A DNA stretch of 64,000 nucleotides from Raillietiella orientalis (taxonomy: Eukaryota), in the NCBI GenBank assembly GCA_036172245.1, contig JAYWIR010000001.1:4216001-4280000 (forward strand), written 5' to 3'. Position numbers and translations under genes: made by a program. Below the pieces are notes generated by a model. That model was given only the letters and a program-made list of their open reading frames with translations. It was not told the DNA's origin and searched no databases. The first letter of the stretch is position 1; every line of letters starts with the position of its first letter. Shown here one piece after another: positions 1-64,000 of this stretch.

Positions 1-104
1 ACTCAACAGGTGCCGAACATTTTTGGACGATGTAGGGCTGATGGCTCTACACATGTATATTTATTATTTTTATAATAAACGCCTCGGCTTGATCTAGTGT
101 TAAA
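1..104 (+). mobile_element. 3' tail of an L1/Tx1-type non-LTR retrotransposon (runs off window start)
   Basis: Closely similar to 48421-48518 (ggtgccgaacatttttggacgatgtag...gtgttaaa). Hairpin at 31-51; AATAAA inside the stem at 60-79. Confidence 0.75.
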
Positions 105-619
105 CCAGGGGCGTTTCTCGCTGCCCGTCAATTCGAGGGATGCCGTCGTCCCCGATCCTGTAAGCGTCTCGACTCTCGTGGTGCCAGTCCTGTGGGAAAA
201 AGGAGCAGATCCAACTCCTCCTCAACCTCACCATGGTAAGGGAGAAGGCAGACGATGGGAAGTCGAGAGCCAACCGCCGCCTCTTCCTCAAGCAGCCAGG
301 CCAAGGTTCTTCCACACGGTTGCAATCTTTCGCTGAAGAGACTTCAGACGAGAGAGTCACAGCCGCGCTGACTCCGAAGAGGCTCTCTCGAAGCGCGACG
401 CGTGCGGTCCTGCATGCTGCTGCGAGAAGAGTGAATCCGGGAGCATGCTGGTCCGTAGCACGTGATCTTCTCGTGTCGGCATCCTCGGTCGCGAGTTTTT
501 CCTCGGGAGCGCATCCGAGAATCCAGACTCTGGAGTCACCTTGAGACAATGTTGGCTCGCTCGACGTCTGGACCTCGAGGATCGGGAAGGAGAGGAAGCC
601 GTTCTCCTGCACCACGTCC

Positions 620-1320
620 CCCTTATTATCTACCCGCGGGCGGAAGCTCCGAGCCGCACTCCGAACTGCACCCGTAAGGACACAGAATAAATAAAAAGTT
701 TGCCCAGGAGGGAGGAAAAAAAATAACGAATTCCCTGTTCCTCCCTTACTACCCACCCACCTACAAGGGGGGAGCAAGCCGCAAGGAGACCGCGGTAGGA
801 GCGTGGGAAGTCTTTCTTCGACAAGGCACCGCCTCCAGGCTCGAAGAGCCGACGCAACGACAGCCCGGAAGTGCAACTCAGCAGGTTGAACGCCGCTTTC
901 CAAGGAACTCTTGGACCTGGATCTCCCATGCGAGCCACACGCAGCTCCCTGGGATCCCGGTTTCGTCCTGACGGCTGTCGGAAGAGAGGCAAGGGAGGAA
1001 AGGACCGCAGCGGCTGAGCGGTCGGATTCCGCGCTCCCTTCGGTCCGCGCCCTCAGCAGCAGTGGAAGGTTCGCGGTGGTGACCCTCTGACGGAGCGCTC
1101 TGGCAAGCTCGGGGGATAAGTTTCCGCTCATCCCGAGCTCCGAAAGAACGGCTGCGGTTCCCACGCGTCGCGTAGGCTGGATGCGCGCGCGACCCGAGGT
1201 GACGACGAAGGACGATGAGCTCCGGAATTGCGGCGCCAGATGAAGGAAAGGTGCGAAGGAAGCCGTCAGGGCTCCAGCAATCGCACCTGGAAGGTGAAAT
1301 CGCGACAGGGAAGTGCCGAC
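620..1320 (-). mobile_element. Degenerate non-LTR ORF2 C-terminus/3' UTR fragment
   Basis: Minus-strand peptides (SCVWLAWEIQVQEFLG, ALRAWRRCL) are followed by a T/C-rich tract like the other tails. Boundaries are uncertain. Confidence 0.35.
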
Positions 1321-1374
1321 CACCGCGGCTAAACCGGAAGAGGAGCATCATGACGGCTGGTCCACTCCCGGAAC

Positions 1375-3437
1375 TTGCTCGACCTCCCGAAACATTGCTC
1401 TTTCGGGCTCCCTCGCCCCCCTTTCCGAGGAGACGACTGGGCTCACAGGATGGTACCCCTCAAGAGGTGGTCTCTGGTGCTCTTCGACTCCCACACCCTC
1501 CCATTAAAGTGGCCAGGAGTCGGCGCTGCTGCTGCTGCACTGGAGTCTCCCGTGCAACGCCCGCCATCATCACTGGACACGTGATGATGTGGATCCCAAC
1601 TCTGGCAAGTGCGGAGAGCATGAATCCCTCTCGCACCTGCTTGTGGACTGAGTCGCCCTCCGGCCCCTCTGGAGAACGCTTCTCTGCGACTCTAGGAACA
1701 TCGGGCGGCAACTCCAGGGACGCTCGGAAATCCCTCTTCGTTCGCTTTAAACCCGGTTCGCCGGGACGTTTATTTTGTCAATAAACTTATCCATATTGTG
1801 ACTGGACCAGTAGTCCAGCCACGTCCTAGAATGTTGCAGCTTGCCGGACTACCGGTGCGCAGACCGGCGCGGTCGACCTCGGCAGCAGAGGGGAATTGGA
1901 ACGAAACAAAAAGAAAACAAAAAAATAAACAAAACTGGGGAGGGAGCGGGAAGGGATCACTGTCTGCTGGGAGGGTCCGTCATCCTCTGAAGGATGCTGG
2001 CAAGCTGTTGTCGAATGGTGGATGTCAGATGGGGCCATCGCGTCGCAATCCTCAGGAAGCGGGCGGCATACACGGTGGCATCCCTGTCGCTGGTTCCTCC
2101 CGTCGCTTTGCTCCATGCCACGACGATCCCGCGTAGGCAGCACAGGGTTGCAAGCGACGCCGCTGGAGGCAGGGCGTCTCGGACGAAGAGGGGGCGCAAA
2201 GCGTCTCTGGGGTTGCCTCCGGGGATACCCAAGGCCGCGGCAAAGCGTTCCCACAAGGGACGGATGGCAACACAATCCACTAACAGGTGGGGGAGGTATT
2301 CCCTCTCCCCACACCTGACACAATTGGGGTTGACACCCTCCCGCGTCCAGTGGTGTCGGCGGGCGTTGCAGGGCAGGCCCCAATGCAACACCAGCAGTGC
2401 CGACTGTTGCCACTTCATGGGAGGGTGCGCGAGTCCATGAGCTCCGGGGGCCACTCGAGATGTTCCTCCGGAACATCCAGTAGCTCGCCCCAGAGCAACA
2501 GTCCTTTTGGGATGGTCCTCGGGGTCGCAGCGTTGGTCAGCTGGCCCGTTCTCCAATCCCCGATTTTCTTTTCCCTGTCGGCGATCTTGAATGTGACCTC
2601 CCATTGTGCCGCGACGTCGCTGCCCAGATGTTCCCGTAGGGTAGGCAGTACCGTAGCAAGGGAGGTTCTTTGTGCCCACGCTCTCCTTCGGGGATCCTCG
2701 ACGATTTCTCGGAGCGTGCGGTGGGCGTGCGGCCCGAACAGAGCTATTCGCTCGTATTGCGGGCTCTGCTCCTGAGTCATCGCCCACGTGCGAACGGTTT
2801 CCTGCAGCCAGGCCGTATTGTTCGCGGGGCGTACGAAGATCGATCCAGTGTTGGTCTTCACGAGTTTGGCCTCCCTCCGAAGCTGGATTCCGCAGTGGCA
2901 GATCGGCCTTCGAAGTGCAAAGTAGGACGAGAGTCCCGCGTTGCCGGTGGCCCTCTTCGTTCGCGACCCCCTTTGGCCCGCAGCATCGTGAGCAGCTCTC
3001 TGCTATCTACGCGGGATTGTAGCTTTCTGGAGTCACGCAAGAGGAGGGCACAGCGACAGTGGTGCCACATTCACTTCGTTGTCCGATTCACGAGGGTGGC
3101 AACGAGATGGCCTCACCTGAAAACTGTATTGCAGCAAGAGCTTGTCGGTATCCTTCAAAGGATGCTGAGGACGATTCCCAGCAAAACGTGATCTCTTCCC
3201 ACCCACCCACCAACTTATTTATTTATTTTTATTTTTGTTCCCTTTCCTTTTTGTTTGCCCCCCTCCCCTCTGCTACTATAGCGGACCTCACCGGTCTACC
3301 AAGCGGTAACCCAGAAGACTCTCGGTAAGACGAACGTGGTTGGACCGCTGGTCCAACCACAGAGACTGTGGTGGTGATGATGGTGGTGGTGGTGGTTTTT
3401 AATATGAAATAAACGCCCCGGCGCATCCGGGCGACAA
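1375..3437 (+). mobile_element. 5'-truncated L1/Tx1 element (zf-RVT region plus 3' tail), interrupted by the insertion at 1746-2950
   Basis: HWSLPCNARH...KCGEHESLSHLLVD lies before the insertion; LFVRDPLWPAAS...WPHLKTVLQQELVGILQRMLRTIPSKT* follows it. Tail hairpins at 3336-3360 and 3414-3433. Confidence 0.8.
1746..2950 (-). mobile_element. 5'-truncated L1/Tx1 insertion with 14-bp TSD
   Basis: TSD CCCTCTTCGTTCGC at 1732-1745 and 2951-2964. zf-RVT-like LHWGLPCNARRH...CVRCGEREYLPHLLVDC in ORF 1957-2787. Ends in ccgggtttaaa. Confidence 0.9.
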
Positions 3438-3541
3438 TCAAGAAGTGGCTCCCAACACAGGGAAGGAAGCAAAGATCCGAAACTTTGAGGCTCTGCACCT
3501 CGAAGACCTCCGTCATCCCGGAGCCAATCAGGGTCCACGGA

Positions 3542-4219
3542 GCCCAAAACCCGAACGGCCAAAATCTCGAAGAAAAATAATACATAGGTTTACTTATCTG
3601 AATATATGTACAGATTATATGCATTATAAAAATTATAAAAATAAATACATATCTTCATTATACATACTAAAGTATATTTGCACTTATAACAACCATATGT
3701 GAAATGAATATATGAAGACGTTCATCGAGCAATCCAAATTTCGTAAATCGAAGTCGTCGCTTCCCGAGGAGGCTGCGTCTGTCGAGTGCTGGAAAAGGAA
3801 ATGAGAAATTTCCTTTTTCTTTTTTTGATTTGCTCGCTTTTAATTTTTCTCTCACTATTTTTAATCATCGCAATTACTTACTTTTTTTGAAAATTCGGCA
3901 TTTGTATATTCATTTCGTATAGATATATATTATATGTATAAATATATATTAAAATATGATACATATATGCAGATTTATAATCTTTGTTACCTACATTAAT
4001 TAAATACGTGCATATTGTAAATTATATTATTAAACATGTATGTAAAAATAAATTCCATATTAATCTATATATAGATTCATGAACACATAAAAAATATATA
4101 CATTTTTATAATAGTTATAATATTTATTCATCTATACATTAATGTATATAGGAATTTATATATTAATACATATAATAAACATATGTATTTATTTTTAATG
4201 ATCTTTCTGGATTTTGAGC
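3542..4219. mobile_element. AT-rich non-autonomous TIR (MITE/foldback-like) element, copy 1
   Basis: Imperfect TIRs (caaaa[t]cccgaacg... / ...ctttctggattttgagc) and AT-rich arms. The central spacer is homologous, in opposite orientation, to that of 23461-24515. Confidence 0.65.
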
Positions 4220-5599
4220 GTCCTTCTTCCTTCCTATCTAGATAGTACCTAGTAGAAGCTCCTTCAGGGATTCTGGGAGCAAAGGTGTCCCAGGATTTCA
4301 GAAACGAGGAGGAGGCTAGAGCTGAAGGCTGCAACATTTCTTAGAAGATGAGGATGGCAAGGAAGGGGTGCTGAGGGGGGAAGACAGAAAGCAACGGATT
4401 CCTGAGGAAAGCTCCGGGACCTTTCTCCTCCAAAAATGGTGACTTCCTAACTGCTTTCTTGAGGAAGTTCTTCAGCAGTGGCGATGTTTCGGCAAAATCC
4501 TGCTCGACTCCTTTAGGGTGGCGAGTGGATATCCGGGAGTAGGGGAGGAGGGCAAGGCAGATCTTCCTCCTAGGCTACTTGGCCAGATCGTTCATCCTAG
4601 AAGCAAAGGCACAGAGTTCCAGACGCAGCCGAAGCGACACCCCGGGATGCCTCACGCGCTGGCGTGAACCTGCGGCAGATTTCCCGAGGCAGCGAGACTG
4701 CATAAAGAACTTGCCTCCGGCTTGGTGACGAGAGGGAAACCGGTCCAGATGGCTACGTGCTGCTCTCGAGACCTTTCACTTCAACGAGTTCACTTCCCTC
4801 CCCTTTTCCTTGACTCTTTCCCAGGAGCAGCTGCGAGCACCAGAGAGTCACTGAACTCTGTCCTTGGCGACACATGTGGCTCGTGTGAAGGAAAGGCTGG
4901 GTTAAGGGGAGGGTAAGACGAAACGGAGAGCACCAGTGGCTGACCAAGAATACAACTTTGTGTAGTGTGTCTTTTGAGATTCCGTGTGGAACGAAGACTG
5001 GGAGAAGCACTGTGATCATGCAAAAAGGAGGAAGGAGAACAGAACCACCCCCTCCTCCCCAGTGAGATCTCAAAGGGAGACGTGAACAGAATTATATTTT
5101 GTGGATCAGGAGTGCCACAAGTTCGGGAGTGGTCACATCCGTAACCTGTCTGTAGGATGCTTGTTGAAGGTGTCTTCTTCGGACACTGCTCAGGTGGCAG
5201 CGCCGCGGTTCTAGGCGGTGTGCTGTCAGACAGTCGTGGAACTTTTTAGTTGCACCCTTTTACACGGCACGTTCACCGGCACGAGAGGGATGAAAAACGA
5301 ATGCAGAAAAGGGGAATTCTTCTGGAGAGAAAAAAGTAGTTCCAGAGGTGGCAGTTCGAGGACGAGGATGGCAGAATCGAAACACAGTCCGTCCCAAGAT
5401 GTCGACATCCCCTCCCACTCGAGCAATGATTCCCTCCCCCCTGCCCCCTCCTCCCTTTTTTTTTATCACTTCCACCGTCTTCTTGCAACTCTTTCTGGAA
5501 GGAGGTTTGAAGGTTTCCTAGACATGAACTCCTCGTCCAGCTCCACACATCTCATCCCACAGAAATCTTTCCCGCGAAAGCGGCTCCAATCCTTTATTC

Positions 5600-7650
5600 C
5601 AGTAGAAGGGTGGGTGGGAATGTCCCATGAGGGAAGCACGTGACTCTGTCCCACGGAGCACAAGAAACTTCCCTCACACAGCGCGCTCCGAGTCAAACAT
5701 CACTGGTAAAATTATGAAAATCATGTCCACGGGGGATCCAAACATAGATAGGGAGGCAGGATGGAGAGTCCGCCACCTCACCTTTCGACCTCTCTCTCGT
5801 CCACCCTCCTGTGCTTTTTCACAGCCTTTTTCACGGCGGACGACGATCACCCAGGCTGTATCCCTGTTATTATGGAAATGCTGCATCTTTGGGTCGACCA
5901 TTCTTGATGAACAGGACTGTTGGAAGTGATGATGCAGGACACGGCATATTGGTCGACCCTGTCTGTCATGCCCCTTGCCGCAGCGCTTTCGGCCCCAAGG
6001 GCAGGCGACGATAGTTGCCAGCCGGCCAGGTGGGAGTTTTCCTGAATCAGCGTAGGAGAGAGGAAACTCCTTAGCGACCGGAAGACGCGCGAGCTAGTGG
6101 ATGCTGCCACTCCGCGGACTCTGGCAACAAAGCTCCTTCGGTGGAGTCAACTTTGAAGTGTCACTCCCGAGGGACTTGTGGTGTCACTCTCCAATGTTTG
6201 CACACATCTGTGTTCCCGCTGTCCTGGAAACAGGCCGTGCTGCTCTTTCTGTGCTGGGAACTCCAGTGCAACGAGCTCCCCCCACCGTGTTTTCACAGGG
6301 GCTGCATCCCCGAACTGTGCCACGTGCAGGTGGGTAGGGTCACCCCCGCACATGCTTTTGGACTGTGGAGCTTTCCTCCAAGGATTGTGGCGGAGACTGG
6401 CATCAGCGCTTCTGCACCAGGAGGACACCGCCCGCGACCTGCTGCAATGGTTCTTCGCTCCGGGAGGACTCTCGACGGGCTCCGGGATCGCGACGGTGGG
6501 TTGCGTCCGTACCATCGTTACGGCCCGCCGTGTGTCCGAGACGACCACGCAGCAAAGGGAGGCCGCCTGCATGAGGACGGCTGCAAGGTGACCTCACCTG
6601 CAAGAGGAGGTCAACGAGGAGATTGCCGGCATCCAGCACCGGTTTTGAAAGTTGGGAACGGCGGACATTGGTGACTCTTGTTTTTTCTTTATCTCCCTTT
6701 ATTTTTTCTGTCTGATTCCCCCGTCCTTTCGCTCCGTAACTTTCCCCGTTCTTGTACGTTGATCTCGGTGCATACAGAGTGAACCCAAAGACACATTGCT
6801 CCATCCCTCCCGTACTTCCTTATTTTTGTTGTGTTGTTTCCTTTCTCCAGTTCCACACTTTCAGATATCCCGACTTGCGTGTCGGCGAACCCTCCTCCTC
6901 AACTTCCTTTATCTTCGGTTAGGAACCAGCGTGTTCCCAACTGGAGACACACTCTCAGGAATTTCGTTTCATTTTCATTAAACAAATGCCCCGGTGTGAC
7001 CGGGTGAAAAACTTCTTGATCGATGTACCAAGCCTGATGCCTGGGAAATTTCGACTTCCGGCGTTTTTGTCTGTGGCCCAAGACCTCTGAAGTCCTGCTG
7101 CCAGTCCTTTTATTGTGGCAGGCAGCCCTTTGGATGAGAAGTCGAGACCCAACTCTCAGTGCCTGCTCTCTCCTTTCTCTTCTCTCTTTGAGTGCTGTTG
7201 AATGGCGGCGACGTCCAGGATGAGTGCTTTTCCCTCTCCCTGGAGCGCCATGACTCTCCTTTGGATTTGCTCTCAGGACGGTCTGGTCGGTGGTCATGAA
7301 CTCCCAGAGTCGCAGAATAGGTTCCTGCTTCGAGTCAACAACAGCTCTTCTTGCCTCTCTGCAATCCCACGCTGGCTGCAAATGCATACCTGCTCAGGAC
7401 GTGTCCCAAGGATTCCTCCCACTTTCCACGCCTGCGCAGCCGGATCTGCGACGCTTCTGATACAGCATACGCCGGAGAAGGCAGGAGACTGGGTAGCGCG
7501 CGAGGGTGGACCTTGAGCTAGGAAAAATAAGGTGTTCTCCGCTGAATAGGAAAGGAAAGAAGCCCAACGTTGCCCAACTAAGGTCACGGGCGTCCCTCTA
7601 TCCGGATGTTTTGCAATGAGGGACGCCTGTGCTGACCTGGTTGAATTCAT
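5600..7650 (-). mobile_element. Degenerate L1/Tx1 ORF2 (end of RT and downstream region), host of the insertion at 5909-7012
   Basis: NFPGIRLG (like the YLGI motif) lies right of the insertion; QEWST and GRKVRWRTLH lie left of it. Boundaries are approximate. Confidence 0.55.
5909..7012 (+). mobile_element. 5'-truncated L1/Tx1 insertion with probable 8-bp TSD
   Basis: TTCTTGAT at 5901-5908 and 7013-7020. The peptide ELVDAATPRTLATKLLRW aligns with the element at 1746-2950; zf CATCRWVGSPPHMLLDC. Ends ccgggtgaaaaac. Confidence 0.8.
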
Positions 7651-7699
7651 CCTTGGTCCACGAGATAGTGTGCCAGGTCGTGGACACTTGGATCATCTT

Positions 7700-8400
7700 A
7701 CACACCCATCAATTCCTGACTGTCTTGGCTGGGACAGCTTATGAGCTTTGAGCAGCTCGATCTTGCAACAGCTCGCGAAGGCATCTCCTTCTGAACCTGG
7801 AATCATTCTTCCCGGAAGCCAATTCTAGCAAGAACTTCCCAAAGGTCACTGGAATCTCCATGTGCTATTATGCGATTCCTGGATTGCAAAAGACGCAACC
7901 AGAGTTGAACGTCGGGACACTCCACAAGATGAAGCACCGTGTCACCATATGCAATACCCGAGGATAGACACATCATGTAAGTGGTGAAGGAGGGTTCATC
8001 AGCAGGTTGAAACCATTTGCAGCCATACACTTTGGACCACTTCCAGACACCAAAGAGAAGAAACCCATTCCAAGAGTGAATCGGGGATGTGCCAGGGAGC
8101 TTACGTGATGTTCCTGTACATGTTTTACCCCGAAATGAATTCCGCAGTGCGCTTTCGAGAATGGAAAGGAAGAATGTCGTTAGCACACGACTTTGAAGCT
8201 CAATCCGCGCGATGCACCAGCCGAAAATCAGCATCTTCAGCACCAATGTAATTACAAAGGATCATAAATACTGCTGACTGCAAGCACTGAAGAACTTGTG
8301 AATTACGTCCCCAAGTGTTGGTTAAAGCAGTCGTTAACTCGCGGAACACACTCTCAAGCTTGAGGCGATTGACTCGACCCATCAGAGGAAGCGGGGAAAT
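7700..8400 (-). mobile_element. Degenerate non-LTR zf-RVT region
   Basis: ORF 7803-8246 contains MCLSSGIAYGDTVLHLVECPDVQLW, resembling a CxxC...HL..EC zinc finger. Confidence 0.5.
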
Positions 8401-9054
8401 TCTTACGGGAACGAGGTCGTCTCGAGGCAGGTCAGGGACGGCCGGGCGCCCCTCACATGGTCGGGATAATCTCGTAGAGCTTCTGGAAGTCCACAGGGTC
8501 CTTCTTGGAGTCCTTTCTTTTGCTCGGCGCCACCTTCACATGCATCTCCTTGGCCGACATGCTTAGGTTGAGCTCGGCCTTCCAGCTCGGGGAGGAACGG
8601 ACGACGACCTTGTCGGTGGCGCCAGTGGCGGTTCGGCCCAAAGGGCTTCCCACCGTCCGTCGACGAGACGCTAGAACTTCCCGTCAAAGACCTTTCGTCG
8701 AAGTCCCGCGAAGGCACGAGACTCCGACCTGCACCTCGCCCCTCAGGCAGTTGTCCACGCCCTCGTCCCCCTCGCCGTTCACGCTTAAATCCCCAAGAAA
8801 ATCCCCATCCGCTGCTTGCCTCCTCCATCGACATGGATTGTGAAATCCGGTTGCCACTGACAGATTTTATTCTTCGGACGGGATCGACAGGAGATGTCGG
8901 TGCTTATTCAATGGCTGGGGTAGCAGCCTGCTTTTATTCGAGCGAATCAAAGCTCACTTGTGATATTTTTCAGATGAAGGATATCATGCGTGAGATGGGG
9001 CTAGCAAAGACATCGCAGCGTCTGCTCGGGTACCGCATAGCAAGCAATTAAAGT

Positions 9055-10900
9055 ACACACCCCTTTTAGGGGAGCCCCCAATTTATCCCGAATCACTCGA
9101 AGACACACACGAACATGGAGAAAAAGACGAGGAACACTCCAAATCATGCCTGAGGCACCCAAGGTGAGTACACGACTCACACAAAATCACAAAAAAACTC
9201 GATTCCGTCACAGGCGCGCAACCCACGTTCCCGGTACCGACAAAGCATACCACAGGAACTGTGGACGGCTTCGCAAATACTTGGTGGATGTTGTGATGTC
9301 TTTCTGCACCCTGCCAGAGGTTCCCTTTTCACTGAGCATTGAGCGGCGTGCAGGGTGGAAGGAGCAACAACGAAAAGAAAAAGGAAGGCACCAGATCTGG
9401 TCTCACCAGATAACTAACAGGACACAAGAAGTTCCTTATTTTTAGTAATTCTGGATCCAGGACAGGTCCAGCTTTTGAAATTTGAAGCGTAATTTAATAC
9501 GCTGTTCACAGATTTAAATGATGTCATTCGATCCAAGATAAATCAAAAATCCCAATTAGATGAGGAATGCACTGAATGCAAGATCGTTCTAAAGTTTGTA
9601 CGAGCTAAGAGCTGAGAGCTGCTCGATCTTCGATTCTTTGAATTTCCGGTTATCCTGATTTTGAGAAAAAGCGCAACAGATTTTCCTTCCGGACGATCTG
9701 CCACGTGGAAAGTTAATTGCCACCTGGACACCCATGGATATGGAAACGTAAACTTTTTTAATCACCGCTCAAAGAATATGGAATTCTTGATTCTGTTTAA
9801 AAGTTCCGCAGATATTAATGCAGTTCTCATCACCGAGGGAGAAAGGAGGTGCAAAGCATGAACCCCGTTTTTTCCTGTGTTATACGAGTATACTACATAA
9901 TTGATCTCTAATGAGTCTCAGTCGGATTATTTGCTCCCGATGGAAGCAAACAATCCAAAATTTGGGGTTTTTTGTTTTCCTTTTTTTCCTGGACATGATG
10001 GAGAATGCTCCTGAATGCTGTGAAAATTTGAGCTCCAAGTCTTCGGCATTGTCAAGGAAGTTTTCTGGAAAATTCCGCGCACGCGGAAAGATGGGTGCAC
10101 GAGAAACCCATTCCGGTGCATGAAACGACTCAGTCCCCACATCATGAGTCACTATTACAATGACAACCTCAGGATCACGAATGTCCTCCACAGACCAGAG
10201 GATGGCGTTAACCTCGCAATTTTGGGGGTCCTCAGCGTATCAGAGATTCGCGCATCCACAATTGTCAGCCCTACGATTTCTATGCTGTCTCTCCTCCTTA
10301 TGCACCAAGTGAATCTGAAAAGTTGACTTTAGCATTCACAGATGCACACAGAATATTCGATTTTTAACCAGGGTGTGCCTTGCGTTCACGAGAGCTCCGG
10401 AAATAACGTACAAACACAAGAAAAGCAGCCATTCTTTGTTTTCCCAAACACGCAAGATCAGCTCTCCCTTCTCCAGGGCTTTTAGACTACCCCCAGAGAT
10501 ACCGAGTTCTGCACCTGTTATTACTTGTGAGTTGATCTTTCAACGCATATCCATTTTCTCTCCCAGGGACCCACCGTAGAAGCAGTGACATCGATATGGT
10601 GCAACCCTCTTTCGTAAGTCATCCAAACCACAGCACATCATTCAGAAATGCCGTAAGTTTGTCATTAAAAAATCGTATGCGGAACCCAACAGAATTACGT
10701 CCCTGGCCAAGTACACTATCTCGTGAAATATCCTTTGACCAAATATCCTTTGTCAATGGCATTCGGGATTCCCGGTCGGCCAAATCTTCATAAGAAACCA
10801 CGAGAGCTCAAAATTGCGAATCGTGATCACAGTGAAGAAGTGAAGACTTAGTCAGTGTGCTGGAAAACAAGGGCTAAATTTACTATGACGACGAAATACA
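9055..10900 (-). mobile_element. Old L1-like element (RT remnant, zinc-finger remnant, candidate 3' tail)
   Basis: GCTISMSLL near 10570-10605 resembles RT motif QGCPLSxxLF, and KSNIL occurs near 10360. A GT-rich UTR ends in gATAAAtt...cccct-aaa-agggg-tgtg at about 9055-9090. Confidence 0.45.
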
Positions 10901-11199
10901 AAACTCATGTTTAGAATAACACCGCACTTTGCTCGAGGAAGCACTCGATTGGGTTAGGTCCGGTCATCCTGGCACAAGGGCAGAGAAAGCGGTCGTCGGT
11001 GAGGGAGAAAATAGAAGGAAAGACCAACCAAATGCAGATGGTTGACTTGCATCCTAACAACCGCTTAACTACTGACAGAAGATTGGACGGTCGTCAAACA
11101 CTAACCCAGCTGCCGATGCTACACCAATGCAAAAAAAAATTTCAAGTTCTGGGGAAATTTCAAATTGGGAGTTGGGAATCCGTTTTGATGCATTGACAT

Positions 11200-13130
11200 T
11201 ATAAAGCAAGTGCGATACGAAGAATGACACGGTACATATTAAACACATGGGTTTAAGGAAATTCCTTTCCTCGTTCTTTTCAAAACTTGGGCAAATGATG
11301 GGAGGTTACTGTAGAAAAACTTTTGTGCCACCAGGATCGCCGCAAGACGCCTTCACTATTCGTTAAATGCCTTATGGAAGACTACGGGAAAGAATCGATT
11401 CCGGGAAAGGTAATGGATTACTTGAGCAGAAAGAAAAATGACTATACAACTGCATGCGTTATAGCAGAGCTGCATTCAGACTTGCAGTCATTAGATGAGG
11501 TCCACACTCTGTGGAAAGCAGGTTAAATATTGAAGAGGGAGGCAAAAAATGAGCTGCCAAGCAGCAATACAATCAATGAATTTCAAGCAACAGCAAGGTA
11601 AATACTTGAACAGATTATATACGTCACTTAATAATTAACAGAACTTGTTAAGCAAAAGAAAAAAGCGGAACTATCAAAAGAAGAAAACCGAATCCCAAGC
11701 CTGTCGGGCAGAGTGTTTACAAGAAATCGAAGAAGAATTCAGAGAAAAGACCAGGATCTGATGCCCGACTTCATGCATAAATAAGAGTTCAGCAGCTACA
11801 TGAAAAGGCGATGAAAATGCAGGGATGCAGCTAAATCGCAGCTGAAGTCGCATCGAGATCGGTATCGGTGATGTTGAGGAGTACTCGAAAGTACATCCTG
11901 GCTGAGGAAGGCACAGAGTTCCAGCAACACAATCAACATCGCCGAAAAACAACAAGCATCTTAATGACGGCTTCTCTCCGTTGACAAAGGGAGGAAGGAA
12001 GAACATCCCCTAAGGAAACTACGGTTGGAGGAAGGACGAAATTTGATTTTATGAAGAAGAATGTTTATGGGGAATTCTTTTTCGGGAATAAAGATCATGT
12101 CGCAAATTTCAAGAAATCGCTTTCGCGAGCGCGTACCATTGCCCTCAGGGGGCAAACGCCGATAAGGAACCTTGGTTCCTGGGGATCTGATGAAAATATG
12201 AAGGATGGGAAGTGGACTCACCGGACACAAATGTTCACATACGTTCACATACGTTCGATCGTTAGCACTTGGTAGCGAAAGTGCACAACCGTTTTCTTAC
12301 GTACCAGCACTTGATCTTTGAGAGTGATTCGTGTACCATTATCTGCGATTGCTGAGTAGGAACAAAAACAGGAAAACAGGAGAATCGAAGAAAAACCAGC
12401 AAATATTTCATATTTAATAAGCACAAGTACACATGCAGGCGTAACTTAGCCTTATCCAACCGGTTATTTTAAATTAATTTCCTATCCTTTAAACAAATCA
12501 CCGTGAATCCAAGGGTGAAAGCATCACAAGTAACGATTAATCCTTCATAATTAATCAATAATCAAAACCCGATAACTGCTAACACAGGAGCATTCCAAAA
12601 AGGAATGTTCCAAAGCAATCAATTAAGATTCTTCCACTCGAAAAAAATAAGCCGAATCACGCGATCGGAGATCATCGAGTCGTTCCCACAAAGGAACCAA
12701 AAGTTGCATCATTTTAGGAGATGAATGAATTTGGGGAGAAGGGACAAATACGGAGAATCTTATTCTAAACTGAAGGATTACCTACAACGTGTTTCGATAC
12801 ATATCAAGCTAATCACATAACTAAAATGGAAATGTTCGATGCACCACGGAACTTCCAGAAACACAGCACTATGATTCTAAGGGTCCTGACGAGATCACCA
12901 CCGCTCCGTGAGAATTCCACCAATGTAGGCAGTATGAGAATTTTTTATAGATTTGGAGGAATCCGGCTTCACATTATGTTTAAAGGTGTGACCCTCCACG
13001 AAATTCTACCATGAGCTCCTGCTACCGATAATGCGTTGGAAGCCATGAGTAGAAAAATGAATATTTGCAGAAATCAATTGAGTGGCGTCCCTCCCAATTA
13101 CAAGCACCGCACTGCAAAACTCCTTCCATT
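11200..13130 (+). mobile_element. Highly decayed LINE (possibly RTE-like) endonuclease/RT remnant
   Basis: VMDYLSRKK...IAELHSDLQSL resembles the IDY...SDH endonuclease motifs. Scattered RT-like words occur downstream; many stops. Confidence 0.35.
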
Positions 13131-13412
13131 TGAATTACTCTAGGAATATTAAAAAATATTAGTGGAGAGGTTTCTATGCATTCATTTTACTTCTTCCCGT
13201 TGCCGACTAACACTAATCAATAAAAGCACAAACCAATGCATACATAGCAGCATAGAAAAACAACCAAATGAAAGTGTCCTTATTGGTAAATGGTGCTAAA
13301 TCACACAACCGGAACCCATTAATGATTCTTTTATTCAAGAACAGAACATCCAATATTGTCTGCAGAGAGAGTGAAAATAAAATGCACTTGAGATCAGCTC
13401 ATTTTGTCATCA

Positions 13413-16347
13413 TCAAGTATTCTGAATGCTTTGCTTCTCAAGTAATTGTGACAATGAACTTAGCTGGAAACCATTTAGTTACATCTCTAGTCAAAAATTA
13501 TACCTTGTCTTTAACAGTTTCTTGCTTGGATAATGGAACCATTTTTTTGAAACTAGAAAGGCAATGCTGGGCTTCATATACCCATCCATGATGATGAAGA
13601 AATACAATAAATTGTAGCAACAACTCAACACTGTTTGAATGCTGTTGAAGATCATCATACATGGCTAAGCACAGATCATTTTCACCCATTTTCATGTAAG
13701 TAGCTTGAAATCCAACATAAGGTCCAATAAACAAAAACAAAATTGATCACCTGATAGCAGCAGCAAGCCTTGTGGAAGATTTTTGCAATTTTTGAGAGCA
13801 GCTGATAGATAACATAATGCTGAAGGGTACAATTCCATGGTAAAAAACACAAGCCCAAAATTAAACAGTAACTTCCATTCCAGAGGAGAAAATGCAAGAG
13901 CAGTATGCAAACATGAAAGAGCCTATACACTAACAAAAAAAACTCTTTAATCTCACCATCAAAAGGTTATTTTTTCCATAGAAGCACATTGCTAAGTTAT
14001 TCCATAGAAGTGGTGATTGTGAAGAAATAGCAAAAGCTTGTTTGTATCTTTGGATAGCCACATCATGCTTGCATTGGCTCTATTATGAAACTCTTAAATT
14101 GGATATTGCAAATCTCATTTCAATACCTGTAGTATTATACCACTTGCTATTAACAATTCAAAATCATTGGATGAAATGGTTATAGCATTCAAGCATTCTG
14201 ATGCCATATCAATTTTCCCAAAATTTAAATATAGTAATGCCAACTGTTCAGATGCAAGGCTATTCTTAGGGTCATTTCTAGTTTCTATGAACAGCAGTGT
14301 ACTTAGCAATCATTTACATACTGAAGAATGTTTCTCAACCAGTTACGAGCTCCCCTGGCATCATTTTTCCTCATGAAGCACTCCATTAACTTTTTATACA
14401 CACATTTTTCTTCATGGAGCATGAGACAATATGAAAAATACTGAATTGCTTTTTCAAATTTTCCTAGATAGTAAAAACATAAACCTAAATATGCACATGG
14501 CTGAAATGACAGAAAGGATGCATCTTGCACTTTACCACAATAATATGATAATTTCCAGTCACATGGTCTTTTTCTTAAGGCTTCTTCCAAGCAAACACAT
14601 GCAGATGCATAGTCTCGAAGTGTAAATCTAAATAAAATATTTAGAATTAGCATTAAATAAATATTTATTTGAATTCAAAGTTCATTTAAATAAATAAATA
14701 TTTAAATTTGTGCATCATTAATTAGTTGCTTGGTGAGTGCTTCATAAAACACAAATTAAATTGCAATCTTACAATATATCAGCTTTCTGTATCACATAAA
14801 GCACACAGTTTGGCTGCAAGCATGTAATGGTATTCAACATATCCAAACTTTCTTCTATTTTTCCTTCTTCTTTCAGAATAAGTGACTTGAAATAAGAGGT
14901 TCATTCAAAATGTTAAGGATACTATTGGTTCAAATATTTGATTATAAAACTAATGGATTACATCCTTCCTTCTTTTTTAATTCTTATTCAATTAATTACC
15001 AAAAACAAATGGCAATCATCTAAAGCTGGTGTTACATAATATAAATTTTCGTTCATTGATAATTGATAAACCATTATTATGACTATGTACTTTTATAACT
15101 GACCATAAATAACTAAACTGAATACATGATGGATTTTTCATTGACGCACTACTTTCCTTGAATGAAAATCCTTTTTGAAAACAGCAGTGTCTTCAGAATC
15201 ATGGACAAATTTGTTTCATAACATGCCAAAAGCTTTCTATCCCTTTATTTCTTTGTGTCCCCCCAAAATCAAGAACATACACAGAAGTAAGGCTGATGAA
15301 TGCTTTACTTCTACAATGCATGTACTAACCAAAAGAATCTTGAAACATGATTTCATTCTGCTAAACAACCTTCAAGACAATTCCCACATTACATATTTGT
15401 TTCAAAAAAAGTTAAAATAATTAAATATTGACTGAACCTCCATTATTATTCAGTCATTGTGTTTAGTCTGAGAATTAACAAATTATAATAATAATGACCA
15501 TGAGAAGGGCTCCTGATTCATTATGAAAATGGAAAAGTTCATCATCCTATTATCTGTTTATGCTACCATTTTCTCATACTTTTACTGAATACACCAGTTC
15601 TCCTAAATCCAATGTGACATAATATAAAGAAGCCAATATTTCAATCAAAACATGTACCTATTCTTCATTCTTCAATATTTTCTCATTATTTACTAAAGTA
15701 ACGCAACCACTAGAACTTATAATAATGAAATGGTGGAAATATAACTCACAACCTATGAAAAACAATTTTCACTACTCACACACCAAAAACCTTTAATGAC
15801 GCAAAAAATTCTAACCAAAATAAACACAGAAGCTTCCATACATATACATCCTGGAGTTGTGCATAAAAAAGTCCCTGGGAAGATTCTCAAAACATCAGCG
15901 TACCTTTCTCATGTTAAAATTAATAAAGAAAAAGATAATCTCAACAAAATCGATAAGGTCAAGCATTGTGGCACGTCACCTAAATTTTGATTTGCATTCA
16001 AAAATCGGGTTTTCATTTTTTGAAAATCTCACACTCTCACTGATTTCAGTAGAATGGTGAATCAAGTTTGGTTGCTAACTCTGAATTTATTAATGCTCCA
16101 AACTGAGCTCACACACACCAATGCACTAAAATGTTTTGAGATGGGCATGCTACTTGTTAACTGTGCATGCTCAAATTCCAAAACACAAAAGCCATCCATT
16201 CACAGGTTGCATTACCTGGATTAATCCTGCAAAACCATAAGTTTTATTCGAATTCTTCATAAGCCCAGTTGATAAATTCATGGCTAGATCGGTACGTTTG
16301 CTTACATAAAGTGAATACAACAACCAATTATGATTTTGATATGCCAT
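13413..16347 (-). CDS. BBS4: Bardet-Biedl syndrome 4 protein (TPR BBSome subunit), multi-exon
   Basis: Exon 1 16347-16216 (MAYQNHNWLLYSLYV...GLIQ) and exon 2 14885-14773 (SLILKEEGKIEESLDML). Further exons encode DWKLSYYCGLCFYYLG, SPLLWNNLAMCFYGK and AFSPLEWKLLFNFGLVFFTMELYPSALCYLSAA, matching recalled BBS4 motifs in order. GT-AG introns; ends in tandem TGA stops at 13415-13407. Confidence 0.88.
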
Positions 16348-16937
16348 GCCTGACGATTGCTAGTTTAGGCCTTTACGTCTCATGGCTGCTTTCTTTGAAA
16401 AAGTGGCTGCTTGCAAGGTGAGCACCCTTACTTCTTTTTCTCCCTGCCCAAAAGTTTCCCATCCATCCCTGCTTGGCATACACAAAAAAGCTTTACCTGT
16501 CTTCCAGCCACAGCCAAGCTTCCGGCTCTTCCCAACGCACTCCGGGTCCGCAGTAGAGCGCTCGTTTCCCTGCAGAGAAACGTCGTGCAACCATTATGTC
16601 TTTGAGCATGTAATACACCATTCTTAACGAAGCACCTGTGAATTGATGATGCTTCCCCTTTCTCTCTGAAGCTTCGGAATACTTGATTTCATCCGAGAGC
16701 TCATATTCCAAACGTGGCTGAAGCAAATTTGTCGTTGGTGGATCAGATGCGTGCCAAAAGGATTTGTCGTAGGCTGCAGAATTGCCTTCACTACGGCCAA
16801 TCTTTTGCTGCACATCTGATCCTTTTTCAGCATCAGAAACGGTTTTCTGATTACAGAGATAGAGAGAGAGAAGCAGCTTACCACGTCGTAACACGGGAAT
16901 TGTGAGCTGGATCCACTTCTAGGCCACAGGGGCCGAC

Positions 16938-16987
16938 TTTCCAAGAGAATAAGTTTTCACTTTATTTCCAAGAGAATAAGTTTTCAC
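16938..16987. repeat. 27-bp-period tandem duplication
   Basis: tttccaagagaataagttttcac occurs at 16938 and 16965. Confidence 0.9.
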
Positions 16988-17953
16988 ATCGTTCATGCTG
17001 AGAGCTAGGACTGAGACAATACAGATGCACATCATAACTTGGAAATAGAACGCCTTTCTCGATATGATATGCTCCCTCGGCCCATATCGAAAACTGGCGG
17101 GAGAACCATTTAGGACTCTCACGTGCTCTTCTGCAAGGTGTTCTAAGCAACACTGAGGGTTTTGTTTGGCTTCATCGAACGAGTCACTTAGAGCCTTACT
17201 GCAAAGATCGCACGACATTGTGCTTAAAAGTATGAAGTGGTGACTTTAGTGATTTAGCAAACATCTTACAGAAAGTGCAGCATGCTCAGAAATGAGCAAA
17301 TCTTAGCAGTACTGCGGGAGGGGACGGGAGAGGGACGTTTTTGATGCCATGTAGAAACATCAATGTGACATTACCAATTTGTTAACAGAGGCAAAAGTTG
17401 CCCTCTCAAAGCAATCTCGGAATCAGGAAGATATCGTTCCAGCTCCACACAAGGAGCCGAAAAACTATCTTCAGAAAATTTCTTCGGCATCATCAATCTT
17501 TTTCTTATTTAGTCTGAGAAAATTTTACGTATGAAAAAACTGAGAAAATTTTACGATTTCATGTGAAACTTTTTCCTTGGAAATGCCACTTTGTGGACAA
17601 GAGATAGCATACTGCATTCCACGGAACGCGTGCCATTCATAACGTCTATCGCAATCTTGCTCAACGCGTACTTTCTATAAGCAGTCAGATAAAGGACGGC
17701 AAACTCTTAAAAAATGATGATATAATTTTAGACATGTCGAAGTTCCATTTTCCTTTGCTCAGTTTGAATGACTATATCAGAATATAACTATTTTGAGCAT
17801 TCTCATATGAAATAAATCCTGGCTTTTGTGAAAGTTCAATGAGAAAACACATTTATTCATGATTAGCTGAGTTCATAAGCACTAAAGTGAAGCTGAAGAC
17901 GACTGTGAACAAGCTGTTATGAAGCATGCACCAGATTCTCATGGTTACATAAG

Positions 17954-20340
17954 TTTTATCACCCAGGCACGCCGGAGCGTTTATTTAATACGAAGAAAAC
18001 AACTGGGAACACGCTGGTTCCTAACCGAAGATAAAGGAAGTTGAGGAGGAGGGTTCGCCGACACGCAAGTCGGGATATCTGAAAGTGTGGAACTGGAGAA
18101 AGGAAACAACACAACAAAAATAAGGAAGTACGGGAGGGATGGAGCAATGTGTCTTTGGGTTCACTCTGTATGCACCGAGATCAACGTACAAGAACGGGGA
18201 AAGTTACGGAGCGAAAGGACGGGGGAATCAGACAGAAAAAATAAAGGGAGATAAAGAAAAAACAAGAGTCACCAATGTCCGCCGTTCCCAACTTTCAAAA
18301 CCGGTGCTGGATGCCGGCAATCTCCTCGTTGACCTCCTCTTGCAGGTGAGGTCACCTTGCAGCCGTCCTCATGCAGGCGGCCTCCCTTTGCTGCGTGGTC
18401 GTCTCGGACACACGGCGGGCCGTAACGATGGTACGGACGCAACCCACCGTCGCGATCCCGGAGCCCGTCGAGAGTCCTCCCGGAGCGAAGAACCATTGCA
18501 GCAGGTCGCGGGCGGTGTCCTCCTGGTGCAGAAGCGCTGATGCCAGTCTCCGCCACAATCCTTGGAGGAAAGCTCCACAGTCCAAAAGCATGTGCGGGGG
18601 TGACCCTACCCACCTGCACGTGGCACAGTTCGGGGATGCAGCCCCTGTGAAAACACGGTGGGGGGAGCTCGTTGCACTGGAGTTCCCAGCACAGAAAGAG
18701 CAGCACGGCCTGTTTCCAGGACAGCGGGAACACAGATGTGTGCAAACATTGGAGAGTGACACCACAAGTCCCTCGGGAGTGACACTTCAAAGTTGACTCC
18801 ACCGAAGGAGCTTTGTTGCCAGAGTCCGCGGAGTGGCAGCATCCACTAGCTCGCGCGTCTTCCGGTCGCTAAGGAGTTTCCTCTCTCCTACGCTGATTCA
18901 GGAAAACTCAAGCAAACAAAGAAAAACAACAGAAACACTCACTGAGCCACACTGTAGATTGCAATCCGGACCGCGCTCCTCACATCTGTCACTGCACGAT
19001 CAGCCTAACACAAGGGAACTGAGGATGCAGCTCCCTTCTCCAGTCTCACTTGCATCTATGGTGAGATGTATGCGAGTGCCCAAGAAGGGACTCTTCCTCG
19101 TTTCCGGATCCCTGTCTCTTTCCTTGGCAGACCTTTGAGGATTTCTACGTCTGACGTGTCTGCGTTCTGGCGAAGCTTTCACCCCATCACGATGCCTGCG
19201 GCAAAGAGCTCCAGGGCAGCATCTGCAGAGGGATCGTTCAGGGGAATGACCCCCTCTCCTTCGAGAAGTCCCCTCGGGATCTCCGTTCTGATTTTTTTCT
19301 GCGAGCATGCCCCCCCCCCCCCAGTCGTTGAGCACTGCTCGACAGGGGAACAGGGAGAGTTGGGTTTGAGAAGTGGCGCTAAGGGATGAACCAGACACTT
19401 GATTACGGCGCCCGATGCGACGACACTCATCAGATCCCATAAAAGGTGTTGGCTGCTATGGACAGCAGGACGGTGTGTCCATGGAAGTTGGAATCCGCTA
19501 AGGAGTGTGTAAGTACTCACCTGCCGGTGCAAGCGGTCCTGAAGGTGATGGGACTCAAGCGTCGAGCCTATACTCAACCTCGAGCATCCTTGGACCGGGT
19601 GACGCTCTCCAGAATGTTCAAATCACCCACGACGGCGACGATGTCCTCGGATGCAGCCCTGCTGCGCAGAAGAGTCGGTCCATACGCGTTCACCAGGAAC
19701 AAGGCATTCGAACCCCGACGATTCGGCCGGACCATGGAGAAAAACACTTCGAGGATAATGCACACGATCTCGTTCTTCACGAGGATCACCGCCTCCTCTC
19801 TTTATCTTGTTTCTGCCGGTGCTGACGAGCAACTGGGCTTCCAGTCTTCGCTCGAGTTCAAGGCCGATCCTGTGGCCCATGGAGTGAGGTTTCCCGCCGG
19901 CACACGGCGAGCACGCTCGATTGTGAGCGTGATGTCTTCGTTTCTCCTGGTTCCACAACCCTTTGATGTTCGAGGAAGCGATCTTGAGGCACCCGGCGGA
20001 AGAAGGAGCACCAATTTTTTTTTTTTTAAGGGGTTCTGCTCTGCTCCTTCCGCTTTTGCCTTGGGAGACTGCGGTGGCCAGCTTTTCCGATGTCTCTCGT
20101 TCCCCTGTCGCTTTCGGACTCCAGATAGTCCATGCTGTCCTCGGTGGGGGGATTTCCTCTTCCCAGACGAGAGAGGAAGCCCTTGTGGTTTTCTCTGAGA
20201 GAAGCAATAAATCAAGGCTTGTTGTTGTCCCCATCTGATGAATTTGGCTTTCTCCAGATTCCAGCTGAGATCGCCGCTCCTCGCTGTTCACCGCCTTCAT
20301 GAGGATGTCTTGGACATTGCAAATTAGGAGATCCTTATTT
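17954..20340 (-). mobile_element. Chimeric L1/Tx1 element: APE endonuclease remnant joined directly to a zf-RVT region and 3' tail
   Basis: KIASSNIKGL, FLVNAYGP and VAVVGDLN lie in 19500-20000. 18004-18909 is an inverted copy of 6034-6939. Tail: aataaacgctccggcgtgcctgggtgataaaa. Confidence 0.75.
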
Positions 20341-20381
20341 CTGCTCCTGGTTGTTGTTGTTTGGGCGCACTTTCTCGATCA

Positions 20382-21800
20382 TTTTCACCCGGTCACCCTG
20401 AGGCATTCATTGTAAAAAAAAAAAAAAAATAGAAATTTCAACAATAAGTTATTCAAGAAAGCACGAGGTGGCAGCGCAGTGCCGCCACTTCCTCATGTTC
20501 CCTGCTCCAAGCAGTCGCCGGAAGAAGTTCGCGTAGGGCAATTAAGAGGAAGGGAAAGAGACAAAAAAAATCAATAAATACGAAATGGAAAAGCACTAAG
20601 ATGTCTGGGGAATGAGGGAAGATCACAGACTGCTCCCTGGTGGCCTATGCATACTCTCAAGCATGCCGGCAAGTTCCTCCCGGTTGTGCCTCAGATGCAA
20701 TCATCTAGGCGATCCTTAGGAACGAGAAGACGGATGAGGCAGCTTCTCTGTTGTTCCGGTCTCTGTCGATGAAAATTCTGGATGCTGTCATTCCTCGGAA
20801 GCAGCCCAAAACTGCCCAAGTAGCGGTTGTCGCGGCAGACGACATCCTGTCACACAAAGTGAAGACTGACGTCTGAATGAGGTCCTCGGGTGGTCTTCCA
20901 GGAAGTTCAGAGACATGGTCAAACGTCCTCGCACGCATAAGAGGACAGAGGACTCCAAAAACAGGTGCGGCAAGGTTTTCCTTACGCCGCACGTGTCCCA
21001 CTCTGGGTCCGCACTTTCCCTGGTCCAGTGCTGGAGGCACGTGTTGCATGGGATCGCCCGATGCAGTAGTCGCAACGCCGAGTTCTGCCACTCCAGGGGA
21101 AGCACGGAGCTGTGGAAGAACACTGCGGGGACCGACTCAACGTCATCTGGATGACCTACCCAACACTTTCTCCAGCGGGATTCCAGGGAGATCCGCCCAG
21201 ATGAGAATTCCTTTAGGGTGGGCGGCGGGGATGGAAGAGTCAGACAGCTGATACGCCGTCCAGCATCCTAATCTTTCCTTTCTTTCAGCAATATCGCAGT
21301 TGACTTCCCATCCTGCAGGCTGATCGCTGTCCTGGCTATCCTGCAGGGACGAGAGCGTCGCAGCAAGAAGGGTTTGCTGGTCCCACAGGGCCTTCCTCGG
21401 TGCATCATCTCCTTCAGCGAGTAGCGAGCGCAACTCGAGTGCCGCAGACGTTGCGTTTGCGTTTCCTTCAGTGTCTTCACCCACGTCTGAACTTCTTCCT
21501 GTTTCTAGGCACTGCAGTTTGTCAGCGAGCGGGAGATATTCAAGCATGATCCTGAGTTAAGGCAACGATCTGCCAAAACTGACGGGGGCATCGCGGGCAC
21601 AGCTGTGAACGAGGAACAAGGTGAGTCCTTCCGAGCCGGCTGCTTGCTTGACCAGGATCCGGGCCGGCACGCACCAACGGATGCTCCAAAACATCGCTCC
21701 CAAGGCTGCTCTTCTAAACTGAAGCTGATGCTGCATCCTTTCCAGCGTCAAGACGCCGAGTCCAACGTTCCGACGAAGATACTCCGCTACCTGTAGCTTA
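20382..21800 (-). mobile_element. 5'-truncated L1/Tx1 element (zf-RVT plus 3' tail)
   Basis: LRLLHRAIPCNTCLQHWTRESADPEWDTCGVRKTLPHLFLE in ORF 20788-21123. Tail hairpin at 20465-20491; end gaccgggtgaaaa. Confidence 0.75.
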
Positions 21801-22700
21801 TCTTCTTTCATGCCACTTTCCGCCAGCGCTTGAGAGAAGAATTTTCCTTTCTTTTGCTCTTTTTTTCTTTTTCACTCTTGGGAATCCCAGGTCGGTGACT
21901 ACACTTTGACTTTCAGTCTTCTTTTCTTCCTTCTTGTCAGCCACCTCGGGAATGAGGGGCAGATCCTGTGTGACGAGCCACTGCGAGTACCTCCAGCGTT
22001 CGCCCTTTGTGTGACCCGACGGCCTGCAGCAGTAGCACTTCTCCGGTCTTTTGCACGCGCGGGTGAGATGACTTTGCCGCCAACCCCGTGCCCGAACTGC
22101 TTGCAGCCGGCTTAGAAGGCTGGTTGCAGGCAATAGCGGACCAGTGGACGTTGCCTGACGTTGTTGTAAGTGGACGTCGATGCACACGACTGCAGGGATC
22201 TTGGCGCCATTGAATAGCCTGATGCGGACTATCGAAAAATACCTCCCTTCGAAGATGCCTCCCGTGTGTTTGCGGAACGCCATCTTCTAGTCTTCTTCGT
22301 CCTGGGAGAAGAAATTTCACACATTGTCCTGATTGGTGAGACAATTCACGCCGGTCAGGTACAATGTCATGGTGGAGATTTCTCCCACCCTACGCAGCAG
22401 CCTCCCGCTGAGCATGATGCCCTGCTCGATGAGCGTCTCCTGTAACTCCTCCTCCTTGGCATACGTTGTGAAACCAATGGCGGGTGGAAATGTTCTCTTG
22501 AACCCTCTGAAAGTCCGCATTCTTATTGCGGAGCGCGGCGTAGATGTTCCTGACGTTTGCGATCCTTAGGGTCCCCCATCTTAAAGGTCACATTTCGACC
22601 ACAGGGTCTACATTCCGCAAGAGCTTTTTCGACCGGTGTAGTTAAAAAATGGGGGACCTCGTTCACCTCGCCGTTCTTGCCGCCTCACCCCACACTATTG
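21800..22700 (-). mobile_element. L1/Tx1 ORF1 remnant (RRM-like region plus zinc knuckles)
   Basis: GFTTYAKEEELQETLIEQGIMLSGRLL...TLYLTGV and EKCYCCRPSGHTKGE. Homologous to 25524-25945 and 44600-45520. Confidence 0.7.
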
Positions 22701-22719
22701 GCCGCGGCGCGGCTGCCGC

Positions 22720-25100
22720 CACCCAGCGCCGGGACGTTTATTTCTGATAATAAACATACGAGATCCTCAAAACTAGTCACGTAAGAGGGCAATCAGATTG
22801 TGTTGCTTCAGGTCGGGGATCCCTAATGGGACGGGAGAGGGGGGAAGGAGTCATCGGGTTCCGCGAGTCTGTCCCTGTCAACCTGCAGATGATTGTGCCC
22901 ACCTCTCCTCTGTCGGCTTTTCTAGATATTTCCACCTTTGGGCTGCTCGTAGCATTCCCTTGATTACCTGGAGAACGTCTTTCTGCTGATTGTGGTGCTC
23001 GAGAAACGATCTCATAACCACTGAGCCACGGAGGAAGCACACCATGATGACGGATGATGCTTTGGAAAGACCGTCTCGCCGGAAGAATCGGCTTAAGAGA
23101 TCTCTGGAAGTCAGGTTTGGTAAGGATAGGCTTTGTGGCATTTGGTCCCATCCGTTCTGCAGATCCTGACATTCGAGCAAAAGATGTTCAAAGTTTTCTT
23201 TAATCCCACACCTTCCGCATCTGGTGTCCACTCTTCCTTGTGGGTCAACTAATATTGGACTTTCATGGAAATTCCTGCATCGTTTTGAAACATGGTCAGG
23301 GCATCCACCGCAATTTCGAGAGATCAAACAGTTTCTCCCGAAGCCTTATCCTTTGATCGCTTCTCGGCCTTTCGGCGGAGATCAAAGTGTGGTCCTTGGA
23401 TCCTGGGTTCAGTTGGAGGAGGACGGCCCGCGTAGGGCACGGGTGGCCTTGCCGTTTGGTTCAAAATCCCGAACGATCTTAAAAATAAATGCATTTGCTT
23501 ATTATATACATTAATATAAAATTTTCTATATAGATTAATGTATAGATAATATATATTATAGAGATTATAAAAATCAGTATATTTGCTTATTATGGATGCT
23601 AATATGCATATTTATATTTAGATCAATATGCATTTTTAAAAAAAAACATGTTCATTAGTATTTATTAGCATACATATTATTGATAGTAATATTATTTTAA
23701 CACATACATATGTTGATGTTTATCAACACGCATATTATTAATACAATTTTTAATATGTTTATTACATATATTTATATGTAGATTAATATATAGGTAAATA
23801 TGAATTATAAAGATTAAAAAATTAATATATGTCTCCACTACATATATTATTATATATATTGATATATAAATTAGCGTACCGACTGATGCACAAATTATTT
23901 TAGCATGCATATTTATTGGAATGCTTTGTGATATATAATGAGATATATATAGTAAAGATTATAAAAAATAAATAAAAATGTTTACTATGTACATTACTGT
24001 ATGCATATACCTATAATTCATTTAATATACATACACTGCATGAATTTATAAATATGGAATTTTAAAAAGTAAAAAATAGTGGGGAAAAATAAAAACCAAT
24101 AAACTTTAAAAAAAAATTCGTGTTTCTTTTTCCTCTCATTCTTAATAACACTCAATAAACGACACTTCCTCAGTAAATGGTGAATTCCATTTTCAGGATT
24201 TTCATCCTGCGATAAATATATATGTTTGCAGGCTGATATTTATATACTTATTTCATTTATATTCATTATATGTAGATATTACATACATACATATACTCAC
24301 TTTTTTATAATCTACAACACATATTATTATATCAATAAACATACTTCCTAAAATAGATTTTAGATTAATCTATACATAAATATGTATGTTGACATAAATA
24401 GTATTTTTTATTTCTATAATGTACATTAATTGATACGCTAATCCACATATCACATTATACATTAATATTTGTAATAAGCATATGTATTCATTTTTAAGAT
24501 CGTTCGGGATTTTGATCCTCACCGCGTCGAACGCTGGAGCAGTCATCTCCTCGGAAATGGCCACTGGCACATCTCTATAGCATGGTGCAACCATAAGCAG
24601 TCCTGTCCCTCGTGGGATCAGTTCGTCCCTAGGATCCCACAGTCGGTATTTGACTAAATGGAGCAGGAAGATCATCCTTACCCAATGAGGAAAACCATTT
24701 GGATTATCCCGTCCCTCTTCTTTGGTAATTTGCAGGAGTCTGCGCGAACGCAGTCTCCCAGCATATAAATTATGCTTGAGAGCAACCCAAGTTTGGAGTC
24801 ATCGCAGAGGTCAACCCTGCCTGGGCACAATGGCCAGGCCTCGCTCTGGAGGAATTGTCTTCGTGAACGTAGTTGTCCCCAGTCTGACCAGCCGTAGTGC
24901 GAACTTATCGAGCAACTTCCACGCAAATTCACATTCGCACATTTCTGCAGACACTTTGTCGAGTGTCCCTGCACGCAAAAGTTCAAGGCACTGAGTGTCA
25001 CTTTCTTCACACATTTCGGGATTCTTTCTCTGTTGGGGGCAGGAGTCACTAGGGAGTCTGGTGAGCAGTCCACTCACTTGGGCAACATCCTCCATCTTCT
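22720..25100 (-). mobile_element. L1/Tx1 ORF2 3' region plus tail; possibly interrupted by the TIR element at 23461-24515
   Basis: DTRCGRCGIKENFEHLLLEC in ORF 22878-23327. Tail gtttattatcagaaataaacgtcccggcgctgggtg. Continuity across the TIR element is inferred. Confidence 0.65.
23461..24515. mobile_element. AT-rich non-autonomous TIR (MITE/foldback-like) element, copy 2
   Basis: Perfect 26-bp TIR TCAAAATCCCGAACGATCTTAAAAAT at 23461-23486 and 24490-24515, extending imperfectly inward. Degenerate internal subrepeats; no ORF. Confidence 0.85.
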
Positions 25101-25137
25101 TCAACATGTAGCCGTAACTCCAGGCGGGTGCTCTGCC

Positions 25138-27600
25138 TCAGTTCCCGACCCCTATCTCCCTCTTAATGACTCCTTGAATGATGATCATTGCAGGAAGTAT
25201 CTCTCCGGTGTTCTGCATATTTGCCCTTCTTGTCATGATGCTCTTGGTGAAGAGAGAGATGGTGGTGAGGACCATGAGATTGTATCGAGGGACGTTTCCA
25301 TTGTCTTCAGACATTCTCGCCGAGATCTCCATCTTCGCTTTCGTCTGCAGGCCGGTCACCGCCTTCAGAGTCGCCCGATCCTGACGCAGCAGCGGGCTGG
25401 TGAGAACGTGAAGCTGGGTTTCGCTGCCTCCACATGCCCTGCAGAGCGCACCTTGGCTGTTGCCTGTCCAACGCTTCAGTCTACCAGCCACCCAGGATTC
25501 CTCTATAGTTGTGCATCAGGAGATCATACCGAGTGTCCGATGGTAGGACGCTCCTCAACTCGTTGTGCGAGTAGGTTGACGCCTTGCAGCGGTTGGAGGC
25601 CTTGTTCAGTGTATCGTCTTTTATTCATCTCCTGGATGTTGACTCCGGCGAACAAGCGCCACGCATTGGACCTCCCCATATTGGGAAAAAAATTCCCATA
25701 TTGTCTTCCTCGTTGTGTCACAGTGTATCCCGGTGAGATAGACTGCTGTGTTGGTGAGCTCTCCGAGACTTCGCAACTTCCTACCATTTATTGTAATTCC
25801 TTGCTCGATCAGGAATTCTCTTAACTTCTTGTCGGGGGTATACACCGTAAACCCCGTTGCCGAGGAGACGATTGCCTTTATCTTGCTGAAATTAACGTTG
25901 AGTTTGTGAACCTCTACGTACACGTCTCGAATATTCCCGAGACGACTGATAAAAAGGCAAAACCTGAAGATCATCCCAAAAAGCAAAGAACTCTGGCAGG
26001 AGGAATCCATCCTGGTAATCCAGTGGATGCTCCCCGTGCAGGATGACACGAGGAGTTGGATACACCAGCGGTCTGGAGTGACTTTGCGGGATACTAAATC
26101 ATGGACACGACAACGACACCTACACCATTCTCGGGTGCTTCGTTATGTCGAAAGGATCTCAGGCAGCTTCACACTCAAGACCCGCGAAGTGTGGAAGAAC
26201 CACCGCGACTTCGCGTGGTCCAGAGTAACGAAGAAGAACATTCGCCAACTAATAGTCGAAGAACAAGATACCAGTGCCCTCCAAGATGCAGCCGACCGTT
26301 ACGCTAGTAGTGGATTTAATCCACTAGCGATTGGGACGGTGCTCTGGAGAAGTGATTTACCACCGGACACTCAGGATGACCTCCTCTTGTTCTTCCATGG
26401 AAGCATCCTGAGTGGTTTGAGGATGAAGCTCTTCACGGGAAGAAGAGAGGAACAAATCTGCAGAGCATGTGGTGGAATAGACACAAGACGTCACGTCCTG
26501 ACCTGCTCCACATTGCAAGCCGAGTGGACTACCCTGAAAAGGGTCATCGGGATATCCAACGCCCCGACCATGGAGGTCTTGGCAGGGATGTTCTAGGGAA
26601 CTGTAACGGTTCCCCGCTATAACCCCATGGTAAGAGTGACCATCGCCCTTTTCATCACTGCCATCATTGGAGGTGGTGGAAGATGAAGACCACGAGGACC
26701 ACCATATCTCCACTGGACATCCTGAAAGGGCTCATCCAGAGGGAGATCGGCATCAGAAACTGCGGACGAGTGCAGGCCTGGAACTAAAGATACATCCTGA
26801 GAAGGGTTGGAGGAAGAACCTAGGCCCAAACAACACCCAGGTGATTAAGTGCAGTGAACTTTCCAGAGACCCAAAGAAGCGGACTTCAAGTGAACACCAG
26901 CGAAGTGAAGTGCAGTTTTTGAGCAATATGTATAAATGAGATTATAGTATGAATGAAAAAAAAGAGAAAATAAATTCACCCCACCCCTTGTGGGACTTGG
27001 GGGAGCAATATTCCCGAGACGAAGCATTCCTGTTTTGAAGGTGACCTGCTTTACGTCCTGGTTAATCTTCCAGACTGGCTCGGCTTCTTTTCCCACTTCG
27101 AACACCGCCGGCCTTATAATGTGTTTTTTCCACCGCCAGGGCTGCTGCTGCCACCGCCGCATAGGACTGTGGCCGCTTCGGGCCCTCCCTTGGCCCCATC
27201 AAGGCTCTCTCCTTAGAGGGGCCTGGTTTGCCCAAATCCATGGGCCTGGGATGTGGATGGTCGTTCCTCCGGATGGCCCACCCGCAACGTCGACGCCTTC
27301 GATGAATACCAAACGGGACGTAGAATGGATGGACGGTGACGACAAAGCACTACACGTGCTGCTTCTAAAAAAAATACTTTCCCAGGTCGTGAACCCAGAT
27401 GAGACCTCGAAGCCAGGTAAGTATGGGAAACCATATATCTTTTTTGTGGGATAGTTTCGATCTTCCATATACGCCCGTATTTATTCGGTGAACCATGTCT
27501 GTGGCAAATTTTTCGTGATCATTTTGGTTTTGCTTTTTCTTTCCCCTTTTCGCGTTTGTCTGTTGTTTCTCGCTGATGGCTTTCTGTTTTTTTCTTGATA
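25138..27600 (-). mobile_element. Internally deleted L1/Tx1 element (ORF1 joined to a zf-RVT segment), host of the insertion at 25946-27006
   Basis: ORF1 reads across the TSD (QVTFKTGMLRLGNI|RDVYVEVHK...AVYLTGIHCDTTRKTIWEFFSQYGEV). Zinc finger LCRACGGSETQLHVLT in 25138-25491. Confidence 0.7.
25946..27006 (+). mobile_element. 5'-truncated L1/Tx1 insertion (second tail type) with 16-bp TSD
   Basis: TSD AATATTCCCGAGACGA at 25930-25945 and 27007-27022. ORF 26027-26596 contains ICRACGGIDTRRHVLTC. Ends aataaattcaccccaccccttgtgggacttgggggagc. Confidence 0.9.
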
Positions 27601-28194
27601 TTGGTCTAACTTTCTTGAATATCTTTCGTTTTTAATGTTGTAGCTTGTTTGCTCTTTGCTCTTCCTCTATTGGTTTTACTCCACACTATTCTTTTCTGCC
27701 TCTTTAGCGAGTGCTTCGTCGCTGCGGATGAGATTTCAATGCTCAGGAAGCCGTCCCAACGATTATTGTGATAAGCAAGATACTCGCCCATAATGACTTC
27801 TTAACGATGGTCCTCTACTTGTTCAGTAGTGTTTGGAGTTCTGGGCAGTGCAAAATGTATCCGAAGTAGTAATTAAACTTTAAGGGCCTGGCTGCTGGTT
27901 TTCTTATCGGGTTGGGTAACAACACAAGGAAAATGGGTTCACAACTAGGCAGCGTTTTGTTCATCTGCAGGCTATATTGCTAGGCAGATGTTAATGGGAC
28001 CAGACCCTGAGAAAAGACGGTAAGGCCAGAACAATGAAAAGAACGAGTTAATGGGTAGTAAGGATGGATGAGGAAAGTCCAGCAGCAAGATGGGCAAAGG
28101 ATGTTTCTAGCTCATCCCTGTTGACTTTTGCTCCCCATACATGCAGTCCACGACCTGTCGGCCGATTTCTGCGTTCATTACAGGGAAGGGCAAG

Positions 28195-28268
28195 GGTTCC
28201 TTGAGAACGCATGAGCAAGGCAAAAAGACCACAGACTTTTTGCCTTGCTCATGCGTTCTCAAGGAACC
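28195..28268. repeat. Perfect 33-bp inverted repeat with 8-nt loop
   Basis: GGTTCCTTGAGAACGCATGAGCAAGGCAAAAAG (28195-28227), loop ACCACAGA, exact reverse complement at 28236-28268. Confidence 0.95.
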
Positions 28269-30204
28269 AACTTGCTCTTATCTCCCTTGCGATGCAGAAG
28301 GGAAATCCCAGAGTCGTGAGGTGTTCTTTTCCTGTTCTCCAGAGCGCCCCTTTACTGTGAGCGAGCCATTCGCGGAAAATGAGCTTTCGTAACGTTCCGA
28401 GCCAAGATCTATGTCCCGGATTAAGAAACGGCTTGCAACTACAAAAGAAATGGCACAAGAACTATGGCACAATGTCCTATGCTGTGAAAGTCACTCATTC
28501 TATGGCAAATGGCTTGCCAGTTTTACGCCATGTTAAGTTGCTCTTTTACACTACTTTACTTCATGTTTCAGAATCCCATATGTCCATCGGTTTTCCTATT
28601 GCCCCTCTTGGTTTCATGTTTTTTTCAGAGACAAGGTCTTCGTTTTTCCAGACAATCAAGTGAATTACTGAGATGGACCTGTATAGACGATATTTTTTAT
28701 CTCATGATTTCCTAAGAAACAGTGAGTTTGAAAAGCACGAAGGTGGTTTAAAACTGCACGAAAAGGTGATTGGCTTTAGGACTATTGTAACTGTTGGTTG
28801 ACAACGAGGCTGTTTGAAAATGCATCCTAAGGATCAGAGGCGAAGATCTGATGGCATGGGATACGCAGAAAAGTAAGCGTTGAATGAATTTATCTGAAAG
28901 TCGAGCGGAAATAAACAAATGGGGTGCTCAGATGCTAAGAGTTGCAAAGGAATTGGTGAATTTCCCTCAACTTTCAAGAAAATAATGGGAACATGCAAGT
29001 GGTTTGAGCAGCTCACAATATTTGACGAACTGGCTAGTTCTGTACGAATGAAAAGAAAAAAAATCTTCAATAGAGGAAGAATTCTTTTAATAGTAGAGTT
29101 TTTGGCTTGCTCTGCATGCCAAGAACGCTAATCACCAGCTTTGGAATGCAATGTAAACGTTACGTGAGTAATCCTTGTTGAACTTATCAGGCATGCATCC
29201 GTATGCCTGCTTCTCTTTCAAGTCTGCGCTTCCTCTGATGCGGAGAATCAATGGAAAAGGATTGGAAGATATCTTGACGTTCATTATTGGTGAATAAATC
29301 AGTGAATTGCATAGCAGACTTTTTCCCACGCAAGTTCTTTCCAACTTCTCTTTGCATTCCCTGGCTCTGAGGCGTTCAGTGTATAAAAAAAAATATTTAC
29401 AAGTAGACAGTGATTGTTCATTGTTGAATAGATGTGCAGTTTATGCTTTGGGGCTAAATTCGATCACAGGATATCAAATAAAGTTGATGAGGTTGTGAGT
29501 GTGAGTGTGAAATATTTTCTTTTCTTTTATACCCTTTTATACCTTCCTTTTCCTCTTCCTTTTACCCTTTTTTTAAGCCTTTAAATAAAAAAAGATAGTG
29601 ATCTTTTCCTTGAATTTAATTGTATTCCTAGGTCATTCAAAAACTGTTTTACCTACTAATATAGAGGAATACACTTTTATGTTTCTCTTCTGAGGATTTT
29701 CGGATTAGAAATCAGATACTGATAAAATTTGGAATTATAAAAAGAAAGAATAAAACGAATAATTTATAACAGTAGGCAGCACTGAGATTGAATTAATGCT
29801 TTTCTTTAAAGTTAAGGAAATTAAAATGTCCAGCTATAAGCAGAATTTTTGAAATGAAATGCCGTGTGGAATGCTTGGTTTCTCGTAAATCGGAGATTTT
29901 AGTTCTGTGTGTTTTATAAGTAGCTGAGAAATAGATGGAAGCTGCTAGAATTCGTCAGTGGTTCTCAAGGACATGAGTTTTGTGCGGCAGTTGCCACAGT
30001 GGAAATTTTATGCCTAAACTTCTAACCGACTTATGAGCGCATATACTTGCAAGTATTGTGCTTTTCAAGAATTGCAAGCATGTTCAAATAGAATTTATAC
30101 AGCGTGAAAGTTCCTTAGAAACGGATAGAATCTATTTGCAAACTTAATGAGGAATGGGTTCGGAAGCAGAATGCCATCACATGGACTGCATAGCAATTTA
30201 ATGC

Positions 30205-33200
30205 ATGCTAAGTATGACCAAAAGTTATGTCCAAATTTGTGGAAGATTTATAGCCCACCATCCTGTTGTGATTGTATGTGTAGCCAGCACCTTAACTGTA
30301 GCGTGTGTGGTGTTTGCTGTTCGTTTTTATGCACTTCCTGAATTCGATGACCCAACGAAGGTAAAACGATGCTTTTGCATGTTTGGTGCACTAATGCCTA
30401 ATTGTGTGGTCGAGTGAATGAATCGTTTTCATACGAATTTTAAACTCAAAATGAGAATTCTTGAGTTGAACATTTGCATTCACGTAATGTTTGAAATTTG
30501 TAGTATAGCAAACAAACGGTATCAAGGGAACGTTGAAACTATAAAAGAAACTGGTTGCATTTTAATCATAGAATGCATGAGGAAAGGAAGCCTTGTATTG
30601 ATTTGAATAAATTTAGAAAGGATTTGTAAAACAAAACAGTCCACTATGAAGAGTATATAGTGTTTTACAACAGAGGTAATCCTTTCTTTCCATTCTGAAT
30701 AAGTTTTGTTTCTAGCATGCAGCAGTTACGTAGCGAATTTAGTGTTCGGTATGACTGGAATGACATTAGAAAATATGTTTCAATTATATTGAAAATTAGC
30801 GGAAATTCTTTTTGAAACAGGTATTGAGTTGGAATTCGATTGCATGTTAAAGTGCTCAAGTCATATCCTAAATTAAAAAATAAGGTAGAGAATTTTTTTG
30901 AATATGTAGTGATACGTTTTTGAAAGTTTGACAAGAATACTTCTGATAATCATCAGGTAGACTAAATTATCAGTCAAATTTCCGTAGATATTCAGTTTTA
31001 GTTAGGGTTTCTTATGCTCTTTTAGATGTGATGCAGTTTATTTAAATACCACTACTAACAAATGTGGTGAATCACAATAACCCAATTTTCAATTCTGTCA
31101 TTAACATAGTATTAGTATTGAATAAGTTTGTTCATACATAGTGATGTGAGGTGAAAGCAACAATTTTAGGATCTTATATGTAAATATGATGTAAATGAAT
31201 TCCAAAATTTCAGGCGAATGTTTAAAGCAATCACACAATTAAGGTTCTTTGTTTGTATTTTTCTAGGGATTTGAAACCAGAGGAACATATGCTGCTTTAC
31301 GGCTGCGTACCTGGGATGCCTTTTTACAGCAGGAAAAGAAAGGCTTACTTTCTGCCAAGTACTCACTGAAAAAACACCCACCAAATCAGAATAGCACCAA
31401 TCATTTTTCATTAAACAAACTTGAGTCTGCTGCAGTTACAGCAGAACACAAAACAGTAGTAAGTAGGAGTAGTTGTGCCAAAAGTGCATTTCCTGAATCC
31501 AGTGGTTTCAGTTATGAAAGATTTTTCACATCACTATGTAAATGGTATTTGATTTTTGCTATTTACTGCTTTGTATACAAAATCTTCCTCCTCCTCTGAA
31601 TCCATAACAGTGATGATGCTCATTATTGTGAAAAATCGAAAATCCTTAATGTGAGTAATTAGCCTTCAAAAATACATATAATAGAGGAATTAAGTTGCAA
31701 TTTTTCATAATGTCCGATTTCGTTATTTTGATTAACATCATTTTGTCTTGAACATGGCTGTTGTCTCAGAATTCTGTGTGCTAAGATTGCATATATTCTG
31801 GCATGTAGTGAATTATAATGCTCCATGATCTCAGCAGTTGTTCATACTCAATGATGTGCTATTGGAATAAAATCTCATCCCCCTGTTACATTTGCGCCGA
31901 ATTCTCGTGTAAATAAGAAATTTTTGGTTTCAGTGATAATATCAATGACATTGGTTGCCAAAGTAGTTACAAGAGAAAATATCTTGTTTTACATTCCAAA
32001 CTTTAGGCAATTGATTCTCAACATGGCAGGTAGCAATTCTTAGCCAGCTTTCAAAAATTTTTCCCTATTTCTTGTTTCTTCATATGTGTGGATGTGCAAT
32101 GTTGCTGATGACTATTTCTTAGTTGCCATGAAACATTATGAATGCTTAATGTAACATTACAACAGTCCTTGCAGTATTACTTTAGGAACTCGTCCACAGA
32201 ATTTCTTTAAATTTGCCATACTTTACTTGTTTGATACACCTGATACAAGTAGCACTTGTTTTATACAGAGCATTATTGTTAAATAACAACATCAGTTCTC
32301 CAGTTTTTGTTCCAATTTATTGTAAGATCGCATCAAGGTAAAATAAAATGACCTGAATCAATTTACATCTATGAATCATGCATCAGTTTAAGTTCATCTC
32401 TGTTGTGCATATAACTTTGCATACTCTTGAGACATGAATCCTGATGTTTAACAGTGGTTTCAGAATTCCTTCAATTATTCAAGAATACTATCCATTGCGA
32501 TCTGTTCATCTTGGTATTCACATTTGATGGGGTTTGCATGGTTTCAAGCAAAATGCATATAAATCTTATTGATTAAGCTTTTGATGTTAAGCATCTGCTT
32601 GCTGTGAGCAAAATGGTTTTTTCTTTTTGTGATTGTATATTATAATCTTTATGAGTAGAAGCTAATATTTTGAAAGTTAAGAACCTAAAAGAATTGCATG
32701 AGGAAGGAATTATCCAGCATGATTGCTGTAACTTTTTGCAAACAATTCACATTCTCATGTATTCATGTTTATGTTCTTGATGTGCTAGGTAAGGAACAAG
32801 AGGAGAAATGAATTCCCAGCTAAGCTGTTGTCTCATTCCACTAATCATGCAGCTGCTCCACCAGTCTTCTGTGAGCCTTTGAGTGAGTTGTTCCTATGTG
32901 TCAGATTAATAACTGACACTTGATGATATGCCTTATCAGTACTCCATATTCAGCTGCAGAAAGTGCTCATCTTGTCATTCGTAGCAAAAATGCTGTTGGT
33001 TTATTGGATGTGGACATGCTTCATGCTACTTGTGCTCTCGAGGACCATCTTGTGTATACAAAAGACCTATACAAGCAGTTGTGTAAACAAAAAAGAAGCA
33101 AAGAATGTTGTGACTCTTGGTCCTTAGGGAATGCCTTGGCATTCCTCAGCAATACAAGCTGTGACAAGCTGACGGTATATCATTTGTCCTCTAATTCTGA

Positions 33201-36200
33201 ATTCCTTATGCACACATTATGAATTTCAGCATGAACACATTGCAGAGCTGAAAACTCTGCTAAAGGAATGCAAAAAGTATTATAGCAGAGGAGTTTTAAA
33301 TGAGCGCTGCTGGGAAAGGCGCTGTACAGGAATGCCGACAGCATGCATTCTTCATAATGTTGCTTTTAATATTTTCCATTTTCTCTCTGATTGGCATTTA
33401 CAAGTAGGTATTGATACTCTGTGTAGTCATTTTGGTTTTTCCACTTATGTGTAGTTAGAAAACTACAAAATAGCATAAAAGTTGAAAGAATTGCCATTGC
33501 TGAAAATTAGAACTTTTCACCTACATGTGCATTTTTTTGTAAAAAAGAAAAAATTCCATAAATTACTTGTTGCATGTTACTTTTCACAATATCAGTTGAA
33601 AGAATTATTTTGTTATTTCTTACATTTTGCTGATGTTATGATGATTTTTGTATTCAAAAGAGTACTTCATTCAGTTGGATCACACCACTATGTGTTGCAT
33701 TCAAGGATATAGCTTCAAGGTCACTTAATTTCTAAAATTGCCAAACATTTGTTCATCTAATTTTCAAAAATATTATGTGCGTATTTTGGATTCCCTTTCC
33801 AAAAATATATGGAAACGAACTTGAGATTTAGAGTGAGATAATTGAACTGGGTACTTTTGTGCATCCAATAGTTATACTGAAAAGTGGAATCTGGCTTGGA
33901 GGCTCAGGGTTTTGAAATGCTATAGTTTTAACCAAGTCAAAACATTGGACTGGTTGAACCGTTTTACTTTAGGAAATTCTGCATAGTTTTCAAAGGAACC
34001 AAATGCATTAGGCTTTTGTCCTGGATTCAAGGAATACGTATTCCAATAATTGGTTGTAATCAGTGGTTGTATCACAGTAACAGACTTGATTCGATGTTCT
34101 GTAAAGGAGAATACAGCATGCAAGGTTTTAGTAAAAGTATGTGTTCTAAATTTTAAATCATTTATTTGCTTTGCCATTTCCCAATTTCAGACAGCCTGAA
34201 ATTGTGAGTCGGCTTTGGCCTATCTTTTGCATCATGCATTTGAATTTACATGTTCTTTAAAAGAACAAATATTTATCATTATTTTATTAAAAGAATGTTT
34301 GTATTTTTTTTTTCAATAGAAACATTCGAGGTGTTTACCTAGAGAACTCAGCAGTATTTGCAGAATGAGGAATTCGCAGTCGGGGCATGATGGTATATGC
34401 ACAATAGCTTGAAAACCATTATTTAAATTACACTGGTGCATTTTACTAGAAATTATTAATCAGCAGATCGCGCCAGAATTCGTTTCGTTTTATGGGCAAT
34501 TGTCAAAGTGTCCATGGTATATCTTTTTAAAAATGTTTTTTGGATTGTTTCGTGGAATCAGACGTGTCGATTTATTTGTCCAAAAGATGGGCATAATTTT
34601 ACTTTTGCTTGTTAGCAAAGCAAGCTAGTTCACCACATGTAATGAGCGCTGCAAACAAAAACGACTGTTGTTTTATTTTAGAACTGCAGTTTTATTTTCG
34701 TTATTTTCCGAATTTTTTTTCCCACAATCAATTAACATTTCTTTAATCCATCATCCAGTGCGCCGAGTTCAATTTCCACATCTCACACTCGCAAAAAGTT
34801 TGCAACGTTCTCCTACTTGCAAACGTTTTTGTAAATTATCTTAGGTTTCATTCTGTATCCCGTGAATCACTACTGATTAATCGTTTACTGAAGATACCAT
34901 TCATAGCATTTATGCTCTTGTTGCATGATCAACTTTGTAGTTATGTATTTTTCCGATTTTATGAATACACCGAAGAACTTAAAAGGTTACATGTAACGCA
35001 TGGAAGAAAGAAACGAGAAGTTTCTTGAATTTGCATTTCTTTCTTTCTTTTGTGCAGAATGCTGACGTACCAGCCATCACTGCATCTTTTTTACCCATTC
35101 ATGGAGATAAAGAAAGTCACCTTCGTCTCTTTGAAATGCTACAAACAGAGAAGCTAGACAACAGTGTTGTAGAAGTGGTGGCCCTTCACATAAGTAAGTC
35201 ATTGTGTGTTTTTGTTTAACATGCTTCTGAATGATCTGTAGATGCCAAGGAAGAACTCTTTCATCGATATTTGCTGTCCGACCTGCTTCCTTTGATTGGT
35301 GCAATCACTTTAATTAGCATCTGTGTCTGGGAATTCACAAGATCACCTCTGGTTTTTTTTGTTGCAAGCATAGCAGCAATCAGCAGTTTGTCTGCTAGCT
35401 ATATTGTTTATAAGACTTTTATTCCCTTTTTTCCATTTATTAATATGTTTGCCGTGGTGCTTTTGGTAGGTATGTAAATGGTCAAATTGTACGTACAGTC
35501 TCCATTGATATTCTTGCATAGGCATTGCAGCTGATGGTGCTCTTCTCTTTAGTAAGATTTTTGATCATGGACAGTTGTCTCAATTATCTGTTGAGGAGTC
35601 GGTTTACCGCACTCTGCGCCATGCTGGTACAATTGCCCTTGCCAGCTGCACCACAACAGCTGTTGCCTTTTTTTCGAGCTCTATTAGCAATGTCACTGCG
35701 ATCTGCTGCTTTAGGTATTTTAGCAGTAAGATTCCTGTATTTTAATTAACTTTTTTCCAGTGTGTATTCGGGTTTGGTGATTCTGCTGTATGGAGTATTC
35801 CTTTTTGTGTGGTTACCTCCTGCCCTTGTACTCCAAAAACAGTTTCTCCCTTCATGTACCTTGCTTTGTAACTCTTGGCGTCGGCATCTTTGTTCTTTTG
35901 TTCAAGAAGTGATTCCCAGTATGATATTCACGTGCCATCCCATTTTAATGGCTATTTTAACAGCCATCAGCATAGTCTCAATGGTTTTTCTTGGCTGGCA
36001 CCATGGGTTTCCATTGCCTCAACAGCAAGAGTTGCAACTCTTTGAGAGCTCTAATTTGCTGGAGCGCTATGATCAGGTCTTCCGTGATCAATTTGCTTTC
36101 TGGAGAGAAAAAGAGCACATGGTGCTTCCCCTCTCATTTGTATGGGGAGTCAAACCAACTGACTTGGGTAGTTACTTGGATCCCAGTTTATCCACTACCT

Positions 36201-37279
36201 TAGTGTATGATGACCACTTTGATATGTCAGACGAACGTGCACAGTTGTGGTTATTGAATTTCTGCCAGCAGCTACAGGAACAGCCATTCTTTAGACCTTC
36301 GCCATCACCCATTCCCTACAATTGTTTCATTGTCGATTTTAAAGAATGGATGGAAGGCCGTTTGTGTGATTGGTTAGACACTTATCCCTGCTGCAACAAT
36401 GTATCATTTCCATATGCCACCCATGTCTTCCATATGTGCCTGCATGGTTTTTTGTCTTCCCTTTACAGTACGCCACGAAGATTTTTTAGGCCTTCAGAAG
36501 CTGGTCCCAGATTCGATGCTAGGACCAACCAAATACGCATGGTGGTAGTGAGCTATCTTAGTCAGTGGAATTTCACTTTTGCATATCCGCCAATGATGGA
36601 GGCGTATAGAACTGTTGAGCTTTGGTTTCAGAACGAACTCGAGACAGCTCCATCAACTATGAAAAATGGATGGTTTCTAACTGATTTTCACTTCTTGGAT
36701 CTACAGCGCAATCTCCTGTATAGTACGTTTGGCTCTGTTCTTGTGGCCTTGCTTCTATCAGGATTGGTCATGTCGCTACTCACAAGGAATCTCCTGATCA
36801 CGCTTTGTGCATTGTACACCATTTTGAGCACAGTTTCCGTCACAATGTCGTTACTAGTGCTATTAGGTTGGCAGTTGAGTGTTCTTGAATCCACAACACT
36901 GTCTGTTAGTATCGGCCTGGCCGTAGATTTCACATTACATTATGCCATAGCTTATGCATTCAGTGATGGGCCCTGCCACAGGAAGAAGACTTTGCACTGC
37001 CTCCAACTCTCCGTGGGTTCTATAAGCGTGGCAGCCCTGACGACGGGTGTTGTAGGGTTTTCTCTGTTGTTCTCGAACCTGAAAGCATATTTGCAGATGG
37101 GTACTTACCTTGTGATTTTGATGATAAGCAGCTGGGTCTACTCCACGTTCTTTTTCCCCTCGTTGTTGGCAGTTTTCTCAAGTCACCGTTGTGCCAATCT
37201 TAGAGTCTTTGAGCATCAGCTGTCTTGGGTTTGCAACAAGAAGTGTGAAAGTCGAATACATCATGAGGGTCAGAAATGA
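30205..37279 (+). CDS. disp: Dispatched homolog (Patched/RND family, sterol-sensing domain), 9 exons
   Basis: Exons 30205-30360, 31267-31458, 32789-32882, 32954-33174, 33230-33403, 35058-35193, 35242-35469, 35522-35714 and 35761-37279 join in frame with GT-AG sites. Motifs: LPEFDDPTK|GFETRGT, CCDSWSLGN, FFPFIN, FVWGVKP, AQLWLLNFCQQL, LGWQLSVLES, IGLAVDFTLHY. Confidence 0.92.
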
Positions 37280-37360
37280 GTAGTGCTTGAAACAGGGGAT
37301 TGTGCATCGTCACTGTTTGTCACTTGTGTAAAATGTACCATGTAAATAGTTTTATGACTG

Positions 37361-37366
37361 AATAAA
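37361..37366 (+). promoter_or_regulatory. Candidate polyadenylation signal of Dispatched
   Basis: AATAAA about 80 nt after the stop codon. Confidence 0.55.
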
Positions 37367-37399
37367 TCATTATGCAAGGCAACAATTGCCTACGTCTGT

Positions 37400-38137
37400 G
37401 AGTTCTGTGCGGGCTGACGAGGAACAAGGTCACGTTTACGTGTGCTTTGGGATGTGTTTGGTGTTTCACAAAACCCCGGTCCTGCGTGTGTTTCTGAAAG
37501 AGACACTGTCGTACACCTCTTGGAGTGTTGGAGGGATGTAAGCAGTCGCGACATACGCTTGCACCTGATATACGACTCCCGTATACGATATCACCCGATA
37601 TACGGCATAATATGCGATTCATTTCAACTGTGTCCGCCTTACGGAGACGTTTCTCTCACTGCCACGTGGCTTGGACAGTGTTTGCATGGACCTGTTCGTG
37701 GGATTTCGTTGGTCATAGTTCGGGTCCGCTGTAACCGGGGTCCCCGTTTCTGTGTTTTGCGTAGGGTGGTTCCTTCTACTGCATGTGCAGAGCGAGCACC
37801 GTTTAAAAATGTTGCAAAACGTCGTGGTTCGCATGTCGAGTTATTTCTTTCGTTTATTCTAGACTTTTTGCAGGATATGGATGCTTACGCGAGTCTTCTT
37901 GGGGAGAGGAATCGCTACGGAAACGCTTTTGCGGCATTCATGAACTCGTGACTTCGGGTGCCACCTGAGGTCACCGTGAAGCTCGAAAGGCCTTGAGGTT
38001 GCTTCCAGGGATCCTGGGGATTCTTCCTGGTTGTCCTCTGGGGATCTATCCTCTATTGTTGCAGTAATACTCAAACATTGAAAACGGGCAAGCAGCCCAG
38101 CCATTCAATGTTCGAGTGTTAAAAAAAAAAAAAAAAA
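37400..38137 (+). mobile_element. Truncated non-LTR 3' end with terminal hairpin and A17 tail
   Basis: PACVSERDTVVHLLECW zinc-finger remnant; stem 38069-38117; A17 at 38121-38137. Confidence 0.65.
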
Positions 38138-38299
38138 GATCGTACATGTTTTTTATGCCTGGCGAAAGCTTTGAGTTTCAAAGTTCTCGATTGGTCTTTC
38201 CACCCATTGTCTTTTTCAATTTGGAAAGGACGGCTGGAAGGAAAGTTGATACCAGCAGACCATGGACTCAAGCAGGGAAAAGAGTGGCAGTGTTAAACG

Positions 38300-39500
38300 C
38301 TGGTAAAGACCAAGAATTTCCAAAATAAGGCATCAGCTTATCCGAACGTTCTTTTGCAAGTGAAAATTCCAAAAGAATCGACCTCACCATTCATTTTGTG
38401 TACCGACAGAATCTCGTTTTGTGTACGAAAATCTCTGACACCTTCATTCGTGGCATCCCTTGACAAATCACGAATCTTCCACTATCGTACCTGGAACTGT
38501 AAATGCCTGGACTTGTAGATGCTAAAGTGAATTTCTGAATGCATGTTAGCAACAAGGAGTGCCTTATTCTTGTTTCCCACTAAGTGAAGGTCAGCTAAGA
38601 AACCTTCTTTTGCAGTTGCATTGATATTTGTTATTGCCACTTGCTTCCGTTCAGTGATTATTTTCTGCAATTATTTACTGCAATTATTTTCTGGTAATTC
38701 TTCCAGCACAAGTTAGCCGCAAAGAAAAGCCGTTAAGATGAATTGGTCAACAAGGAGACTCCAGCGTTGGGCAACCTTTGGGTTGCAACACGCCACATGA
38801 CCATTCCTTGAGTATGCGGCGAGTCGCAGTCCTTTTAAAAACTGCACCAGCAGCCACGCCACGATTGCCAATTCCTTAAATTAAAAATTTATAACAGCAG
38901 TGCGTTTATTTCATTTTTTTTTTTTTTTTATTCTACATGATTCTAAATTCATGATTTCAAATGGATTTCGCTGTTCAACTATTTGGAAAAACCAGAGACA
39001 AAGTAATTATGGAGTGGCTGAAAAAAGATTGCAACTCGAAATAAAGCCTTAGTAGTCAGTTGTTTTTTCGAGTTCCGTCGACAAGACTTTTGTGCCCTGT
39101 GCAATAAGGTAAACCGTCTTTCCACTCTACGTCTTTTGCTGGCCCCAAATGAAGCACTAATCTTTTGTCATCTACTTCTGTTGTCAAAAATTTTCCAATC
39201 AAAGAGAATTGAACTTGTGATGTACGTCGCACGAAATTTTTCTTCATTATTTGGCACTTGGCATTTAAGGAGGATCTTTGTGCACACATTTTCAATATTG
39301 TATAGAAACCTTTACGGGAAAAAAGTTCACCAACTTAATAAACAAACTACACAAATTTGAACATGCTTTACAACTTATGCAGTTTTCCAAAAACCAACAT
39401 TCTATGCAGTGGCGGATCCATTTGTATAACAGAAAGTTGTTGTATAATACGGAATTATTCATGGTTAGCTTTCATGTTTGCCTTTTCATTTTTAGCGAGA
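38300..39500 (-). mobile_element. Decayed hAT (Charlie/SPIN-like) transposase remnant
   Basis: Minus-strand HCI...IKLVNF and FLADLHLVGNKNKALLVANMHSEI resemble hAT transposase blocks. A TIR-like CAGCGTTGGGCAACCT lies at 38762. Confidence 0.4.
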
Positions 39501-41419
39501 AGTACTAGTTTTGCTTAAGCCAGTTTCAAAGAGAGGGGATTCGTCCTGATTTCCAAAAGAGTTTCTCAGGCCGCGGGTTGCTTGCTACTGCGCCACGCGG
39601 TCCCACCTAGAAGCCCAGGGAACATGAAGAACACTCGTCACATTGACAAAAAGATGGAAAGAAAAAAAGATTCGGAGAATTCACGGTACGAAAATCGATT
39701 TCGTGCAACAAGGATGGCTGTAGGATCTGTGGCTGAAATTTTGGGATGGTCAAGTTTTGTTTCTCCAAGATCGTTTGGTAGTTGGAGGATGTAACTAACA
39801 CATTAGCATAGAATGCCATCAGTTTATGAATGAAAGTTACGTCCTAGGGGGAATAACAAAGAACACAGGTCGCTTCAGGATTATGTTTCCATGCTCCATG
39901 TTCCCGCGGAACCCAGAAATCCCAAAGCGACGTCCCTTTTTTAATTCGGCGGAACCGCGTATAAGGTACCGGAATTCGAGGTTCACGTGCGAGGAAGCAT
40001 CCAAGTAGAAAGCACTTCGCTTGAGTATGAGGAAGTTGCATGAGGACTTTGATGTGCACCTATTTGGAAGCCGGTACTGAAGATAGCAAACATTTATGGA
40101 TGCTGCTTGTGGAGAGAGGTTCTTCAACTCATTCCGGAAGCACGGATAGAGGCATCCATAAGTTCGAGCATGTCACGTGCGTCCATCAAATAAATCGGCT
40201 TGTAGTGCCCGCTGGCTGATCCTCCGCAAAATCACGAACACCGTGGGAGCAGTCAACGTCCGTCGTGCCTGCTCATGCACGTGTCCTGGATGTGACCTGG
40301 ATTGTCGTGCTCTTCCTGTGGTTGAAATGCTTGTACTTCTTGGGTGGAGCTCTCATGACTCTTACGGAAGACTTGTTCGGCCCCGAATTGCTGTGCTGGG
40401 AGGAGCAGCAGTCAGACAACGACTACCGGAAGTGCGCGGAAGCTCTCTCAAGAAAGTCTCACCCTGAGTGGATGTCGAACCTGCAGACTTCTTCGCTTGG
40501 CTGCTCGGTTTCATGGAGGCGAAGAACGGCCTGCACGTCTTGCAGCGAACAGAGACGGAAGAAAGCGGTCCATAATCTTTCCCATGACCTCGCTTCGTTT
40601 AGTAAAACTGCCCAGTGGCTGTGAGCTCGCTAAACGAGGAGGAAGAAAGGTTCTGCACGGCAAGCGCATTGGTTTCTAGGGAATCCGGCAACCACGAATC
40701 ACCCGGCTTCAAGAAAGATGCAGGAACTCTTCTTCAAGTTCAAAGTCTTGAGCGGACTTCCAGTTATTTCATTGAAGTGAAACTGTCTGAATGCCTCTTG
40801 CGTAAGATTTTCGTTTTCTTCAGCGTCTGCTTTGGCATTTTTCTGCTGTACGAGATACTGGGCACGCATGCAGACGTACGAGATTCAGGAGAGCAATGAT
40901 ACGCGGGAGGAATGTGAATAAGGCAACGAGAGAAGTTCCAGGGACAAGAGAGGAATGCGAATAAGGAAGGGCCTCAAGCAGCACTGTTTCAAAGGTCTGA
41001 GAGCCGGTGTTTGCCGGCGCCGTGGTGATACCCCTTCAGCTACATCCGAGACCTCCAACTTTTTCCTTCCACGACCGACTGCTTTCATCCCCCCCCCCCT
41101 CCCTCCTCCCTTGAGAAAATCACGCGCACCTCTGATGATGAGTGTGGTGTATCTTTACCCTTTCGGCGTTTTCTGGCAGGATAAAGAGACGGGAATAGGC
41201 GATTTTCAGCAACAGGATCCTTCAACGGGAATCCCTTCGAGGCGACCTCTCTCAGAGTCCTGCCTTCTCAGCAGCAGTAGTTGCTTCCGGAAAGCAGCGG
41301 ACGCGTCCCCTCGCCCACGGTTGGAAAATCTCTTTTGCTTCGAGTCGGCTGTGCTTACTCTTCCTGAAATATCTGCCAGCCAGCAAACAATCGGCAGCCA
41401 CTTGTGGTCACGGAAGGGG

Positions 41420-41990
41420 TTTGGGAATCGTGGGAGTGGGAGAACCCTTTTTCGTGCTTTGCTGCGAGATAGTTGACGAATCTTTGCCTAAGAATTACGT
41501 GGTGAGCGAAGCTTTACGTCAGATATCACCTCCGACACATCACTCAGAACCCCCTTCTTCCTCTATCCTGTTGCGGCTGCATGGGTGTCCCGTGCAAAAA
41601 GTCTCCTCGCAAGGTGCCGTTGTTCGCAAACAAGCAACACGAAGAACATCTCTTTCTCGGCGCGTTCTCCCTTTTATCTGTCTGAAACCAATAGGAAGCA
41701 GACTCACCGGAGATGATAAGCTGAGGGAACGACTGAAACGTCAGTACTTTTCATCCAGCCGTAAGATAAACTTCCCGGATTTCGTAATTTCCATAGATGT
41801 CCATTCCTTCAAACCTCCTACCGTTACCTGTCGGCGTGTGTGGCCGTCCAGCCGAGCTGCGCCGGAGGAGGAAATGCATGCGTTTCAGGGGGGCGCATTC
41901 GTTGCCGTTAGCGACCTTCACCGCGTTGGCGGCGGCACGGAAGATTGGTGTTTTTGCTCCAGTGGTAGGTGGCTGCTTATCTTCTGCTTC
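41420..41990 (+). mobile_element. Possible decayed LINE ORF1/gag-like remnant
   Basis: The ORF ends in a degenerate zinc-knuckle-like stretch (TVTCRRVWP...MHAFQGGAF). Weak. Confidence 0.25.
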
Positions 41991-42169
41991 TGAGTAGATA
42001 GTTCTCGCAAAAAGAATCCAAGCACTTATCAGTAAGTTGTTCGCATTCCTGTGAAATGTTAGCCAATGCATCGGCACGACTTTAAGAGTCTCTGGAAAAC
42101 AAGAAGGGGGAGAGGGGAAACTCGTACTGGGAAGTTCGTACGGGAGTTCAGCATGTTTGCTTTCAGGAC

Positions 42170-43870
42170 TTTTCTCTAATCGTAACGCTCATCGGTAATC
42201 ATTTCGTGGGTGGCGCAATGAGCAAATGGGACGAGGTTCAGCACTGACAGTGGATGTGCTCGATTTTCACCCGGGATCGCCGGGGTGTTTATTGACACCA
42301 ATAAACATCACATTATGATATGATAGGGCCATTGGATCTATCAAGTTCTCTCATCTGCACAGCTTGCCGAGAGGTCCGGTGCGCAGACAGGAGAGGATGG
42401 CCTCGACAGCAGAGGGGAGGGAAAAAAGAAAAACAAAAAAAAAATGAAAAATACGTAAATATAAATAGACTCTGGGGGGCACGGGAAGGGATCACTGTCT
42501 GCTGAAGACCGTCTTCTGCATCCTTTCCAAGATGCTGGCAACCTCTTCTCTCCTATTCTCCAGGTGGGGCCACCTCCTTGTCCTCCGTAAAAAAACGTAG
42601 GGTGAAGTGGATGGCGTCCCTGTAGGCTCCTCCTTCACTGGGGTCGCTCCACGCCGCCACAATCCCGCATAGGCAGCAAAGCGCTGCTAGGGATGAGTTC
42701 GGCGGCAATGCGTCGGGCACGAAGAGGGCTCTGAGTGCGTCCCTGGAATTGCCACATGGAGCCCAAAAGATCGTCGCTGCAAAGCGTCCCCACAACGGTC
42801 GCAGGGCAACGCAGTCCACAAGCACGTGCGGGAAGGTTTCCCGTTCCCTGCATCTGCTGCAATTCGGGTCCACGCAACCTCCGGATCCACAGATGTCGGC
42901 GGGCGTTGCATGGGAGGCCCCAGTGCAACAGCAGAAGCGCCGACTCCCACCACTCGAGAGGTAGGGTGCGGTTGTTCAGGAGCGCTGGGGACCACTCGAC
43001 ATCCTCACGGGGAACGCTCAGCAGCTCGCCCCAACGGCGACGCCGTCGTCGCGGAATTCCGGCTGCGGCAACACCCATGCGACCAGGGTTCCCACCTCCT
43101 TCCACTGCTTCCAGAAATCCTGCACTCGTCCTCAGAGGTCCTGCGAAGTCATGGCCGCACGTCGCGGTCTTCGCCAACTTCACACAGATGGCTGCGTTTT
43201 CAGGAGTCCCTTGTTTTCCCTTTTCCTGAAGTCTACAAACCTGCGGGAAAATGCTTCACAGAAAGAAAAAAAAAAATTTTTTTTCTATTTCTTCCTTCCC
43301 TCCTCCCCTCCTCCATTCTACATTCCATGGAAAAACGTAGAATTGCAAAAATCAGAACCATCCGGTTTCCGTTGAGCACCCCTCGAACTGGCTAGTGCAC
43401 CCCTGGGGTGCGCGCTCAAAGACCACCTGACAACCACAGTTGGTGAAGGAACAAGTGCGAAACTCGCTCCTAGCAAAGGGGCGCCCCGACCTTCAAAACT
43501 CGAGATCGCCCGAGTTCAAACACCGGATCTTCCGTTGCCGAGGTTGGAGTGCTCTCAATTACACCGCTGTCGTCACGCAGGATGTGCTTGTAATTTGAGA
43601 CGTGCGCAGCTCGAGAGCGCCGAGGGACGCGCGCGACAGACGAGCCGTGGTGGAACAGCAGCGCCGCGCCCCGCGACGGCCCGCGATCGACGAGGACCAT
43701 GGTCCATTCCGTGAACGGGGTTGCAGTTTCCGGAGCTGGAGAACGCCTGGCGGGCACGTATCGCACACGTCGCACGAGCCGCAGACGGGGGACGCCGCAG
43801 AGCTGCCGGCCGCGTTTCGTTCCGCGGCGGGCAGCCTCGCTGCAGCACGTCGGGGAACGCTCGCGAGATG
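42170..43870 (-). pseudogene. Frameshifted ZZ plus C2H2 zinc-finger (KCMF1-like) fragment, split by a retroelement
   Basis: Across frameshifts it reads FPDVL..GC...PVCGSCDVCDTC...SSGNCNPVHGMDH.MVLV. After removing 42263-43579 it continues EHIH...[R]PICSL...MITD, the same motif order as the KCMF1 N-terminus. Confidence 0.45.
42263..43579 (-). mobile_element. L1/Tx1 insertion (possibly composite) with 11-bp TSD, one mismatch
   Basis: GGATGTGCTCG at 42252-42262 and GGATGTGCTTG at 43580-43590. LHWGLPCNARRH...CSRCRERETFPHVLVDC; tail closely resembles 1746-1960. Confidence 0.75.
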
Positions 43871-44289
43871 GCGGGAACAACCGCTGGCCGGCGGGATTCG
43901 AGAAACGTCTCGAGCGACGGCGGCGTTCGAGCACTTGGTATCCTAGGAACGGCCACACCGTGCTTTCGGGAAAGTGTCTGCTTTGAACGCCATGGCGCGG
44001 GTCTGGAGTGCTCGCCTCGCTCCTCCTAATCAGGGAATCCTATCCCGAAAAGCGACGCAGCAAGCACGCAAGGGGAGTGACAATAAAGAATTAGGATATA
44101 ACCGGGATGGAGACAAGGCTCTCGCACAGAGGTGGGGTGGCTGGGGTGAACGCAGACGGATGAAGAGCTGTGGGTGAAGGACGGATTAAGTAAACTGCCC
44201 GCGACGTTAGTCGTCCCGTGGCGTGCGGGCAGCAACATAGTTGAGGATGGCAACTGAGGCGTGATTACTGCTAGATGTACACCTCGTCA

Positions 44290-47200
44290 TAGTGCCCTGC
44301 CTAGGCAACAACCACCGTTTCTGCGACAATTTTTGTGTGCTCTGACGGGCAAGTAACGGTCAAATGCAAGATAGAGGTGCCTAAACCACCCGGGTAGACG
44401 CGGGCCGGCCCCAAACCAAGGAGGACGGACCATCGACGCAGCAAGCGACGACAGCAACTGCGAGAGCATGCGAGGCTCCCCTCAGCAGGGATGCCGTACG
44501 GGAGCGTGGTCGCATCCGCCCCATCCGGAATGCCCGTGTCGACCACGGAGTGACCACGCGTTACCGTTGTCAGAGGAATTTCGGCCCCGAGGTGGCCGTT
44601 GTCACCTTCCCCGAGGGCCAACAACGCGGAACATGCGCGACATTCACCTCGCGAGATCGACTTTGAATACACCGAAGCCATCGTACCATTCGTCGGAGGA
44701 TTCTCCGTTCGCACGGACTACCCGGAAACAATCGAGGATCCCGTCGGCAACGGGCTGGTCATCAGAGGAAGGACCGCCTGAGGAGTTTCGGAGCACGCGG
44801 AGACGGCAGTGTACCTGGCTAGGCCTGCATCCGAAGACGGCGGCGACGCCATGTGGGAGCACTTCCAGAAGTACGGCGAAATCGTCCGCGTGAAAGAAAC
44901 TGGCACGAAGACACCGTCGGGGGAGAGGTCATCGTGAAGAACAGGATGCCGAGAGGCGCGAGAATTCCGAGTCTCGTCCGCATCCACGACCACTGGTGGC
45001 CTGCCGGGAGCAGACAGACTTCAGCCGCACTTGCATGGATACAGGACGGCGACCTGCCCAGAACTCAGGTGCAGGCATTGTGGGGCAAACCCGGGCACGC
45101 GCGGAGACCGAGTGCGAGGTCCTCAAGAGATGCTACTTCTGCAAAGATGACCGCCACGAGAGGAAGGACTGCTACAAACACAAGGAGTGGCTAGCTTGCC
45201 AGGAAGAAAGAGAGAGAGGCAGGGAAGGAAGAACTCTGCCGACGCACCAAAGGAGGTGCGAATGGTCCCCCTCCCCCTTTCGGAGCCGGAGGCCTCCGCA
45301 AAGGGCGATAAGTCGCCGAAGAAGAGCAAGAATGTCACCTGAGAGGAGCCTGCATCTAAGGCAGCGCCAGCCACCGCAATCCCGGAGGGAGATCGAGCGG
45401 GAAGCTGCAATCGAGGAACTGAAGGCTAAAATCGACGACCTGCGCTCCGCAATTAGAGCGACCGCTAATGAGGAGCAAAAGGGCAAGGCGTTCCAGCAGA
45501 CAAAGGAACTGCTGTAGCAATTGAGAGAGGAAGCGATCCCGCCGCAGGGGGCGATGCACCTGGAAGATCAGGTGTAGTCGGCCTCATCCCCTTCGTCCTT
45601 CGGGACAATGACCGAAAAAAGGGGAAGGAAAGGCGCAGAGCCGAGCCGTCTGCAATTGCGGAAGGGGAAGAGAGCGCGGCGAGCTGCTATACGTCCGAAG
45701 AGGACATTCCTGAGGAGGAAGTAGCAGCATTGCTGCAACCAAGGAGCCAGAGCAGGAGACAGGCGCGCCCAGAAAATCAGGGCGCAACTGTCCAAAAAGA
45801 AGAGAAAAACGAATTAAAGGAACCCAGCCGTCCATAAATGGCGCAATCCCTAACGCCGATACGGGAGATCGTGTTCTCATCCTGGAACATCAAGGGACGC
45901 ACGAACCCTACGAGGAGGAAGCACGTGACGTGGCTCTTGCGTTAGGAAGCCATCTCCTGCCTGCAGGAAGCCCACTTCCTGAATCCCGAAGTGCAAGAGG
46001 AACTGGAACGCGACATCCACGTAAACCAGGGCACAACCTGTCGCAAGGACGTGGATCCTGGTGAAGAAGACCCTTTCACCAACCATCCTGGAGATGTTTC
46101 GCGAGTGGGCAGGCTGTCTTTTGGGCCTGAGGATGGGGCACTCCGGAAGCGTACACCTGTTCGTGATGAACGTGTGCGGAAAGAGGAAAGCCTTCGCATG
46201 CGCGCCCTCATGGACCAAATGAAGAGCAAGGCCACCCCCAAAAACGTCGCCGTGATCGCGGGCGACTTCAACGTCCGGCTGGACGGAAGTTGTCACGATG
46301 AGACGGGCGCGCAGAACGCCTACCGGCACATGGTGGAGTGAACTCGTCTTCCTGTGCACGGGGGAGAACATGAGGCGCATCGACCACGTCGTGTACTCAG
46401 AAGCTCTCGACAATGGAATCCAGGGGATCCGGGCACTGGACACCAGGATCTGGGACCACCCCCTGCTGAAATGGAGAATGGGGTCGAGGAATCCCAGGAA
46501 GGAGAAATCGGTACCCCGGGTAGCTCTCATCTACATGTCCGAGTAATACGAACGTTTTCCCGTACCAGCGCGTCGTGGAGACCATCCTGGCCACGACCAA
46601 CATCTTGCGCGTGGAAGACTGGGGCACTCTCAAGCACACAATCCATTTCTTCTCGAACTTTCAGTGATAGGGATCTCTGCGAGGAATTTTGCAGGGAGAT
46701 CCACCAACTCCACCCCTCTAATTCTGAGTACTAAGAAGAATACCAGAGGCACTTCCTCGACAGGAGCGTCAAGAAGGACATCGGACGGCTGGAAAAGAAA
46801 AACCTGGCAACGGACATCTTCCACGTCCGTTACCGGGACAAGGACTGCCGAACCTTGGAGACCAGTGCTGGATGCCTTCCAGCACCACTACTCTAAGATG
46901 TTCAAAGAAAGATATATGGACCCCGGAGGCCAGGAGCGGATTCTACGCAACGTGAAGAAGCGCCGGGCCTCCCACGAGCAACGAAACTTGGATGAGGACT
47001 TCACAGCCGAAGAGATCGAGACGGCGTTCGACGGACTCTGTAAGGACGTGACGGCGGGCCCCAGCAGCGTGCTCGTCACGCACTACCAGAGGCACCTGTG
47101 TCTGTTCCGTCAGCTGCTGGACTGTACCTGCCGAGAAGGATGACTGCCTGCCTCCTTCCACCGAAGCAGGATGAGGCTGCTCCCCAAGAGCGACGGAGAC

Positions 47201-48518
47201 CTCTGCAACGTCACCCAGTGGAGGTCCATTTCCGTCCTGAACTCGGATGGCCATCCGGCTGAGGAAGATGCTGAATTCGTTGGTTTCCCCCACGCAGATG
47301 TGTGCCGTCCCAGTCAGACGCATGTGGGATAACTTGAAGTGCGCCCAGGGCCTCCTAGGGTACAATGGTTTCTTAGGGAACGACCTGGTGCTCAGCTTCA
47401 CCGACATCGAGAAGACCTTCGACTCGGTGGACTACGCCATGCTGCTGAAGATCCTGGAGAAGCTGGGCTTCCAGGGGAGATTCGTGCAGTACGTGGCCCA
47501 CATTCTGGAGGAGGTCAACTTCACGATCAGCATCAACGGGTCCACTTCTCACAACATCCAGATGGGAAGAGGAGTCCGCCAGGGAGATGCCCTGAGCCCC
47601 ATGCTCTTCATCATGTCGGACGAGCGGGATCAGGAGGCGTCCCTGGACATCGTGCAGGCCATGGAATGCGGCCTCAGACTTAAGGTGAATCCCAGCAAGT
47701 CCCATCTGCTCGCCATGGGAATACCGGACGTCACCGCCCTCCACGTCCACGGCTTCCGGATTGTGGACAGCGTCCGGAATCCTAAGTACCTCGGGGTACA
47801 CATCAAAGACGAAACACCAGTCCTGGAGTGGCAGCAATGGTCGACCATCCTAGCCAAGCTGCGAGAAGAAATCAGCCAGTACGTCGGAGACATCTTCTCG
47901 CAGAAGGACAAGGCCAACCTCTAGAACGAGGTGATGGCACCGAAGTCCCTCTTTGCTGCGCCTTTTCTCAAGATTCCCACCTGCTCATGGAGTGCGTTGC
48001 CCTCCGCTTCATGTAGGAACGTTTCGCCGCGTTCCTGGGGATCTCCAACGGCAACCACAGAGACGTTTTGAAGCGCCTATTCTCGCGCGATGACTTCACG
48101 CCTGCCGCATCCCTAGCAGCACTTTGCTGCCCACGGGGTGGGATCGTGCATGGAGCAGTGCTTGAGGAGGCCAGAACGACAGGGGCGCCATCTATTGTGC
48201 TTTCCTCTTTTTGAGGACAGCGTCAAGATGGCCCCACTAGGGAGTTGTGAAACAATAACTTCCCTGTATCCTTACAAGGATGCAGAGGACGCCCTCCGGC
48301 GGACAGTAATCCCTTCCCGTGCCCCCCAGAGTTTTTTTAATAATTATTTTTATTTTTGTTTGCCCCTTCCCCCCTCCGCTGCCGAGGAGAACCTCGACGG
48401 CCTGTGTGCCGGTTACTCGGTAGGTGCCGAACATTTTTGGACGATGTAGAGCCGATGGAACTACACCTGAATGTTTATTATTTTGATGATTAACACTCCG
48501 CCGTTACCTGGTGTTAAA
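44290..48518 (+). mobile_element. Near-full-length but dead L1/Tx1 retrotransposon (ORF1, APE endonuclease, RT, zf-RVT remnant, 3' tail)
   Basis: ORF1: MWEHFQKYGEI and CYFCKDDRHERKDC. APE: SSWNIKG, CLQEAH, VIAGDFN, RIDHVVYS, DHPLL. RT: WRSISVLNSD, TDIEKTFDSVD, GVRQGDALSPMLF, KYLGV. The YADD block is deleted, with stops and frameshifts. 5' boundary approximate. Confidence 0.9.
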
Positions 48519-48524
48519 CCAACA

Positions 48525-49400
48525 GTCCTCACTGGATCTCCATTTTTGATGTATTGTCAATCCGCCGATCCGCCTCACCACTCTCCAGTCTTGGACAAGG
48601 GTGCAGCAGACGCGTGTGTGAAAGTCATCCTCGGTTGACCCGCACGCGGGGCCCTGGTCGTCGTCAGGGTTTCCCGGTTCAGTGCTGGAGCCTCGTGCCG
48701 CACAGGATGCCTCCGGAGTAGGACATCAGGAGACAATCCTGAATGTCCGGCGGCAAGGAGGTTCTCCACAGGACCGTCCCGATCGACTGTGTGTCGAGGG
48801 CGGGGTTCCCTAGCTTGCCGTCCATCCTTTCCGCTGCTCCCTTTGGGGTTACTTGTCCTGGAATTTTGAGATTGTTTATCTGGGAGTTCACCCTGGACCA
48901 CTGCGTGCCTTGGGCTTGCCAAAGCTCGCGGGTCCTTTGGGTTATCTTTCCCTCGAGCGCTTTCTTGCACGCGTGGATTCTCTGTGCTTGGATGACCACA
49001 CTGTTTGAAAGTCGCTCGCATTCTTCCAACGCCATCTTGTTTTCGTTTATCCAGACTCCCGTGACCCAAGGGACGCTTATGAACAGCGGGATCAACTTGG
49101 TGGTTCCTTGACTTAGAGCTCCTTGCTTCTAGAGACGAACTTCAGGTGCAGATTATACAGGAGAGGCTGGATTCGTCGCCACGTCGGATCTACGTTCTTC
49201 CAGTTGCCCACTGTGAACTCCATGGCGGACATGAGACTGTCGGTCCTGTGCGTCAGCCTTGCGCAGGCGCGATGGAAGGCGAAAGACCGATCGTCCCTTA
49301 CGCTGACGATCCCGATCGGAAGTCCTAGAGTAATCTCACGGTAATGGCGACGTAACGCATGACGGTACCTCCTTCCGTTCCCGGGAAACACAGATGCTTC
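48525..49400 (-). mobile_element. L1/Tx1 ORF2 fragment related to 25946-27006
   Basis: SIGTVLWRTSLPPDIQDCLL aligns with AIGTVLWRSDLPPDTQDDLL. Confidence 0.75.
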
Positions 49401-49449
49401 AGCTTCTCCTTCGGTCTTCTGCTGCTCCAGACCTGGTTCCTCTGGATAT

Positions 49450-50072
49450 CGGCTACCTATGCCCCAGATGGGGACATCTAGCTGCCGTCCGCAGGAAGCA
49501 CAGGGCGAAGCAGCTGGCTACCCTATCGTGCCGCTCTCTTCTCGCGTAGCTCCAGGCCCAGCCGCAACCCCATGTAGGCAGCAGAGCTGCTAGGGGTGAG
49601 GCAGGCGAAAGGCAATCGCTCACGAAGAGGCACACTTCAACATGTCCCTGGGATTCACTGCTGGAGGCGAAGACTGTTGGAGGGAGAGGACAGTGTGCCC
49701 TGCTACGACCCCACCGTGCGGGTGATCGTGGCGTTCTTCCTGAGGTACATCCTCATCGGGAGAACGATGGCGATGAGGGATCAAATGAGGAACGTCCGGG
49801 ACGACCTCTAAGGACCGAACTCCTAAAGAAGGAAATAAACATTCGCACGTGCGTGCGGGAGAGTATCATGCTGGACCCTCCTGCATTGCCTAAGAATAGT
49901 CGGCCAGGACGGTGTAGTGTCGTACGCGCGAGGGGTCCAGTGACCTGGCAAGCGACCCACCGGTCGCTAAAGTGAGAGTGAGAGTGTTTGTTGGTTTGCT
50001 TGTCTTCCTTGTTTGTGCTAATATTGGTGTGTGAAAATAAATTCAACCCACCGCTAGTCGGACTGGGGGAAG
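49450..50072 (+). mobile_element. L1/Tx1 3' end (second tail type)
   Basis: Degenerate zinc-finger region; tail aataaattcaacccaccgctagtcggactgggggaag matches the architecture of 26969-27006. Confidence 0.6.
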
Positions 50073-53000
50073 ACGACTGTAATGAAGGGATAGCCATACG
50101 TGGAGAATCTCTGGAAGCCGTGATGCCTGTTACTGGTCCGAATGGTGCCATACTCTTGCCCAAGCACACCCAGTTCGCTTTCCGACGGAGCGCTCCCGCC
50201 TTGGGTCTGCCACTGCCTTCCGCAGCCGAGCTTCTACCCGGGTGCGGTAGGTAGTACTACTTCTCAAGGGTTTCCTGGAGAAGGGAGACCACCTGTGGAT
50301 CCCTTACTCCCCTCCACCCTCTGGCGGCTCCCCTGCGTTCCCGCTTCGCCCTCAAGGACCTGTCCGCGAGCTGCCGTTGAGCCATTGATCCCTGCTGCAG
50401 GGAAATTTTCTGAGGGAGGTCCGTGATCCCTACTGCTTGGACCACCAAAGATCTATCGCTCCAGCTTTCACGTGGGGACTTACACGCCGCATCGGAATAC
50501 TTACAGAGGTCCACAGACGCTCCTGTTCTCCCTGGACAGATGCACTGCGACACCTCCCCGAAACTGCCGGTTCGTTTGCCCGCGGAGCCACGTGCAATCG
50601 GAATGTACGAAGAGCGCATGCCCGGAGTACCATCCTGGCACGCGTTCTCTTCCGTACCTTCTCTGCGTCCTTTGGGGAAGTTTCCCGGTGGATGCACTAA
50701 ATCCGGGCTTCTCCCAAATGACGCTCCTGATGCTAACGATGCCTCCGGCGCTAATCCATCACCGATGCCAACGTATGATTAGCATAATAACAGTAATAAG
50801 GAAATCTGAAATCTGCGTTCCAATTTGATGTTTCAGCTCAAATCAAGTGGCACTGATTTCTTCCCAAAGACGCTGGAGACTCCAATTAGCATCACGTTTC
50901 TCCACCCTGAGACGGGCAGCGCAGAGTCCACCGATTTGGGTCCAGCATGACGGATTGTTCCAATTACGAGGATTTCTTCTTCTCCGTCGTCGTCTTCTTT
51001 TGCCCCTTTGCGCGTGAATTATTGCGTCCCCCGGCCGGAAGGAACGCTGATTCGCCCCGGCATCGTGACGGCCCGTTGAAACGACGCGGGCTGGTCCGAG
51101 CGGGAGCGCCGCCGCCATCTTTGAAGAAGCTGCAGAAGCTCCTCTCGGAAGCTTGCGGTTTTTCCCCGCAGCAGAGCGCAACTCCCAGCCCGGGGTGACG
51201 GGAGTGAACGGATTCTCTCTGGGAAGCACACTGATCGTAGCGCCCCGTCACTCCACCCACCCAAGGTGGGTCCATCATGAGAGAAAGGAGGTCCGCGACC
51301 ACGGAGGCTTTCTCACTCCTGGAACCACTTATCCCCACCTTACAGAGGCTGGTAAACGCTAAACACGGGCATCGAGGAACGCTTCGGACTCCTTCCCGTA
51401 GGCGACGTGCTGGAGCGATTTCCGCAGCCACCCTGCCTAATTTGCCGCGTCCCCCTGGCAACCAGCGAGAGTTTCCAGTGCTTCCTGGTAGATCCTTGTC
51501 GACAGAGCCTCAAAGCCTTTTCCTTTTGGGTTTTTATTTGGCCGTATCGCTCAGGTGGCGACAACGGGAAGGAAGGCAGGCAGCGCATTCAGGGCAAAGA
51601 AGGGCGCGCCGACCGATCCGAGGACGCGGATAGGTCCTCGGGGCAGCCGCTCTTGCGGCGATGCGGTCCGCCGCCTCGTGCCCTCCGGGTGCTTCGTCTC
51701 GTCGTCTGATCCGATTCCGTGCAGACGCTGGACGCCGCCTTCCTCCGGTGCTCGACCGGCGGACTCAGCCCCAGAAACCTCCGCTTAGATTTCTTCTTCT
51801 CTGTACCGGAGGCAGAGCGCATATCAACCCTCTCTCGGGGTGCTCCGTCCTTTCCCCCACGGGTGCATAGGCTCCCTGGAAGCTGCTCGCGACATCAGTC
51901 CGCGACCGGGACCTCGCTGACCCAAGGAGAACCCGCGAATCGCCGACAGGTCGTCCAGCCAGCCACCTGCTCCGCAGCCGGCCGTCTCCATGAAAAAGAC
52001 AACGGCGCGGCACCCCTGCAGCGTGGGCGTATCCGGCTCGGTCCTTCACTCGCGAGAGGGCGGCGCCACCCGTCACTGTCGCGGAAGAACACCGGGCGTC
52101 CGCCGAAGGTCACTGAGTATCCCAGGAGGCGGAGGCGACCACCCATCCCACCCTCCTGAGGCGCGCCTGTGTTCCCGTTTCGCCTTCCGAGGACCGAGGG
52201 GAATTCCTGAAGCTGCCATTGAGCCAGCGCGGGGTGCCACCGAATGACATGGAACGCGGACCGGTGCTTTCTGGAGACCCTTCTCGCTCGCCCCAACTCC
52301 ACCTTTCTTCCCGGGGCAGAGGCAATGGTCTCTTCCTCCAGGAGCGCCCATTCGATGGCCCCAAGGGACCTTTCGAGCGGTGGGACACGTCCAGGGTCGG
52401 GACCAGGTAGCATAGCGGTGGTCCTTGCCCCAAGAAAGGGGCTGAGCGAGCTGCCCTTCAGAAAGATAGAGTGCTCTCCCTTTGCGATGCCTTGCTGGTG
52501 GACCCACGGGGTACGCCGAGGCCCTCCACGAGAGCCATGCGTAGGCGGACCAGGGGCCTGGGAAGAAGGGAGGAAAGACTGGGAACATCGTAAACTCTCC
52601 AGGCGAGGAGGGGAAGGGAAGGGGGCAGCGCATCCTTTCGGGAGCATGGCAACATCCCTGGAGTCTCTCCGGAGGCGCCCAGCCCACTATCATGCGCTTG
52701 ATGCCCCTTCCAGCGGTCAAGGGGGGAGTGCCCTCCTCCTCTCGACCTCGTCCCCTTCCCAGGAGCCGCCTTGCGTGGGGTAGACGGTCCTTCGGGTGGG
52801 TTCCGTTGGTTTGTTCACTCTGAGTCAAGCGTGACCTCCTCACCTCTCTTTCGGAGCAAATTCTCGCTCAGGGGTAGCTGCGGGGGGGGGAGGGCTACCA
52901 GTTGGTCGCCAAGGAGACAAGAAATCGGGGAGCAGACCAGGAGGCAGCGGCATCCACCTGCGACCCTCCCTGTCGCTCGCGGACCTCCTTACCCCCATTC

Positions 53001-53835
53001 CCGGATGGTCTTCCCCCTTTCGGGGTTTCGAAAGAGAAAGGTCCTGCCAGCGGCGTTGGAATGACCCCCGAACGGCTTCCATGGGAAACGGAGCGCTTCG
53101 CAGGCGAGGGCATCCCAATCTGCTGGCTCTGCAGCCACCCTTTTTCCTCAGACGAGGGGCCGCGCCAGCCGGAGCTCGGAGCCCAAGGGCAGCCGCGGAC
53201 GGATCCCGGGAGAGGACGGGGTGCATCGAAGCAGCTGTGACCCGCAGAGGCGTTGTCTCCGCATCGCCGAGGTAACGCCCCTGCGCCCACAGTCCGCCTT
53301 TCGCTTACCCCCCCCCCCTCCAGCATGCCTTCCTGAAACTCAACCCTTTCGGGCTCCCTTCAGGATGCAAGACCCGGCTATCCTTGTGCGCGGGGGAGGC
53401 GCCCCTAATAACAAGGGGGGAAAGGTGGTTCGGTGATGGGGTGGACCCCTCCCCACTCCCCCCTTGCCTTTCTCCCCGGCAGTACTCTGACTTCCCCCCC
53501 TGGGGGTCGTGGACTCTGCTCTTCAAAAAGAGCAGGAGTGGTGGTGGGAGGCGCGCTCCCCCTTTCCTCCTCCTCCCGTCGTCAGGGAGACGCCCTCCTT
53601 TCCCCCCTCTCTCCCAACATGGGGAAGAGCGGGGAGCCTCCGGAACGGGGCGCGCTGCCCCTCTCCGCGAGATCCCGTCGGAAGGGTCGCTGGGAGAGGG
53701 CGCAGTCCATATCCGCAGCAGACCCTGGTCTGCGCGCGCGTGCCGGAAAGGTGCGTCCCGGGAGAAGCGCCGTGTCTCCGCCCCCGTTCCCACCCCTTCC
53801 CCGTTCCCACGAAAGAGGCCACGCGATGAGATTTC

Positions 53836-56800
53836 TCATGTCTTCTCCCTGAGGGCCCCACCCGGAGGAGCACCATCGCTGACGCCAGTGGCCTTCCTCT
53901 TGGCCCAGGGTAGGCGCGGGTGGGAGCCGCCAGCCCGAGCGGCGCACCGGGACTTCTGGAGGACGGGGGCGGCCACCCCGGGGAACCGCAGGCGCTCGTC
54001 TACACGGGACAGGGAGGGAACGGAGGGGCAGAGGTTGCCCACTGCGAGACCCTTGCCGGGTCGGGGCTCGCCGGGGCCTCGGCAGTCCACGTCCGCCCGG
54101 GAGGGCGGTGTCCAGGAGACCCCGGCGGAGGGGGCGTCCCGGGAGCGCCCGTCCCCGTCGCCGCGGCGGTCGCCTCCTCCGGGGGCGGGAGGGGGGAGGA
54201 GGAGCTTGGAGAGGGGCAGGGCGAGCCCCAGGTCGGTCCTGCGGCCCTCCCCGAGGTCGACGGGTCTCCGGTGGGGAGGAGGAGGACCCCTCGCGGCGAC
54301 GGGATCCTGGACGGCGCCGGTGCCCGCGACCAGGGTGAAAGGGTCGAGGCCGGAGGGGGCGTCGACCCTCCCCGGCTGCTGCTGCTCGGGGGCGCGAGGG
54401 GGCGGCGGCCGCCCCGCGGCGGCCCTCGCCTCGGGGTGTCTTCGCACCGTGGACTGCCCTCCGCCCTCGACCCACTCGGCGAGGGAGCTGGCGCTGCTGG
54501 AGCTGTCTCGGCGTCGGCAGGGGTGTGGGGGCGTCCCTGGGGACTCTTCCCGCGGGGGGGCGGGCGGAAGGCGCCCCGTCGACCTGCCTGGGAGCTGCGG
54601 CGGTGGCGGTGCCACCGGAGGGGCGTGGTGGCGGCAGCCGGCAGTCTCCGCCGGGCTGGGGGTGAACCTGGCGCTCTGACCCTCCGTCTTCGTGGAGGTA
54701 CGCCCATCGGGCTCGCCCCGAAGACGCGGGGCCTCGTCCTGCAGGGAATCCAGGCTGCCTGAAGAGGAGGAGGGGGAAGGGGAGGACGAGGAGGAGGAGG
54801 ACGAGGAAGACCCGGGGGACTCCTCGCAGCAGTTGCGCGTCTCTGGGGACGGGGTGAGCGGTTTCCGTGGTAACCGGGGAGACTCACCGGCGATGGCCGC
54901 CATCGCCTGCGCTGCCAACTGAATGCTTCGGCGTGACGCGTGGCACCCCACGCGTAGGCGCACCTCGTGCTTGCCCACCTCGGCCAGGTCGAACCCTGAG
55001 GGGCAAGAGGGGTGAGGGGTGGGGTGGGGATGAGGGGGGAGGGCTCCTCTCACCCAGGGACGCCAGGAGCTCGTGGCAGCCCGGGACCTGCCACAGGCGG
55101 ACGCTCAGCGGCACACAGTCGGCGGCGGAGGCGGCGACCTCCCTCAGGGCGCCGGCGACCTCGTCAGTGGCGGCGGCGTGCGGCAGCAGTGCCGATAGGG
55201 CCTTCCACGCGTCCGGAGGCAGCGCTAGGAAGTGCAGGGGAGGAAGGGGTGGAGGTCAGCTGGTGGCCGGGAAGGGGGCAGCAGCTCAGCTCACCGAGAA
55301 GGGCCTGGATGCAGGTGCTGCAGCGTGCGAGCCGACCCCCCGGGTCGGCCCGGGGAAAGAAGACGGATGCCGGGACGCCCTCGGAGGGCGCCTCGAAGCG
55401 GAAGCCGACCGCCGCCAGCAGCTCTCGCCACCCTGGCAGCGCGCCGCCGGCCTTGTTCTCCACCGATCGCTGCGTGGTGTACATGGCGTTCCGGTGTCCG
55501 CGGCGCATACGCTGCAGCGCCTTCTCCGCCTGCGACGATGGGGTGAAGAGGAAGGGGGCGTAAAGAGGGGGAAGGGTAAGCTGGGGATCTCCCTCCTACC
55601 AGGTGCAGCACCACACGCAGGGCATCCCGGCAGCGGTCGTGGGAGGCTAGGAGGTCCCGCAGGCCGCGGGTCACGAGGGATGCCCTCTTGCTCAGGCGGA
55701 CGTCACTGGAGCCCACCAGCAGGAAGCCTCCCCAGTGGGCCGGGTGGGCGAGACTGCTCTGGACGGCGAGCATGGCGTCCGACAGCGCCCGGCTGGCGCG
55801 CATTCCCTGGAAGAGGGGGGGGCTCGTCGTCCTCGAAGGAGCTCACGCCCGTCCCTCTTTACCTGCAGTAGCGACGCGTAGAAGGTCCTCGTGAAGACGC
55901 CCAGGGAGTCCGCGGCTTCCGGGAGGGGCCACAGGCGCAGGAGGATGCAGCGGGCTCCCGAGGAGAGCAGAGCCCCCACCAGGCTGGCGACGGCACTTGG
56001 TTCAGGGGGCGGCTCGTCACCCGCGGGGCTGACCACGACCAGCTTGGCGCGCAAGCGCAGGCTCGCCAGCTCCTCCGCGGTCAGGAGCAGGTCGGGTTCT
56101 GCTGCAGACCCGCCCAGGATGAGGGCCGTGTGTTCCCAGGACACGTGGACGGCGAGGTGCACGCAGTCCGCCTGAGGCAGCCTTGCCAGGACCTCTTTCT
56201 TGCAGGCCCGGGGCCCCAGCAGGGGTTCCGCCCGCAGGGCTTCGGCCGCCAGGAGGGCTTCGTGCTCAGCCCGGGGCGCGTCGCTCCACCGCTGCGTCCT
56301 AGGCCCGGGGGCCGGGAGGGGGTTGCCCACCACGAGGATCGCAGAGTCCTCCGCCAGATGGCGGCCCCTGGGGCGCCCCTCGGGAGTGGCGGGGCAGAGC
56401 CCGGGCAAGATGAGGAGGTCAAAAAGCTCGCAAAGGTGCGCGGTACCGGGGCCCCTGCAGAGGGTCGGGAAGGGAACCGTCAGGAGGTCGGCGTCCAGGA
56501 CGAGGGCGAGGTCGCGACCGACCCCCTCCCCAAGGAGGTGCTCCTCCATGGGGGCGATAAGCAGGGAGTAGAGGTCGTGGACGTGGGGACAGCTCTCCCA
56601 GGCGGGGCTGCGTCGGATCTCGTTCGCGCCGCCGCCGCCGCTGCACACGCTGGCGCTGGTGACGCTGCCCAGGCTGCAAAGGAGAGAAGGAGGATGAGGA
56701 AAGGGGAGGGTGTCAACCCACCTGAAGAGGCTGCTCAGGCTGAAGCTGCTGCTGTTGAGTACGTTGGAACGGCTGACCATCCTCAGGAACTGCACGCGGT

Positions 56801-59800
56801 CCGGGTCGCCACCGGGGTCGTCCGCGGAGGCGGCAGCGTGAGCCACCGCCGATGTATCGGGCTCTGCTGGGTCGCAGAACCCTCCCTCGCTGCGGACGAG
56901 AAGTGGTGGAGAGGAGGGTCCGCCGGCGATGCTCCGGCCATCCCTACCTGACTGGAGGGTCGTCCGGGTCCGCACCCAGGGACTCGCGCATACGCCGGAC
57001 GCACTCGGCAAAGAAGGTGCCCCCCGGAGACTCTGCAGCGGCGGAGGCGGACGCTTCTGCCGCGGCGGCTCCACCCGGCCCTTCTAGGCGCGCCTCGTGG
57101 AACTTGACGACACCTGGAGATGGCAGTCAGAGGTCGGCGTTCCCGTCCACCTCCCCCCGTTCCGGCGCGACCTTTTCCTCGCATGATCAGCCAGCTGTGC
57201 AGGTAGCCGCAGGCGACGCTGTAGAACAGCACGTTCGAGCGCCGCCCGGAAGCTGCCTCCAGAAGCTCTTCCAGAGAGGACGGGAACCCGTGGTTCTCCT
57301 CCACGCGGGAGCAGCCCGGGTCCCCGGGAGACAACACCCACGCGCTGCGGGCGCGCGCGCGCTCGGCCACCAGCAGTGCCTCCTCCACCTCCTTGAGCTC
57401 TACCAGCACCCTCTGGGGGAAAAGGGGATGGAAAATAGTGGCCCTGGAGGGTGGTGGTGCTCCACTCACCTGCAGGCTGCGGTAGCACGAGATCTGTACC
57501 GTCGACAGCGCCACCTGCACGCCACGGGGCAGGCGGCAGCTCACCAGCTCCCACTGCAGCAGCTGGGCGGCCCTGCGCAGGTGACCTGAGGCTTCCTCGA
57601 GGCGCCCGAAGCTCCAAGCGACGATCCCCAGCCGGTGCCGGATCTTGGCCTCCCAGTCTCTCTTGCCCAAGGCCTCGGCCAGCTTCAGCCCCTCGCCCAG
57701 GCGCAGTACGCTCTGGTCCGCGTCGCCAAGGGACAGGTGGGCGGAGCCTGGGACAGCGGCGGTAATGAACAAAGCTCTGATCCCCCTCCCCCACCCGCGC
57801 CGTCCCCTCCCTACCGAGGTTGTAGTCGGCGGACATCTGCGCCAGCTTGTCGCCCAGAGCCTGAGCCGCTTGCAGATGCTGCGCGCCGTACCGGAGAGCC
57901 TCCTCGAAGTTCCCGACGCTCTGGAAGAGGACGCTGAGGTTGCCGAGCGCCCTCGTCTTCGCCGCCAGGCTGTTGGTCTCCTTGGAGATCTCGAGATCCA
58001 TCTGGTGGTAGTGCAGCGCCTTCGCTGCATCCTTCATCTGCTGGTACGCCACCCCCATGCCGGACAGGGAGTCGGCCTCGAGGAGGCGGTCGCCAGTCTC
58101 CCTGGTAGACGAGAAGAGAGGAAGGCACGCTCGCCCCACCTCCCCGAGAGCCAGCAGCGGCCCCACCTGTTGATGTCCAGCTGGCGCTGAAGGCACGAGA
58201 GCGCCTGCTCGTGGTCGGCGAGCGCGTTGTGGATGTCGCCCAGGTCGCCGTAAGCGGACGCCTTCGCCTGGGGGCTGCCGAGCTCATGAGCCGCGACCAG
58301 GGCCTTCTCGAAGCACACCTGGAGGCGGGGCCGAGCAGTGATTTGGAAAGAGGGAAGTCAAGGGCTCACCAGAGCCTCCGGGTAATTGTTGAGCGATCGG
58401 TGGCAGCGACCCAGCTTGCGGTACGCCTTGTGCTCGTCGGCAGGGCTCCTGACCTTCAGGACGGTGCTCAGGCAGCTCTCGTAGCACCTGAGGCAGTCAT
58501 TCGCATCGCCGAGGCCGTCGTAGCAGTCCCCGAGTTGGTCCAGGCAGCGTCCCTTCTCCAGGAGATGAGGGCGGTCGTCGAACCGCTCCAGAAAGGCCAG
58601 CTGCTGCTCCAGGCACGCGATGGCTTCCTCGTAGTGCCCCAGGCTCCTGTGGGCCGCACCGAGGTTCCCGTGGGCCCGCGCCTCCAGGGCAGCGTCTCCG
58701 AGCTCTCTGGCCCGCTCCAGCTGCTCCTGGTAGCACTTTAGGGCACCCGTGTAGTTCTTCAGGGACATGTGAACCGCGCCCAGGTGCCCGTGGGCCTCGC
58801 ACTCGCCCCTGACGTCGTTCATTTCCTGTCTGAGCGTCAGCTCCTGCAGAGGAAGGGACGGCTGGAGGGGCAAGGAAGGGACCGCCTTTCCCCCGTTCTC
58901 ACCTGCGTGTGGGAGGCGAGAGCCTTGTCCAGGCACCTGGCCTGGCGGTGGACGGCCCCCAGGGTCGAGTAAGCGGCCGCCTCCATGGACTGGTCGTTGC
59001 TTTGCTTGGCCATGGCCAGCTGCTTCTGGTACACTTCCACTGCCTCCTTGCTGTCCCCCATCTTTGCCATGACGTCGCCGATGTTGCCCAGGGCGCGGAA
59101 CACGCCCTGCGAGTGCTTCATCGCCCTGGCGACGCTCAGGAACTGCTTCTGGCACTCCAGGGCGCTCTCGTAGTTGCCCAGTGCCGCGTGGGCCAGACCC
59201 AGGTTGCAGTATGCCCTGCCCGTGCCGCTCTTGTCCTGGAGGTCCTTCGCGAGCGCCAGGTCCTGGTCGTAGTAGCGGACGGCCTCCTTGAAGTTGCCCA
59301 GGCAGTAGTGGGCGTAACCCAGCAGGTGGCAGGCCTTGGCCTCCCCCTCGACGTCCTGCAGTTCCTGCGCCAGCATGAGGTAGTTCTCGTAATAGGGCAC
59401 GGCCAGGGGGAAGTCCCCCCGCGAGCTGTGGCAGTTGCCGAGGTTGAGCAGGGCGCACGCCTCTCCTGCGGCGTCGCGCAGCTCCTGCGCGATGCGCAGG
59501 TGGCTGCGGTAGTGCCGCAGGGCAGTGTCGAACGCGCCCAGGGCCTGGTAGGACACGGCCAGGTTCCCGTGCGTGGCCGCCTCGGCGTTGCGGTCGCGGA
59601 ACTCCCGGGAAATGGAGAGCTCCTTCTTGTGGAAGCGCACGGCCTCCTCGTAGCGGCTCATGGCGCTGCACGCGTTGCCCACGTTGCCGCACGCCCTCCC
59701 CATGCCGGGCCTGTCGCGCAGCGCCTGCGCGATGCGCAGGTGTGCCTGGTGCAGCTTCAGCGCCGCCTCGTGCCGGCCCATGAGCTGGTAGACGATCCCC

Positions 59801-62800
59801 AGGTTCGAGCAGGCGCGCCCCTCCGCCATTCTGTCCTTCGTCTCCAGGGCCACCTGCAGCTGCTTCTCATGCCACTTCCGCGACTGCGCGTAGTCTCCCA
59901 GGCAGCGGTAGGCATGCCCTAGCCCGGCGTAGGCTCGCGCCTCGATGGCGCGGTCGCCCAGCTCGCGCGCGATCGACAGCACGCGTTCATGGAAGGCGAT
60001 GGCCTGGTCGAAGCTGCGCCGGGAGTGGTGGGCAGAGCCCAGGTTGCTGTACGCCCGCGCCTCCTCGCCGTGGTCGCCCAGCCGCTTGGCGATGCGCAGG
60101 TGCTCCGCGTGACATTCCATAGCGTTCTCAAAGTCCCCCATGGCCTGGTACACGGTGCCGCAGCTGCCCATCTCTCGCGCCTCCTGCAGAGCTTCACCCA
60201 TTTCCCGGAGAAGCTCCACGCACTGCTTGTGAGATTCCAGGGAGCTGGAAAAGTCGCCCACAGCCGCGTACACGTGGCCTGGCGGGGTAAAGGAGGAGAA
60301 GAAGGTAGCGCGGAGAAGGGGAGGTCTCTCTCTCACCCAGGCTGGTCAGCGCCGCGCAGGAGCTGTAGCTGTCCTTGCACTTGAGCGCCAGCATCAGCTG
60401 GTAGCGGTGCGATGCCAGCGCCTCCTTGAAGTTCCCCTTGCTGAAGAAGGCGGATCCCAAATTCCCGTAGGCCCGACACTCCCCCGCGATGTCCCCGATG
60501 GACTTGGCAACCCCGAGGTCCTGGTGCATGTAGTGCAGAGCCTAAGGGAAAGGGAGGTCTGATGGATCCCCACCCCTGGCGCATCCCGCGCTCCCGGGAG
60601 CCCGACCAGAGGGGTCACCCTCGAGGCTCACCTTGTCCACCTGGTTGAGGGCCCAGAAGGCCGAGGACAGGGCCGAGAAGACGGAACCGCGCAGCTTCAG
60701 GTTGTCTGTGCCGATCTTCAGCGCCGACTCGAGGACGGCGGCCGCCGCTGCGTGCTCGCCCTGCGCCAGCAGCTCCTGCCCGACGACCGAGCAGACCACG
60801 AACGGCGACCCGTCCATGTCCATGGCCCGGAGCTGCCGGTACACCGGTTCCAGGGACTCTGGAGGAGAGGCGGAACCTCGCCAGTCGCCAGTCGCCGGTG
60901 GCAGGGTGGCTCTGCTCACGTTTCAGGGTCGGCGACTTCAGCGAGGTCTCTGTCAGCCCGTCGAGAAGCCGGGAGCAGCCGGGGTCCAGAGCCAGGCCGG
61001 CGCTAAAGGCGACGAGCGAGTCGACGTGCCTCCCCAGGTACTGCAGCGCCACCCCTTGCCGGTAGAAGCTCTGGAGGGGCAGAGGAGGGTGGGGGAGAGC
61101 AGGCGGGTAGTAACAACGGCAAACGCCTCCAAAGGCAGCGCAGGTGGCGCGCGCGCTCCTCCAACAAAAAAAAGAGAGCGGAGGAGCTCCACTGCCCCAG
61201 GTCCAACCATGACGGATGCCCAGCTTTGCCGCTCACCCCTGGCGGCGCTTCAAATCCGAGTCCTCATCCTGCAGCTCCCGCATTCGCCTTCCCATCTCGT
61301 TCTCCTCCCTTTTCGTTTCCGGCACCCACACCCTCGCACACGCCACACTCCCGCCCGCTTCCCAGCGTGCCGACCCATCCCTGCTCCGGCCTCGCCTGAC
61401 CTCATCCCGCACGCGTCCATCGCCGCCACACTGCATCCTCCGCAGGACCCTTCTCCCGTCGTTTCCTACTCCTCCAGAACGCTCCCTGCGGACGACCCAC
61501 GAGATCGCGCGCCAGGGCGTCGGAGCCCTCACCCCCTTCCCTCCCCGAGGACGCGGCCTCGCCCCCGGGACGGGACAGGAGGGAGGAAGATCCGCACTCC
61601 GGCCTCAGCGACGCGCCTGCGGCTCTCCCGCGAGGGTGGGAGTTGCGCGGCGCACCCGCGAGCGGAGCCGCCGCAGGCGACGGGCGGAGGCCGCGGCGGG
61701 GAGCCGCGAGCCAGGTCCAGGTCGAGCGCGCGCGCGCACCCTTAGGGGACGGGGTGGGGGGAGACGGCCGCCGACGCCTACCTTCGGCCAGAGCGGGCTG
61801 AGCTCCTCGCATCGGACGGCGTCCTGCAGGGCGCGTTGGTACTGCCCGGCTTTGATGAGGGCTGCGGACCGGTTGCTGTAGAGCACGTGGTTGCCGGGAT
61901 CCATGGCGATGGCCTGTGTGTACAGGGTGATGGCCTGGTCGAAGGCGCCGCCCTCGCACGCCCGGTTGGAGCGCGCGACGAGGTCGAGCAGCGCCCGCCG
62001 GTTCTCTTCCTGCCGCTGCGGATCATCACCTCCTGCCTGGAAGGCGAGGAGGAGCACTGCTAGAGTGCGGAGGCGGAGGGCTTCAAAGGACACCACCCGA
62101 AGGGGGGTAGGGCACCGCTGCGACCCCACCTTCTCCTCGATATCCTCGGGTCGTCGCGCGCACGTGCGAGGTCCCTGGTCCTCCCGCCGTTGCCGTGGGA
62201 GCGGAGGAACAGCCGCCAGAGGCGCCCGGCCACGAGGACCAGAGAGTCTTCGGCCCCTCTCTTGCCGCAGAGGGCAGTCCGGAGGTTGAGCAGCAGCAGG
62301 TGAGAGAGGGCGCCGGCGACGCGCCGCTAAGCGCCCACCTGTGGCAAGTCCCGAGCTGCCACGGGCTCCTGGCGTCCCCCTAAGACCCTCCCAGCCCGCA
62401 CGACTGACCCCTCGCCCCCGCAAGGTTCGAGCTGGCCCAGGTGGGCGAACACAAGGTGCGCCTGCGCGTGGAGCTTCTCTCTCCGCTGCCAGGGAACCGC
62501 GCGCGCGCGCGCGCAACCCACAGCAGCGGTTGAGGTCGCCGCTCGACGGGGGGTTTCGAAGGCCACTGCGGCCGCTGCCGCCTCGATGGAGAGGACTGCA
62601 GCCCGGGGCGACCGGACACTCCAGAGTCCGCGCGCGGCGTTTCGCCTGTCACCTTCCTCCTGGAGCACCCGGGGGAAGGGAGGTGACGTCGAACGCGCGC
62701 GAGAGAGTGCCGGAGGCTGGCGGCTCGGCGGGAGTGGCGCGGGGAAAGTCGGGAGATCGAGGGGCAGGAGAGGGCGGTACTCACCGGAGGAGGCGACGAT

Positions 62801-62814
62801 GTGCCCTCCAGCAT
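53836..62814 (-). CDS. TTC28: Tetratricopeptide repeat protein 28 (TPR array plus CHAT-like domain), about 19 exons
   Basis: Exons: 62814-62785, 62036-61782, 61070-60920, 60858-60632, 60541-60337, 60278-58903, 58843-58370, 58318-58167, 58101-57815, 57747-57470, 57412-57172, 57113-56948, 56889-56722, 56673-55863, 55806-55600, 55529-55295, 55224-55054, 54995-54888, 54842-53836. Diagnostic peptides: YRQGVALQYLGRH, LKLRGSVFSALSSA, ECRAYGNLGSAFFSKGN, RNAMYTTQRSVENK. The start exon and C-terminus are less certain. Confidence 0.95.
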
Positions 62815-64000
62815 CGTTTGGGCGGAATCCGCAGGCGAAGGTGGCGGGCGCTGCCCTTCCCGGAAGGCGGCGGGGTTGGGAGCGGTGGCGGGGCGGCGGG
62901 AGTGGTGGAGGTGGTGGTATTGGTGATGATGGTGGTGGTGATGGTCCGCGGCGGTCTGGGTCGCGGGGTGTCCGCGCCGGTCGTTCGGCGGCTCACGCGC
63001 CTCCGCGAGCCACGCCGTCGATCCGCCGTTCCGCCATCGCACTGAGCGGACGGACGCTCCCCGCAGGCGCGATCCGAGCGAACCGCTCCCATTGGACGGC
63101 CGCTCGCCTGGTATGCGTGAGGCTGCGGCGCGGCGCCCGAGGCGAGAAAGCGGGCTAATTGCTTTGCCTGCGTCGCGGCGAGCAGAATAGGGCGGACGGG
63201 CGTGTGGCGGCGGCGGCAGGAGCGCTCCCGCCGCCACCACCTGCTGCTGCTGCTGCTGCCGCTTGCCGCCTCCCCGAGGGACGCCCGTCCGCTCCGGAAG
63301 GCGGCCCCTTCCCGCGGGAAGCGCGCGCTGCCGCCGTGGCAGCGGGGAGCGGGTCGCCCCCTTTTTGCGCCTCAGACAATCCGTCGGCTCCCGCGGATGG
63401 GGGCTGCTCCTAGCGGGCATCCCTGGCCGGACTCCCGGAAAGTGTAGGGGCGGCTGTTAGAAGGCCGCCACCCTCACTTGCTGCAGCGACCTCTGGGGCT
63501 CAGGAGACCGGTTTCCACGGGTGATGCGAGCGGATACCTCGTCGGACAGGGCCAGGTGACCCTGGGGAGAGAAGGCGCGGAGCGGAGCCGCCGCCGCCCG
63601 GAAGGAAGGACGGAAAGCGCCCTTTGGGCATCCAAGAGTCTCCGCCCGCCGTCGTCCCAGTGCTGGTGACCCGTCTAAAACGGACCAGTCGTGGAACGTC
63701 CTTCTTGCTCGATTCCAGCAGTCGGACCCCGAGGTTTGGCTGCCACGACTGCTGTGGGCGGAAGCTGCGCGCGCCTTTCGGGTTTTCCGGGGGTCCCGTG
63801 CGCCATTTCCCCGACGCCCCCGCCCGCCTCCTTGCGTTGCTTGAGGTTTCCGGGGATCACAGCCGCGATAGCCGCCTCCTCCCCACCTCCACCTTCCCCT
63901 CCCTCACAGCCAAAGAGCAGCCACCGCGGCTAAAAATGGCAGCAGAAAGGCCAAGGCTGCCAAGGGCGCAACGCCGTGCGTCTAGGAGGGTCGGCGCGCG
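62815..64000. promoter_or_regulatory. CpG-island-like 5'/promoter region of TTC28
   Basis: Very GC/CpG-rich. CCAAT on the minus strand at about 63091; (CAC/CAT)n and (CAG)n tracts on the minus strand. Confidence 0.5.

Follow-up and report, generated by a model that had tools for sequence, protein, structure and literature searches.

Recognition of a 3′ stem-loop is the norm for most LINE clades, and mammalian L1 is recognised via poly(A) and leaves long A tails. Stringent L1-clade LINEs with a conserved 3′ stem-loop and compensatory mutations have been published from monocots (the LINE1-1_ZM group) and Chlamydomonas (L1-1_CR), and from the plant elements stringent recognition was proposed to be ancestral to the L1 group (Ohshima, 2012; PMC3472496). 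Recognition of the stem-loop by ORF2 of stringent LINEs has also been described, according to the available portion of PMC4176376.

The 64-kb window analysed here (the whole stretch of DNA) contains nine LINE tails, T1 to T9, that share a terminal module. Judged from sequence, this is probably a "stringent-type" 3′ recognition and 3′-end module of one endonuclease-type LINE lineage, a device of a known kind that is apparently undescribed in this lineage. The initial annotation had set stringent L2-type LINEs against poly(A)-dependent mammalian L1, a contrast that is not a rule, as stringent L1-clade LINEs are in print (PMC3472496). Because the monocot and Chlamydomonas L1-clade tails are already known, the finding breaks no L1/L2 rule (PMC3472496). 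Nor is the nine-tail module a new principle.

Results

A terminal module recurs at nine LINE 3′ ends

We built a covariance model, R1, from the terminal 49 nt and searched both strands of the entire window with it (128 kb of strand), filters off. It recovered exactly the nine tails and no other site, with scores of 35.2–51 bits (E 7e-9 to 2.3e-5), and the next match, at 15.1 bits (E 0.64), was the antisense of T7 itself. The initial annotation had reported a recurring tail at these nine sites, which the model bore out, and every hairpin sequence quoted there was present at its place when all nine sites were read. Because R1 returned just the nine tails, none had been overlooked, and no SINE or other tail-only copy with the module was found within the 64-kb window. 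In addition, the pattern AAACRYYCCGGN{3,6}CYGGGT gave three matches against 0.00 expected, a number reached in 0 of 100 shuffles, and CCGGN{3,6}CCGGGTGAAAA gave two, again against 0.00 expected. The tails and their parts are listed below (z, folding z-score against shuffles; bits, R1 score).

1..104, plus strand: tail T1, cut by the window edge; 50 bits; hairpin A 31–51, hairpin B 60–79, decayed hairpin C 83–97, end UGUUAAA 98–104
1746..2950, minus strand: 5′-truncated LINE copy with tail T2; 3′ end at 1746; inserted in an older plus-strand LINE
1732–1745 and 2951–2964: perfect 14-bp target-site duplication of T2, CCCTCTTCGTTCGC
1957..1959, minus strand: TGA stop of the T2 ORF2, then a pyrimidine-rich tract from 1956 down to about 1880
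1851..1868, minus strand: extra upstream hairpin of T2 from RNAalifold, GCCGGU-CUGCGC-ACCGGU
1798..1822, minus strand: hairpin A of T2, 11 bp, triloop ACU; z −5.2 for the terminal 85 nt
1768..1786, minus strand: hairpin B of T2, GUUUAUU-GACAA-AAUAAAC, with AAUAAA at 1769–1774; 7 of 1000 shuffles as good
1752..1765, minus strand: hairpin C of T2, CCCGG-CGAA-CCGGG
1746..1751, minus strand: terminal UUUAAA of T2; element end 23 nt past AAUAAA, duplication from 1745
2951..3437, plus strand: tail T3, 3′ part of the older LINE split by T2 (5′ part 1467–1745); 50.6 bits; z −3.6; stop 3189–3191, hairpin A 3336–3360, hairpin C 3417–3431, end CGACAA 3432–3437
6966..7011, plus strand: tail T4; AUUAAA-type hexamer, perfect hairpin C 6990–7004, end UGAAAAA; 50.1 bits
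17954..18000, minus strand: tail T5; AAUAAA, hairpin C 17962–17976 (five pairs, two of them wobbles), end UGAUAAAA; 50.5 bits
20382..20627, minus strand: tail T6, a more distant lineage; 47.2 bits; z −2.25; hairpin A-like stem 20468–20488 (8 bp, loop ACUGC), hairpin C 20388–20402, end UGAAAA 20382–20387
22719..22850, minus strand: tail T7, short UTR without hairpin A; 35.2 bits; z +0.27; hairpin B 22735–22756 (8 bp), hairpin C remnant 22719–22733
42264..42494, minus strand: tail T8; 51 bits; stop 42492–42494, hairpin A 42321–42343 (6+2 bp with an internal loop), hairpin B 42286–42307 (9 bp; 3 of 1000 shuffles as good), hairpin C 42270–42284, end UGAAAA 42264–42269
about 45131: ORF1-like CCHC knuckle upstream of the T9 ORF2
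45823..48518, plus strand: T9 element, the sole copy with most of ORF2 (start about 45823); 44.9 bits; weak endonuclease match 45946–46341, RT 47241–47924, stop 48307–48309
48310..48518, plus strand: tail of T9; hairpin A 48445–48465, decayed hairpin C 48497–48511

The flanks of T2, at 1467–1744 and 2951–3308, align to adjoining parts of one ORF2. The window also holds an exon of Dispatched, and CpG is not depleted in its LINE copies.

The terminus is more conserved than the body: the terminal 28 columns are 46–82% identical over all 36 pairs, even ungapped (mean 65%), compared with 30–55% protein identity in the ORF2 C-termini, whose DNA is unalignable by BLASTN. Only three parts are common to all tails: a hexamer resembling AAUAAA, a GC hairpin of the form CCCGG-N4-5-CCGGG, and an end of 6–8 nt with at most five A. 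The tail had been described as a three-hairpin module; the order of parts does recur, but all three hairpins are clean in only three of nine tails (T2, T8 and T1), with T9 a decayed fourth. Against shuffles, the terminal 81–119 nt folded with z-scores of −5.2 (T2), −3.6 (T3), −2.4 (T8), −2.25 (T6) and −1.8 (T1), and of −0.5 (T9), −0.4 (T4), −0.2 (T5) and +0.3 (T7); in four of the nine, folding was no better than in shuffles.

The DNA pattern AATAAACRYCCCGGN{4,5}CCGGG matched 76 loci in metagenomes, 48 in prokaryote genomes and 2 in viruses; these were dropped as chance or terminator-like. When the 126 loci were compared with the LINE copies by blastn and tblastx, none was similar. The C-terminal protein alignment A1 gave 53 pattern matches in metagenome contigs, and none was a relative by tblastn.

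The tails belong to one LINE lineage

The nine sites mark the 3′ ends of dead LINE copies from a single lineage, most of them truncated at the 5′ end. The ORF2 of this lineage carries a putative endonuclease, an RT and a CX2CX7HX4C motif, the last readable in the ORF2 C-terminal sequences and alignment. The ORF2 C-terminal domain is common to all nine copies, with 30–55% protein identity between lineages. T1, T2, T3, T8 and T9 share 66–73% nucleotide identity in ORF2 and the upstream UTR (82% between T1 and T9), and the bodies of T4/T5, T6 and T7 gave no BLASTN alignment with those of the other tails; the nine copies represent only about four independent lineages. The description of the tails as shared by "divergent L1/Tx1 families" overstated the divergence in view of the identity among these five copies and the single C-terminal domain.

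In the T9 element, RVT_1 was matched at E 1e-11 and Exo_endo_phos at E 0.039, under the cut-off, and zf-RVT was matched in one of four C-terminal ORFs scanned (E 0.0016, 19.5 bits, under the cut-off of 27.5). Exo_endo_phos, RVT_1 and zf-RVT occurred together in five of the eight long best RT relatives scanned, which were picked among 150 listed. In the PDB, the RT fragment scored 48.8 bits with R2Bm, over 74 residues, and 42.5 bits with human L1 ORF2p, over 123 residues (E 5.5e-10), a pair of matches that favours neither placement; searches with the endonuclease and linker fragments returned nothing informative. An exhaustive protein search with the RT fragment gave 15873 matches at E ≤ 0.001, the best 35% identical over the matched stretches, and no close relative (none at E ≤ 1e-30); a separate protein search with the same fragment gave five weak matches of 28–34% identity, the ESM Atlas returned generic RT clusters only, and a search with alignment A1 found no relatives at E ≤ 0.001. 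The one observation that points to L1/Tx1 membership is the domain architecture.

A shared target site is a hallmark of Tx1. When the 200-nt downstream flanks of the nine tails were compared, a small sample, nothing beyond shuffles was found in 35 of 36 pairs, the exception being one 21-nt match lying 120–170 nt from the ends. The flanks of T3 and T6 look alike by eye (TCAAGAAGTGG and TCGAGAAAGTG), but their local alignment score equals that of shuffles, and a target-site preference is unsupported.

Hairpin A covaries, and hairpin C is conserved in sequence

Hairpin A is found in six of nine tails (T2, T3, T8, T1, T9 and T6; absent from T4, T5 and T7), 30–60 nt upstream of the hexamer and with a conserved C-Y-R-M-U-G-G apex. 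The pairing test used five sequences, including two pairs of close relatives, in an alignment of equal-length segments centred on the loop, as MAFFT with flanks did not align the hairpin; T6 was excluded because its 5-nt loop is out of register. Pairs formed in 85.5% of 55 cells, compared with 25.5–38.2% when the partner was slid by 1–3 columns. The claim that the stems differ and yet pair around a kept loop was upheld: both sides were altered in 5 of 11 pairs, and 4 of 500 shuffles attained the covariation score of 0.491 (vs. 0.309). Moreover, RNAalifold found the same helix unaided. These results support the view that selection maintains hairpin A as an RNA helix. An extra upstream hairpin is common to T2, T8, T3 and T9, for which RNAalifold gave six pairs, two of them changed on both sides.

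Hairpin B forms a contiguous stem of 7–9 bp in T2, T8, T1 and T7, where 3–25 of 1000 shuffles were as good; it is interrupted in T9 and not present in T3, T4, T5 and T6 (128 to 947 of 1000 shuffles as good). A hairpin B with AATAAA in its stem, as first proposed, therefore stands for four of nine tails and is lineage-limited, being absent or weak in the other five.

Hairpin C is a perfect 5-bp stem in T2, T3, T8 and T4; in T5 all five positions pair, two as wobbles, four of five pair in T1 and T6 and three of five in T9, and in T7 the stem is broken by a deletion. Conservation of CCCGG-N4-5-CCGGG was confirmed, but covariation was not found (80% paired, with 121 of 500 shuffles reaching the score), and structure is inseparable here from sequence conservation. 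Hairpin C is a conserved palindrome that may pair simply because each of its two blocks is conserved in sequence. The compensatory stem-loop near the 3′ end that characterises stringent tails was thus seen in hairpin A and not in the terminal hairpin C. CpG decay as a source of the changes in hairpin C was considered and rejected (CpG observed/expected of 0.78–0.93 in the LINE copies).

The elements end shortly after a polyadenylation signal

T2 ends exactly in ...CCGGGTTTAAA, followed by the 14-bp duplication and with no poly(A) tail: the duplication directly abuts ...CCGGGUUUAAA, a UUUAAA end with three A. At most five terminal A were counted in all eight tails with a readable end, which differs from the poly(A) end of mammalian-type (relaxed) L1. 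Further target-site duplications were sought and only 9-mers at chance level were found, for T8 and T6.

An AAUAAA or AUUAAA hexamer is present in seven of nine tails, and the end lies 23–29 nt further on in the six tails in which both are readable. The canonical distance from AAUAAA to cleavage is 10–30 nt; the spacing falls within this range and was counted in favour of a 3′-end role. It is unlikely that 3′-end processing is the only role of the module, namely that it forms a compact polyadenylation unit that needs no flanking downstream element and is unread by the RT. Such a unit would comprise a U-rich upstream element, an AAUAAA that hairpin B either exposes or hides, and a hairpin C that sets the distance to the cleavage site. 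The hexamer and its spacing agree with this explanation, as does the hexamer's place inside the hairpin B stem in four of nine tails; it predicts poly(A)-tailed copies, however, and the tails carry three A against the duplication in T2 and never more than five. Moreover, the covarying hairpin A is not required by a cleavage unit.

Discussion

The hairpins might instead bind a host or element factor for a step other than RT initiation, for instance in the export, stability or localisation of the RNA, in ORF1 packaging, or when the second strand is made on the cDNA; we consider this improbable. Conservation and covariation show selection and not the step at which it acts, and the sense strand folds more stably in only six of nine tails, the antisense being equal or better in three. 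Against this, a conserved hairpin 6–8 nt from the exact 3′ terminus occupies the site of the RT-recognition stem-loop in stringent LINEs (available portions of PMC3747384 and PMC3472496), and the G-U pairs in four cells of hairpin A would be A-C mismatches in cDNA. That the tails have no function, being common-ancestor sequence with a poly(A) signal and with palindromes that arose by chance where A/T-rich and G/C-rich patches alternate, is very improbable: hairpin C is without covariation and four of nine tails fold like shuffles in this small sample, but the terminus is conserved where neither the bodies nor the remaining UTR can be aligned, the pairing of hairpin A survives changes on both sides, and the pattern searches had 0.00 expected matches.

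In the preferred reading, a combined recognition and 3′-end module, the 3′ UTR leads from the stop codon through a pyrimidine-rich tract to a putatively cis-acting terminal module. This begins, in some sublineages, with hairpin A, whose stem drifts by compensatory change under a fixed C-Y-R-M-U-G-G top, and continues with a U-rich stretch and the AAUAAA signal, in some sublineages paired as hairpin B; the almost invariant 5-bp G+C hairpin C and 6–8 nt that finish in three to five A follow. The element's own AAUAAA would direct RNA cleavage 23–29 nt downstream, just past hairpin C, and the ORF2 protein would recognise its own RNA by the hairpin(s) at the end, with target-primed reverse transcription beginning at the very 3′ end and not inside a long poly(A) tail. 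We infer ORF2 binding to the hairpins and cleavage past hairpin C from the sequence features of the tails. We favour hairpin C as the putatively most important hairpin because it is universal and lies 6–8 nt from the end. The proposal of a selected RNA structure is consistent with the covariation of hairpin A and the conservation of the terminus, but it extends less readily to hairpin C, without covariation, and to the lineage-limited hairpin B.

A more specific version is possible but doubtful: an animal L1/Tx1-like lineage may have fused a poly(A) signal with an RT-recognition structure, with AAUAAA in one hairpin, an invariant GC hairpin filling the gap to the cleavage site, and the RT engaging at the cleavage point and copying without poly(A). 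If true, this would be a stringent mode undescribed among L1-group elements of animals, and it would hint that the entire L1 group inherited stringent recognition from its ancestor.

The initial annotation regarded the structure as possibly undescribed in an L1/Tx1 lineage. Its tails indeed match no Rfam family: at the gathering score, the sole match in the window was an LSU rRNA fragment, with no LINE 3′ element family, and relaxed searches with T1–T3 and T8 returned only unrelated families (8.6–20.9 bits, E 0.26 or worse). Furthermore, no published description of the tail was found in the open-access text searched. The novelty for L1 was nevertheless overstated, as stringent L1-clade tails are already in print (PMC3472496).

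If the preferred reading of a recognition and 3′-end module is true, animals would be represented among the few LINEs of the L1 group whose recognition depends on a particular 3′ structure and not on poly(A), which bears on whether the "relaxed" poly(A) recognition of mammalian L1 is derived. The module would also offer a compact RNA for studies of ORF2-RNA binding, with a covarying stem, a fixed C-Y-R-M-U-G-G top and, 6 nt before the end, a GC hairpin of 5 bp. In genome annotation, the 3′ ends of this lineage can be sharply marked with the 49-nt model, which would also aid the search for partner SINEs.

The plant and algal L1 elements have an L1-like ORF2, as the present lineage putatively does, and resemble it in a terminus of a few tens of nucleotides that is conserved far beyond the body, and in a 3′ hairpin with fixed loop nucleotides on a stem that changes in a compensatory manner (PMC3472496). 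The plant hairpin has a UCU loop and a CGAG 3′ flank, and most of the elements end in poly(A) (PMC3472496), whereas the tails described here have an R-M-U loop and lack poly(A). In addition, up to three or four hairpins and a poly(A) signal lie inside the present module, the host is animal-like, as judged by the Dispatched exon and the undepleted CpG of the LINEs, and partner SINEs are known for the plant tails (PMC3472496) whereas none was found here in the 64-kb window.

The L2-clade elements UnaL2, ZfL2-1 and ZfL2-2 likewise have a conserved stem-loop a few nucleotides before the 3′ terminus, which is read by their own ORF2 protein with a defined start, as far as the available portions of PMC4176376 and PMC3747384 describe; here, reading by the protein is presumed. 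They belong to another clade, and their 3′ ends consist of short tandem repeats, (TGTAA)n for example, that serve template slippage (PMC4176376, PMC3747384), in contrast to the single A-rich end and AAUAAA signal found here. SART1 of the silkworm (R1 clade) also needs a 3′ UTR structure, starts reverse transcription precisely and has a recognition structure alongside a poly(A)-type end; it differs in its telomere specificity and in retaining a poly(A) tail (cited in PMC3472496), whereas here no target specificity is detectable and there is no tail.

With mammalian L1, the lineage shares a putative ORF2 layout of endonuclease, RT and Cys-rich parts, a 14-bp duplication of L1-like length, and the alignment of L1 ORF2p with the RT fragment over 123 residues (E 5.5e-10). 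It differs from mammalian L1 in ending with at most five A and in carrying a conserved terminal hairpin.

Nine LINE tails share a conserved terminus

All primary evidence was drawn from the 64-kb window, in which the 3' tails of nine mostly 5'-truncated, dead LINE copies were read.

Tails of the LINE copies (window positions, strand)
1-104, +, T1
1746-1960, -, T2
3190-3437, +, T3
to 7011, +, T4
from 17954, -, T5
20382-20627, -, T6
22719-22850, -, T7
42264-42494, -, T8
48310-48518, +, T9

The initial annotation had claimed a three-hairpin 3' RNA module in L1/Tx1 families, and every hairpin sequence it quoted was present at the nine places. MAFFT alignment of the tails gave AAATAAACGCCCCGGCGTnnCCGGGTGAnAA as the consensus of the last ~50 nt, and two pattern searches of the window, each with 0.00 matches expected, returned 3 and 2. 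In addition, the last 49 positions were built into a covariance model; run on both strands without filters, it recovered T1–T9 at 35.2–51 bits, the next match being T7 antisense (15.1 bits, E 0.64). Therefore, the original list of nine tails is complete for the window, and the 64 kb hold no tail-only, SINE-like copy.

The copies belong to one LINE lineage

In-frame translation upstream of each tail revealed one ORF2 C-terminal domain common to all copies, containing CX2CX7HX4C and, in most copies, ending in RWPHL...ILQRM. Protein identity of this domain to T2 was 55% for T8, 34% for T6 and 30% for T7. The DNA of T1, T2, T3, T8 and T9 was alignable at 66–73% identity (82% for T1/T9), and that of T4/T5, T6 and T7 could not be aligned to these five.

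An RT survives in the T9 element alone (RVT_1, E 1e-11), alongside a weak endonuclease match (E 0.039); tblastn with RT relatives found no further RT in the window. The ORF2 of T9 starts at ~45823, and a CX2CX4HX4C knuckle, of a kind found in many LINE ORF1s, lies upstream at ~45131. The zf-RVT match was weak (E 0.0016, below cut-off), and Exo_endo_phos, RVT_1 and zf-RVT occurred together in five of the eight long RT relatives scanned, taken from the best 150 listed. The closest RT relative among 1.84 billion representatives showed 35% identity over its matched stretches. The predicted domain layout is of the L1/Tx1 type, and on this layout L1/Tx1 membership is plausible rather than established. 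The RT motif GVRQGDxLSP likewise points to the L1/Tx1/R2/RTE group and away from CR1/L2/Jockey, and the PDB match scores for the RT do not separate L1 from R2.

The degraded T4 and T5 copies share a 906-bp inverted repeat of 100% identity, 6034-6939 (+) and 18004-18909 (-), which takes in the end of ORF2 together with most of each 3' UTR and has identical frameshifts in both. Its appearance is that of a recent duplication at the DNA level, a gene conversion or an assembly artefact rather than of two insertions. Identity ends abruptly ~70 nt (T4) and ~50 nt (T5) short of the element ends, and therefore the terminal modules differ between these two copies.

A nested insertion fixes the exact 3' end of T2

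T2 sits between two plus-strand segments, 1467-1744 and 2951-3308, that correspond in alignment to neighbouring stretches of ORF2, so that T2 is a nested insertion within a plus-strand LINE. The identical 14 bases CCCTCTTCGTTCGC flank it at 1732-1745 and 2951-2964, and a repeat scan of the other tail flanks gave chance-level 9-mers only. On the basis of the split alignment and the flanking repeat, the T2 element was delimited to 1746-2950 (-). Its RNA-sense end is CCCGG-CGAA-CCGGG-UUUAAA; three A close the element, and a poly(A) tail is absent. The remaining readable ends were UGAAAA (T8, T6), UGAAAAA (T4), UGAUAAAA (T5), UGUUAAA (T1, T9) and CGACAA (T3), and the distance from the hexamer AAUAAA/AUUAAA to the element end was 23–29 nt in the six tails with both readable.

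TCGAG or TCAAG stands 0–3 nt past the A-rich end in three of nine tails (T8, 42258-42263, -; T6, 20376-20381, -; T3, 3438-3442, +), which could reflect a weak target preference, a few extra templated bases or chance. GATCGA lies 8 nt past the T4 end, and the flanks of these four tails showed no other similarity.

Support differs among the three hairpins

Hairpin A, the upstream stem with variable arms, was evaluated on five equal-length, loop-centred segments; T6, whose 5-nt loop shifts it out of register, was omitted. Pairing held in 85.5% of 55 cells, compared with 25.5–38.2% when the 3' partner was slid, and both sides had changed in 5 of 11 pairs. The covariation score was 0.491 vs. 0.309, a value reached by 4 of 500 shuffles, although the count of double-change pairs by itself was unexceptional (67/500). 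RNAalifold on four whole tails recovered the helix, together with an extra upstream hairpin having two double changes. The top is constant, C-Y-R-M-U-G-G (CUACUGG, CCGCUGG, CCAAUGG, CUGAUGG, CCGAUGG); a different stem of 8 bp (loop ACUGC) occupies the corresponding place in T6. The proposal of a selected helix thus holds where stems vary yet pair, but no stem of this type occurs in T4, T5 or T7. A (GGT/GAT)n-like expansion of ~35 nt, specific to T3 (3362-3395, +), separates hairpin A from the poly(A) hexamer, indicating that spacing to the terminal module is unconstrained.

Hairpin B, said often to carry AATAAA, formed a contiguous 7–9 bp stem including AAUAAA in T2, T8, T1 and T7 (equalled by 3–25 of 1000 shuffles), but not in T3, T9, T4, T5 or T6 (128–947 of 1000). 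Hairpin C, CCCGG-N4-5-CCGGG near the end, paired in 80% of 45 cells, with 282/500 shuffles equal, and showed no covariation beyond shuffles (121/500 reached its score). The arms are simply conserved in sequence, and the loop differs between tails in both length and bases (CGAA, CGAUC, CGCAU, UGUGA, CGUGC, GGUGA). Compared with shuffles, folding was clearly better for T2 and T3, moderately better for T8, T6 and T1, and no better for T9, T4, T5 and T7; the sense strand folded more stably than the antisense in six of nine tails.

Composition and neighbouring features

G+C of this eukaryotic DNA is very uneven (34% to 70%), rising abruptly to 68–70% at 52000-64000, where both strands carry open frames.

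Other features of the window
19399-19577, +, isolated eukaryotic LSU rRNA fragment (Rfam LSU_rRNA_eukarya, 124.6 bits, model positions 1175-1351 of 3401)
35750-37279, +, Dispatched-like exon of a sterol-sensing-domain protein (single long exon, 509 codons; best PDB match Protein dispatched homolog 1, E 1.5e-90)
55692-57083, -, CHAT domain in a minus-strand frame (E 3.3e-29)
58837-60345, -, many TPR_12 repeats in a minus-strand frame (E 1.5e-72)

CpG observed/expected was 0.78–0.93 in the LINE copies (not depleted) vs. 0.48 in the Dispatched exon (depleted), a pattern that fits invertebrate-type rather than vertebrate-type methylation. Among the ESM Atlas look-alikes of the 52000-64000 frames are fungal CHAT proteins and clusters named 'tetratricopeptide repeat protein 28-like', the latter found most often in Cnidaria. 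The rRNA fragment lies ~0.8 kb past the T6 3' end, and the 251-codon open frame between them had no Pfam match. The stretches 4021-4217, 23458-23636, 23954-24055 and 24326-24518 form a second family of short repeats (copies 71–79% identical), which has no relation to the LINE tails.

A putative module for 3'-end formation and RT recognition

The hexamer, GC hairpin and short A-rich end, at the very end, are universal, and hairpins A and B, the upstream hairpin and the pyrimidine tract are lineage-specific. The terminus is conserved across lineages whose bodies have diverged past DNA alignment, which argues for selection on active masters rather than shared neutral ancestry. From sequence comparison, we judge this to be a real, selected 3' module of the LINE lineage.

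The element's AAUAAA would set cleavage, and the element end matches the expected cleavage distance. Because of this match and because no poly(A) is copied into the genome, RT would start at a defined point beside hairpin C. The ORF2 protein would bind the terminal stem-loop, as in stringent LINEs, whose RT recognises a specific 3' structure; since those LINEs behave so, we moderately favour a putative combined module for 3'-end formation and RT recognition. Hairpin C is likely the predicted core recognition site, and in some sublineages hairpin A would act as an accessory element or confer specificity.

Comparison with known stringent LINEs

The ORF2 protein of stringent LINEs binds a stem-loop just upstream of the 3' end (PMC4176376; PMC3747384). 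In monocot L1-clade LINEs, which have partner SINEs, the 45-nt 3' end is far better conserved than the body (divergence 0.144 vs. 0.570), and its hairpin shows compensatory mutations and constant loop nucleotides; moreover, a Chlamydomonas L1 and a SINE have a common tail, and stringent recognition was proposed to be ancestral in the L1 clade (Ohshima, 2012, PMC3472496). The present module differs from those tails in sequence, its several hairpins, the embedded poly(A) signal, the lack of a tail and the host. No Rfam family matched the tails, and no description of this module was found, the comparison covering Rfam and open-access literature. The contrast originally drawn, that L1 relies on poly(A) only, had already been softened by stringent L1-clade LINEs (PMC3472496), and novelty is therefore less than first judged: the 3' stem-loop module is a further example of a known device, not a new principle.
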